In this document: piece after piece, positions 1 through 64,000 of the stretch
How the letters are laid out: every line of letters starts with the position of its first letter
Numbering within the stretch: position 1 is the stretch's first letter
Source: Phoronis australis
Lineage: Eukaryota > Animalia > Phoronida
Length of the DNA stretch: 64,000 nt
Direction of reading: 5' to 3'
Assembly: GCA_002633005.1 (NCBI GenBank)
Contig: NMRA01000284.1
Location: 268,978 to 332,977 of the forward strand
The notes under the pieces: model-generated
Told to the model about the DNA's origin: nothing
The model's database searches: none
What the model saw: the letters and a program-made list of their open reading frames with translations, nothing else
Program-made: the position numbers and the translations under genes

Positions 1-394
1 CCTCTTTTCAAATATTACAGTAAAAACTACGTAAAATTCTCTCCATAAAAAGTACAGTTGTTAGGCTAGACTGTAATCAGCTGATCATATCCGCATGAGC
101 GAAGTCAATTATCCTCGCTCGTGACTCGATGAATAGAGCAGCTTGGCGGCATCCCTTTGAGCATGAGCCGAGCGCGTCTCAGCCAAGGTGGATAAATACG
201 GTCTAGTTCAATTTTCCATACCCCGCCGTTTACCTTAAACACCGGGGTTAGAACCAATTTTATTTAGTGGGAATGTTCATAGCATGGCTTTTACCTGGTC
301 AGTGTCCTCTGCTACAGGCTCGCCTAATTCTGACCTGACCTGAACTGAACCTAGGCCACGACTGGCTGAGCTGGGGCTGATCGAGTTCACTTAC

Positions 395-538
395 CGCTTT
401 CTGAGAACCAAGCAATCTGTGACTTTTCTCGCATTCGCGGAGGTTGGTATTTGTAACCGTGCTACACACAGACACGCTGTTGCTCCAAGAAGGCAAACGC
501 AACAGTGTCGCATTGAAGGACCGGAGCTGAAAGGTCAT
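395..538 (-). CDS. Candidate first coding exon of a gene divergent from EDEM3 (rest lies left of the window)
   Basis: Minus-strand aaaATG at 538 is open for 48 codons (MTFQLRSFNATLLRLPSWSNSVSVCSTVTNTNLRECEKSHRLLGSQKA) and ends at a consensus donor GCG|GTAAGT (394-389). It lies in a CpG-containing region about 400 bp from the EDEM3 ATG. No homology recognised. Confidence 0.35.
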
Positions 539-934
539 TTTGTCACCAAGCCGCAAGGTCACGACAACATTCTCACATGAAAACAACTAGTATGGCGCGG
601 TGTTCTTTCCCATGTGGGAGCTTAAAAATGCTACTGTGACTTTTATAAATATTTTAATCTATTTTTAAATTTTGAAAAGTTGTATCAAATTTTGGTTTTA
701 AATAAATATTCTAAACTGAAATCTAGAATTTAAGTATGCTTTGTTGTTTGTACTGCTGTTATAAATATTATTAAAACGATACTTGGTTTGGGTATAACTT
801 TGTTATTTCAAGCAAATCTATGTCTCGATATAGACGTTGATATGCGAGAACAAAATTGACAACATGGCAAGAAGTTGACAGGGCCCTTTTAAACTAATTT
901 TCTTTCATTGTTGTTTTGAGGCGTAAGAACCACC

Positions 935-3900
935 ATGGTTTGTAAAAATCTGGTGGAACTTGTGCTGATTGTGTCAATTATTGTCTTCATATCTGTGGAT
1001 AAAACAAAGGCAAAAACCAAGGATGAAAGACGTCGTCTCAAGTAAGTAAATTCTTTTTGAGTGATCTCGTCTTGTTGACGTCTGCCTGGTATTGATTTGT
1101 TTACAGTCATTGGTAAACAATATTTATGTCTGTAAGCAATCCCCCACAGGACCCAAGATCCAAAAATTTTGGCCTGCGACTAGTGACAGACTTCAAGTAG
1201 GTTGTGGGAGCTGCAGACTCCTCTCGTCTAGGGAGATTGCAGATGTCTCACTTCTACTCACTCTCTACTCTCTAGTCTAAATTAACTCCTCCAGCTCGCC
1301 TCCGTGTCAACTTAGTCCCAGTGGCAGTATACTTGGACGATGAAGATTTTATAATTAGATTTATCATAAGTCCCTTTCCCAGCCAACTATCAATACTGGT
1401 GCAAGTGGTAGGTTGGTTAGACTCCATTTAGAAAACTGAAAGTTTTGAGTGTTTGTTAGTGTGGAAACGAGTATGAAACCTAGCAAAGTTAATGGACTAT
1501 AGGCAATGACCATCGCCTCTGTTAGCCCGAACCAGAGGCGATGCAGAGGCTATAGGCGCTCTGTACGCCGGAAGCTTTTCGGCGAAGTATGCCTCGCACT
1601 GACTAAACCATCAGAGTCACGTTGTTATAAATGCCTTTTGCGCATAGAGGAACACCTGAGGAGGTTGTCGATGTGTTTAATTCCTTCCAACTCGAACAAA
1701 TACTCCCATTATCAAACTTTTTCTTCTAGCAGTCCCTATTTCAGTTCCCAAAATCGTGAACTCACCATTTTTATACTGCGCATGCTCCAATTTTTACCGC
1801 GCTCGCTAGGTGATGTGACTTCCTGACCTCAATCTTTAAATAGGCCAAAGGTGAGCCATTGCGGTCTTGTCAGTCAAATGTTCGTTTCCAAAATGCCACC
1901 ACTTATACTTGTCTTTAATTGGCGTTACTTGAAACTGATTGTATTTCAATGAATTATTGTTTGTATTTGATAAAAATAAATGCTGTTGATATGACATTTA
2001 ATAGTCTTTGTGCACATATTTGACATTTTAATGTTTAACAACACGGCAAATGCACGGCTGGTTCCCGGCAGCACGTACGCGAAGGGCGGGAACTTCAGCT
2101 TTCAAAGTTCGCCGTTAGGTCCGCAACTTCTGACCTTCGGCCTGGTTAAAAAAATGAAAATGTTGATTTCACGATTTTGGGAACTGAAATAGGGACTGCT
2201 CGAAGAAAAAGTTTCATAACGGGAGTATTTGTTAGAGTTGGAAGGAATTAAACACATCGACAACCTCCTAAGGTGTTCCTCTATGCGCAAAAGGTATTTA
2301 TAACGACGTGACTTTGATGGTTTAGTCGGTGCGAGGCATAATTCGCCGAAAAGCTTCCGGCGTACAGAGCGCCTATAGCCTCTGCATCGCCTCTGGTTCG
2401 GGCCAACAGAGGCGATGGTCATTGCCTAAATGGACTACTAGTATTGTCTTTTTGTCATGTACATTGTCTTACCCAGTGTCCTCCCTTCACAGTTAACCTG
2501 TGGGTGCCAACGCACTCACCTGTTAAATTTCTGGCTATCTAATTCAATTTCTTGCGGGCATTCATGAAAATGTCAGTCCAGATATATAACTCCACTATAG
2601 CAGGCAGGGCCCTCCATTTGGGGGCCAAATTTTGGCCCCATTCCCCTCTGAAAATATTCAAATCATGTGAAATTCCCCTCACCATTTCCAAAAATTCACC
2701 TCAAGTAATGAAAAAATAGACTTTGGACATGATAATGCTTAAAATTCGTGGCAGATAGTTTGACGTATGTTATTTCAATTCATAAGTAAAAGTGAAGAAC
2801 ACTTTAGGAAGCATCAACATCATTCATCCACTACATGTCAACAATGGTCACTTTTGCGAAATCATCTAAGAGTACCATTTTTGCCTTCTATGTCTTAGGT
2901 TTTTTCTCTTAAATTGTATTCCATTGGGGGAAAGTACCTCCCTGTTTAAAAGACATCTTAAATGATACGGGTGTACATAGCTTGTAAATAAAAGACAGTT
3001 ATACGTTGTATTGCTTTTTATTAAAAAGAATATATTGGTGCTTTGCACATTGGATCATATTGTGTTGCACTACAGTCATGAAGGGTATAATTAAATACAA
3101 GTCCTTATTATAATGTAATCTTTATTTCTAAGAATGGCACCATAATGCCCTGATCCACTTCCATCACTCCCAGGTGGCAGCACATGCCACTATATACCAC
3201 ACATGTGACCTTTTTTCTCGTTAAAAGTATAAAATCAGCATCCGTCAAAAAGAAATTCTGAATTCAACCACTTACGGTTATAAAACTGCTCTCAATTTGT
3301 TCTTCAAACTTTGATTAGAATTGAGAGTCCAGTTGTGCTTTGGATCATGTTTAGCATAAAGAAATATCTGCCATGACAAGCGAGTTTATTGAGGGTGGTC
3401 TCTAACAATAACAAACTGTTACTTTCAAGCCCATAGCCCCCAGCCCCCTATGGTGCGCCACTCATGGTTATTCAATGGAGAAAACTGGTTCTGAAAATGT
3501 TGGACCCCTGTAAGAGACTAGCGCTCGACAAAAGCGAAAATGCCTGCTCGCAAATACGAGTAACGACATATTCTGTACTTGTATTTTGAGATTTGAACTC
3601 GTAAAAGGTAACAAGTTAAAATGAAATGTCGGACGGTCGCTGTACGTGTGAGGTCAATTTGCTACTCGTATTTTACTTTTTCTGCTCATACTTTCGAGCG
3701 TCTACTCGCTTTGTGTCGAGCCCTCGTAACTATTACCTGCTGGCTTATTGTTACATCAACTAATGTGTTGTCTGCTCATGATGTGACGTGAATAGATCTG
3801 CTGAGTTGTCTGTTTTTAAAGTGCGTGATTGATGACCTGTCGCATTGGTTGGAGAGGTTTTGTTATTGTGTGTTTGACCTAAGAAATCATAATTCAAGGA

Positions 3901-6900
3901 TGTTTAACGCGGATCTTACTCCCTGAGGCTCCATCTGCTGCAAATTAGAAATGATGTTTTCTTTTTGTCACTCAGTAATGAAACTGCATTGCTTTAATGC
4001 AGTTGAATGTTCTTGATTTCAGAGAAAAAGCAGTGGAAATGTTCCTGCATGCCTACAATTCCTATATGGTAAGTGTATCTCATTTGTTTGTGTTTTCAAC
4101 ATTCATTGTCTTTTAAAATGTTTACGAGAGATCACATGCCTGATGGTAAAAAGTGCTGACGTGCAGCTCCACCTATTGTCTTTCAACTCATTGTTTTGTG
4201 GTCACATAGTGACAAATTGTGGCAGTCATAAGTACATTAATAGTGGTGATGGTGAAGTCTGTGCTGGCACGGGAAATGAAGTAGAATAATTTCAAAAAGA
4301 TGGTTGTCAATGTCTTTGAAGCTGTTATCTTTTTCATTTTCTTTTTTCACCTACGCTAACTGAACGTAAAGTAAAAAAGTAAAGTATAGACCAGGGTAGG
4401 ATATTTGGTTTCAATACATTTTTGCAGACCACATCCATCTTTTACTCTACAGTGAAATCTTACCAGTTTAGGCCAACTGAAATTTCATTTTGAGCAGTTT
4501 TTCATAAAAAGTTATGTAGCACCAAATGTGTGGTTTTCCATGTCCTAATTCTAAATCACAGCTATGACCAGACAATATTTTGACACATTATGGGCATACT
4601 TAACTACGCTAGAAGTCTTTAAAAAATAAAAGGGGCAATTTTGGCGATTGTTTTTGTCTGAAATTGGTAAGACTTAACTGTAATTCCAGATATGAATATT
4701 TAGTATTAATCACTTTTACCAGTTTCTACATTAGCATGTCAAAACAAGTGCAGTGCACTGACTCCGTGTCTATTTCTGTTGTTGCAGCAATATGCCTATC
4801 CTGCCGATGAATTGATGCCACTAACATGTCAGGGTCGCACAAGAGATACCAAGCCAGGCCGTGGGGATATTGACGATGCCTTAGGCCAGTAGGTGTCTCT
4901 CACAAACACCTGACATGCTGTGATTCCCATCCTACTTCCTGTCTAGGTCCGAAAATCGTAAATTGCATGAAATATAGACAGCGTGGACAACCAGTTCTGT
5001 ATATTCTCAATGCAGGAAGTTATGTGGTTATTGCACACAAGCTGCAATGTCCTCTATTTTTGGATTACAATCAGTATTTATTGTGATAAGGAGAGTGAAG
5101 TATTTTGTGTGGATGAGTAACCAAGTGTGTAATTTGTATTTTGGCAGTGTCAGTGAGATAGATACTTCCCTTAATTGCAGATGTTATGATGTTACTTTGT
5201 GATTATGCAGTAGTCGTAGCTGTATCCTTTTGATGTGTACTTTGCAATTGACTACAAAATTCATTCACTCTTTTCAAAACAAGAATTAACTGTTATTTGA
5301 AATTCACCCACTACATACTGGGAAGCATTTATTGTGTGCAGCGAGGTAAAGTGCAGACCTTGCAAATTTCCAATCTACAATCACAGTACATCTGTGATTT
5401 TGTAAAGCCGTTTCCTGGGTCTTTTAAACAGTGTTCTCCATAACCTGTTTTGACTCATCACTGCACCGAGTTTGAATTTTGTTGTGACTAGTTTTGCATT
5501 CTTGTGTCGAGTTTGAAAACTGCTATGAGTTTGAAGTTTTGAGAGATGTTATTTTTGAAACAAATTAGGTCATTTTGGATGTTTGGTACCAGTGGATCCA
5601 TGCCATGACTTAGCACACAAACTCCCCACACTATTGGTATCAATTTTTGAGCACGTACATGAATTTTGTAATTGATTTTCGGGTGTGGAGAATACTGTAA
5701 ATGCTGTCAATAATGGTATATACTGACCTCAGTTAAAATATAAGTTTCACCGTCATTTACTTGTTTTCTTTGAGATTGTGTGTTGTGTTTCAGGTTCTCT
5801 CTGACTCTGATCGACACCCTTGACACACTCGCTGTATTGGGTCTGCTGGAGGAGTTTGAACATGCTATCAAGCTGGTCATTAGAGACGTGTCATTTGACA
5901 CTGATGTGGTCGTGTCCGTGTTTGAAACTAACATCAGGGTATTGGGGTAGGTAGTAACTGAAATGTACATTAGAGACGTGTCATTTGACATTGACGTGGC
6001 CATGTCCGTGTTTGAAACTAACACCAGAGTATTGGGGTAGGTAGTATCTGATGTACATATGAGACGTGTCATTTGACACTGACCTAGTCGTGTCCGCATT
6101 TGGGTTATTGGGTATTGGGGTGTAGGTAGTAGCTGGTGTACATTAGAGACATGTTGTTTGGTAACGGTGATTGTGAAGACAACATGACCATGAAATTATG
6201 GCTGCACTGTAATCAGTGATGATTACTGAAATCTGCTGTTGTGTTTGCCACAGGGGCTTACTTGGTGCTCATGTGGTTGCACTAGACCTGAAGAAGACAC
6301 AGAATGTGCTTCACTGGTACACAGATCAACTGTTGAAGATGGCAAAGGACTTGGGTTACCGCATGCTTCCGGCATTCAACACGTCCACTGGTATACCCTA
6401 CCCACGGGTAAGTAGGACCCTGGGACTGTGCAGTGGTGGGCCATTTGTCATATGGTAATGCTATATGCTAGCGATTGTCGACTGCTTTTATTATTAATTA
6501 TTTTAGAGGCCCTGGCTTTCCACTTGAGCAGAAAATGGATGGTATTCACGGAATATGACTTCTTTCATGGAAGTACACATTTTGAACGAAATTATTTCAG
6601 TTGCTCATATAATAATTCTGATGCTGTTACTTATTAAAATTAAAACTGTAACACATCATATTTAATAATTCCGGCCACAAATCAATTGACAGTCATTTTG
6701 CATCAGATATTTTCAAGTTGTTCTTCGTACTTTCTGAAGGTGACTTTGTTCTTTTTTCAATTTTAAGAAACGATAATCATGTGGTGCAGTAAGTTATCAG
6801 TGAAACTGAGCGACAGTATAATTTAGCTAAAAAGACAATTCCCAGGTCATTTTAAAACAGTAAAACTGAGTTTGTTTAAATCTTTACAAAACAGGAAAAT

Positions 6901-9900
6901 AACAGAATTTGATGTTTGCTAGATCGGATTTCTCTGCAGTTTTTGAAAACGGAAAACTAGGGTCTCTACAGGAGACTTATAATCAAAAACCCTTTTTCCG
7001 TGTCGGAGTTACTGAATGAAGTAATCTCAAGGGTTATATTTAAGTATTACATTTACTAAGTCTGTGTTTATCTTTGCCCACTATTGGTCATAGAATCAAG
7101 GGATATTATCCAATGTGTACACTGAGGCAATTTTGTGTTAGTAACTCCTCAAATAAGTCATGTATGGTCATTCACCTTCTGAAACAAAGTCAAAATTTAT
7201 AAGTATGTAAAAGAAATCTGTTAAAACTCCCTCGTTTCTGTTTTTATTTCAGATGAAAAACTGATGCAGAGACTGTCAGTTAAAAACAGATGATATAAAA
7301 CATTACAGCACTTTTAAATACAGTATTTTGTTGAAATCTTTCATTTCTCCTTAATCACTTCACAAAAAAAGAGTCTTGTTCCCATCGTTACCATTGATAA
7401 CAAGCATTCGACTTTATGATGTAGTTATTTTCACTGCTTGTATACACCAGGTGAATCTTCGGCACGGTTTGTGTAAAGTAAACTCCAGGGCTGGCCATGA
7501 GAGGGACACTTGTACAGCGTGTGCGGGCACCATGATCCTAGAATTCGCAGCGTTGAGTCGGTTGTCTGGAGACCCGGTGTTTGAGGTGAGTGTCATGACG
7601 GTTGCTCCTAAGACCGTGTCGTCAACGGGAATTGATGTTGCTTTATATTTTCAAAGAAGTTCTGCTGAATGTGGCAATTTCCATTTCAAAATTCTGTTTT
7701 GGCATGACTGGGACAAGACATGTGTTTCATAGGTGGAGTTGAGTTAGGTGACAATCGTAAACACGTGACAGTACACACCAAATGCATTTAGACAAAATTG
7801 TCTGAAATGCTCCATCACGACATCTGGGCGGAAGTGCAATAGTCTACGCTGATGACCTGGAAATAACAGAACAGTTAGGAAACAACGCCATTTTGTATTC
7901 AGAATTTTGCTGCCTTATTACCTGTCATTTTAACAGAATTGGATGTCGTGGCAAGGAAAGGTAATTGTTTAAAAATACTTTTGTCGTGTTGTGCCATTCT
8001 CACCGCTAAAACATTTGCATCATGCTCTCTGTTCTCGTGATAAAAAGCGTGGCTGAGTGTACTGCGTAAAATTTCACGTTAAGACATTTTAGTTCTACAT
8101 CATAAGCTAAGGGCTGTTCCAGTAAAATCTGTATGGGAGGGGGGGAAGGCACCTTTTTTTCGCACCCACCACCCATATTTTTCATTTATTTCTTCAGCCT
8201 ACCACCCGTAATTTTTTATAAGTTTGAAATGCAACCACCCGTAATTTTTTTTTTGTTCTTGTGGTAGACTGCACAGGCGCTTGAGTTTGTCTGTTCCTCC
8301 ATCACCACTAACGTCATTCATTACTAAGAAAACATATGTTTCTTATATATGGTTATTAGCCATCGAAAAATTCGAGCACCTGTGGTTAAATGGTGTTATG
8401 GGCATGCCGATGAGGAGATCAGAGGGAGTGAAAAAGTCGGAGCTTTTTGCAAGTTGCATTTTTGTTTCAATTTTTGATTCTGTGCGGATTGTTTATAAAA
8501 TTTACTAAAATTACCCACCATCAAACATTTATGGCCCAATGAAACAACAACGACCAGTAAATTTTTATTTTTTTGAAGTACGACCACCAGCCATTTTGAA
8601 TTTAAATCAAACGCAACCACCCATAAATTTTTATTTCAGTTGCCTTCCCCACCCTTTTTTTTGCTGGAACAGCCCTAACTTTAACTTGTTCTCGGGTAGA
8701 TATATTGCTTTTCGCCTAAACAGCAATAATGCAGGAATTCCATCAGTCATGTGAATACTGACCTTTTCTCTTGAGTTCTGTGCTCAATCCTAGCTATTAA
8801 TAGAAGAGAAACATTCTGGTCACCCCTTCCTGGTCACCCCTTCCTGGTCTCGAGCACATGTAGTAAAAAAGTAAAAAGCATCACTTTTGCTCATCTGAGA
8901 TGGATTGTTTGAAAAAGTAGACAACTGACTGAAGACAAATACTGCCCCATTTTCAATTGTCATCACCAACTGTTTGTGACCTTAGTGCATATTATCTGAT
9001 TAAGGAAACAAACTTATAAGGGTGATTAGTAATTTCTCCCTTAAGATATTTTTCACTTTGAAAATTGATGAAATGCAGATAAAATCTGACTTTTATTACA
9101 CAAATAAAGTGTTAAATAGGAAGGATCTGTTCAACTGGTCTTGCAGAATTAATATGTCCAACAAATAAGTGACAGCAAATTTTGCTTGTAGGAAAAAGCC
9201 CAGCGTGCCATGGAGTTTCTATGGAAACAGCGCCACCGTTCGACTGACTTGGTGGGCACGGTGATCAACATACACAACGGTGACTGGGTGAGACGGGAGA
9301 GCGGAGTAGGGGCAGGTATTGACTCGTACTATGAGTACCTGCTCAAGGCTTATATACTGCTGGGTGACGACACTTACCTGGACAGGTTCAACAAGGTGTG
9401 TGGGGGGGGTTTGATTGTCTGGAATTCTTTTGAAAAAGATGAGGTTTTTAAACTGGTTTTGGCTCTAAATTAGTGCTGCAAAAAACTATATTTTTGTGGG
9501 TATTACTGCTATGTCTATCGGGGCATCTGGGCGTGCGGCATCTGATGTTCCAAAGTCACCATTTGTTTATTCTTCTCTCACAAATTCATGTTCAAACTAA
9601 AAAATGTCATCTTCTGCAAAAATGGCTGTTTATAAATAGTCGTGTGACATTTTTAAGCATCAGTTAAGATTTTCAGTCATCGATTGTAAAAAAATTTGGG
9701 TTTGAAAATGGACAGGTCTTCAGGTAGGATGACATTTGCATTCTTGGATGTGTGTGCATGCTGTTCACCTTTGGCACATACACATCTGGTGCATCACATT
9801 GAACAAATCATATCAAGAACAGGTTGGATGAGATCTGACCTGACTTCTCTGCCGTGACATTGATTTTTTCGTAACTAAAATTTCATTTATAGTCGTGGCA

Positions 9901-12900
9901 TCCTGTTCAACTTGGTGGTTTTGCACATTAAAGTTGTTGGCTTGTTGATTGCAGCATTATTCAGCCATCATGCAGTGGGTCAACCAGGGCCCTCTGTTGG
10001 TGGATGTCCACATGCACAGACCTGACAGGACGTCACGGAATTTCATGGATGCGCTTCTGGCATTCTGGCCGGGTTTGCAGGTAATGTATGGAAGTAGTAG
10101 TATCATATACTAAATAATGGAGATTTTTGTTGTAATATTTGTTATCACAAAATATTTGAAGTAAAAAATAAACAAGACCAGAGAGTGCATTAATATTTGG
10201 GTATGAATTTTCTTCCAACAGCAAAAATGTGATCAGTTGTAAAATTTCTCTTGTTTGTTGTGTGTGTTACCACAAAATCGTGCCCAGAAAGTGGGTTCGA
10301 AATGACTTCTATTGGTGAAAAAGTTCACAACTTGGTGAAATTGTCTCCCATGTAAGTTTTTGCTGCAGTTGTCTCCCATGTATTCACGTTTTACAGGTGC
10401 TGAAAGGTGACCTGAAGTCAGCCATTCAGATCCACGAGATGCTGTACCAGGTGACCAAGAGACACAACTTCCTGCCTGAGGCTTTCACTACTGACTTCCG
10501 TGTCCACTGGGGCCAGCATCCCCTTAGGCCAGAGTTTGTGGAGTCTACCTACTTCTTATACAAGGTACTTAACTCTCTGGGATCTGTGTCATGTCATTTA
10601 GGTTAGGTTTGGTTTCATTGACAAGTGTGTCTATTAGCTAACTATCTTCTTAACTATTGATTTTAGCTCTGAAAGTTAATTAATGTGGGAATAGCCTTTT
10701 CAGACCTTGGCACACCAAGACTATGTTAGGCGGGGTCTCTTAGGACATAAAAGGAATTCTGGCAGCAGTAAGAGATGCCCCAGCCAAGCAGCAAGTCATG
10801 CCTATTTATAAGGATATGCCCGAGTTAACTGGTTAACTGAGCATGTAAATCATTGTTAGAAAGTAGTGCGCTTGTAATTATTTCCACAAGATTAGGTTTA
10901 TTGCATTCAAAAGACAAAGGGTATGATAATGGGCTGTCTGCAGGTGACTGGGCTGAGTGGGGTGTAATTTGGAAATGCAACTTGTAAGTCGTGGTAGTAT
11001 GTGTTAGTGCTATCATTTTTAATTTTGATATTCTGCAGGCTACAGGTGACCCGTATTACCTGGAGGCAGGTGAGAGTGTACTTACTAACCTGGAGATGCA
11101 CGCCCGTGTACCATGTGGGTTTGCTGCCATCAAGGACGTGACCACCGGTCAACAGGAGGACCAGTGAGTATAGTGTGCACCAGTGATTGTTGCAGGGTTT
11201 GGGTCAAGTGGGGTCACAGGTCAAGAAGAAGGCCCGTGAGTACTGTGTGTTTATCATTGCGTGTGGGGTAAAAGGTCAGCAGCGGGACTGTCACGCTGCT
11301 GCTCTTAAAAAATATTAAGGTAGGTGTATACACAAAAAAAATTAATTTTGACTGTTTTTTACATTTTCATATCATCCTAATCTTTAATTCTTGATGCACA
11401 GTATACTGAAGAAAAATAAAATCATTCTGAAAATCCAAAGTTGTTTTTTTAACTATATTTGACCAAACCTCAGTAAGTCATATGGCTTGAGTGCTCACCA
11501 GCTCAGTGATTGACAACTGGGGCGGAGCTTATATACAAGGACACTAGCTCTAATCTAACCCTGTCAACAAGCATTGCGTAACCGGGCAATCGAGAGTGAT
11601 GTACCAGCTGATATTGGTGTTGTAGCAAGACCAAGAATAAAACAATTCTATTTTTGACCATGTGAAAGTTAGTAGTGAAATGGTGAACTAGCTCCTGTTC
11701 CGAGCCTGAGCCTGTTTGTCTATCTGCAAAAAAATTAAGTTGAGTACGCCAAGCCCTACCGAAGCCATCACTGCACTCAGCTTGAGGAGTCCGTGCAGAA
11801 ATTGTGCATGTATAAGAGAAGTCGGTAATATAAGGTCAGTTGTCTTGCGAGAGGACGCTGAGTGTCGACGTGGGTGGTGTTGCACGATTCGGTGAGAGTG
11901 CATACACGCGCTGTGAAGACAAGCCGCGCGCGCGACACATGGACAACTACATGCCGTCAGAGTAGAGTCTTCGCAGATAAACCGTGCTTCTGTGCTGGGA
12001 ACGTGCCGTGGAGAAACTAGGTTGTCAAACCCAGAGGATTTTTAACTTGCCACTGGCCGTAACCCAAAGAATTAGAGAAATGACCCAGTGTTCAACATAA
12101 CAAAAAATTTTCTAGTGCATAGATTCAAACGTAACCCTGAATTAAAACTCATGATATTATACGATTTTAGAGGAAAGCAATATAAGAAACTTTAGTAACT
12201 TGAGAACCTCACCCAAGCGGCGCTATTTGCGCAGAAAGTGATATTTTCTTATCCCAAAGTCCATTCGGTACAGGCACGTAAAAATGTTGAACCATTACTA
12301 TGAAAGTAGTTCTTTATCCTCGTCGCCAATATTGTTATGTAGGCAGTAACGCGGCGATTTGATATAACACATATATTGGTTGATGATAATATTGGAATAC
12401 TAACAAATAGGTCTGTGTAATATAGTTAGAGAGTCTTTTACAAACTGAGTGGAGAGTTCAGATGAATCGTATAAACAATCAACACATGGTGGTCGGCACA
12501 CCAGTACAGCAGACAATAGATCAACGCTAAGCTCCGCCCACGTGACAGCCATATTTGTTTTGGTCGTCTGTCGTGCATCACAAGTTCGAAAAAATGATTA
12601 AAATTACGCTGTAAACAAACAGGTATGTCACATTTTCTAAATATGAAGTAAATATCAGCTTTATTTCTAGTACTTCAACAAAAATTGGAACATAATGACC
12701 ACGCATTCTGAACGAAATTTGATCTCAAGTGGCAATCGATGACCGCTTAACTTCAAAGCCGTTTTTCTCGGCTCGTGATTTCAGGATAGTGACACGATTC
12801 TCGGGCCTATTTTTCCACAACACGTGGGTCAATTTTAACGAAAGTTGCAAATTTGAAATCCTCTTGGACTGAAGTAAAATCGCGTGCCAGGGTTTTTTGA

Positions 12901-15900
12901 TAAATGGACCAGATTTTTAGTTATTAGACGGAAAGTGACCAAATGACAAAAAGTGGCGTGCTTGCCCCAACTCACACACAAAAAATGCCACAAAATCAAG
13001 ATCATAATGATTTTGTACATATATTTGGTATGGATAAGTAGAATATTGCGTAAGGAAATAGTTGATGATGATCCCTGTGCATTTTGAAAAAAAATTCGAG
13101 GTAAAATTGGATTTGTTGAAAATTAAAAAATACGATTTTTAAAAAAAACGAACTACAAAAAAACATTTTTTTTTTCGATTTTTGTCACTTTCAGAATCAT
13201 GTCTAACAAGTTAAAACTCCCTTTTTACTCATTTTAGTTAGGAACCTGGAGATTTGATCAGTGTATACACCTACCTTAAATGCTAAGAAGCACAGTGACA
13301 ATGTATTTTTTGTAATTTTGTTAAGTATGATACATATATTTTCTTGAATAATATGTAAGTGCCATAATGTGTCGGTTGATTTGTGCTTACAGAATGGATT
13401 CCTACGTGTTGGCGGAGACCTTCAAGTACCTGTACCTATTGTTTGCTGAACCCAAAGACCTAGTTTTGAACGTTGACAGTTATGTGTTCACCACTGAGGC
13501 TCACCTGCTTCCTCTCACACTGGCCATGCAGAACAACTCTATGAACATAACTAAGGTGATTACTCTCAATACACTGTTGGTACACTCGGGCTACCTTAAA
13601 CCTGTTCTTGTATTAAACACTTTGAATATTCTATGTGTCTCTTCTCGCATTTACAGTGCTCAGCTCTCGACTTTCTTCGAAGCCGTTAGTCGGTTTTCCA
13701 CCTAGTCCCAATCCTTTTTATCTGTCAAATGAGCATTTGACATTCCCAGCCTTTAAGGACATGATCTCTTTTTAAAGAATAAAATCTACAATTTGCACCT
13801 CTGCCAAATAGCCTTGCTGTGGGCACAACCCATGTGGCCTGCGAAGATCAGATGCAATTTAGACATCATCTTTTCTAACTAGCCTTATATCACTGTAACG
13901 TTTTTTTCCAAAAAGTATGATAGCATAAGTGATTAAATTTAATGGCAAAAATGATTCCAGAGTCAAGGCAGGCAAAAAAAACTGGGCCAACTCTTGAATG
14001 TTTCAGGTCACCGTCATGCCTCAGTTGGTGTCCGATGAGGATGAGAACTTTGAGAGGTCCTGCCGCAACGTTCACTTGCAGTTCCAGGGCAACCTGCAGT
14101 ACTACGCGCAAAACATCCGCAAGCCCATGGAGAACTACGTAGAGAGACTTTGTCCTAAACCCAAGCACACGTAAGATCCTAGACATTGAGCGCACGTAGA
14201 GTTGTTGACTGACAAGTGTCTTGTCTTCCGCCCTTACTAATCACACCTGCGTGCTCACTAACGCTGTTTGTGAACATTATAATTATACTGGCTGATCTCG
14301 GGCACTAGTATTGTTCATAAGAAAAGAATTGTGTTGTGAGATGCAGAACATTGTTTTAGTGGTTTAAGAGGCAGGGAGGCAGATTACCATGGTTGGGTAC
14401 TTGTAATGTGTGTTATAGAAATTTCTTATTTAAATATATGATGTTGGCCAAGGAAGTGATGAAAAGCGTTGTATTTGACCAGTTTGAGAGGTCTTGAAAT
14501 GTGTGTTATGGAAAACATGATTGAAATACATGACGTTGGCCCAGGAAGTGATGAAACGCATTGTATGTGGGTGCTTTGAGAGGTCCTAGAACGCTTTTTG
14601 TTGCCATTAAGGTATCACTTTGTCGAATCTCAAGATTGGTGCAACAAATGACTTCTACCAGTTGTTAGTGAAAGATGGGTTATATCATGTGTGGAGACAT
14701 CTACAAGAATTATAATTATACAACTTCAAATAAGAGGCGAGAACTTTGAGACTGTTGCCAGAAATATCACCTGTACCTCTACTATAAAGCACACGCTAAA
14801 CGTTATTGGGCAAAATATCGTATCTCTGTCGTGATGGGCTATTCTTGCTACATACTGAGTTGGTGAATTCAGCTTGTGCTCCGCCGCCATGATGGGGAAT
14901 TCGGCTTTCGCTCGGTCATCTTGATGGGGAATTCCGTGTCATTTTGTTTATTTGTATGCAGAGAAAACTAGAAGATAGTGTTAACTCCCTGTAATTTTAA
15001 CTCGAATTATTCCTCCGAACAAACTTGAAACCAAAACTCTACATTTCATAACTCTCTACTGTTCCAGTGTGATAAGGGTGCTAGTCATGAGCTGAATTAT
15101 GTGTGTGCGCATGCACGTGTGTGTGTGTGTGCGCATGCACGTGTGTGTGTGTGTGTGTGTGTGCGCATGCACGTGTGTGTGTGTGTGCGCATGCACGTGT
15201 GTGTGTGTGATGCATAACTTTAGAATAATACACTATTACTGTCTTCAGGAGGTCGAGAAGACTGCGTGCTGCCGAGTTCATCGCTGGTAAACAAGAACAC
15301 GTGTCCATTCTGAAGGAGTTTGGTATACGACTGGTCACTTTACAAGATGGCCGAGTACAGCTACTACACACGGCTTCAGATGTACGTATTGCACACTGTT
15401 TATATTGACAGCAACAACTTCATTACCAATGCATAGATAGTATTGCTTGTATAAGTCATACATGCCCCAGAAATCGCTTTCGTATTATATCCAGGCTTTT
15501 GTTCATTCCCGTTCATACATGTCAATAGTAAGACCGAGCTCAGAGCAATAGGAGACACGTTTATGCAATGCTTATTGTCTGCCAGTAAGGCATCGATTGG
15601 AACCCAGGTCTCCCAAATGGGAGTTCGGATCTCAAGCTACTGAGCCAAACAGTCTCCTCATGTCATAATGGTGTTGTTGATTGCAGGCTGCCACCCCTGA
15701 AGATGCACAAGAAGGACTTATGTTTATGCAGGAGATGATTGAGCTGTCCAAGTCTCAACAGAGTGACAGTGAGTACTTAGAGGGGTCCAGCATTGTGAGA
15801 ACCAGTTTGAGGCCTGTTATTGAGTGGAGAAAACTGGTTCTCAAAATGTGGGACCCTTGTAGGTGACCATTACCCTTTGGTTGCATTGAACGAGTAGTTG

Positions 15901-18900
15901 ATTACTCTGTGCATGATAGTGGGAGACTCTGTGCATCGGTAACAGTTGAAGTGGATTCTTAAAAATTATGATGAATGAATGACTTATAGACTTTGTTGTG
16001 GATAAATGCAGTGGAAAAATAATATTTGTCATTTTAAGAACATACTATTCATTAGGTGGATGAAAATGTAAATAGTAAACTTCTGATCACACGCAGATTT
16101 TATCAAATATTGACATGCCTTTGAATGCAAGTTTGAAATTTGGCTTGCCTGTCTGTAAGTTATTCAGAGTATGAAATTTGGTGAATGGACAGAATTTATA
16201 AGAAAAAAATCACAATATCGTGGCAATTTCCGCAAAACATTTCTTAAACAAAGTTACATATACTGAGAACATAATATTTTGTTCTTATCGAGACAGTCTT
16301 GTGTTGTAGCTGATTGTGTATGTGCATGTGTCTGTTTTAGATCAGCAAGAACCCAGAGTTATACAACTGATGTCGCCACCATTCCATGGCAAGACCTGGC
16401 TCAGTGCTGGTCCGGCACTGTTTGGGAAAGATCTCAAGTCTGTCCCTCAAGGGGTATGGACACCTCTCTCACAATCAATTCCTGTGTCACTTGACATTAC
16501 TTGCATTATCTTGACACAGATGAGTGAACTTTGACTTCGTTATAGTCTATTGATGCATAAATGAAACAGTTGTGACTCGAGAACACCATATCACCTCTGA
16601 ACTTTCACATTAATTATTACGCTGTATCCGATGCTCACATACTACTTTTTTCATTCCTTAGGTGCGTGGTAGCATTATACGAGCTGCCCCTTACGATGGG
16701 TGCGCCGCTTTTTCTAACGGACAAGATGTTCAGGGGAGGATCGTGGTCGTAGAGCGGGGAGGGTGCATGTTTATTGACAAAGCCCGCAATATTGAACTGG
16801 CAGGGGGCATAGGTGGAATTGTTATTGGTAAGTGTTGGATATAATACAGAACTACTACAATCAATTTTTATTAAATATTCATGTTTGTGCAGGTCCTGTA
16901 GATAAAATGATGTTTTTTGATGCTGTTGAACCAATGCTACTAGAATTTGTTTGCGTTTAACTTAGTGTTTGAAATCTAGTCATCTTCCATGTTGTCCGTG
17001 CTTCAAAAGGAAATGAAAGAAACGTGAACCAATGATCTCGTAATTAGTGACATGTGGCAGCCTTTGGTGACTATGAATCCTTTGGGGCAACAGTTATACT
17101 AAGATATGCTGAGGCGTGTTTGTGTGTTAAGTATAGTTTCAAGTCCACATTAGTGAAGAGTAATGCAATCTTGCCCCCCACCCCATCCCATCTATTTGGA
17201 CTCTTCCGTTGCTGTCTCCGTTTATCTTGTCGCGTCTATCCATCCTCCTGTACAAGTTGCACTTACCAAAGTGCTGGGAGAATTAGACAGAAATGGCTGC
17301 TACCCTATTTCGGCATTACCTGCCCTTTTAAGATGTTTGAAAAAAATTCCGTACACATCTTAACAATTACTTCACCAACAGACCAATGAAATGCTAACAA
17401 GAGTATGGATTCTAACAGAACCACTCTTCATAGATTTGCTGGCAGATATATTGACAAAGTACAAAACCCATTGGCATTGTTTATCAATCTCTCAAAGGTG
17501 TTTGATGTTGTAAATCACAGTACACAACTTCTCATATCGAAATTCTACCAAATGTCTTCCTTCTCTTTCCCTGTTTATCTTGTCAGTCATGTTCTTCTGT
17601 CATCACCACTCCTGGCCAATCGTTGCCTGTCTTTTCAGACAATCATCCAGACTCCTCCAGCACTACCTCACCCCTGTTTGCCATGTCTGGTGATGGCAAG
17701 ACCGAGGTGGCCATCCCGTTTGTCTTTCTGTTCCACAAGGAGGGTGAGGACTTGCTGGCCGCCTTGGAGCAGAGTCCTGAACTCAGTGTGCTCATGGCAC
17801 TGTCTCCTCAGACAGTTGACGGTACGTTGGCGCCTGCGTATTCTGTCCTCATTTTGCGTTATTGTATTGTTTGTATGGTCAGTTATTGTATTGTTTGTAT
17901 GGACAGTTATTGTATTGTTTGTATGGACAGTTATTGGCATATGTTACATACTCTGAATCATTTTCTGAACTTTTAAAGTTGATTTAGAAATTAACAGTTT
18001 GTCAAACAGGAAGGTGTTTTCATGTGAGGAGCTGCACAATTCAAATAATGTGTGTCCGAGCAGCTAAATTGTTGTGTAAATTTTATTACCTGTTTCTGGC
18101 ATCATATTTTAAGCCAAATGGCAAGTTGTTATGTAGTAGGGCTTTTGTCTCGGTCATTGAAAACAGTTATCAGAACTGAAAAAGGAGCAAACAGAGCTTC
18201 CTAGGAATGATGGTATTCTTGACTGAACCGGTTCAAAATCACTTTTATTATAAGTAAATGATTGACCAGAAACACTTTCATAAAAGATAATTTAAAACAA
18301 AGATCTCCTTATAGCAAAATAATTTGTATGCCTTCTGAAGGAGAGCAGTGTGCCAGAGAACACACAAGAGTCTCGTAGTAAAAAAATCACCTTTTAATTA
18401 CATTATTGGCAATATCCAAGTCAAGACAGTTTTTTGTTGACTTACAGCCATCATATTTTGACTTCAGGACATGATTGTAGTTTTCTTTCATTTTACTTAC
18501 AAGTAAAATTACATTGTCTTATTTAAATTACTTCACGGTGAAATTTGCGTATCCAGTCACCATCCATATGCTGACGAAATCTAACCGATTTTTTTTCCGA
18601 AAAGATTTCTGATCCAACCTTTGTGCTCAATAGGTGGCGTAAGGATTAGTTCTGACACGCTATGTGTGATAAGTATTAGGACTCAATATGGCAGACAAGT
18701 GAAGTTTTACTTTATCGCTTTTTCAATGCAACAAATGAAGCACCAAACTATATGCATTTACCCAAGCTATCGTCAGACAAAGTTTTAAAAAATTGTGGGC
18801 ATTTACAAAACAATGTTAGATGCCCTTGAAATATGAAAAGGGGTCAATTTTAGCAATTATTTTTTCCAAAGTTTGTGAGATTTTATCGTTATCTCTTGGA

Positions 18901-20227
18901 AGAGTTTTTTCCGTCGTTGAATGTATCTGTTTATTTTGTAGATGTCAAAGACAAAGGCGAGTCCATCATCCGTGTTAAGCACGTTGACGACAACGTCATT
19001 GCGATCATGGAGAAATCGTCTGGCGGAGATGTGAAGTATGAAGTCTCGGCTCAGTTTAGCCACCTCAACATACTCCTCAACTTAATATCGTACGGCAACA
19101 GCGACGTAGAGGCGAGACTGGCTGAGATGGAGTCCGCCGTGTTCAAGGTGACGGAAACGGATGGCATCACGGACCTTGCGTATGATGGCGTGATCCCTAT
19201 GACTGACAATGTTCCCGATGAGGTCTACGTCAATATGGCCGTGAAGAAGTTACTGAAGTCACTGGACGTCAGTCATGAGACGCTTTCCAATCTGCTGGTC
19301 ACAAAGCAAGTCGCCAATGCTTTTTCTCGTGCCATTACCAATTTAATACAGTCTGTGTTTACGGAGCAATCTGTTGAACTCACCGATGATTCGGTGAAAC
19401 TGTTTAAGCTTATTCCAGTCATACTCGATGATAAGGATGGTGAGGCAAGGGACTACTTAACAGAATTGGTAGAAAAGAGGTCATCTCTTAGTGAACCTAG
19501 AGGTCCGCCTGAGGAGTCGGAACACTTGTCGCAGGTCGGGAAGTATCCCGAGGATTTCGAAGTGCGGGTCGCCTCTCCTTCGATGCAGGTCAGCAGCAAC
19601 CATTTTTACATCAATGCAGTGGAAAAAATCATCTACGTCACGCAGGAAGAGTATGATAAATACTTGCGAGAAGCAAAAAGGTCACAGGTCGACCACGGAA
19701 ATGCCGCGATGACCGATGACTTGTTGGATACAAACTTTCAGGAAAGTCAAAGGGGGGAAGATTCCGATGTCGGGTCAGTCATAGAAGGAGGAACTTCGGA
19801 ATTAAAAACGGATCAGTCAGAGGACGAGAACACGGGATTAAGTGCAAAAATGGAATTGAGTGCAAGTGACCTTAATCATAATAGTGTAGATAGTGAAGAG
19901 AGACGATCGGAAGAGGTGGAGGGTGAAGGGTCCGTGGAAGGAGCAGCTCAGGGAAGTGAAAATGGGTTGGTGGGCAGAGAGGGGGTGGGTACAGAGAGTG
20001 AGCGAGATATAGAACAGGCGTTAGAAGTCACTGCCAGAGTCTTTCAGGAGCTTAAACGGGCCACGCTGGCCGCGGAAGGGACAGTTGAAGATTCGAATGA
20101 ACGTGCGCAGCAGGGGACAGAAACGGCAGAAGAATTGCTCAAAACGCTTGATGAGGAGGAGACGAAGGAGGAGATGAAGGAAGGGAGAGAGGATAGCAGG
20201 ACGTTTGGGGGCAAGGACGAGCTTTGA
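935..20227 (+). CDS. EDEM3: ER degradation-enhancing alpha-mannosidase-like protein 3 (signal peptide, GH47 domain, PA domain, KDEL); 18 coding exons, about 1202 aa
   Basis: join(935-1041,4023-4068,4788-4888,5794-5946,6254-6407,7451-7585,9192-9395,9955-10080,10397-10564,11039-11163,13393-13555,14007-14170,15249-15381,15687-15768,16341-16453,16662-16827,17639-17821,18942-20227) = 3609 nt. All introns are GT-AG and all phases match. Kozak accATGG plus a hydrophobic leader. GH47 motifs: [89 protein letters not shown] domain: [15 protein letters not shown]-terminal KDEL. Confidence 0.96.
1500..2428. mobile_element. Non-autonomous Mutator(MULE)-like foldback DNA transposon in EDEM3 intron 1
   Basis: Highly similar terminal inverted repeats of about 270 bp (1500-~1770 and ~2157-2428, starting TAGGCAATGACCATCGCC). 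Exact 9-bp target duplication AATGGACTA at 1491-1499 and 2429-2437. Explains the mirror-image ORFs 1506-1826(+) and 2102-2422(-). Confidence 0.88.
3520..3724. mobile_element. Degenerate MITE (about 205 bp)
   Basis: Imperfect inverted ends AGCGCTCGACAAAAGCGA / TCGCTTTGTGTCGAGCCCT, with internal TACGAGTA/TACTCGTA motifs. No clear TSD. Confidence 0.45.
5878..6150 (+). repeat. 85-90 bp tandem repeat copying the 3' end of EDEM3 exon 4 and its splice donor
   Basis: Units begin CATTAGAGACGTGTCATTTGAC (with variants) at 5878, 5968, 6056 and 6141 (partial). The full units contain GTATTGGGGTAGGTAGTA or a close variant. Confidence 0.9.
6504..6968. mobile_element. Degenerate MITE (about 465 bp) in EDEM3 intron 5
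   Basis: Inverted ends TAGAGGCCCTGGCTTTCC / GGAAAACTAGGGTCTCTA. Confidence 0.5.
8111..8675. mobile_element. PIF/Harbinger-like MITE in EDEM3 intron 6
   Basis: TIR GGGCTGTTCCAG / CTGGAACAGCCC, extending imperfectly to about 40 bp. Flanked by TAA on both sides (8108-8110, 8676-8678). Internal repeated ACCACCCRTAWWTTTT motifs. Confidence 0.8.
11319..13275. mobile_element. Non-autonomous Kolobok-like DNA transposon (about 1.96 kb) in EDEM3 intron 10
   Basis: Perfect 15-bp TIR GGTAGGTGTATACAC / GTGTATACACCTACC with TTAA on both sides (11315-11318, 13276-13279). GG..CC termini fit Kolobok rather than piggyBac (CC..GG). No transposase ORF. Confidence 0.82.
14405..14590. repeat. Diverged two-copy tandem duplication of about 92 bp (intronic)
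   Basis: AATGTGTGTTAT...GTTGGCCMAGGAAGTGATGAAA...TTTGAGAGGTC occurs twice. Confidence 0.75.
15099..15209. repeat. Compound (TG)n microsatellite with four GCGCATGCAC inserts
   Basis: Read directly: an uninterrupted alternating purine-pyrimidine tract of about 110 bp. Confidence 0.95.
15475..15657 (-). mobile_element. tRNA-derived SINE (diverged copy) in EDEM3 intron 13
   Basis: Collinear with the copy at 61195-61378; degenerate A and B boxes on the minus strand. Confidence 0.75.
15778..15862. mobile_element. Short palindromic MITE family (relatives at ~3477-3512, ~21646-21848, ~22345-22420)
   Basis: GGGTCCAGCATTGTGAGAACCAGTT ... AACTGGTTCTCAAAATGTGGGACCC; the same AAAACTGGTTCTSAAAAT core recurs at the other loci. 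Confidence 0.65.
17150..17550 (+). mobile_element. Decayed CR1/L2-type LINE reverse transcriptase fragment in EDEM3 intron 16
   Basis: Frameshifted RT motifs: [16 protein letters not shown] (cf. NYRPISLLP..SKIFEK) and [15 protein letters not shown] (cf. FLDLSKAFDTVDH). Confidence 0.75.
17858..17935. repeat. 24-bp minisatellite (about 3 copies)
   Basis: GTTATTGTATTGTTTGTATGGWCA repeated just downstream of the exon 17 donor. Confidence 0.9.
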
Positions 20228-21852
20228 AGAGCTCGCTTTCATTTTGTCAAGGTCATATTGGATCCTAGAAAAATGTCCAAATTTGACTAAATGCCTAGGT
20301 GGGCGGGATCCCTTTTTGTGAACCCTCAGTTCAGTCTTTGACCTTCTTGGTTATGGTTAGGGTTGGGGTACGTTATTCAGTTGATGCAATGCAGAATAGT
20401 TGGTTTCTCAAAACAATTCTCCATACTGTTCCTGTTGAGGAGTGGAAGTAAAACGGGATCCCACGCCTAACTCTAACTTTGGAGTGTCTGGTCTCATGTT
20501 CATTCGAAAATTTCGCATGCTGTGCTGTGCACACTGTTCTACAAAGCGCTGTTGGGAATTGTTCTGCATTTTTCGTGAGTGGCTATCAAGAAATAAGACT
20601 GTTATGGAAAAACCAAAAGTTGCTTAAAATGAAAGCAAAATGGAATTTTAGAAAACTTTAATAGAGTTTTGGAAATTTTATCTTATGAAATTCGGTCTGT
20701 TATTGATACTTACTTTTTCTTTGAATTTTTGTGCTAAATTTTCCTAAAAATGGTCACCTGTTTCAATTAAGGACAAATTGGTATAAAGTTAACAGACTCT
20801 CTACTTTCAGAAAATATGTAGTATTTTTACAGTCAGATTCAATTTCCATAATTCTGTAGATATTTGCCTAAACTTGTTGACTTGATGCTGTAGTCTTACA
20901 TAAACTTTAAAGGGGCATTTCCTTCACATACAGATAACAAGAGTTGTGAGATAAGATGTTTACCTCAGCCTGAGAAAATGACCTCAATAAAGCAACTGGT
21001 TTCTATTTATGCACCATGATGAAGAATAGAAACATCACCTATGACTGATCGTACTTGACCTAATTTTTCAAGGGTGGGCCAGCCTTGTAAAAATTGGAGG
21101 GTTTTTGACACTTAATAGTTAACTTAGCAAAGCCCTTACTGGTCTGTTTGGTATGGTAATAATTTTATCATTGAATGGAAAGGTTGGAGAGATATTTCAT
21201 GCGAGGCAGTAACCTAGTTTGTAATTGATGCTTTGTTATAAGAATGGAGGGCCCCTTTAACATACTTCTGAGGGCTTGGTACACAAAAATTACAAACTGT
21301 GGTGATTCACGAAAGCTTAATCTTGTCTGTTGAGGTTGGTATGTGTGATATTCACAATTTCTACGCTATCTCTGGGGATGTTTGACAATGACAACATATC
21401 TGTCTGAAGAAGTAGAAACTAGAATCTACTGAACAGTCATTCACTTCAGGAACTACAGTACTTTGAATTAGTAACCTTGAGGATTTTTGGAGGTACGTGG
21501 TTGGTCTATTTGTACCTAAGAGAAATCCAATGACGTGATTGGTGCATAAAATCACATGGTGTAATAATTAATTCTAAACTAATTCCTAGAATAGCCCCAT
21601 TGGTTTGTTTGAAGGATTACCCTTGATTTTAGGACAATTGTCCTTGACAGGAGTCCCCCATTTTGAGAACCAGTTTAATGTCTGTTGTATTAGGATAAAC
21701 GTGGGAAGAGTTCAGTAACTCACTGTCTTGCTGCCAGAAAAATCTAGCAATACAGGTCAATATCTCTCGGAATCTGACGAGGTCGTTTTTTAGCAAGACT
21801 CTTGCTTCATTGAACTCTACCCAGGTTCTCAAAATGAGGACCTTTGTATATG

Positions 21853-21963
21853 CATTGGGCGGCGCACTTTTTTCAGTGCTACGCCGCACATGGTCTATAG
21901 GCGGTGCACCACAGGGGGGCTGAGAGGGCTTTAGCCCCCACTTTTTTCAGTGCGCCGTCCATG
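21853..21963. mobile_element. GC-rich MITE, family C, 5-bp TSD
   Basis: Ends CATTGGGCGGCGCAC / GTGCGCCGTCCATG. Exact ATATG duplication at 21848-21852 and 21964-21968. Related copy at 61850-61979. Confidence 0.75.
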
Positions 21964-22994
21964 ATATGCGACTTCTGCCGATTTTAATGTGCTATTCCAA
22001 GGAAGTGTGTCTTGTGAAATATTGATCGCGGTACTTTAAAGTCAAGGTCAACTCAGTGCTAGTTCATCATTGATTCCTGGGTGTGAAGCTTGTTATTTAT
22101 AATTGAATGTTTTGTATATATTGAACAAATATGTGTATAATGTACCTACACCCTTCTATCTTATGTTAGGTCGACTTTAGAGCATGTTTCAATCTGTTCA
22201 TAGAGTAATCGATGTAACAGATTGTAATTAAGTGAACAAGTTACCAATCATAAAATCCATGTCGTTATTAACACTGCCGATCAATTGTCGCCTAGAAATT
22301 TACCTAGCCTCGGTTTATGTAGTAATATGAACAGTGGTCGCTTCCTGGGGTTCCAGATTTTGAGAAGCAGGTTATTCATGGGAGAAAACTGGTTCTCAAA
22401 ATCCGAGAATCCTTCAAGTGACTTGATTACCCGAAATGTCATTCCCCGCTACTAACATGAAGCTCGGGGGAACAGGACGAGTGTTTCGCGCAATGCTCAA
22501 GATAATTTTTTGCCAGTGTCATAGGCGAATTAAACTCGTCCCCCACGCACCCAATCAAAAAAGGACAGAACTTAAAACATGCCGTTGTGCGTGATTTTCA
22601 TTCGAAGATTTTGGTCCCCCTTACTTCATCCTGGATCCTCCAGTCAGTGTAGCCTGGATTTTAGGGCCTATGTAACAGGAGCTCGCCAGACTCGGCGTTC
22701 TACCTGCATGTATTTGAATGATAACCCACGTGTTCGTTAATGAACGCCGGGGTCAGTGCTCTCGTCTGTCGCGTGTGTAAAAATTACCCCGGAAGCCCTG
22801 TCCGGAGGTGTTTAAACACAATGGATTGGACACCGGACACAAATGTATGTTACCTTGAGAGTTTTTATTTGTAGATGTTCACGTGTAATAACGGGCTTTC
22901 AACGGATAAGCACAATCTGTTTGCCTATAGTCTGCCTTCCGACACTGCATTGGTGCTGAATGTTTATTGGTGGTTTCATTTCGGTACGATGGCG

Positions 22995-23000
22995 AATAAA
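22995..23000 (+). terminator. Candidate EDEM3 polyadenylation signal (alternative AATAAA at 20986-20991)
   Basis: AATAAA followed by T-rich sequence; no transcript evidence. Confidence 0.3.
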
Positions 23001-23242
23001 TGATTTTTTTTGAAAATTCGTACTCGTTTTGTCTACATAAAGTCTAGTTCACGTGATCGTATATGACTGCATAAGGATACCTAGACAGAGTTCAGTAACG
23101 CTGGGACCTCACTAAAATCTAGCCCAAATCACGTGCGCTCGTTTAAAATACACGGCAACATATCTCGTAATTTCGCGAAGTCTTGCCTTTTAGCTATGTC
23201 CTAGCGTTACTGAACGGCTGGCTTCTCTATGTATGCATTTGC

Positions 23243-23521
23243 AAGTGGCGGATTTAGGGCCGGGGAGGGGGGGGACAAAGGGACCATGTCCCCCTCCCTA
23301 AGATTCCATTTGCTGACTGGAATATGCGCGCGCCCAGGGGGGCGAATGCACAATGCATAGGCCTTGTACAAACCACATTTTTCCAGTAATAAGGTCCACA
23401 AACTCAAAAATTCGAGACCCCCTATATCCCTACATTTTAGGCTGGGCGCGCGCATGAGGCGAAATTCTGGTTATTCTAGTGCCCTGCCCCCCCNCAACTC
23501 AAAATCCTGGATCCGCTCCTG
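23243..23521. mobile_element. GC-rich MITE, family A, with a nested family-B-like element
   Basis: Ends AGTGGCGGATTTAGGG / CCTGGATCCGCTCCTG; collinear with 36993-37304. Contains ATGCGCGCGCCCAG ... CTGGGCGCGCGCATG. Confidence 0.75.
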
Positions 23522-26500
23522 TGTACTCAGAAGCCGAGTTGGCGTTTATCATTTGTATCTACATACATGTAACCGTGTAGTAGCAGTCGCAGTGACAGCC
23601 GTTTCACAAGTTGTCACATCAGTTCTATAACAAAATAGTACAATTTTCTGCTGATAGTACATATTAAACTTATTGCAACAAAATGTGAACGGATAGTGTG
23701 TGCACAGTGGCGACATCTTCAATTTGGTGGTTTTTACGTCTGCTGCAATGATTTGCGAAAAGATTGCAATTGCGACCCTAATACTGGTTCAACATCATGT
23801 AGATCAGGGTAGAATTGAGCAGCTATCTCGTGGCGAGAAAAAGTTTAAGAAAAACCACGTGCTCATTGACAATACACGACAGTCTCGCGTAATCTCGCGA
23901 AGCCTTGCTTTTTAGCGGAGTCCACGCGTTACCAAACTCAACCGAGGATTCGAGTTGTCGAGAACCGTGCGAGGTGCTTATGCGCGTGTACATGTATCTC
24001 ATTGTGGTAACTATTATGCTTATTTTATTGTAGAATAATTAATGTCTTCGAAAGTATCTGTCTCTTTCAATTTTGTATTGAGCAGGTAGGCTCACATATT
24101 ATGTAGTTTCGCTGACGCAAAAATATCGATAAGGAAGCCCAGCTGGCGTATGACATCATTTCGTCTGACGTGTCGCTTTTTGTTTGGTATTCGGTTGGCT
24201 GCGACGCCGGCGACAATAAATCTGTTATTTCCAGTTGTAGACAGTGTCCAGAGCTAGTGCCCAGGGGCAAGGACGTCTTTTCGGACAGCTAACTTGATTT
24301 CCTGTGTAAAGAAATGGCACCATGATATTGACGAGCTTGGTCTGTTAAAATCTCCGCCAACTTGTACTGTTTTCCTAGCCTCTGTTGGTGTCCTGTCACC
24401 AAGTTGTGGTTTTCCGACTCGGTAGGCCTATCGCCTGCATACACAGAGACTGAAAATTGTAGCCTACTTATATGTTTCTTGCTTTCACGTACACAGCACA
24501 CAACTTCTATCCTGTTGTGGCGCTCACCAGTTCGTTCTTTTGGTGGCTAATAAAGAATGCAGGAGACTCGGAAGTCGACGAAGACGAGCCGCCCTGCCTG
24601 TGCATCGTGGTCACAGCACCACGTCTTCAACGTTGCACGTGCTATGAGTTTTTGCAATCGAGTTGTAGACCTTGAAGTTCACATGTTCACTATGACTTCG
24701 TGATGCGGTAGTCCTGTAATGATTGGAAAATCAATTCATGTTTCGTGGTTACAGGAAGACTTGCTTGAGGTCATTTCACAGCATATTAATTAAGTTGTTG
24801 CTAATTCGTTCTTTAATACTACTGAATACGAATATCAATTTACTAAAATTCCATAAAATGACGGTAACAATATGGAAGATACACAGCCATTATGTCCTCA
24901 CATTCGACCCTTGATTAGGTCTATCAGTGAAAGGACACTGACTTGACTCGTAGGCATGAAATGCAGTGTTTATTGCAATTGCGACATAAGTTCTTCATTC
25001 GTTTCACGTGTCTTAGCATGGCAAGTCTGTAGGTCTACCTTGTGATTGTTTTTGAGACTTTGTGACCTTAAAAAAGGCTGCGAACGGACAATCATTAACA
25101 TGTGGTCAAGTAAATTACTTTGGTAACGGGGTTCAATTTAACTTAAATGCAAGATCGAGTAAGGGTCAAAGAACATCGCAAGATTGAGTGGTAAGCTAGA
25201 ACCTGTCGGGTTTTCTGGTTTTCATTATATTTTCAGGGTTTTCTGGTTTTTATTATATTTTCATTCTAAAGCTACCGCCAGCTGCTGGCTCCGAACTATC
25301 GGTTGGCAAGTAACCCACAAGCATTGTCAACTCTGCCCTCCAACCGGCTCTAAGGACCAACTTGTGGAACACCAGCACGAGGTCTTAGAAACTTCTGGCG
25401 AATTCCCTCTGTGCAGTAACGGGTTAACAACATGGCGGCAAAGGAAGTGGGACAAAATCTCTGATCTCGCAAAGGTTTATTGAAGCGGCTATTAATGAAA
25501 TCGCCTTCTGTCTTTTTGTATTCTACTGTAAAATTGGTGTATAGAATGACGCTGCGCTGCACTGGGGCCTTGTTAAGAAACGAGTAAAGAGTCTTGTTTG
25601 TGAATGTTCTAGGAATAAAAAAAAAAAAATGCCACGCAGGTTGACCCCTGTTTTGGTGCATAAAATGATAGCCAACTTATCGAGTCTCAGTGGGATGAGT
25701 TCCGTAGAAACAAGAATCTTGTGAAGGAAACAGGACCATCGCGTGCTTCACTTGCAATACATGACAATATTTCGCGAAGTCTTGGGTGATCTTGTGTTTT
25801 TGCGAGGTTCTGTATCTCGCCTACAATGAGAACGCACTCCTGATCTCAAGCAATAATGAAGCGTCACCACAAGACATTCCTACGCCATGTATCGCCTATA
25901 ATCCGAGTAAGGGACATGTTCCGACCAAATTTATAGCGGTGAGGGACTCCTAAACCAAAAGGTAATTTTACTAAAGGTGAATTTGTAACTGTTTGGTGAA
26001 GGGAGAGGTTTGTTACATCATAACTCGGGCCCCTGTCAGATCTGTGTGGGTTTCTCATAAACTGTGTAGCTTAGCTACATGGTAAATCCGGGATTGCTTT
26101 TCTCGACAAGTTCGGTGAAAATGTATTTCATATTTTCGCATTTGACTCAAAATCAAGAATAGACTTGCACGCTTTGGAATATGCCAGTAATTAAATCGAA
26201 ACTTTACACACTTGACGTGTGGAGTTTTTAAAACAGGTTCTGTAATTTAGCGACATAACTGCCTTTTAATTAACAAACTGTTAATTTTTATAAAAGGTAC
26301 ACATTTGTTTAAAATCGTATAATATTTGATTTGAGTTTTAGATAACCGTTAATATTTACCGATAAACTGTTGTTGTTCTTATTGGAAATAAAGGAGACGA
26401 CATTCCTGTATAGCCCTTGGGCTTACTTTCAATTGGAAAAACGTGTTAAGAAAAACATCAATAATCTAAACTGTTGGAACATCACTAGTGTCACACACAC

Positions 26501-26911
26501 TGACAATGTACAATGACAACCACTTAACTGCAGGCGTCAGAGTCCTGCGGGATCAGTTGGCCTACGCACGGCTTTTTATTGTATTAAAGTAGGCCAAGAA
26601 CTACGTAGTTTGCATAGAACTTCTAATATTTTTGCTGTCGGTTTTGCACTTAAAATTTTGTTTATTCCTTCATGTCGTTGTTTGTATTTTTTACTCCATT
26701 GGATTTGCTAGTCCTCCATTCATTCTCAGAAAAAACACCAATTTCACTTTTTCATTTTCAAATCACAAATCGACCTTTCCTAAAATGTTTTTCAATCTGA
26801 TCAATCTCAGTAAAAAAATGAAAAGCGATTTTGACTATTTGTCCTTTCTACAGCCGAGGTTCCAGTAAACTATCGGTTTAGTGAGACGACTTTTAGACAT
26901 GCGAATGGATT

Positions 26912-29900
26912 CTATACCAGAACCGCAGTGGGCATAATTTCCGGCGAAAGGGGTATCCAGCGCATATCTCCATTTGCTGCAATTGGAAAGAAATTGTGCA
27001 CCTCAAGAAAGTATCGAGTGATTCGATTGTGAATTCAGTTACTTGTATGCAGAGATATAGGTCCTGACTACCAAACAAACCGACGCAAGTACACTACTAG
27101 TAAATGCATGACCACTAGATGGCACCAGCGCGACATCGAGTTAAATGGCACATATTCACCAAAGAGAACACCACATTTTAAGATAAAGTGGGTTGCTTCA
27201 CCCGAAGCTTAAGATAATGCTTTGCCTCGGTTTTACTTAAATTCAGCTCCATTCTTTATTAATTGTTTACACGATATATACAAAAGGTCCAACATGGCGT
27301 GCAGTCATGTTCACGTGACGAGAGTGAGACAATGACGTCAGCATAAAGCGCGTAACTAATTACATGATTTTCTTCAGAAATGCTGCGCTTCAACCGATTC
27401 ACCTAATCAAAGAAATTCATTCCTAAATACAACAAAAGTGTCGGTGATAAAGTATCACCCTTGCGCACAACGAATCTTACCGACAGCGAATCGGTGGAAT
27501 TAATTCTAGTAACCTGAACAACGGAAACAAAGTAAATGGTATTCATGGCAGTTGTACACAATCAATGTTATTTAACAGAAGTTTATGAAATAATTAATTA
27601 GTATCCACACGGTCATAAGCCTTCTTCATAATCAACACTTTGCAAAGGTAGGCAAGATTTCGTTTTTTTCTGGTTCAGATTATAGATGCTAGTGATCAAA
27701 CGTGGTCGCTACATGACCTACCTTTTCGGAAACCGTTTTATCCCATAGCTAGCAAACTATACCTCTTAACAAAAGACGATGTCCTGCCATTCAAAATACT
27801 ACTATAAATTTTATAGACGCAAGAAAGTAGTCTGATTTCCGTGTAGTTTAATGGAACACCAAGATCCTTATTCGAACCTTTTAGAATAGAAATAATATTG
27901 GCTAACAACCACACTGACAGAAAATACCGCGAAATTAAAACCAGCCTGAACTAGTTCATACAGTGCATCAGCCACCGCGGTATGCTTTTATAGAACTCCG
28001 TCGTGAATATCGTCCATACCCAATCCCAATACGGTTCCCGAATTTTGGGCTGAACTTCAACAGTAGTGTGTGCATAGTATACACATATAACACACAACGT
28101 AGTCCTACAAGAACCCGGTACTCCTTACTTGACTCCAGACTTGGCCAAACCCATTGCTTGAAAGTTTGCTCAACGAGTGCAATGTGATGCTAATTTTGGA
28201 ATCTAGTTTAGAGAAAAGTTTGGTATTAATAGGCTTAAGTGCAGAAGCAGAAGATTAAAAGTCGACAGCGCCTGACGAAACGTAGGTGTCAAATTTTTGA
28301 GTTTGTACTGTGTAGTCACTGGAAACATATCCCATTCAGTTTCAACTTCAATCCGGGAGCGGTTTTAAAAGGTAAACGTCAATCTGTGATTGTTAAAAGG
28401 AAATGAAGCCCTGTTTTGATGACTTCAACCAATCCTCGGTCTGTCACCAGCTAGCTAATGTATCATTGGCGTCAATCGTGCAAGTTAAAGACAGGAATCA
28501 ACTAATAAGTCCCCCGTACCTCTCAAACTGGATATTAGGGTCCTTAGTGGGTGGTCTTTTCCCATAGTTAGCGTGTAATTTGCTAAAAGCGAAGGTGACA
28601 CTTGCCCATTTAGCAGACTATAAAGGAGTTTTCAAGTTTTCCTCCAAACTTTTGACGGTTGTCGAGGGTTACAGAGCATTATGTTGTTTCAGAGAATTAG
28701 ACGGGAAAGTCGTTATTATAATAGGCCAAAACCGGGTTTGGTATCCTTTTAAGCGCCCCCAGCAATCTTAAGATCTGCATTTGAGGTATGTAATTGCCAC
28801 GGGTTTTCCTGCACGTGTTCTTGTACATTCTTGTACAAAGAAATTTTCTGAGAACGTGTAGTGAAACGGGTCACGTTTCGAATGAAAAAAATATACGAGT
28901 GTATACGAAAATACAACTACTCCGCGTATTCGTTTACTTACTCTGTTGTTAGCCTGCTACTAGTCTGGTTATTTGCCGCGGTTGACTTCACTCGTCTTCT
29001 GATCAGCCACAGGATGAGGAAGACAAGACAAGGAAGAAATAAGATCAAACAAGTGATCAGTATGACGTAGCCATCAGTGTTGTCCGCGAAGTTTCCTGCA
29101 AGTAGGGTTGACAGTAAACGGAACCGTTCACAGTACTGAACATTATTTACCATGGCTGAGTTAGACGCAAGAATCTCGCAAAGTAAAGGAATTAAGCGGA
29201 GTATGACCACATGTTTCGCTTGTACTACATGGCAATATCTCGCGAAGTCGTGTGATTTTACGTTTTCGCGAGATTATCGCGGCTTTCAACTCGCCTTGAT
29301 TGACGTGAGCTGGATGCGCTCAGCCACCTTTCATTCCAGGCAGACCTCGTGTCTCATCGTCTGCGCTGAGTTTTAAGGTTGCTACTTATTGGAACCCATC
29401 TTTTGAAACAAACAGTTGATTTAGGACAATTAAGCTGTGAAAAACTGGTACGAAGGTGTTCTCTGAGTTTGGCTGGGAAGAACTAACGCGGAGCCGCTCC
29501 TGCACCGGACCATGCAGGCTCGGCCGATATGGTTCATCATGGTGGTCGGCATTTAATGCCCCAATAAGGGTGGCGGCTTGAGCACTACGACTCTGTTATT
29601 TCTTCCCAAACATCATTCTCCTCGTGTGAATTAATAGGAAATTGAGAACACTTTTGTGACGAAAAGTCATCTAAATCAAAGTTAGTTTCTACGATCGATG
29701 GCCGTACGCGGTTCATAGCTATATGCTATATAAGCACACGGTGCCAAAACAACTTTTTTCGCAAGCGCATTTGGATTTCCAAAGCAACGTTATCGCGTTC
29801 TTTTCCTTTGGTAGAACTGAAGTCGGTCACACAATGACACATGGAATCATAGATTATAGACAGCTGATAAGCAACTCAGACATTATCTTGCGTAATATCC

Positions 29901-32900
29901 TAGAGGAGCCGCCACTCTCCTAAATTATCTGTCTCAGTTTCCGGTTAGTGTATTGTGACCACACAACAGCCAACCATGATTAGCAGACGACGTAGGCCTA
30001 CTTGCCGGAAATAACACCAGACAATTTGGCTAGAAGCGTGTTCAACAGAGTGAGCAGGTGTCGCTAGTGAATATGACGTCATTGCTTTTGTAAGATCACA
30101 GAAATTCGTCGATTGAAAGTACAGGGAGTTGGCGGTCCATGTACTATAGTTTATGCTGGAATTCATCCAAAGACCATACTCGGCTTCAACGGCTGAAGCT
30201 ACTAACCCTCCGTGACAAGCTTAGTCTAGTGAAACAATTTACCAACCCTCAGTTCTCTTAAACCTAGAGAAAAACTTCTAATCTCGATCAGTGAGGAACA
30301 GACCGAAAAAAATTTGACAGTTTGCGACATAAACATCAAAAAATGCTTTTGATAGCATGCAGGCGCGAGTAAACTAGAACCATCTATCAAAAGCCACTAA
30401 AACAATTAATTGTCCGGGGTTTGCTTCTAAGACGGAACACAGGTTTGTGACAGGTTTAGCTTATTAAACTTAAACTAAGGAGTTTCAGCATATCGACGAA
30501 TATCCAAGTCTCTCAATTGTTAGTCCATTAGGCCTATATATATTGGGCACTTGAGCGTTAGACGTACCCGTAGACATTTCCGATTTCCGAGCAAGAAGTA
30601 ATTAGAGCTTTCATTTTCACAATGTGTGACATTACGGATTGCGAGATCGGGGATGTGCTCCATTGATCGAGCCGAGAATCTCGTGAAAAGGCAAGACCTC
30701 GCAAAATCACACTATTCAGTAAAAGGCGGTGAGTGTGCTTTGAGGGCTACCGTCTAACAAAATGGCGGCCACTGAGTGATTGGTCGGTAAAGTTGGACAG
30801 TTAGATTAGAGCTCAATAATTATTATTTCAATGAAAGAATTTGCTGTTTCCTTTCCATACGCTAAGCTTTCTCGCTCCAAGTACATGACTAGTGCCTCGT
30901 GTCTATGGAAAACTCCCTTGGTACACACAATTTTCTTTTTCGAGTAATCATGTTAACACTTGTACATGTACTTGAGATAAACTCAGGAGTGCTTTCCACA
31001 GAACCAAGTTCTCGCGGAAAGCGAGATCACGCAAGATCACGCAAAAATCACGTGTAAATTCAAGACGAGTGTTTCGCTGTAGTATGCTCGAGATCTAAAA
31101 TAGCGTAACGCAGCAAAATATTGGCGACATTTTCAAAAGGTTGGTCGGATAAGTTGGAATGTTACATTATGGGATAAAATTCATGGTTTCCATTCCATAC
31201 TGAGGGAAAGTTATTCACCGCAAATGCAAACTTTCATCTTGGATGTACGGAACGCGGTCCAGAATTCCTTGGCATTATGTAATTGGAACTTCTACAGAAA
31301 TGTAAGTTCACTGTCGTTGATTTGATTGAAGTTACTGGACTATTGCATGCGCGCACCCAGCCTTCAATATGGGGGAGGGCTCCAATTCCTAACGTTGTGG
31401 ACCTTTTCATAGCCGGCGGACTAAAAAACAAAAAAAAAATAAAAAAAATAAAAAAAAACAGGCGCACCACTAGGAATTGCACGTTTCTGCTTGTTTAGTA
31501 GACTTTTATCTCATTCGAGTCCCCCGAGCCCCCCTGGGTGCGCGCATGCATTGTAAACTATACCATAACACCGGCAAATGCTAGACAGGCCACATGGTAT
31601 TCACATCTGCTGTACAAAAGCCTACAGGCTCGTAATTCCATACCAAATTGTTTTTATGTGTTGTGCGTCCCGGGGGGTTATTCCATGAAAGAGAAATAAA
31701 GGACGTGCTGCTGAGATGACTGACTTGATCACGACAATGAGTTCTATTCTGACACTGGTCCCTATGGAAAGGTTCATTTTATCAGTTCGAAACTCTACGA
31801 AAAAGCTACTTTTACAAATACAGGAATTTACAGCAGAGGAGTTTTCGAATATTATCTTGTTGTGCAACAGATCAAGAATAGGATTCCTTGTTGTGCGGCC
31901 GTTTCTGGGGCAAAACTGTACGAAAAGATAGCTTCTTCACGAAAGCTCTCTACAAATGGACCCCTGCTGCACCCATCCCAGACACCTGGGGTAACTTCGT
32001 ACGGCCTTGGCAAATTTACCCTCGGAAAGGAACGTTATCTGCCTGTGCGTGAGCTTCTGTCGGGTCTAGCTTGAAAATCACACAACTTTGTGAATGACTT
32101 AAGTTAGCACATGCAAAGACAATGCTCGCCTCCAAGGGTATAAATTTGAGGCCCGACGAAAATGCCCGGTGTGTTCCGCGAAGTGCTCAGAGGCGAATTC
32201 TGAGACATTCGTTGGGTATTTCGTTATCTCAAATTTCCCCCTTAGAGGTGAATGTTAACTGCACATTTTTGGACTTCGGTCACGTGTCCATTAAGTTGAG
32301 ATATCAGTGAATTCGGCCCATGCGCAGATTGACCGTTCATCTCCGTAGGGAAACTTGTGGCCATGAAAATACTCTAGGTATTCCGGTTGATTTTGAGGCT
32401 ACGAAAACACCTGAGGTATTCCACATGGTGTACGTATATGAGCATTCTGTCTCATCAAATTTCTTCGTCGGACGGACAGTGCTCACATGCGAGAGCAAAT
32501 TTGAGGTTACAAAAATACCCCTGATATTCCGGATGTCGCAGAAATTGCCGCATGGAAGGTGTAGAACAGTGTCGGACTTTGTTAAAACTCTCCAATATTG
32601 ACCTGAGGCGCGGATTCAAGAAAATTCTGTTCAGGGGTTCCGAAAATGGACTCGTGCTGCATGAGATTCCCTCATTACAGCAGTTCAAAATAATCGAGGG
32701 GCCCGGCGGACCCCTGGATAATCACGTGACCGATGATTGTTGAACCATAAAATCCTTACAACGAGAGAAATTTCCCGAAGGAGAATGATGATTTACTCGA
32801 AATTGCCTCTGCGTCCAGATTGTGTGCCGTGCAATTAAACTGCCTTAGACCGCTTGACAAAACAACACAAAACCGTTTGCAAAATTGCTTATGTGGGTAT

Positions 32901-33884
32901 AATTTGTTATACGAGTGCGTCAACACATTCCTCGTAACTTTTGGAAATAATGTAGCCCACTGCCAATGAAGAACATTTTTGTAATTTCCTGAGTAAATCG
33001 CCCTGCGTTGTTAAATCAAACTTTGTTCGCTGTTGAATTATTTTTGTTTGCCGGGTTGTTGTATTTCTGTATACATCCGAGAAATGCTGTTCTAAACTAA
33101 CTCACCGAAAAGCCTACTAGTTTTGTGCAAGAGCTGGGCCACCGAACAACCTCTCGGTTAACAGCTGCACGACTGAGGCTGAGATCGGGCAACGACCTAG
33201 TAACGTATAGTAGCAACGAAACGATGCCGGCAGCAGGTACAGTGTGTGTGTGTGTGTGTGTGTGTGTTAGGCGCTGCGTTGATTCATACCGACGGACTTC
33301 CACGCCCAGGCACATAGTGGGTTGTAAAGAAGATCGAAAGTGAAATTTGTGGGCTCTTTTCCTGGGCTGTACAATTATAGACTGTTAAAGCAGTTCCAGC
33401 CTGCATTCTCCTGCGCCATCCGAAATAACTCGGGTATTTTCTCGGTAGTTTCAAGAAATTTGAGACTACATAAAACGTCTGACACTTCGGTGTGAGCTGA
33501 TGAGCAGAATTTTCCCGCCACACACGCCCGAAACGCCTTGACATCCACCTTACCTCACAATGCTCCAACAACCCGCCGTTACATTGTTATGGGGTCCTTT
33601 GATCTTTTCTCTTGGTGGACCCCTTTTAAATATTCGACCTCTCAGTACTAAAGAAGATTTTCAAATTCCCTACATTTTTGCATGAGAATTTACATGTCTT
33701 ATGAACCTCAACAGAACTATTTAATTGAAATGATTGATCAATGCTTCTCTGAGATTATAGGCCTACTTCTGAATTGTCAATACGTTGAAGTAGGATTAAC
33801 GGCCTCACCATCTGTGAGTATGGCTTTGTCACCATAGCAACAGTAACAACAGTATTTTATGACTATTTCTGGTTGAGTATAAGG
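26912..33884 (-). CDS. Putative single-pass membrane protein with an FN3-like ectodomain, built from small exons (5' end unresolved)
   Basis: Phase-compatible GT-AG exons: 31761-31644, 31291-31219, 30263-30243, 29095-28942, 28617-28520, 26976-26912(stop). Translation: DQCQNRTHCRDQVSHLSSTSFISLSWNNPPGRTTHKNNL|KFQLHNAKEFWTAFRTSKMKVCICG|LRELRVG|NFADNTDGYVILITCLILFLPCLVFLILWLIRRRVKSTAANNQTSSRLTTD|LLNGQVSPSLLANYTLTMGKDHPLRTLISSLRA|NGDMRWIPLSPEIMPTAVLV*. Weaker upstream candidates: 33884-33809, 33647-33554 and optionally 33196-33106 with 32069-32020. Minus-strand AATAAA near 26661 and 26575. Confidence 0.55.
27109..27127 (+). promoter_or_regulatory. Strong CTCF-consensus motif
   Basis: TGACCACTAGATGGCACCA matches the CCACYAGRKGGCRS core; sequence match only. 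Confidence 0.35.
31346..31548. mobile_element. GC-rich MITE, family B, 5-bp TSD
   Basis: TIR CATGCGCGCACCCAG / CTGGGTGCGCGCATG; flanks TATTG / CATTG. Other copies at 52213-52360 and 56697-56951. Confidence 0.8.
33242..33267. repeat. (GT)n microsatellite
   Basis: Read directly. Confidence 0.95.
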
Positions 33885-35010
33885 CTATGGCAAATTTATC
33901 TTTACGCTTAAAGTCACGCATGGACATTACCGTCGTGTTTGATGCAATCTAAAAAAGTGATGCACTGCATTTACGGTTTGTTACAGAATGTCTGTGAAAA
34001 CAGCACTAATCACAAACTACTCAAATAATTGCCGAATCACAGCATTGCTAAGTCAATAAAACGCTGAGGTAATTGTACATGAAAGAACACGCGATTGCCA
34101 ATGCATCAACAAAATAGAACTTGTGACATTTGTCTTATCTTGTTTATTGGCTTGCAGTCGATACTGGGTAATGCGACAAGCATTAGCAACCGCCAAGGGA
34201 GTTTAAATTAAAGTGAGACGTGCACTGCGAGTCTACGAGCTCGTTCTTGTTGTCACTATTTGAAGTTGCTACTATTTGCTTTTGTTTTAGTTTTGACACT
34301 TTCTGGAATAACAAATTCTAGCTCTATAATAACTGAAACGATTTTAAGTATTTTGTGACTGCATCAAGTCCCGGATGTAACTCATGATAGCCGGTTTTGT
34401 TTAGACAAACATCTCAAGTCTTGTTTTATCCAACGAGTTTGAAGTTGCGAAAGCAGTCAATGATATTGCCAATTTTCACTTTTTATGAGACAGCTACATA
34501 TATTTCGGTCTTGACAAATCGTTTCAATTGTTTAATTGAAGATTATACCGAATGTGCACTTAAAGCGGAGACTACCGTGAGTGTAGCCCACACCTTCTGT
34601 CTAAAGCCACTTTCGATTTAGGTCACTCTTGTAATGAAATTGGTTTTATCTTGTTCCTTATTGGACTACCAATATAACTGATTTCAAAGCTTGAGAACTG
34701 AACTGGCAGGTTTCCAACAAGCCAGAAATCCGCGAGCTGGGTCATCTGTTTGGGAGCAGTTGGTGCAAATGTCACGTGCAAGTTTTTGCCAATCACGGAC
34801 TAAGTCAGACGCCAGTACATCCTGAAGACATCGACAAGAGAACATGTATTAGCTCGGTAAATCCGAACGTTACGAACTCCATTATATCCAGTTTTCACTG
34901 GCTGATGATCTGATGATTTAGATCCTATAAAGCAGTCCATGATATAATGTCAAATCTGAAATGTACGGTGGCGCAACGATGACACGCAATTTTACTGACA
35001 TTTAAAAAGT

Positions 35011-35375
35011 TTCTGTTTAGTTTTTGCAGTTATTGATCTTTGTCACCCGAGTGGAAACACTACCAAGTGAATAGAAAACGTTACTCCCCGATTGAAAATA
35101 TTTCGATCAGGGTGGGAAGCATATTCACTCAGGTGGAAAACAATTTTACACGGATGGAAAAACAACTCACCCAGGTGAAAAAATTACCACCTGGGTCCTG
35201 GGTAAAAATGTTCTTCACTCGGGTGTTGGTGTTTTCCTCTTGAGTGGCAATGTCTTGCACCCGGGCGTTACTTTTTATGATGATTTCCACCTGGATGCAA
35301 AATTTTACCGCCCGGTTGGCAATGTGTCCCACTCAGGCGATATATAAAGAATGACAAAATGTAAAAACAAACCGT
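35011..35375. repeat. Degenerate array of about 14 palindromic CACYYRGGTG cores at roughly 21-nt spacing, between imperfect inverted flanks
   Basis: Cores near 35044, 35126, 35168, 35188, 35216, 35258, 35288 and 35330, plus more decayed ones between, with variable spacers. Flanks 35011-35040 and 35346-35375 are loosely reverse-complementary. Confidence 0.65.
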
Positions 35376-36992
35376 AGTCATTCAGTGCAGCGTTTTTCAC
35401 TCAGTCTGCAATGGTACTTTGAGCCAAGCATATCCCATCACCTATGTTGCACACACCGGCAAATGTAGCTTTAATTTGTCACAGTTCAAGGCGTGCGTCT
35501 GAATTAACAATATTAGATTACTGAGCACCAAGGTCAAATTTGCTGAGCGAATACATACACTCGTATCGTTGTGGTCTACAGTCACGTGTTAATTTATTTT
35601 GCAATAAAAACAAATGTGTGGATGGAATAGGTTCCGACGTTGATTCATTGTCGAAACAATAAGAAATTCAGGCAGTAAGTGAAACAAAAAAATCAATAAA
35701 CAGGAAACAAAAAGTGCGATACCGGCGTTCATTCCCGCTTAATCTGATTAACTGGCTCATTAAGTTTCTCAGTTGTAGGTAGCCATGTGGACTGTGTGCA
35801 GTTATTGTCAGCAAGATCTGATGTTGAAAGATACGGAGTACCGAAGATGAGCCAAGCAACCGTGAGGATTAATATCAGAAAAAGATGAGAACAAACAAAA
35901 TTGTAGACCTGCAACCGAGCAAAGCGAATATCTCGGCAATCTTGTAGACAGGCGGAGAGTCCAAAATTCAGAGCTACCAGAGAATTCCAATTTTTAAACC
36001 CAAGCGGTAGACTATGTACGTTTTTGTAATAACTGATGGGACGTAATATCAGTTGATAGTAACAACGTAAGAACAAATTTCACTGACATTTTTACAACGT
36101 TATTCTTTGTTGGTAGTTGGACAAAAAGACGCGGATTCTTAATTTTCAAAATCCGTTCAGGAATATTTTGCTGTACCCTACAAAGACACGGAGAACCAAA
36201 CGGAAAGATTCCCTACTGATCCATTAACCCGGTCCTAATATAATATATCTCCTTTCGCTACTTATTCGACAAAAATGAGCTTGTAGAAACATTGCTAAAT
36301 CGTCTTTGACCAGCTCGGGAATTTGCGCTACCTTCATGACCGACGATATGTCCTTTCTGTTGGCCAGTACTCCTCCTAACCGGGTCTAACTGCTTCCTAT
36401 AAGATGAAATTTGAATTTTGTGTACTCACGCAACTTTTGAAATTTTGCCAAAATGAATGCAGAATTTGACTGACCCGTTTGATAATAGTAAATCCGCTAT
36501 AAGCCATATGTTTAAGTGTTTAAATCATTAGCTTTCTCCAGAGGCGTATTTGGCAATGCCCTTCCAAAGCAAACGTTCGTGTTCTTTCTTTGACTTGATA
36601 ATTGTTTATTCCGTTGATGGCCATTCTACTTTATTGATGATCGCTAAACCCCCGTGACAATCAACTTAAGAGGGCCAATAACGTCATTTATTGGTAATTA
36701 TTTCTAATCTGAGTAACGAGCGAGATGACACCTACTTACAGCAGTTCGTGGCTTAAACCCAAACTGGTTTTTTAACAGAAGTCGCAGTCTAATCAACCTT
36801 TATGCAGTTTGCTCCGAAACGGCTGCCGCAAGAGGGAGTGAGGCCAGCTGAGAAAATCCAGATGTATAGTCTAGTTTTCTTAAAAATAGTGGAGCGGCAC
36901 ATTTATACAGTCAGCTATTGAAAATCAGGACTTTGTCACTTTTCATTCCGAACAACTGTTGTGGTGATATCTCCGCAAACATACACATATTA

Positions 36993-37304
36993 CAGTGGCT
37001 GATTCGGGGTGGGGGGGGCAAGGGGGCCATGGCCCTCTAAAATTCTCCCAGATACCATTTGGCAGTTCGGGGTGCGAATTGCTGACTAGCATATGCGCGC
37101 ACCCAGAGGGGCTTTTGGGGCGAATGCACAATGCATAGGCCTTGAACTTACTCCGTTTACCGTTTTTTTTTAGTAATAAGGTTCACGAACACAAAAATTC
37201 GAGACCCCTGCATCACTACATTTTAGGCTGGGCTCGCGCATGTGGCGAAATTCTGGTTATTCCTTAGCCCTGCCCCCCAACTCAAAATCCTGGATCTGCC
37301 CCTG
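36993..37304. mobile_element. GC-rich MITE, family A (composite), 5-bp TSD
   Basis: Ends CAGTGGCTGATTC / GGATCTGCCCCTG. Exact TATTA duplication at 36988-36992 and 37305-37309. Confidence 0.82.
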
Positions 37305-39809
37305 TATTACAAATTCACGCCCTGCTGAAAAAGGATGGCGGACGTCGCAGACTTTCGAGTTCTCGCGGATTCAGTCAACAATATTTCAAATTCAGCTCAA
37401 ACCACTAAAACCAATTACGCTTGCAGTAAATGATGTGTACATGTTAGTGCAGGTAACTTGACAACACTGTAGATGTTAACACGCAACATTACTGTTTATG
37501 GAACTTTATAAACTTATTCGATTGAGAAGAATACCTGTTTGGACGTCGACAGCGTCATCCTTCGACTCTTCATTCAAACGATCCATCTCTAATTTTCACG
37601 TCTGCCACTGAAGTCGCATTTGATCGCGAAAAATTGCAGTGGTTCTTGGTATAGGTCGACTATATAACCGAGTGCAATCTTTTCTGACTGATGACTTTTC
37701 GTAAAAATAACGTCAAGTAATTTTACCGCAGTGGAGGCTGGTCCTCTCAAGAATGACAAGAGTGATCAATTCACCAAAATAATTATTTCACTTTCAAAAC
37801 TATACGTTGATGCCGCTGGTTGCTCTCCGCCTACACTGCGCTGGTGCTACTCGTGCGTTGCAAATGCCGAGAAGCTTATGTCGCAGGCTGTACATATCTG
37901 TTTTCGTATCGCGCTGTTCACAAGAAACGTTAGAGCCATTAAGTAGTTGTTAGACTTCGAATGGTTGGCTTTCTCCGGAATAATGACTAAATAACAAATT
38001 AACGGTGCTTTATTCTAAACAGATAATTATTTTAAAATGTGAAAGCCCGGGGGTTACTCCAATGGAAGAAGTGGTGCTTTTTAACGACCAGTTTTCCTAC
38101 GAGGAAAGGGTACCTTTTCTGACCAACGTCCCCGCGCAAAAGGGTGATTTTTGAGAAACGTCTTACACAATTTGGGTGTTAGAAACTACAAAATTATCCC
38201 TTTTGAATAACACAATTTGAAATGAAAGACATCCGCCAGGAACTTCCATCCGAATTGGAAATGCTACTTAGCCTTGAAAACTTGCACCTGATTTTCTAAG
38301 CTATGACAACTTCAAAAACAAAGTGCGTGAATTTTGTTACAGAGAGAAAAGGTAATACATTATGTAATCTATAATTTATTATGCTGCGTAGTCACGATGC
38401 TATGAGCAGTTATTTAGTATTTTGTTTTTATCATCAGGCACTTTACATGAAATAAATGTAACGTGTTTATCTTCGGGCTTCTACGCGTAAGTATGATAAC
38501 TAGCAGTCATGCAATTCAGTGAGTTCCAAACATGAAATCAACTTGATGTGAAAATCTTCGGGTTTTTACTCTAAATTATGATAACTAGCAGTCATGCAAA
38601 TCAGTAAGTTTCCAAATAATGATGTCATTATCAGAGACTTAGCCTACACCAGCATTAGTAGGAAGAAGAGGGGTGGGAGATAAACGACCCTCCAAAGCAA
38701 GCTGCTGTCAGTGAGGCAGAACACAGGTTACGATACTGCCCCCAACTTTTCGGAAGCAAACGTTTTTTATGTATACTTGTTTTAAAAGTTTCGAACGTCA
38801 AATCTTATTTTAAAATTAAAATCTGAAGATTTTTGAGAAGTCTAGTATGTCCGGTTATCGAAATTCCCTGGAAAAGACTATTGCAATTCAACATACACGT
38901 TTATCACACAGCGGGTCCTTAAGTCTCTTTCAACATAGCCCATGTCGTCGTCGGATCAAAGTCGCTGGCAAAGACAAAAAAGATAACAAAATGCGTCATC
39001 TACTGTTATGTCGCCAATCGCCAGCGTTGTCACAAACCCTGCATTCGCCAACTCCATAATCGCAGGAAGCGGAGAGCTAGGGACATTGAGAAACAGTATA
39101 AAGTGGAAGTTTCCTTTCAGAAATGTTAGGCCCTGAAAGAGCTGTTTTGTTGTCTTCAGGATTGTTTTGTGAGAGTGGTCTCCTGTACGTGCACATCATT
39201 AGTTTCTCAACGAAATATTCTAAAGAAGCGTCGACTGTGCGCTTTCTTTCTATCTGAAGTGCTTCGTATTTTTTGGTAAATTGCGGTTCAGAGATGGGAA
39301 CAAGTATCAGATACCTGGCATTTGGGCCTCGTGAGTGGGCATATTCCAACGTTCCCTTCTCAGAGGTGCCGAATGCTGATTGCCTAAAAAAACACTCTTT
39401 TTGCTATTGACTTGTATGCATTACTTTATCAGAACCGCCACGCCCCCTGTGGCCAAACACAACCGCACACAGTAAAAAAAAACTGAAACTGGCTTCTGCA
39501 ACAAAAACTTGATTTAGACAAAACCGTTATGAAATTGGTCTCAAAATTTTCGTCAGTCGAATTAGAGATTTTTTTGGTCTTTGAAAGAAAGTTAATGTTT
39601 TAACATACAAGGGCCTAGAATGATCAACTCTCCGAAATCCCACAGGCCTGGGACTCGGACTCAACATGTAAACTTCATTCATCACGAAACATAGTTCAGT
39701 ACAACTGTGTACGTTTACTCGAAGTGTGACATGCAGCTGGTCGACTTTCCTAATATTCTGGGCCCAGAGCATGGTTTGTGGTACAGCAGAAATAGAATCT
39801 ACCGTTCGT

Positions 39810-39965
39810 AAGTGCTGTAGTGGTAAACGTAGAGGTAAGTAGGCGCCCAAAGCCCACCGAATCACCCTGAGCACTGAACATAACTTACGGTGCGTAGCCG
39901 ATACGTTCAAATGCTAAAAGGTGGTTGGCTGCGCCTACGTGCGCCAACGCCCCACTACAGCACTG
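39810..39965. mobile_element. MITE, family D, 5-bp TSD
   Basis: TIR (c>a)AGTGCTGTAGTGG / CCACTACAGCACTG; TTCGT at 39805-39809 and 39966-39970. Confidence 0.7.
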
Positions 39966-40233
39966 TTCGTAAGGTCTAAAAGAACACACCCTAGCAATGA
40001 CACATTCAAACTTAAATATAGATCATTTATTAATATCAAAACACATTTTCCCATTTAAGTTGAAAGCTTTCAGGGGCCCATTTTATCACGTCATAATTCC
40101 AATCTTAGCTAAGAACGCACTTAGGATCTATGATACAACAGGCCTTAAACACATAGTTAGTACCCAAATAACATACGTTGTTTACAGGCTATTCGCCAAG
40201 TTCTGATTGTATCACTGCAACCCAGCAACATTT

Positions 40234-43200
40234 TTACGACTTGTTGGCAACGGCAGCATCTTTGAGAACTCTTCGTAGGATCTTTCCACTTGCCGTTTTG
40301 GGTATTGCATCGATAAACTTAACGCCACCTCTAAGTTTCTTTGATGGCGCTACTTTAGCTGTTGAAAGAAATTTAAGTGTTGTTTAAATGTGATATAATG
40401 AAAGAAACAAGTTCACATCATTAAAATAATTACAAGAACAAACCTCAACTACACTGAATGCCTTTTGCAGGTCATCAAAAACTACCATGTTGAAAATCAA
40501 CCTACAAAGTGAAACGTAGTTGTTCGTCCAAACTTTCCGAGGGTTAATTACACGAAGTATTTCAACTCTAGTACCAGGAGTTTTATACAGACAATCCCGA
40601 GGCGTACATCCTTAATATCAGTTTAGGGACCAAAAGTCAAACTCAGACATAGGAATGTTTTGAAATAGTTTCGATGTCGCCCTGTCCCCACAAGTACAAG
40701 TTCATAGGTGAAAATTTAGTTACAGCTTTGATATCCTATGATGAAACAGGAAAGAGTTTTAGGATTCAACCATTCATATTTCCCAAATCTTCAACCTAGG
40801 CATTTCTGCGAAAATTGGTCTTTTATAACCCACTTAGCGCATCTAAAGATGCCGCTATCTGCACCGCGGCTACCAGCGGAAGATCATTAGACAACTTCAA
40901 GGGTTATTATTTCGAGAAATATGAAAATTGTAAATTTTAATTTCAATCTGCTTATGTCAAGCGTTGAAAGGAATTCCTCACTTGAGCCAGTCACCTTTTC
41001 AAGCTACCCACCACGTTGTTTGAAAGTCACTCAAGAAATAGCGGGCTGCCTTGGTAGAGACAAGATACTTCAGACAAAAGCTAGTGTAATCACGTGGTTT
41101 GCTTGTAAGGCAAGGTTATGCCACATGCAGACTCGAGTGATCATGCGTTTTCGCCCGGCAGTTTTTGCATCTATGGAACGTAGTCCGGAGTACTTACCAT
41201 TCACATATTCCAGGATGTCGACTTCACTGGACTCCGAATTTGGCTTCAGTACCACGTATGCTCTCGGTAATTCCCCAGCCTCTGCATCAGGTAAGCCAAT
41301 GACGGCGCAGTCGTACACACACGGGTGACTCAGCAACAAGTGTTCCAGCTCCGCAGGGGCGACCTAGGTAAAACAAGGGAAGGATGTGCGTGTTTAATGA
41401 ATTATGTAGTACTGAGACCAAAAAATTTAACCTTGTTATTACTTATCTCGCCAGGGGCGGATCCGGGATTTTGAGTTGGGGGGAGGGGGGGGGGGGCAGA
41501 GCAGANCACTCCTGAACTACCAATTAATGGAGAATTTTGAGAGGGGGGCATGGCCCCCTTGCCCCCCACCCCCTAAATCCGCCACTGCTTGCTTCTACAT
41601 TTACAGCCTATTAGTAAATTGTTCTTGATTCAAACTATTTGTAATATTCCACCTACTTTCATCTTCCACCCTCACCTCTCATGTAACTATTTCCTACCTG
41701 GAAACCTTTATATTTAATCAGTTCCTTTAATCTGTCGGTGATATAGAACAATCCTTCCTCCGTGTAGCATGAAATGTCGCCTGCAAAAATCGGCACACAA
41801 TTTGTATGACGGATGACGGATAAAAAGACAAAATTCAATATGAATGGCAATGACTTTACTTTCAATCTTCAAATAGCCGCCAGGTGGCAGGCCTACCTGA
41901 ATGAAACCAGCCATTTTGATCAATCGTTCGGCTGGTGGCTTCCTGGTTGTTCCAATACCCTTTCATTACTTGCGGCCCCCGAATAAGTAACTCCCCCTCT
42001 TGGTTCGGTCCCAAGTCTTCACCGGTCTCGATATCTACAACCTGAAAATAAACAATTCTGTCACTTTGAATGGACAAACACTCCCTCTTTTGGACACTTC
42101 GTGGTCTCTATAGGAGATGCAACTTTTTCTGGATGCACAAGTTACTGTTAAATTGTTATTTACGGAAGTTTTTAACAATAAACCTATTCATAGAATCTCG
42201 TTTACTGAATATTTTTTACAAATCTTGCTGCTGGTAACAAGTAGCAAAATTTTGTTGTTGTGTGAGTCATATAGTTTATACAGACGTTTTCACTGTTCAC
42301 AATCACACAAATTATCATAATTTATGTGCAGTCATTATACGAACTTATCCTTATTCAGTGATTAAATATATGTTAAACTGCACGTGTATCTATATAGGCG
42401 ATCAGCTGTGGTTGCTGCAACCAGTAAATATCTTAGACATACCTTAAAACTATAATTAATCATTTCATTACTGTTGGCACAAATCTTAGCTCAATCAATC
42501 TGACAATGACAACTTTGCTGGGCATACACTCAACAGAAGGCCTACCTTACACTCCGTCCGTGGCAGCGGGTACCCAATGGAGCCTACATCTTCGGTATCC
42601 CATTTGGCCAAATGAGTTATGGGACTGGTCTCTGTTAATCCATACCCTACAAGATAGCACGACACCTTGTTTACCATTTATCCTGGTACAAACCTGCCGT
42701 CGGTCACAAAAACGAAGTTTTGATTTAGACCATTTTCCGCCAATGTGAAACCACGAAAAGTCGTCGCTTACGGAGCGGAAACAGTGAATTGTATCCCATA
42801 AATCACCACTCCAACCTCACCGACCAATCACATCAGTGGCCGCCATTTTGCTAGGTTAAAGTAAGTCTCTAGCATAATTGCAAACCCTTGTCTTTCATTC
42901 GAGTGACGTCGGGCAGTCTTGTGTGTTCTCGCCTTTCTTGCAAGAAACTTGGTAAACGTGACATTCAAGTGTAAACCTATTGTCATTCCGTCCGTGTGAA
43001 TCGTATAATGTGAAGTGGAAATTATACAGTGTAGTTGCGATTCGCAAAATTGATGCAACTTTGCTCGTGTACAGAATGACTACCATTTGGAAGAACGAAC
43101 GGAAAACAATCACCATTACGGCACATCTATACATATCTCTTGGCGACTGTATTTTGCCATTACTAGAACTAATAAAGTTTAGAGCACCTTACCTTGTCGG

Positions 43201-46200
43201 AAGTACTTGATGCCGGTGTTTTGTTTGAACTCCTTCGCCAACTTGTTGCCGCATGGTGCAGCAGCAGACAACGCGCCATGGACGCTCGATAAGTCATACT
43301 TTGATATCATTGGATGTTTAGCCATCAACAACACAATCGGAGGGACTAGATGTAGGACCGACACCTGGATAGAGTTCAAAAACGCAAGCACCTCGCCAAA
43401 TAAGACTAATCTCGCGAGATATCACCCTGTATTTTCAATGAGAGCACGTGATTTTCGGCTAGAAAGCTCACGAAAAGTAGCCGGATTACGCCTAGACATA
43501 ACTGAACTGTTAAGGGCTGTTACCAGCGTTTGGTATTCACCAGAGGACAGCTAATGTTTTCGCCAATTGTGTGCTTACAAGAAAACGTGAATTTCACAAG
43601 TATGATTTTGTAATAAGTCCTAAGACGTATAGTCGGAATTAAATGACATGTTTCTACCTTTTTGGTGTCCCCAAATATTAGCCCTGACGTACTTTGGCAA
43701 TAAGGGGCTTGTAAACATAGAACGTGTCATTGAAATGGATTGAGAACCAGTATTTAATGTTTTAAGAATAAAGTAAATCCATTATGTAAACAAGCCAAAA
43801 AGTGGCGAAATGAACACAGCCCCGTTTCCCATAAAGCCTTGTTGTAGGTTGACACTCAGTGACTATGTTCATTTTTGGAGACCCTACGAACTGTAGATAT
43901 TTGTAACTGTGACTTCGAAAGTACGCCCATGGGCTTATATTTGGGAGGGCTGTTGGCAGAAATTCCCGCTGCTGTTACTTAACAATGCCGCGAATTTCAT
44001 AAAAAGTGGAGTCCTGTAAACTGGTTATTTGCGAATAAAAAGAAACGTCCCTCCAGGAACGCTTGATGAAGAATTACCTTATGTTCCTGGATGCAATCGA
44101 GGAATACTTCCGGTTCAAATTTAGACAGAGTTACGATCTTGACCCCTTGCTGTAAGCCAAGAAACAAAATGGCCACTTGTGCGTAAATGTGGAAGAACGG
44201 AAGTACCGCTAGGTAGACATCTTTGCCGTGGATAGCGCCAAGACCGAATGGATAGCTAGTAAACAAAGAGTAGGTAGGTTGATAATGTCCTCACGTGGTA
44301 ACTGATGCTTGTACATGTCTTTTAGTCGTTAGGCTAATATTGACAACTATGTATATTAATGCTCATAATAGTGAAGATGAATTTTAATTTCAAAATGAGT
44401 ATTATTAGGATGCTAAAGGTGGTGATAACTACGACGCCGACGATGACGGTGGTTGCCGTGGTGACGACGACTACAATAAAATAGTGGCGACAATGACGAT
44501 GTTCAGAGCGTGAAATCGCTTGTTGTTCTATGATGTTTCACGACTCGCGAAAGCAGCAACATAACCAGGGGCCTGTTTCATGGAAAGTGAGTCATGTCTT
44601 AAGTCAGAAATTTAGTTTCAGGCTGCAAACAATTATTTCTGAAAAAATAATTAAATGCCTATTAAGCAAAAGCACAAAATCTTCAAGAATATAGCCAGAA
44701 TTGCTAGTAACTAGAATGTGGTTTACTAATTATTACATGGTTAAAATTTAATAAGTAATTGTGAAGTGTATCGTAAGACCAATTAACATTTTTCGTTAAC
44801 AGACCCCAAGCGTCTGAAACTTCTAGATTCTTGTAAGGTATCACAGAAAAGGTGTAAAAATTAGCAAACGAAAACTTAGTTCAACTTCAGAAGATTTCGT
44901 GAAAAGCGCCGTGTTCACTTCGGAAAACTCTCTGAATAAATTCCAAAAGCATAGTCACCAAATACAGATTAACGAGAAATTCTTTAGCATTCTTTGCTAT
45001 GGCAAATGGCATCCAGTTACAACGAATATTTTTTTACTTTTCTATTCTCAGCCCATTTGATCTGCTATGCGCTATTTAGCGATCACAGCGCCTCCTTTTG
45101 CCAACTTACTCACTGCTTTGCACCAAATTTGAAACAACGTTATAGTGCGTAAGCATGACTCCTTTCGGCAAGCCTGTTGTACCACTTGAGTATGGCAAGG
45201 CTAACAAGTCATTTTTGGGGTTTATCTCTGGTGAGGTCGGATAACAGGCACTGTCGTCACGGACGAGATTGTCAAATGAATGAAACCCGGGGACTTGCTC
45301 TCCTATGACAATGAGCTCCTGAAAAATACGTTCAGATATGCTAACAGAAGTTCATCGAGAGGAAAATTTTGAAACGCAAATTGTGCCTCTTAAACTGCTT
45401 TCTAGTGTTAGTAGTTGATTGCTAAACCATATCGTAGTCCAAAAATACGCTCTTTTAAGCTGTAAGGTACGAAAACGTCAATAGCGGCGCCACTGCCAAT
45501 GTCGGGGACATTTCTCCAACTTATCGAAAAAAGCATAAAGCTGCGTTGCAACCTTCTGGACGAACTAAGACGTTTCTGAATCAGAAATGATGAACTTCGT
45601 TGCGTTCGCTACACACACGTATACATAAACTACACACAGACTGAAAACACGCCTGAACGAAATGCAGCGTCACTATGATCCATTCGCTCCTCACAAATTT
45701 ATTTTTTTGAAGTATAAAGGCTACAAGCATCGGTTACCTGAATCGACCAGTCGTGCGAACAGCGTGATAAACCTTTACAACGAATGCAACAAACCTGTAG
45801 AGTCGAGCATTTCCTTTGAACCATCTGCGCAGTGTGAGCAGACGTCGGCACCGTCACCAAGAATTTAGCGCCAGTGTTTTCAATTTGGAAAGACAGTTCA
45901 TCTGCAATGAACCAGTATCAAGAACTCTGCAGCGAAAGATCGAAATTAGCAAACAGGCGGGTCACTTTCGGGCAACAGGGCCCAATAAAACTATACTTCA
46001 AATGACGAACAGTGAATCTGGCCAAGAACGACCTGCGCCATTGTTGGCATAATTAGACCCATCAACAAATTGTAAGACGGTGGAACGTTCACTGCAAGGG
46101 ACTGATGATCCGATCTGATGCAGAAGTGTAATCTATGACCAGATAAAATGCACATGTAAGCGTGGCATGGTCAAACTACAAAACCTGCTACAGAAGGCAT

Positions 46201-49200
46201 ACATAGTGGTGAATTACAAGCGTGCTCTGTTTGATCAAGCGCAACTCACCAACAGTATACAAGGGATTTGCCGCAGACACGACTCCTCCTATACCGGACA
46301 CAGCCAGGAACACGATGCCATATTCCGGAACATTATGACTGTAGAGACATAGTACGTCGCCAGGTTTGAAGCCCAGTCGTACGAGGGCGCTACCTAACCG
46401 CTTTGCCGTCTCGCGCACTTGATTGAAGGTGTAATGGTGGCCCGTCTGACCGTCGATCTATGGACACAGAATAATACACATGTATTCTAAAATTATTGGA
46501 CATTTTTGTTGGACTTCGTCAATGCAATATTAACAAGTTTCTCGGGATTCGTGGCTTGGTTTGATCCAAGAAAATATATTGGTTGTTGACTGGCGTTCGA
46601 TGAAACTTTTGTAACGTGAAAATGGCATTCCGGGTACCTATCACTAAATCCGCCTGTGGGAGACTCCAATCAAACGTGACGAATTAATAATCTTTTAAAT
46701 TCCAAAAGAAAAGTGGCATGGGCAACACGTAATACATCGTCACGGCTAATGACTCATAGTTATTTGTCCGTGCACTTTTCCCTCAACTTTTTCGTAGATT
46801 TTGTACAGGTGCTATTGGTTATCAGCTCAGCCAACGCAGTGCGAAGTAAACATTTTCTAAAATTATACGGAATCTACCATGTTCGGTTTTACTGCTTTGA
46901 AGCCTGCTTTCAATAATTTGTGTAAAAGACAGCTACATGATTAGTTATAATACCAACGCAAGAACTCATCGTGTTTTAATGTTCACCAGGAACAACGCCA
47001 AATGCAGAGAAATAGCGCAACACCGCTTAATGTCAAAACCTTATCCTATATACGCGTGATGATACTGCCGTGAGGTACTCGGATACGAAGGAACTACTTT
47101 TCCGAATCAAATACGCATTTGATAGGGAATTAAGCACATTTCGCTAGGGGAAGCTAGTATGCAGCTGGTCTCAAAAAATCATTTTTCTCGACGACAATGT
47201 ACCTTTAAAGGTAGTATGTTTGTACAAATATTTTTATGATTTGCAACCGTAATATCCATTCGTCTTGCGTTCTATCTTTTTTAATTTTCTTTACTTGGCG
47301 AGTTTCTACATGAATTTTTTCCATTTTTAATTGATTTCCTACATAATTTATGCAAATATGTCTGTCACTTCATCTTCTACAGCGCTTCAATCTACTATTT
47401 CTACTGTTTTTGTTTCATTCTTATTTTTTGGTACAGATATTAATCATATTTTATTTATTTTGTACTGTATATTTGTTTCATGTCTTTTATTTGTTATTAT
47501 ATGTATTTATTTTTGTACATTTGAACAGCGAATTTTACTGAACAGGCTACCTATCATAAAAATATTTCATTCATTCATTTATCTATTCATTCGTTCATTC
47601 ATTCATCCCTTTACAGTGAAATCGGTTTCAGTGAACAGAAGGAAGTAACCGTTTCCAAGCATTCCATACCTGAACCGAGTTTTCAATGTAAAGCCGCACT
47701 CGCTAGTGGTTAATTGGTCATTGATTGTGATTCATCACTAACAAAAATGAAAATATACGCGAAAGTCTTCCAACTTGCATCCTGCTGATCGTTCTCGACA
47801 GACACGTTCAGAATTTCGACTGTGACAGTTTTTGATTTTGTTTATATGTAGGGCTTACAGCAAATATACATTCGCTGCTGGCTCTGCGGTTATTGACAGC
47901 CATAGGCGTGTCAGGCGGGAAGGCGGGGGTTGCACACAATAAAAAATACGGGACACAGAAGGAGGGGTGTGGAATGGGTGACTACGACCCTAAGAGGAGA
48001 AATAGTTGTTAGCGACCGTGTGTCAGTGGGGATGACTTTCAGTAGCAAACTAAACCAGTGTACAGGCAACGTCAGCCCTGGAGTTCTGCGCCTTCTGCTG
48101 TCACGGGGATGGTCTGGGGAGGGGATTAATGCAACAGCATATCCCCAATGATCTTGTCCGTGACAGGTATTACAGGTATTACTAAAGCAGAATGAAACAC
48201 GTAGTCATCAATGTCAAGTTTTTCAACGGACAAGTTGATATGATGTGTTTTTGACAGGTTTCGAAGCCAATAGTTGGCCACCTCACTTAAGCTATTCAGT
48301 TGTCTGTATCCAGCCGTCAGCTAGGACCGGTTATTTCCGCACTACGGTGAATTATATAATTCCGCAAATGGCCTCCTATTTACCGATTCTAGGTTCGACT
48401 AAAGTTTACTCGATACGAATCAAATCAAACCTTTTTATTTATAGTCAGTTTGACAAAATAGACAAAGGCTTATGTCACCGACTGTAGATAATAATATAAA
48501 ACGTAAATAATAAAATAATGAAAAACCAAACACATGAGAAAACACATATTGAGGAAATATCGTGAAAGTATGGCACACACGCATACACACGCACACATAC
48601 ACACCAGATTTAAAATCTGCATACACAGCACTTGCACGGTGGTTCTGTCCAAGATTTAATAAAATTAAAAAGTTTATAATCCATGAACTTGGACTCTAGC
48701 AAGGAGTTCAGTGACGCTCGCACTCCAGTCCTGATACACACCTGAGTGCCCTGTACCAAAGATTTTATAGTTACCTCTTTGCCTGTACTGAAGGCGCTCG
48801 AGTTTTGCAGTGTTCGTCGTGCTGCAGAAAGGCCACACTAAGTTACAGTAACTAAAGCGTGACAGGACAAAGCATTTAAAAATAGCCATCCGTGACACAT
48901 GGTCAAGCTGTNAGAATTCCGCCAAGTAACAAACATAGTGTCAGAGCAATATACTTGGCGAAATTTATTTCGCCAAGTAAAAACTTGACGACAGAGCAAC
49001 ATACTTGTCGGAATTCGAAGAATTCCGCCAAGTAAAAAACTTGACGACAGAGCAACATACTTGTCGGAATTCGAAGAATTCCGCCAAGTAAAAATTAAAA
49101 AGTTTATAATCCATGAACTTGGACTCTAGCAAGGAGTTCAGTGACGCTCGCACTCCAGTCCTGATACACACCTGAGTGCCCTGTACCAAAGATTTTATAG

Positions 49201-49771
49201 TTACCTCTTTGCCTGTACTGAAGGCGCTCGAGTTTTGCAGTGTTCGTCGTGCTGCAGAAAGGCCACACTAAGTTACAGTAACTAAAGCGTGACAGGACAA
49301 AGCATTTAAAAATAGCCATCCGTGACACATGGTCAAGCTGTCCTGACAGCCTTTGAGGACGCTAAGCTGCGCCGCATCCTTCCGACTTAGAACTCTGGTG
49401 TGCTGTGCAAAACTTAGCTGTTTGTCCAGCAATAACACGATGTCTTCAGATGATATGAACACTGTACTTACCACTGCCACGGCGTCTCCGAATTCATCAA
49501 ACCGACTCGTTAAGTAATCGTGAAATGTTACATCGTGCGGAAGCTCTCCGCATGTGAACGGACTAGCTACGATTTTTTCATCGTGCCTAAATCGCACACT
49601 AGTCTGGCTACAGACACGCATCAATCGGTGCGTAGATTTCGCCTGCCTCCCCGAAGCCTGACTGTGAAGAGCCGCTGTTACTATTGGACGGTAGCATCTT
49701 GCTATAAAAGTCTTGTAATGTCTTTCGATATTGAGAAGTGCTCGACGGCTGCTGGAATAAACGCAGGCCAT
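40234..49771 (-). CDS. 4-coumarate--CoA ligase-like / firefly-luciferase-like acyl-CoA synthetase (ANL superfamily); 11 exons, about 597 aa
   Basis: complement join(49771-49472,46457-46250,45901-45795,45318-45110,44255-44078,43364-43193,42646-42546,42041-41897,41780-41698,41363-41198,40358-40234) = 1794 nt, GT-AG, phases consistent. Motifs: [101 protein letters not shown]. Confidence 0.94.
41452..41587. mobile_element. Short, internally deleted family A MITE, 5-bp TSD
   Basis: Ends CAGGGGCGGATCC / AAATCCGCCACTG; flanks CTCGC / CTTGC. Confidence 0.75.
48661..49341. repeat. Exact 251-bp direct duplication (48661-48911 = 49091-49341) separated by an N and ~60-bp tandem units
   Basis: The copies read as identical at offset 430, and the first ends exactly at the N at 48912. 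The spacer consists of GAATTCCGCCAAGTAAAAACTTGACGACAGAGCAACATACTTG-type units. Confidence 0.9.
49210..49440 (-). mobile_element. Decayed CR1/L2-type LINE RT C-terminal fragment in intron 1 of the ligase gene (partly duplicated at 48780-48911)
   Basis: [28 protein letters not shown], then after a frameshift [34 protein letters not shown], resembling LINE IDxKLxF..H and LEYCxxVW..IxKLERVQ motifs. Confidence 0.75.
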
Positions 49772-52212
49772 TATCACTGAGGTCAAGTGTTGTGTACCAG
49801 TGGAACTTCGGCGACCTACATTTATACTGAAAGGGATCCGAGTTGCTGGCTATTCAAACAAGGTCAAAGTTTGTGCTGCAATGCTTTTACTTGTGACATT
49901 TATCAGCGATTACAAAGGATTCTATGGCAGCATAGATCATAGACATAAGGGGGCGCTCAAAACTAAGTTTTTCATTTTTGCCTCCCCAGGCAGTGAGGGA
50001 AAGCAGTTTATTTCTTTTCTTCTACAACAAAATATGAAACATATGCAGGTAGGCTACTGACTATATATAAAGCTTGCCTACAGTCGACTAACAAATTTGC
50101 ATTTACAAATTTCGTTTTTTTATTGCTTTTAGGCTCACCAGCAAACCTGTGACAATTAATTAACTAACACCACTGTCGGTGAAAAAACGACTAAAACCTA
50201 AAAACTAATGAAAAATGGCACTGGCGTTTCGCCGGAATGTCCTCAGTCGGATTGGCTCTCCATGGGGAAATTGCAACTCGTGTTAACTTTTTAAGTTCAC
50301 TTTTGCTACCTGATGAAAACATGGAATTAGGCACTCCTGAAAACTTTTGCGTGGCTGCATTTGCCTTGTTTAACTCTAACAGCTAGGATTGTGTTTCAAG
50401 ATTTCGTTCCTTACCATTGCAAAGGGAACATCCAAACCAAAACAAGTATCACTGAAATTTCCCGTAAAATTTTAAAATAGTGTACGACTTTCATTGCATA
50501 TGTGACGTAAGTTGCTAGCTCAGTGGTCAAGAGTTCAAAATAGGACCAGAACGTAGTAATGTCTTCAAACACCAAAACACTAGGGTAAAAAAAATCAAGA
50601 TTACATGACAGGCAAACAGCGGCGACACTTCGAGTAACTGTGAACCTCCGTACACGTACCAACGAAAAGCTGTCATATGATAAAAGGAATCATTCATAGT
50701 CGTCAATGCCGGAACCATATATCAGTTGGATTTGCGGCTATATGTGAGTGCTACCATAGATTATAGACAACAGATTCGCAACTCCGGCATTTTCTTACGT
50801 GCTAGCCAAGAGGCGCCGCCACTCTCCTGACCTTTCTGGTACAGTTTCCGGTTAGTGTATTTTGACGAGAAATACTTGCATCTACTTTACTGTCTAAAAC
50901 AACGAAAAAAATATTAATTTCGGCATAGAAACGCTTTTCAAAGTCTTTCAATTGTAGAAGTGTTGGTATTGTGAGTACTTTTGGCAATGCTACTGGTAAT
51001 TAATTACAAAATTCAAACTTCGGTGCCGACTGATTATGTCGTCTGCTTGCCCAATAAGAGCATAGTTATCGGACAGTTTTTGATTCATGGTTCACATAGG
51101 CCTACTGAGAAAACTACGAAAGCATGTTTGTGCACAAATTCCAAGGAGTACCTGTGAATGCAAAAGATACTTATATAACGTTTTTGGTTTAGAAAAATAT
51201 TAATTTTGTTCGAATTAAAAAATGCGCCTCTGCAATGATTGACTAGTTTAACCTTTGCATGTTTATAAACCAACATTCTCAAGTGAGCAGTTCTTCTGGG
51301 AAGTGTTGAGTGGCCCTTAAAAGGGCCGTTGGTTGCACTGTGCATGAGCCTTAGGTAATAGCGTGAAATAGTTCTTAAAAGAACCGTTGAATAATTCAAC
51401 ATAAATCACACAGTATACCGTGCTCACTCAAGTACTGAAGGTCCTCTTCATTCAAGGTTTGATCAGGGAAGGCTGGATGAAAACAGAGGAGATGACAACA
51501 TCGATGATAGTTGTAACACCTTAAATAGACATTAGGGCCTACCGTTCACCAGCGTTGTCACGAACCCTGCATCATTCAGTTCTTGTTCCTGTATCCACAA
51601 ATAATCCTGAACTGTAGGGAAAAAATGACAGACAACACAACGAACCAAATTTCGAAAATCATCGCCTTCGTACGATTCCGTGTTGCTGTCACTGATGTTC
51701 TTCTCCAACGTCCATCTTAAAAAATCGACGTTGTAAGTGATGGAAACTTGTCTACGCTCTCGTCCTTTGTTTCTAACCTTTTACCCATTTTTTAATGAAG
51801 GGGTGTACTGTTTTTGTCTCATGTTGATAGTGCGTAACTTTTGATTTTACAATGTATTAATCGTGCTAAATGCACATATATGAACTGGCCTCATTGAGAT
51901 GCAGAGCAAATAAATTAAATATAACACACATAAGTTTTGGAAATATAAAGAGCAGTAACAGACTCCCTAAAAATCAGGCTTGTTTTCGAAAGGTTTGCGC
52001 CATTGGTGATCTGCTTGGTTCAATCGCTTGCGGCGGGAAAATGATAGACACCGTTATTGTGGGCGTGTGCACTGTAGAAATGCTTTGTATCTTATTTTTA
52101 TTTGTCTAATCTGTTGATACAGTAAATTTCCTTATTTATGCCCATCCTGGTTTGACCCCGACTTGAGCTTCTTAGGTTCTACCATATTGGGGCTGTCATA
52201 GGGAGTCACGTG

Positions 52213-52360
52213 CATGCGCGCACCCAGCCTTCAAAATGGGGGGCTCGAATTCCTGACGTTGTGAACCTTTTGCTAACAAAAGAGCGGGCAGACCTTTTTG
52301 CCCACTTTGCCAAATGGGGCTCAAATTAGCCTCCCGAGCCCCCCCCCGAGTGCGCGCATG
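52213..52360. mobile_element. Family B MITE
   Basis: Ends CATGCGCGCACCCAG / GAGTGCGCGCATG; flanks ACGTG / ACATG. Confidence 0.78.
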
Positions 52361-52868
52361 ACATGGTGCTTGTTTCATTTTAACGGCTATTTCCAATTGT
52401 GTAGATGAAGCAAATTAACAAAGTGGATGATTATCATCACCGGTATTTCATCATTAGTATTTTTGTCGGGTTCTCAAGTTTTCCGAGGCTAGGGATTGTC
52501 ACATCTGTAAGGTAGACGTGTTTCAGTGAACTTCCATGTTTTGGCGTTATTTATACCTTACCAAACTTTAAAAAAAGCCTGCGTTTAAACCAGGAGCTGC
52601 ATTGGGTGCAATTTGTGTAGATGTTTCATGCGCGCACTCAGCTCTAATATTATAGGTGGTAATAAAAGTGTGCTAGGAGTGTTACGCGGATAGTAAATAG
52701 TCCACTGTGTGAGGACTTCTTAGAAATTGAAAAAATATAGTTAGCGTCACTTGTCAAGGTGAAATACGACTTTGAAATGTGAGGACATGAATGCAAGTCC
52801 TCACTTTACAAAATGTCCTCGTGTTGTTGGTGTGCATCTAAGTTCACGTGCCGACATTATTGGCAATA

Positions 52869-52871
<3 letters not shown>

Positions 52872-52945
<74 letters not shown>
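52872..52945. repeat. (CA)n microsatellite (about 37 units)
   Basis: Read directly. Confidence 0.97.
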
Positions 52946-52949
<4 letters not shown>

Positions 52950-53402
52950 AAAGCATGAATCGAAAAATAATTAATAAACAAAACAGAGGACAACATTGAC
53001 AAATAAACTGACTAGTGAACTGTCGGTGGTCTCCTTCCTATAATGGCACAAGGGTATTTCCAACCAACTCAAAAGAATTACAAAAAGACTAACAATTCCA
53101 ATGTGCCACTCAGAACTCTCCACTAATGAATGTCTTGAATAATTAATCTCCATATCTTTAACTTGATGTACCTTCCGTTCAGTTTTTCAGATAAATCTTC
53201 CAATCGTAGGTCCAATAGCCTTTCACACTCTTCCCTCGCACCCACGATCCCTTATCCGTTACCGCTTTGCATGGCGGCGTTTTCCCGTTCAGTGACTTTA
53301 CCAGACGTAGAGGGTTGTGAGCGTGTGATAACATCTAGCTTCTCTGTTAACTACCAAGAACAGTCTTTTGTCTGGTATGACAACAGGCAGGCCAATTATC
53401 TA

Positions 53403-53798
53403 CCCGGTGAAACAGTCCCAAATAGGGACTCAGCTAAGTTCCCTGCTAAGTTCTACTGCGTATTTGTGGGCTTGTGAAAGTTCTGATTGTCCTCATTTCT
53501 TATGCAGTTTAAGTCTCATTGCGACTTTGATACGAATCGAGAGGAAACGATAAGTTGAATTTTCAATATTATTGAAAATAAGTAGGGATCTTTTCATGCA
53601 ACGCACCTAATTTAAGGACTAAGTCCCTAATTATTATGACTTAATTAAGGGCTCAGTTTTTAGTTATATTATTAGAAAATGTCATTAGTCAAAGAGGAGC
53701 TCATAATAAAGATAAAATGGGTGAAGAGAGAAACAAAAACGCAAAAGATTTGGGGAAATTTGTTGAGTCCCTATTTGGGACTGTTTCATGCAACCGGG
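53403..53798. mobile_element. MITE with a perfect 25-bp inverted repeat
   Basis: TGAAACAGTCCCAAATAGGGACTCA (53408-53432) and its exact reverse complement (53764-53788), with outer CCCGGT / ACCGGG. Confidence 0.7.
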
Positions 53799-54037
53799 CA
53801 CTTTTTCCCAAAATTGGGTAGACATTGGTTGTCGACTAGACCGTTTTTTGCTAACCTGAAAAGTCTGAGGGTACCTGAATTTCCAGCCCGTTAATTGCCT
53901 TTCTGGTGAGGTAGCTGTGTTAAGATTTTTTCAAAAACATGTTGAAGGTTGATCTGATGGGCCCTGCTTTTGGCAAAACTTTACCCCAGTTACATATGCG
54001 TCAAAGCACAGCAAAAGTACATTTAATAAATATAATA

Positions 54038-54260
54038 ACCAAGATTTTCTGATCGCATTTATTTTGAAATATGTCACGTTTGGTTAATTGGCAATCTAAT
54101 TAAAAAGTACATTTAGAACTACAAACGTTCATCTATCAAAAGACAAGGAAATAGTATTACCGGAAATTTCTGATAGAGATTACTTTAAAATATGCCACGT
54201 TTTATTAACTGCAAATGTAACTAAAATCAAAGTAATTGCTACAAAATTTCATCTAAAACA
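54038..54260. repeat. Old two-copy tandem duplication of about 121 bp
   Basis: TTTCTGAT...AAATATGYCACGTTT...CTACAAA..TTCATCTA repeated at 54038 and 54159. Confidence 0.6.
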
Positions 54261-55049
54261 ATTGGCTGTCCGTCCAAGAGCAACGCAAGGCATTAAAATC
54301 CACCCACGACTGCACTGAAATCAGGTGCATCTGGGGATGTTGATTAGTTTAGTGGAATGCAATCAGCCTAATAAGGCCACTATGGTATCAAAACTGAAAA
54401 TCGACAGATGCCCCATTGCTATTAAAAACATTTTCCTAGTTGCGGGTCATTTTTCAAGGTTTCCACATTACAAATTTCAATAACAATCAGAGCTAGAAAG
54501 TTTTTGTTTTCCCTCGGGCCCTTGTCATTAAAAAGTTATACCCATTATTTTTCTCTATTTTTATTTTGTTGTTCTGGTGTTTGCTATGAAATAAGACAAA
54601 AAGGCTGTCACTGACCTTTTTTGTATTGATTTAGTTCGAACGAACAACGCAATTTGACCTTCTCAAAAGCGCGCCAATTCCATGATCACCGCTTCATTTT
54701 TGCCCTCGGGTTATCGAGCACAGTAATAAGTAACGATTGTAATGGAGTTGATAAAAAGTTAGAGGAAAAGGATTTTAGCAAAAAATGATTAATATGACAC
54801 TGTGTGTATTTTCAAATCTGAAACCTAGTTTGTTTTAAGGAAAAGGGAAACAAGTTTTAAAAGTAAGTTCATAATGTACTTTCGCTACGAATGTAACCAA
54901 CTTCACCGCGAGCTGAGACTGTATAGAAAAGGCATTCTACGCACCCTACATTACGTGATCCTCCCTGGCAACTTTGTAGATCGGAAACTTCGTTTTTTGT
55001 CACAGTCTCTTTGGTTATTTTGTTTGTTTACCTTTGTTTATTAATTACT

Positions 55050-55086
<37 letters not shown>

Positions 55087-55111
55087 TTGTGTGTGTGCGT
55101 GTGTGTGCGTG
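55050..55111. repeat. Imperfect (TG)n microsatellite
   Basis: Read directly. Confidence 0.9.
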
Positions 55112-56696
55112 CTGGGCCCGAGGTCTAATCTTTGCACTCTATATTAAAGAAATTGAAGATTTTTTGGCATTGTCTATTCTACTGGTGTGCGAACTGAAGA
55201 CAAGTGCCTATTATTCTATGCTCGAGTAAATTACATTGGATAACTTTCTAATCTTAGTTTGCTCTTGATGACCCCAGCATAAAGGTCGGACGTTTTGTCG
55301 AGGTTTGCCCTAATGACTCCTAAATTTAAGATACAAACTCGAGTAAAAACGTGAGTTTTTGAGTTCAGACTTTTGGCCTCATTTCCAAGGTTATCAGGTG
55401 CAAAGTAGGATTAGACAGTTTTTCGCGCAAGCCATTATATCACGGAGAGTAAGAATGAGTCTAGGGCCAGCGCACTGACGGGTGGCTGGAATCCAACAGT
55501 GGATTCAATGGACTGTTGGTCAGCTCAGCTATTATTCACTTGATACAGGCAACTGAGCTCGTACCTATTCCTCTGCGCTGGCTCTGAGGTCAAGATTCGT
55601 TTTTTTGTGACCAAGTTTCGGGAAAACTTCATTTTATCATGGCCATTCTTTGGAGGAATTTTTTGGAAAGGCGAGTCCCGAGGTCCCTGGTATGAGTGCC
55701 TCTGTGGTCATTTTAAACTCGCTTGATGAAACACATCTGCTTGTCCATTTTCTTGTGGCTGGGGGAAATGATACAGAGTGTGCCCCAAAAATTTACACAA
55801 TTCAACGCCTGGAGTTCAAGTTCAACTCCCGTGGTTCACTGGGATTCTGCGCAGTCCCACTGCATGATTGCACCTAACTTTCATCGTTTGTGTGTCAGTC
55901 ATGACGTGCTCCGTGTGTGTAGTATGCACAAGAATGGAAAGCAAGTGATTAAGTTTTGAAGAAAATTCATTGTGCAATGCTATTGGAAATTGACAACATC
56001 AAGGAAGTGCAAAGAGAACCTTTCCAAGTTGATGAGCAATAAGTTTCCTTTTATTTAATTAAGTACTTAAACTTCTTTTTCGATGTACGGTTTGTGAAAT
56101 TAAACCCACTAATCTATTTCCTAAGCCAATAAGCAATTTATTGTCATTTGAACTGTGAGAAAATTTTAGGACAATTTGTAGAGCTGTCCGACGTTCATCA
56201 ATATCTTTGAGACTTATTTCAGATAGACAAACGAAATCGTTTAGTGTACTTTTATGTTTGGGGATCTGATGATAGATCTAATTTTCTCAATGTCTGCCAG
56301 CAACTACATTCGTTGAAGCATTGTCATTTCTTACAAGATTAGCTTCTGACTGTAAAAAATCGTGTGTCAATCAACCCATTTTCGTAGATAAATTACATAC
56401 ACATGTAATTCAAAAACCAACAATCAAATTCCATTTTATGATGGTCAGTCCTATTGTATTTTTCACAAGTTTGGTTGTTTGACTCGAATGTTTTGATACT
56501 GCTGTGCTGTGCACGGTTGTTTTGTGTTTTTGATGAATTAGGAATCTCAACTTCCACTCGTGAATACTTGGCAGTGCCGGATTTACATGTTTTTAGAGGG
56601 AAACCCGAACCGCCCCACCGAGAGGGGGTCCCGTCTGAAATGGGACACCTCAGATGAAAGGCTGCACATCATTAAGCTTGGAAAAGAGTGACAATT

Positions 56697-56951
56697 CATG
56701 CGCGCACCCAGCCTTCAAAATGGGGGCTCGAATTCCTGACGTTGTGGATCTTTTGCTAAGAAAACAACGGGGGCGGACTAAAAAGAAAAAAAAAACGGGA
56801 GCACCACCGTGAAGTGCGCATTTGCGATTATTTAGTGGACTTTTGTCCCATTTTCTGGGACTTTTTGTCTCTCAGGGGCGGACCTTTTTGCCCACTTCGC
56901 CTAATGAGGGGCTCCATCGGGTCCCCCGAGCTCCCCCCAGGTGCGCGCATG
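56697..56951. mobile_element. Family B MITE (longest copy), 5-bp TSD
   Basis: Ends CATGCGCGCACC / GGTGCGCGCATG. Exact CAATT duplication at 56692-56696 and 56952-56956. Confidence 0.85.
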
Positions 56952-58720
56952 CAATTCAATCCATTGTAGGGTGACCTTGCAAGAAGTGACTTTCCTCAGC
57001 ATGAAAGCCGGTTGTACGATTTCAAAAAAACAGGAAAATGGAGATAATTGATTTCAACATTGTGCCCTCTCTTCCTGTGCGGCCTCTTAAGAATTTGCCA
57101 ATCAATTCATGAAAAGGGTGGCCACTTGAATGTCGTCTGTGGTCCTCTTTAAGAGATTGACCCCTAAATATCTATATTTTCAAAAGTCAGGAAATGCGCA
57201 GCAATTCTTGTTATCTGCCAGGCCATCAATTTTCTCAAGTGATACACAATTTAGAGAAAACAAAACATGAAAAATGGAGCGACAGTTATCTTTGTTGCCC
57301 TTTGGTAGAGAAGGACCTCTGGAAAATATTTTACATTTCTGCATTTGCAAAACTGTGTTATTGAATTTAAAAATCCAGTGAATTAATATGCTCCGCAAAA
57401 GCTTCGCTTTACGAATTTTCTTGATTTTTCGAAATACACATATGAATGATAAAGTGCACGTTTTCAAGTGCGTTTAGACGACCTACATGTATGTAGCAAA
57501 ACGGAGACCCTAGGCCATAAAAGGGTAAAACATGCACTGAAACTGAGTCGTCAAATGTTCTCTTGAATTTTTATCTTATCCGTATTCGTATTATCTCTTT
57601 TCTCGACTGTACCTGGCCGCAAGCCATGGTTTAACCCTGACGCCTGCAAATCTTTGGGGCCACGCCCCCCTTCCCCCGCTTCCTACGCCCCTGATACTCC
57701 TAGAGTACTCTAAAACAGCTGTTGCCGTTGACTTCTCAGCTGGTTCACGTGACTTTGCTGCTGTTGCGCGCGCAGATTCCCCTAAAGAAGGAATAAGACC
57801 ACAGTTCGAGTGGCTGATTCTGAATTTATCACTGGACTGAGTCAGTGAAAGCCCTTGTTTGCGCAGCTGTCTCAGGCACTTGAAAAAGGCATAACTGACA
57901 AAAATTACACTCTATGGGATTTCTCAAAGACTAAGAAATTCAACAAAGCTCTCTCTCTTTTTACCCTGCTAAATCCAGTGAAAAAATTGAGCTGCCAAGA
58001 AGTGACCAAAAAAGCCCGATTTTGGCCTTATTGTACCAGAAATAACAAATCCACGACTGCCCCTGTGCATGATGAGACCATAATCCGAATGCTCTTTCTC
58101 TCTAGATTCTCTAGATTCCAGAAATTCAGGTTAAAATATGTCATTACTTCCCTGATTTTGACAATTTCCACTTATCTGAAAGGTACCTGGATTCGGGCAA
58201 AAAATTTAACATTGAACAAGGATGTGCTCTCAAAATGACCACACTTCTATATCCGAGTAGACAAGAGCAGCGGCCGAATTTCTGGATTCAATTGACTCAA
58301 CGCAACTTCAGTGAACTACTGGCAACTGCTTCCTATTTAGTTCACAAAACTGCTGTCAAACCTGACCCACCCCATTTTCTTCAGTTTTGAGGCAGCTGCA
58401 ATGGCCGAACCGTGGTCTTAGACGGAAGCCTAAAATCTTATTGTCTTCTTTCCCTAAACGTTGTAGATGCTAATCATGAAACTATTCGTCATTAACACAA
58501 ATCGATATATGGACTTGCGAGTAAGTTTTTTTAATCAGAACTTGTGAGTGAGTAAATAATTGTCTCGTGGTAATTCCTTGTGAAACGCTGACATCGGCGC
58601 GAAAGTTTCACGTGAGTGGCAGCTGTCCAATCGGTATATGATTAGTAAACGCGAAGGCGGAGCAATGAATCTCAAGTACAAAACCAAATAACTGTCACTA
58701 AAAGACAGAAAAGCTGAAGA

Positions 58721-61700
58721 ATGTTTTGGACGAGATATTCACTGTTTTTTGCGCTTATGAGTCTATTAGTTGTCTCTTTAGCCTACGACAATTTTTATTC
58801 TCGACTGGAGAAAGGTAAGACAACGGGTCGCTCGCACTATGACAGGTATTTTGAGCATTCAATTAGATAGTATTATTTTGGCTTCTATACTGGGTTTGTA
58901 AGAGTAATTTGAGAAATGGACATTCATCTTGAAATAACCGGTCGAGCTAAATGAATTTCCAAATTCCCAATAACGGACTGTAAGTAACGACCAAACGTTT
59001 AAAAGAGTTGTCCTAATTTCTTTTCAAAAGGACAGACTGCCGATCACTCCTACATTTCCGCAGCATGACAATTGGTGACGGCAGGGGGAAATTCTCCTAT
59101 CCCTATACTTGGGCAAAGCGACGCCCTATGCACCCCCAGCACCCTAGTCCAGATACACCTGTTAGATTCTTTTGTGTTAGAATATTTCTCCCACTGTAAA
59201 TAAATCAAATTTGTGTCCCAATTCTGATTTTTTAGTGCTTTTCGTCTTTCAGGTTACAACAGACGAGTGAATTATCCAATGAGGTAAGTAAGTTACATAC
59301 ACTAGCCCCATGGGAGGGCACAACGTAAAGTCTCGTTAGGCTATACACACGATTAAAGAAAAACGCGAAAGGCGTCACTTTTCGGGATGCTGACATATAA
59401 GACGCGTTTAGTGCACGTTCTCAGTCCCAGGGAGTAGAGAACCTTAGAAACTCGGACGATTTTGAAATTTTGTTCTAACATTCCTAATTTTGCCTGCGCA
59501 GATATGGTCATCGAGGTCTCACAAGAGATTACAGATTATTATATGAGAAATTAGATTTATCGAGTATGTCGCTTTGAAAGGGACTTGGCACTTGACAATA
59601 AACCTAATTATTTCGCTTGCACTTATAGTAACATGAACATTGTGTGCAATTTTGTCCCAATGGTCACGTACGCTATTGTAGAAAATAAGGTGTCCCAAGA
59701 TAACTTAAAATTACCTTCTGAAATATAAATAGCAGACAAGTGTTTTACTGGGAACCAGTGGTGTTTTTCATATTCCAATAATTTCTTTAGTCAAATTTTT
59801 TTCTCATTTTACAATAATTGCTGACAAACGACGTATTATCTGCACGGCTGACACTGTCACAGTCTGCGCATGCCCCCACACAACCAATGAGTAGGCCAAC
59901 ATCACATTCAGTCATTGTATCTCATGTTTAAATCGAACACGAATTCTGAAAACAAACACGGAAACAATTCTTTTATTTTTCATTCTAACTTTGCGCATCG
60001 ACTTTGTTGAAAATTCTTCGATGTCTGCGCTGGCGTTGCACCTTGAGTTTAGTGCGAAAACTCAAAAATGTGATCTCTTCAGTTAGAGCCAACTGCGGCA
60101 ATATGTCTATGCGTTGCAAAATAAACTTGAGGATTTTTGAAATAAGAAAAACACAACACAATTACTCCCCAGTAATGCCATATCTGTTAGACATATTTTC
60201 GAATATATTGTTAACACTTTTTGGTTACCCTGTACGAACTTCATCGTTACCTTCGGGACCGTGCTAAGAGCTAAACTTATATATGAGTGACCATACGCAT
60301 ATACTAAGTAGACTCTAGAGGCAAAAAGTCTTGGTTTATGGCACCGGAGTTACGTTTTAACTAGCTTACCCCAATTATTCATCATTCCAAGCTCATTTCA
60401 TTGCCACCATTGGACCACAGCTGTTATTACAATGAGAGATTTATGGTGCATCTTTCATTTTCGCCACCTGTTGGCTGAACATGCCGGTTCACGTTCATTC
60501 TCTGGTTTCATTGGTTGGTTTCATTGTCGTTGGAGTGACGTCACGACGTAAAAGGTTGTTCATGGGTCCAGCTCGTTTATGATTTGTTATAAAGTACATT
60601 CAGTGTGAAACGTAGGTAGTGGAAACTCCATTATTAATCAACGATTTCTATCGATATTCCGCACGTGTTCTCTTGTGCGCGCGTTAATGGTCAACTGCTT
60701 GATTCTAATTGGCCTCTTGGCAATTAAATCCATTTCTGCTTATGTTACGTCACGTTTAATTTGCGTGGCAATGCTCTTTAGTTGTAAACCAACGATAATG
60801 TATTTTTATTCCAATGTGTTTTGACAGTAATGTCAATTTACATGCTTGAATACCCCTAAGATGACGTCGTTTCACTTCCATATGTGGTCACGTGATTGTT
60901 CTTTCACGCGCATACGTTTCTGTCTGGTTCCCGGCATGAACGCTAGATGGTGGGGCAGCTACCTCTTCACGTAGAGATTGAAAGAGTTTTCTCCTTTTCA
61001 CTTAGATGTGCATAGTTTTCTTACCTGTGAAACTAGCGTTGGCCTCCTATTCTTACGTACATGTATATTCTATTAGCGTACTTCTTCTCACATGTCTGCG
61101 TCTTTTAGCACATGGCATCCAGCGCTAACTTTTTTCACTCATGTCTATGGGGGTAAATACTACTGAATTTCCATTTTAGACAATTTTAGATCCCCGCTTT
61201 CGCATTATATCCAGGTTCTCATCCATTCCCGTGCATGCATTCTCTACTAAGACTGAGCTCAGAGGAGTATGAGACACCTTTGTGCAATGCTCGATTGTTT
61301 CCTAGGAGGGCCAGGATTCGAACCCGGGTCTCCCAAACGGGAGTCCGGGGCTCAAACCACTGAGCCACACAGTCCTCCACTTTAAGAGGTCGTAACGTTT
61401 GAAATCTTGTGCAATGAACTTCAAACCTTCTCCCTACTCAGTTCAATGATAGCATGCATTTATTTCGACATGAAATCATTCTGAATATTGTGCTTTTACT
61501 AAATCTCAAATACAAAACTTAATGCGAAATTTTAATTTCGCAATGAGCTTTGGTGAAAGTCTATTATTGTGAGTGTGCAGGGGACCACTTTGTGTCTTCA
61601 TTGTTAGGACAGCAAGTATCCGTTACTAAGTTACTTGACGCTATTTTATGACTAGTCAAGGGTTCCAATAGATCGGAGTCGTCTCTGCTAGGCCAATAAG

Positions 61701-63842
61701 TATAATCATTTAGAATAGAAAAAACGGGCATGCGTACTGATGCAAGCGAGTGAATTAAAAATCAAATAAGTTGTCTTCATAGTAAATAAGATTATTAAAT
61801 ACTTTATTAGATAAGTAATTGAAGCAGGTTATTACTTTAGTTAGTCTTACATGGGTGGTGCAGCACTGAAAAAAGTTGGGGGCTATAGCCCCCCAGCCCC
61901 CCTCCCTGTGATGCACCGCCAATAGACCATGGGCGACGCTGTAGCCCTCCCCCCAGCACTCTATGATGCGCCGCCCATGTCTTACTTGAACTTTTTTAAC
62001 TTCTTTCTTGGTCTGTGCGTACGTCGTTCAACTCTGTAATGGTAATGATTTTCTCAATACTTGGAAAAAACGACGTGCGCTTGTTTGTTTGTCAAATAAT
62101 GTATTAATGATGTTGCGTTACTATGTATTTCAGATGGTCAAAAAAGTCAATCAGGTAGGGCAGTGGAACATTCTGGAAGTTTTCTCATGTCTCCGTGTTG
62201 ATCGCTAATACAGCTTATGCTTTCTGTTTTGTGCGACAGCAACAAAAACAACGTCATCATCATCAATGACAACAAAAACAACGCCATCAAAAACACAAAA
62301 CAAAACAACAACATAAACAACAACATAAATAATAACAACAACATGTAACTTTCATTTAACAATTGCCCCACAACAAAGACAGAGGAATGAGGCCTGCCCG
62401 GCTACGGACCTTTGGACATTTGCCGCGGTGTATTATCTTCATTTCGGGATTCTATGCACCAGTGTATAGAAGCAACTTCTGCTGTGAACTCTTGCTAAGG
62501 GGGAATAGATGAGCTACATATAATAATATAATTTGTCTAAGTAGACACTGCTGACATGGGCAGAAGTGAAAATGGGATCACAAAATTTGCTCTGAAGAAT
62601 CTCGATAGAGGGTTTAGTAAGATGAGCAGACAAGAGGAAGCAGTTACGTTTGTGGCCACCTTCTGACGCCATTTGTGGACAGTAACTTGGATCAAATGCC
62701 AAGCACCAGCAACATAAAGTGACGAACGTGCATGGCTACATTCTTCTACAAGCCGGTTGACTATATATACGTAAGAGGATTCTCTTGAGTGTCAAATCGG
62801 GTGTTTGTGCAATGGGCCCGCCCTAGGTGGACGGCGCACTACTAATGGAATTTGAGCATCAGACCTCCTGCAATCTTTTCAAGTTAGTAATTACAGTTAC
62901 AATCGTCTGTTTGAAAAAGTGTTGCATCACATCCGACCAGTGCTATGTGCATGTATAGGAACATAACTTGCACACATACCATCACGCGCCTGCATACATA
63001 TAAAAATACATCATGAACACAAACGCATACATACAAACAAAACATATACGCACTAACATTCATACATACAAACATATATAATACATACATATTTACTAAC
63101 ATAGACATTTATGCCGCAAACAAACCTGGACAAACATACATTTTGTACATACATTCACATACACCTAGGACTATTATACACACACACAGGCACGCACGCA
63201 CGCACGCACGCACACTCATATACGTACATATGCACACACGTACATACATACATACATACATACATACCGACAAACATGCATGCCTTCCTATGTATCAATA
63301 CAAGTTTTTATAAATATTTATATTTGCTAATATCATGTTGCTATCTGTGTATGGTACACTTACGGAAGATTTTTAGGGTTGCGATAAATTAGTGCCTGGT
63401 GTCATTTTCACTGAATTTTGTTTGAGATTTTTCGCCACTGAGGACACACGCAAGGTATTTACAGAAATGTCTACACCACAGGAAAACATTCAGAACGCCT
63501 CGGGTATTTGCGTGGTTTCGATTTTACCGTCGGAGATATACGTTAACTGCGCATGTGCGGACTTAAGTCATAGGCAAGTCATGAGAATTTCAAACTGGAG
63601 AACAACTGGCCGTATGACTGAAGCTCCCTCATACGTAGAAAGCGTTCAACTCTTACGGGTACCCGAGATGTTCCATATGGGCAATAAAACGTACGTCACC
63701 GCACACTTTAAATGTTTATGTCGTGCATGTTTCATCTTTGCTTTACCAATTTCTTTTGCAGTTGCCGAATTGTTTCTTTCTTACCGCACTGTCGCACCAA
63801 CATTTTTAAAAGTATATTCTCATTAACGGAAGTCAGAAAAAG
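58721..63842 (+). CDS. Putative secreted peptide precursor, elevenin/SNET-1-like; 5' part only, continues beyond the window
   Basis: join(58721-58814,59253-59283,62134-62154,63762-63842). Each exon has a GTA donor and each internal exon a pyrimidine-tract CAG acceptor; phases run 1-2-2-2 with no stops. Translation: MFWTRYSLFFALMSLLVVSLA/YDNFYSRLEKGYNRRVNYPMRWSKKSISCRIVSFLPHCRTNIFKSIFSLTEVRK(R/S). It shows a signal peptide, dibasic RR/KK/RK sites and a C-x8-C loop. CACGTG and CCAAT lie about 100 bp upstream. Confidence 0.65.
61195..61378 (-). mobile_element. tRNA-derived SINE
   Basis: Minus-strand head GGAGGACTGTGTGGCTCAGTGG...GGGTTCGAATCCTGGCCCTCC with Pol III A box (61367-61357) and B box (61324-61314). 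The non-tRNA body is shared with 15475-15657. Confidence 0.8.
61850..61979. mobile_element. Family C MITE, 5-bp TSD
   Basis: Ends CATGGGTGGTGCA / TGCGCCGCCCATG. Exact TCTTA duplication at 61845-61849 and 61980-61984. Confidence 0.78.
62237..62345. repeat. AAC/ATC-rich low-complexity tract
   Basis: Read directly. Confidence 0.8.
62960..63280. repeat. Degenerate ACAT/ACGC/AC simple-repeat region
   Basis: (CA)n, (GCAC)n and (TACA)n runs; the source of the spurious ORFs 62884-63108 and 63111-63392. Confidence 0.85.
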
Positions 63843-64000
63843 GTATGAACAGACTGCACTCGCACTACCGTATTACTTTAATCTGGTCCACGTTGCGCGC
63901 CTGAATACTTCCACATGGCGCCATTACGTACAGCCCGGGTCAAATGGACATTGTTTATATTCTGAACATTTACCATTTGTTAATTTAATGAATCTATTTT

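What the first reader, a model, noticed from the sequence alone, without database searches (positions are those of the whole stretch)
58721..63842. Hidden microexon-built secreted precursor with a divergent elevenin/SNET-1-like disulfide loop
Seen: four short exons (94, 31, 21 and 81 nt), none in the ORF track, splice in frame to a 21-aa signal peptide followed by YDNFYSRLEKGYN-RR-VNYPMRWS-KK-SISCRIVSFLPHCRTNIFKSIFSLTEV-RK(R/S). Known (recalled, not searched): elevenin/L11/SNET-1 neuropeptides have a C-x4-F-x-P-x-C-R ring, such as CTRFVFAPACR in Aplysia L11, usually followed by G and a nearby KR. Inference: the ring pattern is kept here, but the Gly is replaced, the tail is longer and two extra candidate peptides precede it. 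This could be an undescribed elevenin paralogue or a toxin-like derivative that gene finders would miss.
Basis: partly seen in the sequence, partly recalled or inferred. Interest (0 to 1): 0.82.

Follow-up and report, generated by a model that had tools for sequence, protein, structure and literature searches.

The report
Elevenin-like orphan peptide hormone gene
An invertebrate related to segmented worms and lamp shells has a spliced gene built from tiny exons that is predicted to encode a hormone precursor; its predicted ring peptide resembles the nerve peptide elevenin but lacks that family's invariant glycine and diagnostic intron position, so it is likely a diverged offshoot rather than elevenin itself.

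Summary
The gene is real. The four exons have GT..AG sites and join in frame. All three predicted junctions are spliced in one of three raw RNA runs (6, 12 and 4 reads). The product is a predicted signal peptide, two short dibasic-flanked segments and a 27-residue segment with a C-x8-C ring; the C-terminus lies beyond the window. The neighbouring EDEM3 gene places the host in Lophotrochozoa. The ring keeps elevenin's spacing, aromatic residue, Pro and Arg, which shuffles reproduce 51 times in 2,000,000. It fails four elevenin hallmarks: the Gly two residues after the ring (44 of 44 listed elevenins), Asp/Asn before the ring, the nearby KR, and the intron 2 nt after the first Cys codon (here 6 nt further upstream). 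It is therefore not filed as elevenin. My best reading is a diverged elevenin-derived paralogous prohormone (0.5); an unrelated lineage-specific prohormone comes next (0.3). Nothing supports a toxin. No homologue was found, no paper held the motifs I searched, and no earlier scan finding mentions elevenin.

The parts
58721..58814 (+). Coding exon 1 (start codon, predicted signal peptide, most of segment 1); followed by a phase-1 intron
   Evidence: joint to exon 2 in 6 X3 reads
58721..58783 (+). Predicted signal peptide, residues 1-21 (basic n-region, hydrophobic core, small residues at -3 and -1)
   Evidence: hydropathy peak 2.83; cleavage site by rule of thumb, SignalP not run
59253..59283 (+). 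Microexon 2 (31 nt): end of 13-residue segment 1, RR site (59261-59266), start of 8-residue segment 2; followed by a phase-2 intron
   Evidence: (12 reads to exon 3)
62134..62154 (+). Microexon 3 (21 nt, phase 2-2): Trp43, KK site (62141-62146), first residues of the ring peptide
63762..63842 (+). Exon 4 (81 nt, phase 2-2): ring, amphipathic tail, RK site (63835-63840); donor at 63842 leads to an exon outside the window
   Evidence: (4 reads)
63763..63792 (+). Cys50-x8-Cys59, predicted disulfide ring with Phe55 and Pro57, then Arg60; Thr61 stands where elevenins have Gly
   Evidence: compared by eye
63756..63767 (+). Near-tandem hexamers across the exon-4 acceptor (5 of 6 alike); possible trace of a two-codon intron slide
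   Evidence: 1 of 146 acceptor-like sites in the window reaches 5 of 6; interpretation speculative
61303..61376 (-). tRNA-Gly-like sequence inside intron 2, likely the head of a SINE; not part of the precursor
   Evidence: many diverged RNA reads from other copies lie here

Best explanation
[quoted passage not shown] Shown: the exons, the splicing, the reading frame and expression biased to one of three RNA samples. Inferred: secretion (signal peptide by hydropathy), convertase cleavage, the Cys50-Cys59 disulfide, and receptor signalling. Because the ring lacks the Gly that Aplysia elevenin receptors need, I expect it to be a weak agonist at best on canonical elevenin receptors and to act on a co-diverged receptor. 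The host likely keeps a canonical elevenin gene elsewhere.
For: Splicing is confirmed. The architecture is a signal peptide plus three dibasic sites giving pieces of 13, 8 and 27 residues. The ring keeps C-x8-C, an aromatic at ring position 5 (43 of 44 listed elevenins), Pro at 7 (38 of 44), Arg after the ring (42 of 44) and an aliphatic residue two before it (counted by eye). It has Ser at ring position 4, like the three nematode SNET-1 rows. The full relaxed motif arises in 4 of 2,000,000 shuffles. A phase-2 intron lies two codons from the conserved elevenin intron. With the intron as anchor, R42-W43 and K45 fall on the R-W-x-K before the ring in two phoronid elevenins (the phoronid intron position is assumed). 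Canonical elevenin is listed for 19 of 23 nemertean, brachiopod and phoronid species and for annelids, which favours a paralogue over the orthologue.
Against: Gly at +2 is present in 44 of 44 and 21 of 21 listed elevenins and absent here. Gly-to-Ala raised EC50 from 1-25 nM to 5,100 nM or more. Asp/Asn before the ring is absent (present in 42 of 44). The KR that starts 6-7 residues after the ring is replaced by an RK 15 residues after it. The intron is not at the diagnostic place. Elevenin precursors are described as encoding no other peptide. No homologue was found to show that the ring is conserved. The motif was chosen after the fact, and across a very large scan a 1-in-40,000 match is not negligible. 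The C-terminus is unknown, and the tissues of the RNA runs are not given.
Confidence: 0.5

Rival explanations
1. A lineage-specific neuropeptide or hormone precursor unrelated to elevenin; it is processed in the same way, and the ring resemblance is convergence or chance.
For: It fails four elevenin hallmarks, including the intron position. Other families share C-x8-C (Lingula EP/CCHamide). Many Cys-bearing orphan precursors exist in annelids. No homologue was found.
Against: Five ring-associated positions match elevenin at once (4 of 2,000,000 shuffles), and a phase-2 intron and an upstream R-W lie close to their elevenin places.
Confidence: 0.3
2. A secreted defence peptide (antimicrobial or venom-type): a ring plus an amphipathic cationic helix acting on membranes or on another animal's receptors.
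For: The 27-residue piece has net charge +2 and a tail hydrophobic moment of 0.51-0.55. A single-sequence model makes the tail helical. Elevenin has been recruited into cone-snail venom, and Mollusca is not rejected as host clade (AU p=0.15).
Against: Only 4-12 junction reads in 11 million records. No paralogous exons lie in the window. The charge is low. Both trees place the host outside Mollusca.
Confidence: 0.08
3. The host's only elevenin orthologue, drifted together with its receptor.
For: Elevenins are described as poorly conserved in beetles. Four of 23 species in the nemertean/brachiopod/phoronid table have no elevenin listed.
Against: The variable insect elevenins listed still keep the Gly, and in beetles the intron site is used to confirm identity. 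Lophotrochozoan elevenins are very uniform.
Confidence: 0.07
4. The N-terminus of a larger secreted protein, with the basic pairs and the two Cys incidental.
For: The gene continues past the window, and exon 5 was not seen.
Against: Three dibasic sites in 54 residues, no Pfam or PDB sequence match, and a ring motif that is rare by chance.
Confidence: 0.05

Closest known systems
Elevenin / L11 / SNET-1 (Aplysia L11, C. elegans SNET-1, phoronid and brachiopod L11; PMC10175484, PMC8557429, PMC4237046)
   Same: Signal peptide; single C-x8-C ring with an aromatic at ring position 5, Pro at 7, Arg after the ring and an aliphatic two before it; a phase-2 intron near the first Cys; R-W upstream of the ring as in two phoronid precursors.
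   Different: Thr instead of the invariant Gly; Ser instead of Asp/Asn; a 14-residue tail instead of 5-6; two dibasic-flanked segments before the ring; intron 1 nt before, not 2 nt after, the first Cys codon; at least five coding exons against three in a cone-snail elevenin gene.
Excitatory peptide / CCHamide (brachiopod EP; PMC6617912, PMC8557429 supplement)
   Same: Two Cys, spaced C-x8-C in Lingula; a His inside the ring.
   Different: No Gly-Gly/Ala-Asn-amide end, no amidation signal, and the peptide does not follow the signal peptide directly.
Tail DREP (annelid and mollusc doppelganger-related peptide; PMC10501145)
   Same: One disulfide loop followed by one predicted helix.
   Different: The loop is C-x4-C in the sequences shown, the peptide is 53 residues long at the precursor's C-terminus, and there is no sequence likeness by eye.
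Elevenin-Vc1 of Conus victoriae venom (PMC9963005, PMC13311285)
   Same: An elevenin-type ring used outside its usual setting.
   Different: Known only from conoidean snails; its gene has three exons with two phase-2 introns. No venom context here.

Membership tests
Elevenin/L11/SNET-1 | Two Cys separated by 8 residues | tested here: met
   Cys50 and Cys59; definition in PMC10175484
Elevenin/L11/SNET-1 | Aromatic at ring position 5, Pro at 7, Arg after the second Cys | tested here: met
   Phe55, Pro57, Arg60; present in 43, 38 and 42 of 44 listed peptides (counted by eye; one row is a duplicate)
Elevenin/L11/SNET-1 | Gly two residues after the second Cys | tested here: not met
   Thr61; Gly in 44 of 44 and 21 of 21 (the part of the list that I read); strongest effect in the alanine scan
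Elevenin/L11/SNET-1 | Asp or Asn directly before the first Cys | tested here: not met
   Ser49; D/N in 42 of 44 (two bivalves have Phe) and 21 of 21
Elevenin/L11/SNET-1 | KR starting 6-7 residues after the second Cys; one peptide per precursor | tested here: not met
   Next basic pair starts 15 residues after Cys59, and two more segments precede the ring,
Elevenin/L11/SNET-1 | [quoted passage not shown] | tested here: not met
   PMC4237046 Suppl. Fig. 8 legend (the figure and its species are not visible). Here the phase-2 intron falls in codon 49, 6 nt upstream
Elevenin/L11/SNET-1 | Activates an elevenin-clade GPCR in disulfide-bonded form | not testable with these tools
   Needs a receptor assay
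EP/CCHamide | Amidated C-terminus with Gly-Gly or Gly-Ala after the second Cys; peptide directly after the signal peptide | tested here: not met
   against the translation
Tail DREP | Short Cys loop in a 53-residue C-terminal peptide | tested here: not met
   C-x4-C in the sequences shown; C-x8-C here
Prohormone-4 | Short N-terminal peptides followed by a six-Cys LDL-receptor class A domain | tested here: not met
   Only two Cys in the part seen and no Pfam match for exon 4; definition from PMC8398477
Neuropeptide prohormone (general) | Signal peptide and dibasic convertase sites, no other domain | tested here: met
   by hydropathy and pattern only, and the C-terminus is unseen
Neuropeptide prohormone (general) | Neural expression and processed peptides in tissue | not testable with these tools
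   Tissues of runs X1-X3 are not given; no peptidomics

The most novel reading that the evidence does not exclude
The gene is a second branch of the elevenin family in lophotrochozoans. A duplicate lost the Gly switch that canonical receptors need, gained a helical tail and two companion peptides, and rebuilt its first Cys by turning the old splice acceptor into coding sequence (a two-codon intron slide). It would be the ligand of a diverged elevenin-type receptor, or a natural antagonist of elevenin, and would show what elevenin-like ligands can look like where Gly-anchored searches fail, as for the orphan hemichordate and amphioxus elevenin receptors.
Probability: 0.15. Interest if true: 0.75.

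Novelty: new variant of a known kind. Interest (0 to 1): 0.45.

Why it matters
The elevenin lists I read show a uniform peptide with an invariant Gly, and predicted elevenin-like receptors in Saccoglossus and Branchiostoma have no known ligand. A transcribed precursor that keeps the ring but drops the Gly would widen the search pattern for such missing ligands. It also gives a peptide that can be synthesised and tested on elevenin receptors, of which Aplysia has three. It shows that microexon-built precursors can be missing from transcriptome-based catalogues. If it is unrelated to elevenin, it is one more orphan prohormone of modest interest.

Tried and rejected
No whole genome is held, so a canonical elevenin gene, paralogues, receptors and exon 5 could not be sought.

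Homologue searches with exon 4: the word-indexed search of proteins of 52-168 residues had no candidate. phmmer over 1.84 billion representatives gave 2 hits, both repetitive singleton proteins that I rejected as chance. Pfam gave 0 families for exons 1 and 4, PDB sequences 0, the ESM Atlas only scores under 0.8, and a degenerate ring pattern 0 matches in metagenome contigs. These searches used exon 4 or exon 1 alone (27-40 residues), not the spliced precursor, so their sensitivity is low.

Literature: four motifs gave 0 papers. Eleven motifs searched in the supplement of PMC8557429 showed no matching precursor in the passages returned (10 passages were shown for 53 occurrences). The Platynereis precursor supplement (PMC3890597, Additional file 8, with Cys-bearing orphans such as RNT, SHM and WLD) was not read and could hold a relative.

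Structure: a single-sequence AlphaFold model of exon 4 (30 residues, the last three read through into the intron) had mean pLDDT 69.7, a helix over residues 8-29 and a low-confidence ring region. Foldseek found 0 PDB matches. Neither tests the disulfide.

Host: my first tree put the window next to Lingula (SH-aLRT 89); the careful tree did not keep this, so I do not call the host a brachiopod. An apparent likeness of the EDEM3 C-terminal extension to the chiton protein was not significant. A deuterostome host, which would have made this a candidate for the missing ligand, is only marginally rejected (AU p=0.041). An Atlas search with the EDEM3 last exon was uninformative.

No RNA holder was listed by words; the four runs came by species label. 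The second read lay did not reveal exon 5.
Full report
Observation. Intron phases are 1, 2, 2 and 2, so exons 3 and 4 are symmetric and could be skipped in frame; no skipping joint was listed. An in-frame stop lies two codons upstream of the ATG and no acceptor-like site lies near it, so this ATG is the likely start.

RNA evidence. Four RNA data sets under the same species label were offered. In run X3 (11.0 million records, about 19% of the run) the three joints appear with 6, 12 and 4 reads from 5, 11 and 4 start places, at exactly the predicted coordinates once the stated cut offsets are added, all first-mate-minus. Runs X1 (12.8 million) and X2 (11.3 million) and the contig set X4 list no joint. 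Four X3 reads run from exon 2 through exon 3 into exon 4. In X2 the depth values equal one read spanning 63759-63842, from which I infer that the exon-4 donor is used and that the gene continues outside the window. The gene is thus transcribed and spliced at a low level, mainly in one of three samples whose tissues are not given.

Anatomy of the product. Residues 1-21 have a basic n-region, a hydrophobic core (9-residue hydropathy peak 2.83) and small residues at -3 and -1; SignalP was not available. Cleavage at RR, KK and RK would give pieces of 13, 8 and 27 residues, none with an amidation Gly. The third piece holds Cys50-x8-Cys59, has net charge +2 and an amphipathic tail (moment 0.51-0.55). 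A single-sequence model makes the tail helical but has low confidence over the ring.

Host. No genome is held. The window also carries an EDEM3 gene and an AMP-binding-enzyme gene. Fourteen EDEM3 exon translations were placed among 47 homologues chosen from the hits. A quick tree put the window in Lophotrochozoa (SH-aLRT 99) beside Lingula (89). A careful tree of 19 rows kept Lophotrochozoa (100/98), left the window outside the mollusc (97/96) and nemertean (97/93) clades, and left it unresolved with Lingula, Capitella and Owenia. AU tests gave p=0.041 for grouping with Ambulacraria and p=0.15 for grouping with Mollusca. The host is likely an annelid, brachiopod, phoronid or similar; this rests on one gene.

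Homologues. None were found: word search, phmmer on 1.84 billion proteins with two repetitive chance hits, Pfam, PDB, Atlas, metagenome pattern and the window itself. The EDEM3 search also found no close relative of the host (best exon identity 88%), so the blank reflects poor sampling of the lineage as much as novelty. Conservation of the ring is therefore untested.

Comparison with elevenin. In Supplementary Table 1 of PMC10175484 (44 rows, one duplicate, counted by eye) the ring has F/Y at position 5 in 43, Pro at 7 in 38, Arg after the ring in 42, Asp/Asn before it in 42 and Gly two after it in 44. All 21 phoronid, brachiopod and nemertean precursors in the part of the PMC8557429 supplement that I read have D/N-C-x8-C-R-G, with KR starting 6-7 residues after the second Cys. 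The window's peptide has the spacing, Phe, Pro, Arg and the aliphatic residue at -2. Shuffles of its 54 mature residues give the core motif 51 times and the full relaxed motif 4 times in 2,000,000; the motif was chosen after the fact. It lacks the Gly, whose replacement by Ala raised EC50 from 25, 3.1 and 1.2 nM to 8,200, 5,100 and over 10,000 nM on the three Aplysia receptors. It also lacks the Asp/Asn and the nearby KR, and it carries extra segments, whereas elevenin precursors are said to encode no other peptide. [quoted passage not shown] Fig. 8 legend). Here the phase-2 intron splits codon 49, one nucleotide before Cys50 and 6 nt upstream of that place. It is therefore not a member of the family as defined.

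A possible link. The displacement is exactly two codons in the same phase. The hexamers on either side of the exon-4 acceptor agree at 5 of 6 letters, which 1 of 146 acceptor-like sites in the window does. With the intron as anchor, R42-W43 and K45 fall on the R-W-x-K that precedes the ring in two phoronid elevenins (intron position assumed). This fits a model in which an older acceptor 6 nt downstream became coding and supplied the present first Cys. The model is speculative: Cys-Arg codons resemble a common acceptor in any case, and no relative is available to test it.

Mechanism and odds. I take the gene to be a prohormone (about 0.87 over three readings). It most likely derives from an elevenin duplicate (0.5), may be an unrelated orphan (0.3), or may be the host's own drifted elevenin (0.07). 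A defence or venom peptide (0.08) and the N-terminus of a larger protein (0.05) are less likely. EP/CCHamide, Tail DREP and prohormone-4 were compared and rejected. Secretion, cleavage, disulfide and receptor are all inferred.

Papers seen. PMC10175484: passages, section 7, supplement search and Supplementary Table 1. PMC8557429: passages, sections 5 and 8, supplement searches and part 15 of 387. PMC4237046: passages and supplement passages. PMC10501145: passages and one supplement passage. Passages only: PMC5818035, PMC13311285, PMC3890597, PMC6585902, PMC9963005, PMC6617912, PMC4200219, PMC8398477. My statement that the peptide is not in print rests and the supplement searches; searches listed no title on a Gly-less elevenin paralogue. 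Unread supplements, above all the Platynereis precursor list, could hold a relative. Earlier scan notes held nothing near this place or like this sequence, and none mentions elevenin.

Verdict. This is a real, spliced microexon gene for a predicted prohormone with an elevenin-like ring that fails the elevenin membership test. I rate it a new variant of a known kind, interest 0.45, held down by the missing C-terminus and the lack of homologues.

Noticed in passing
window 4788-20227 (+): EDEM3 gene (GH47 plus PA domain) in at least 15 exons; a last exon of over 400 codons encodes an acidic extension ending in KDEL. Used to place the host.
   Followed up: partly
window about 40237-49770 (-): AMP-binding (luciferase/4-coumarate-CoA-ligase-like) gene with an Arg/Ser-rich N-terminal extension that may be a mitochondrial presequence; its last exon does not end in SKL (the targeting rules are recalled).
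   Followed up: no
window 58400-64000: Runs X1 and X2 show scattered low-depth first-mate-plus reads over introns and flanks, suggesting minus-strand transcription across the locus. In X3, where the peptide gene is spliced, such reads fall almost only on repeats. Counts are small.
   Followed up: no
window 61195-61380 (-) and 61850-61970: A tRNA-Gly-headed, SINE-like element and a short GC-rich repeat in intron 2 attract hundreds of diverged RNA reads from other copies.
   Followed up: partly
window 58665-58691 (+): An eight-codon out-of-frame ORF ends 30 nt before the start codon; it would be a uORF if the transcript starts upstream of it.
   Followed up: no
window about 48613-49361: A duplicated stretch with an N at 48912 inside the first intron of the AMP-binding gene; possibly an assembly artefact.
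   Followed up: no
window 28941-29273 (-): Open frame with a hydrophobic, transmembrane-like segment followed by basic residues; only weak Pfam hits (E 0.014 or worse). It may be an exon of an unrecognised gene between 21 and 38 kb.
   Followed up: no
window 1503-1826 (+) and 2102-2425 (-): Two near-identical open frames on opposite strands, an inverted repeat upstream of the EDEM3 exons.
   Followed up: no
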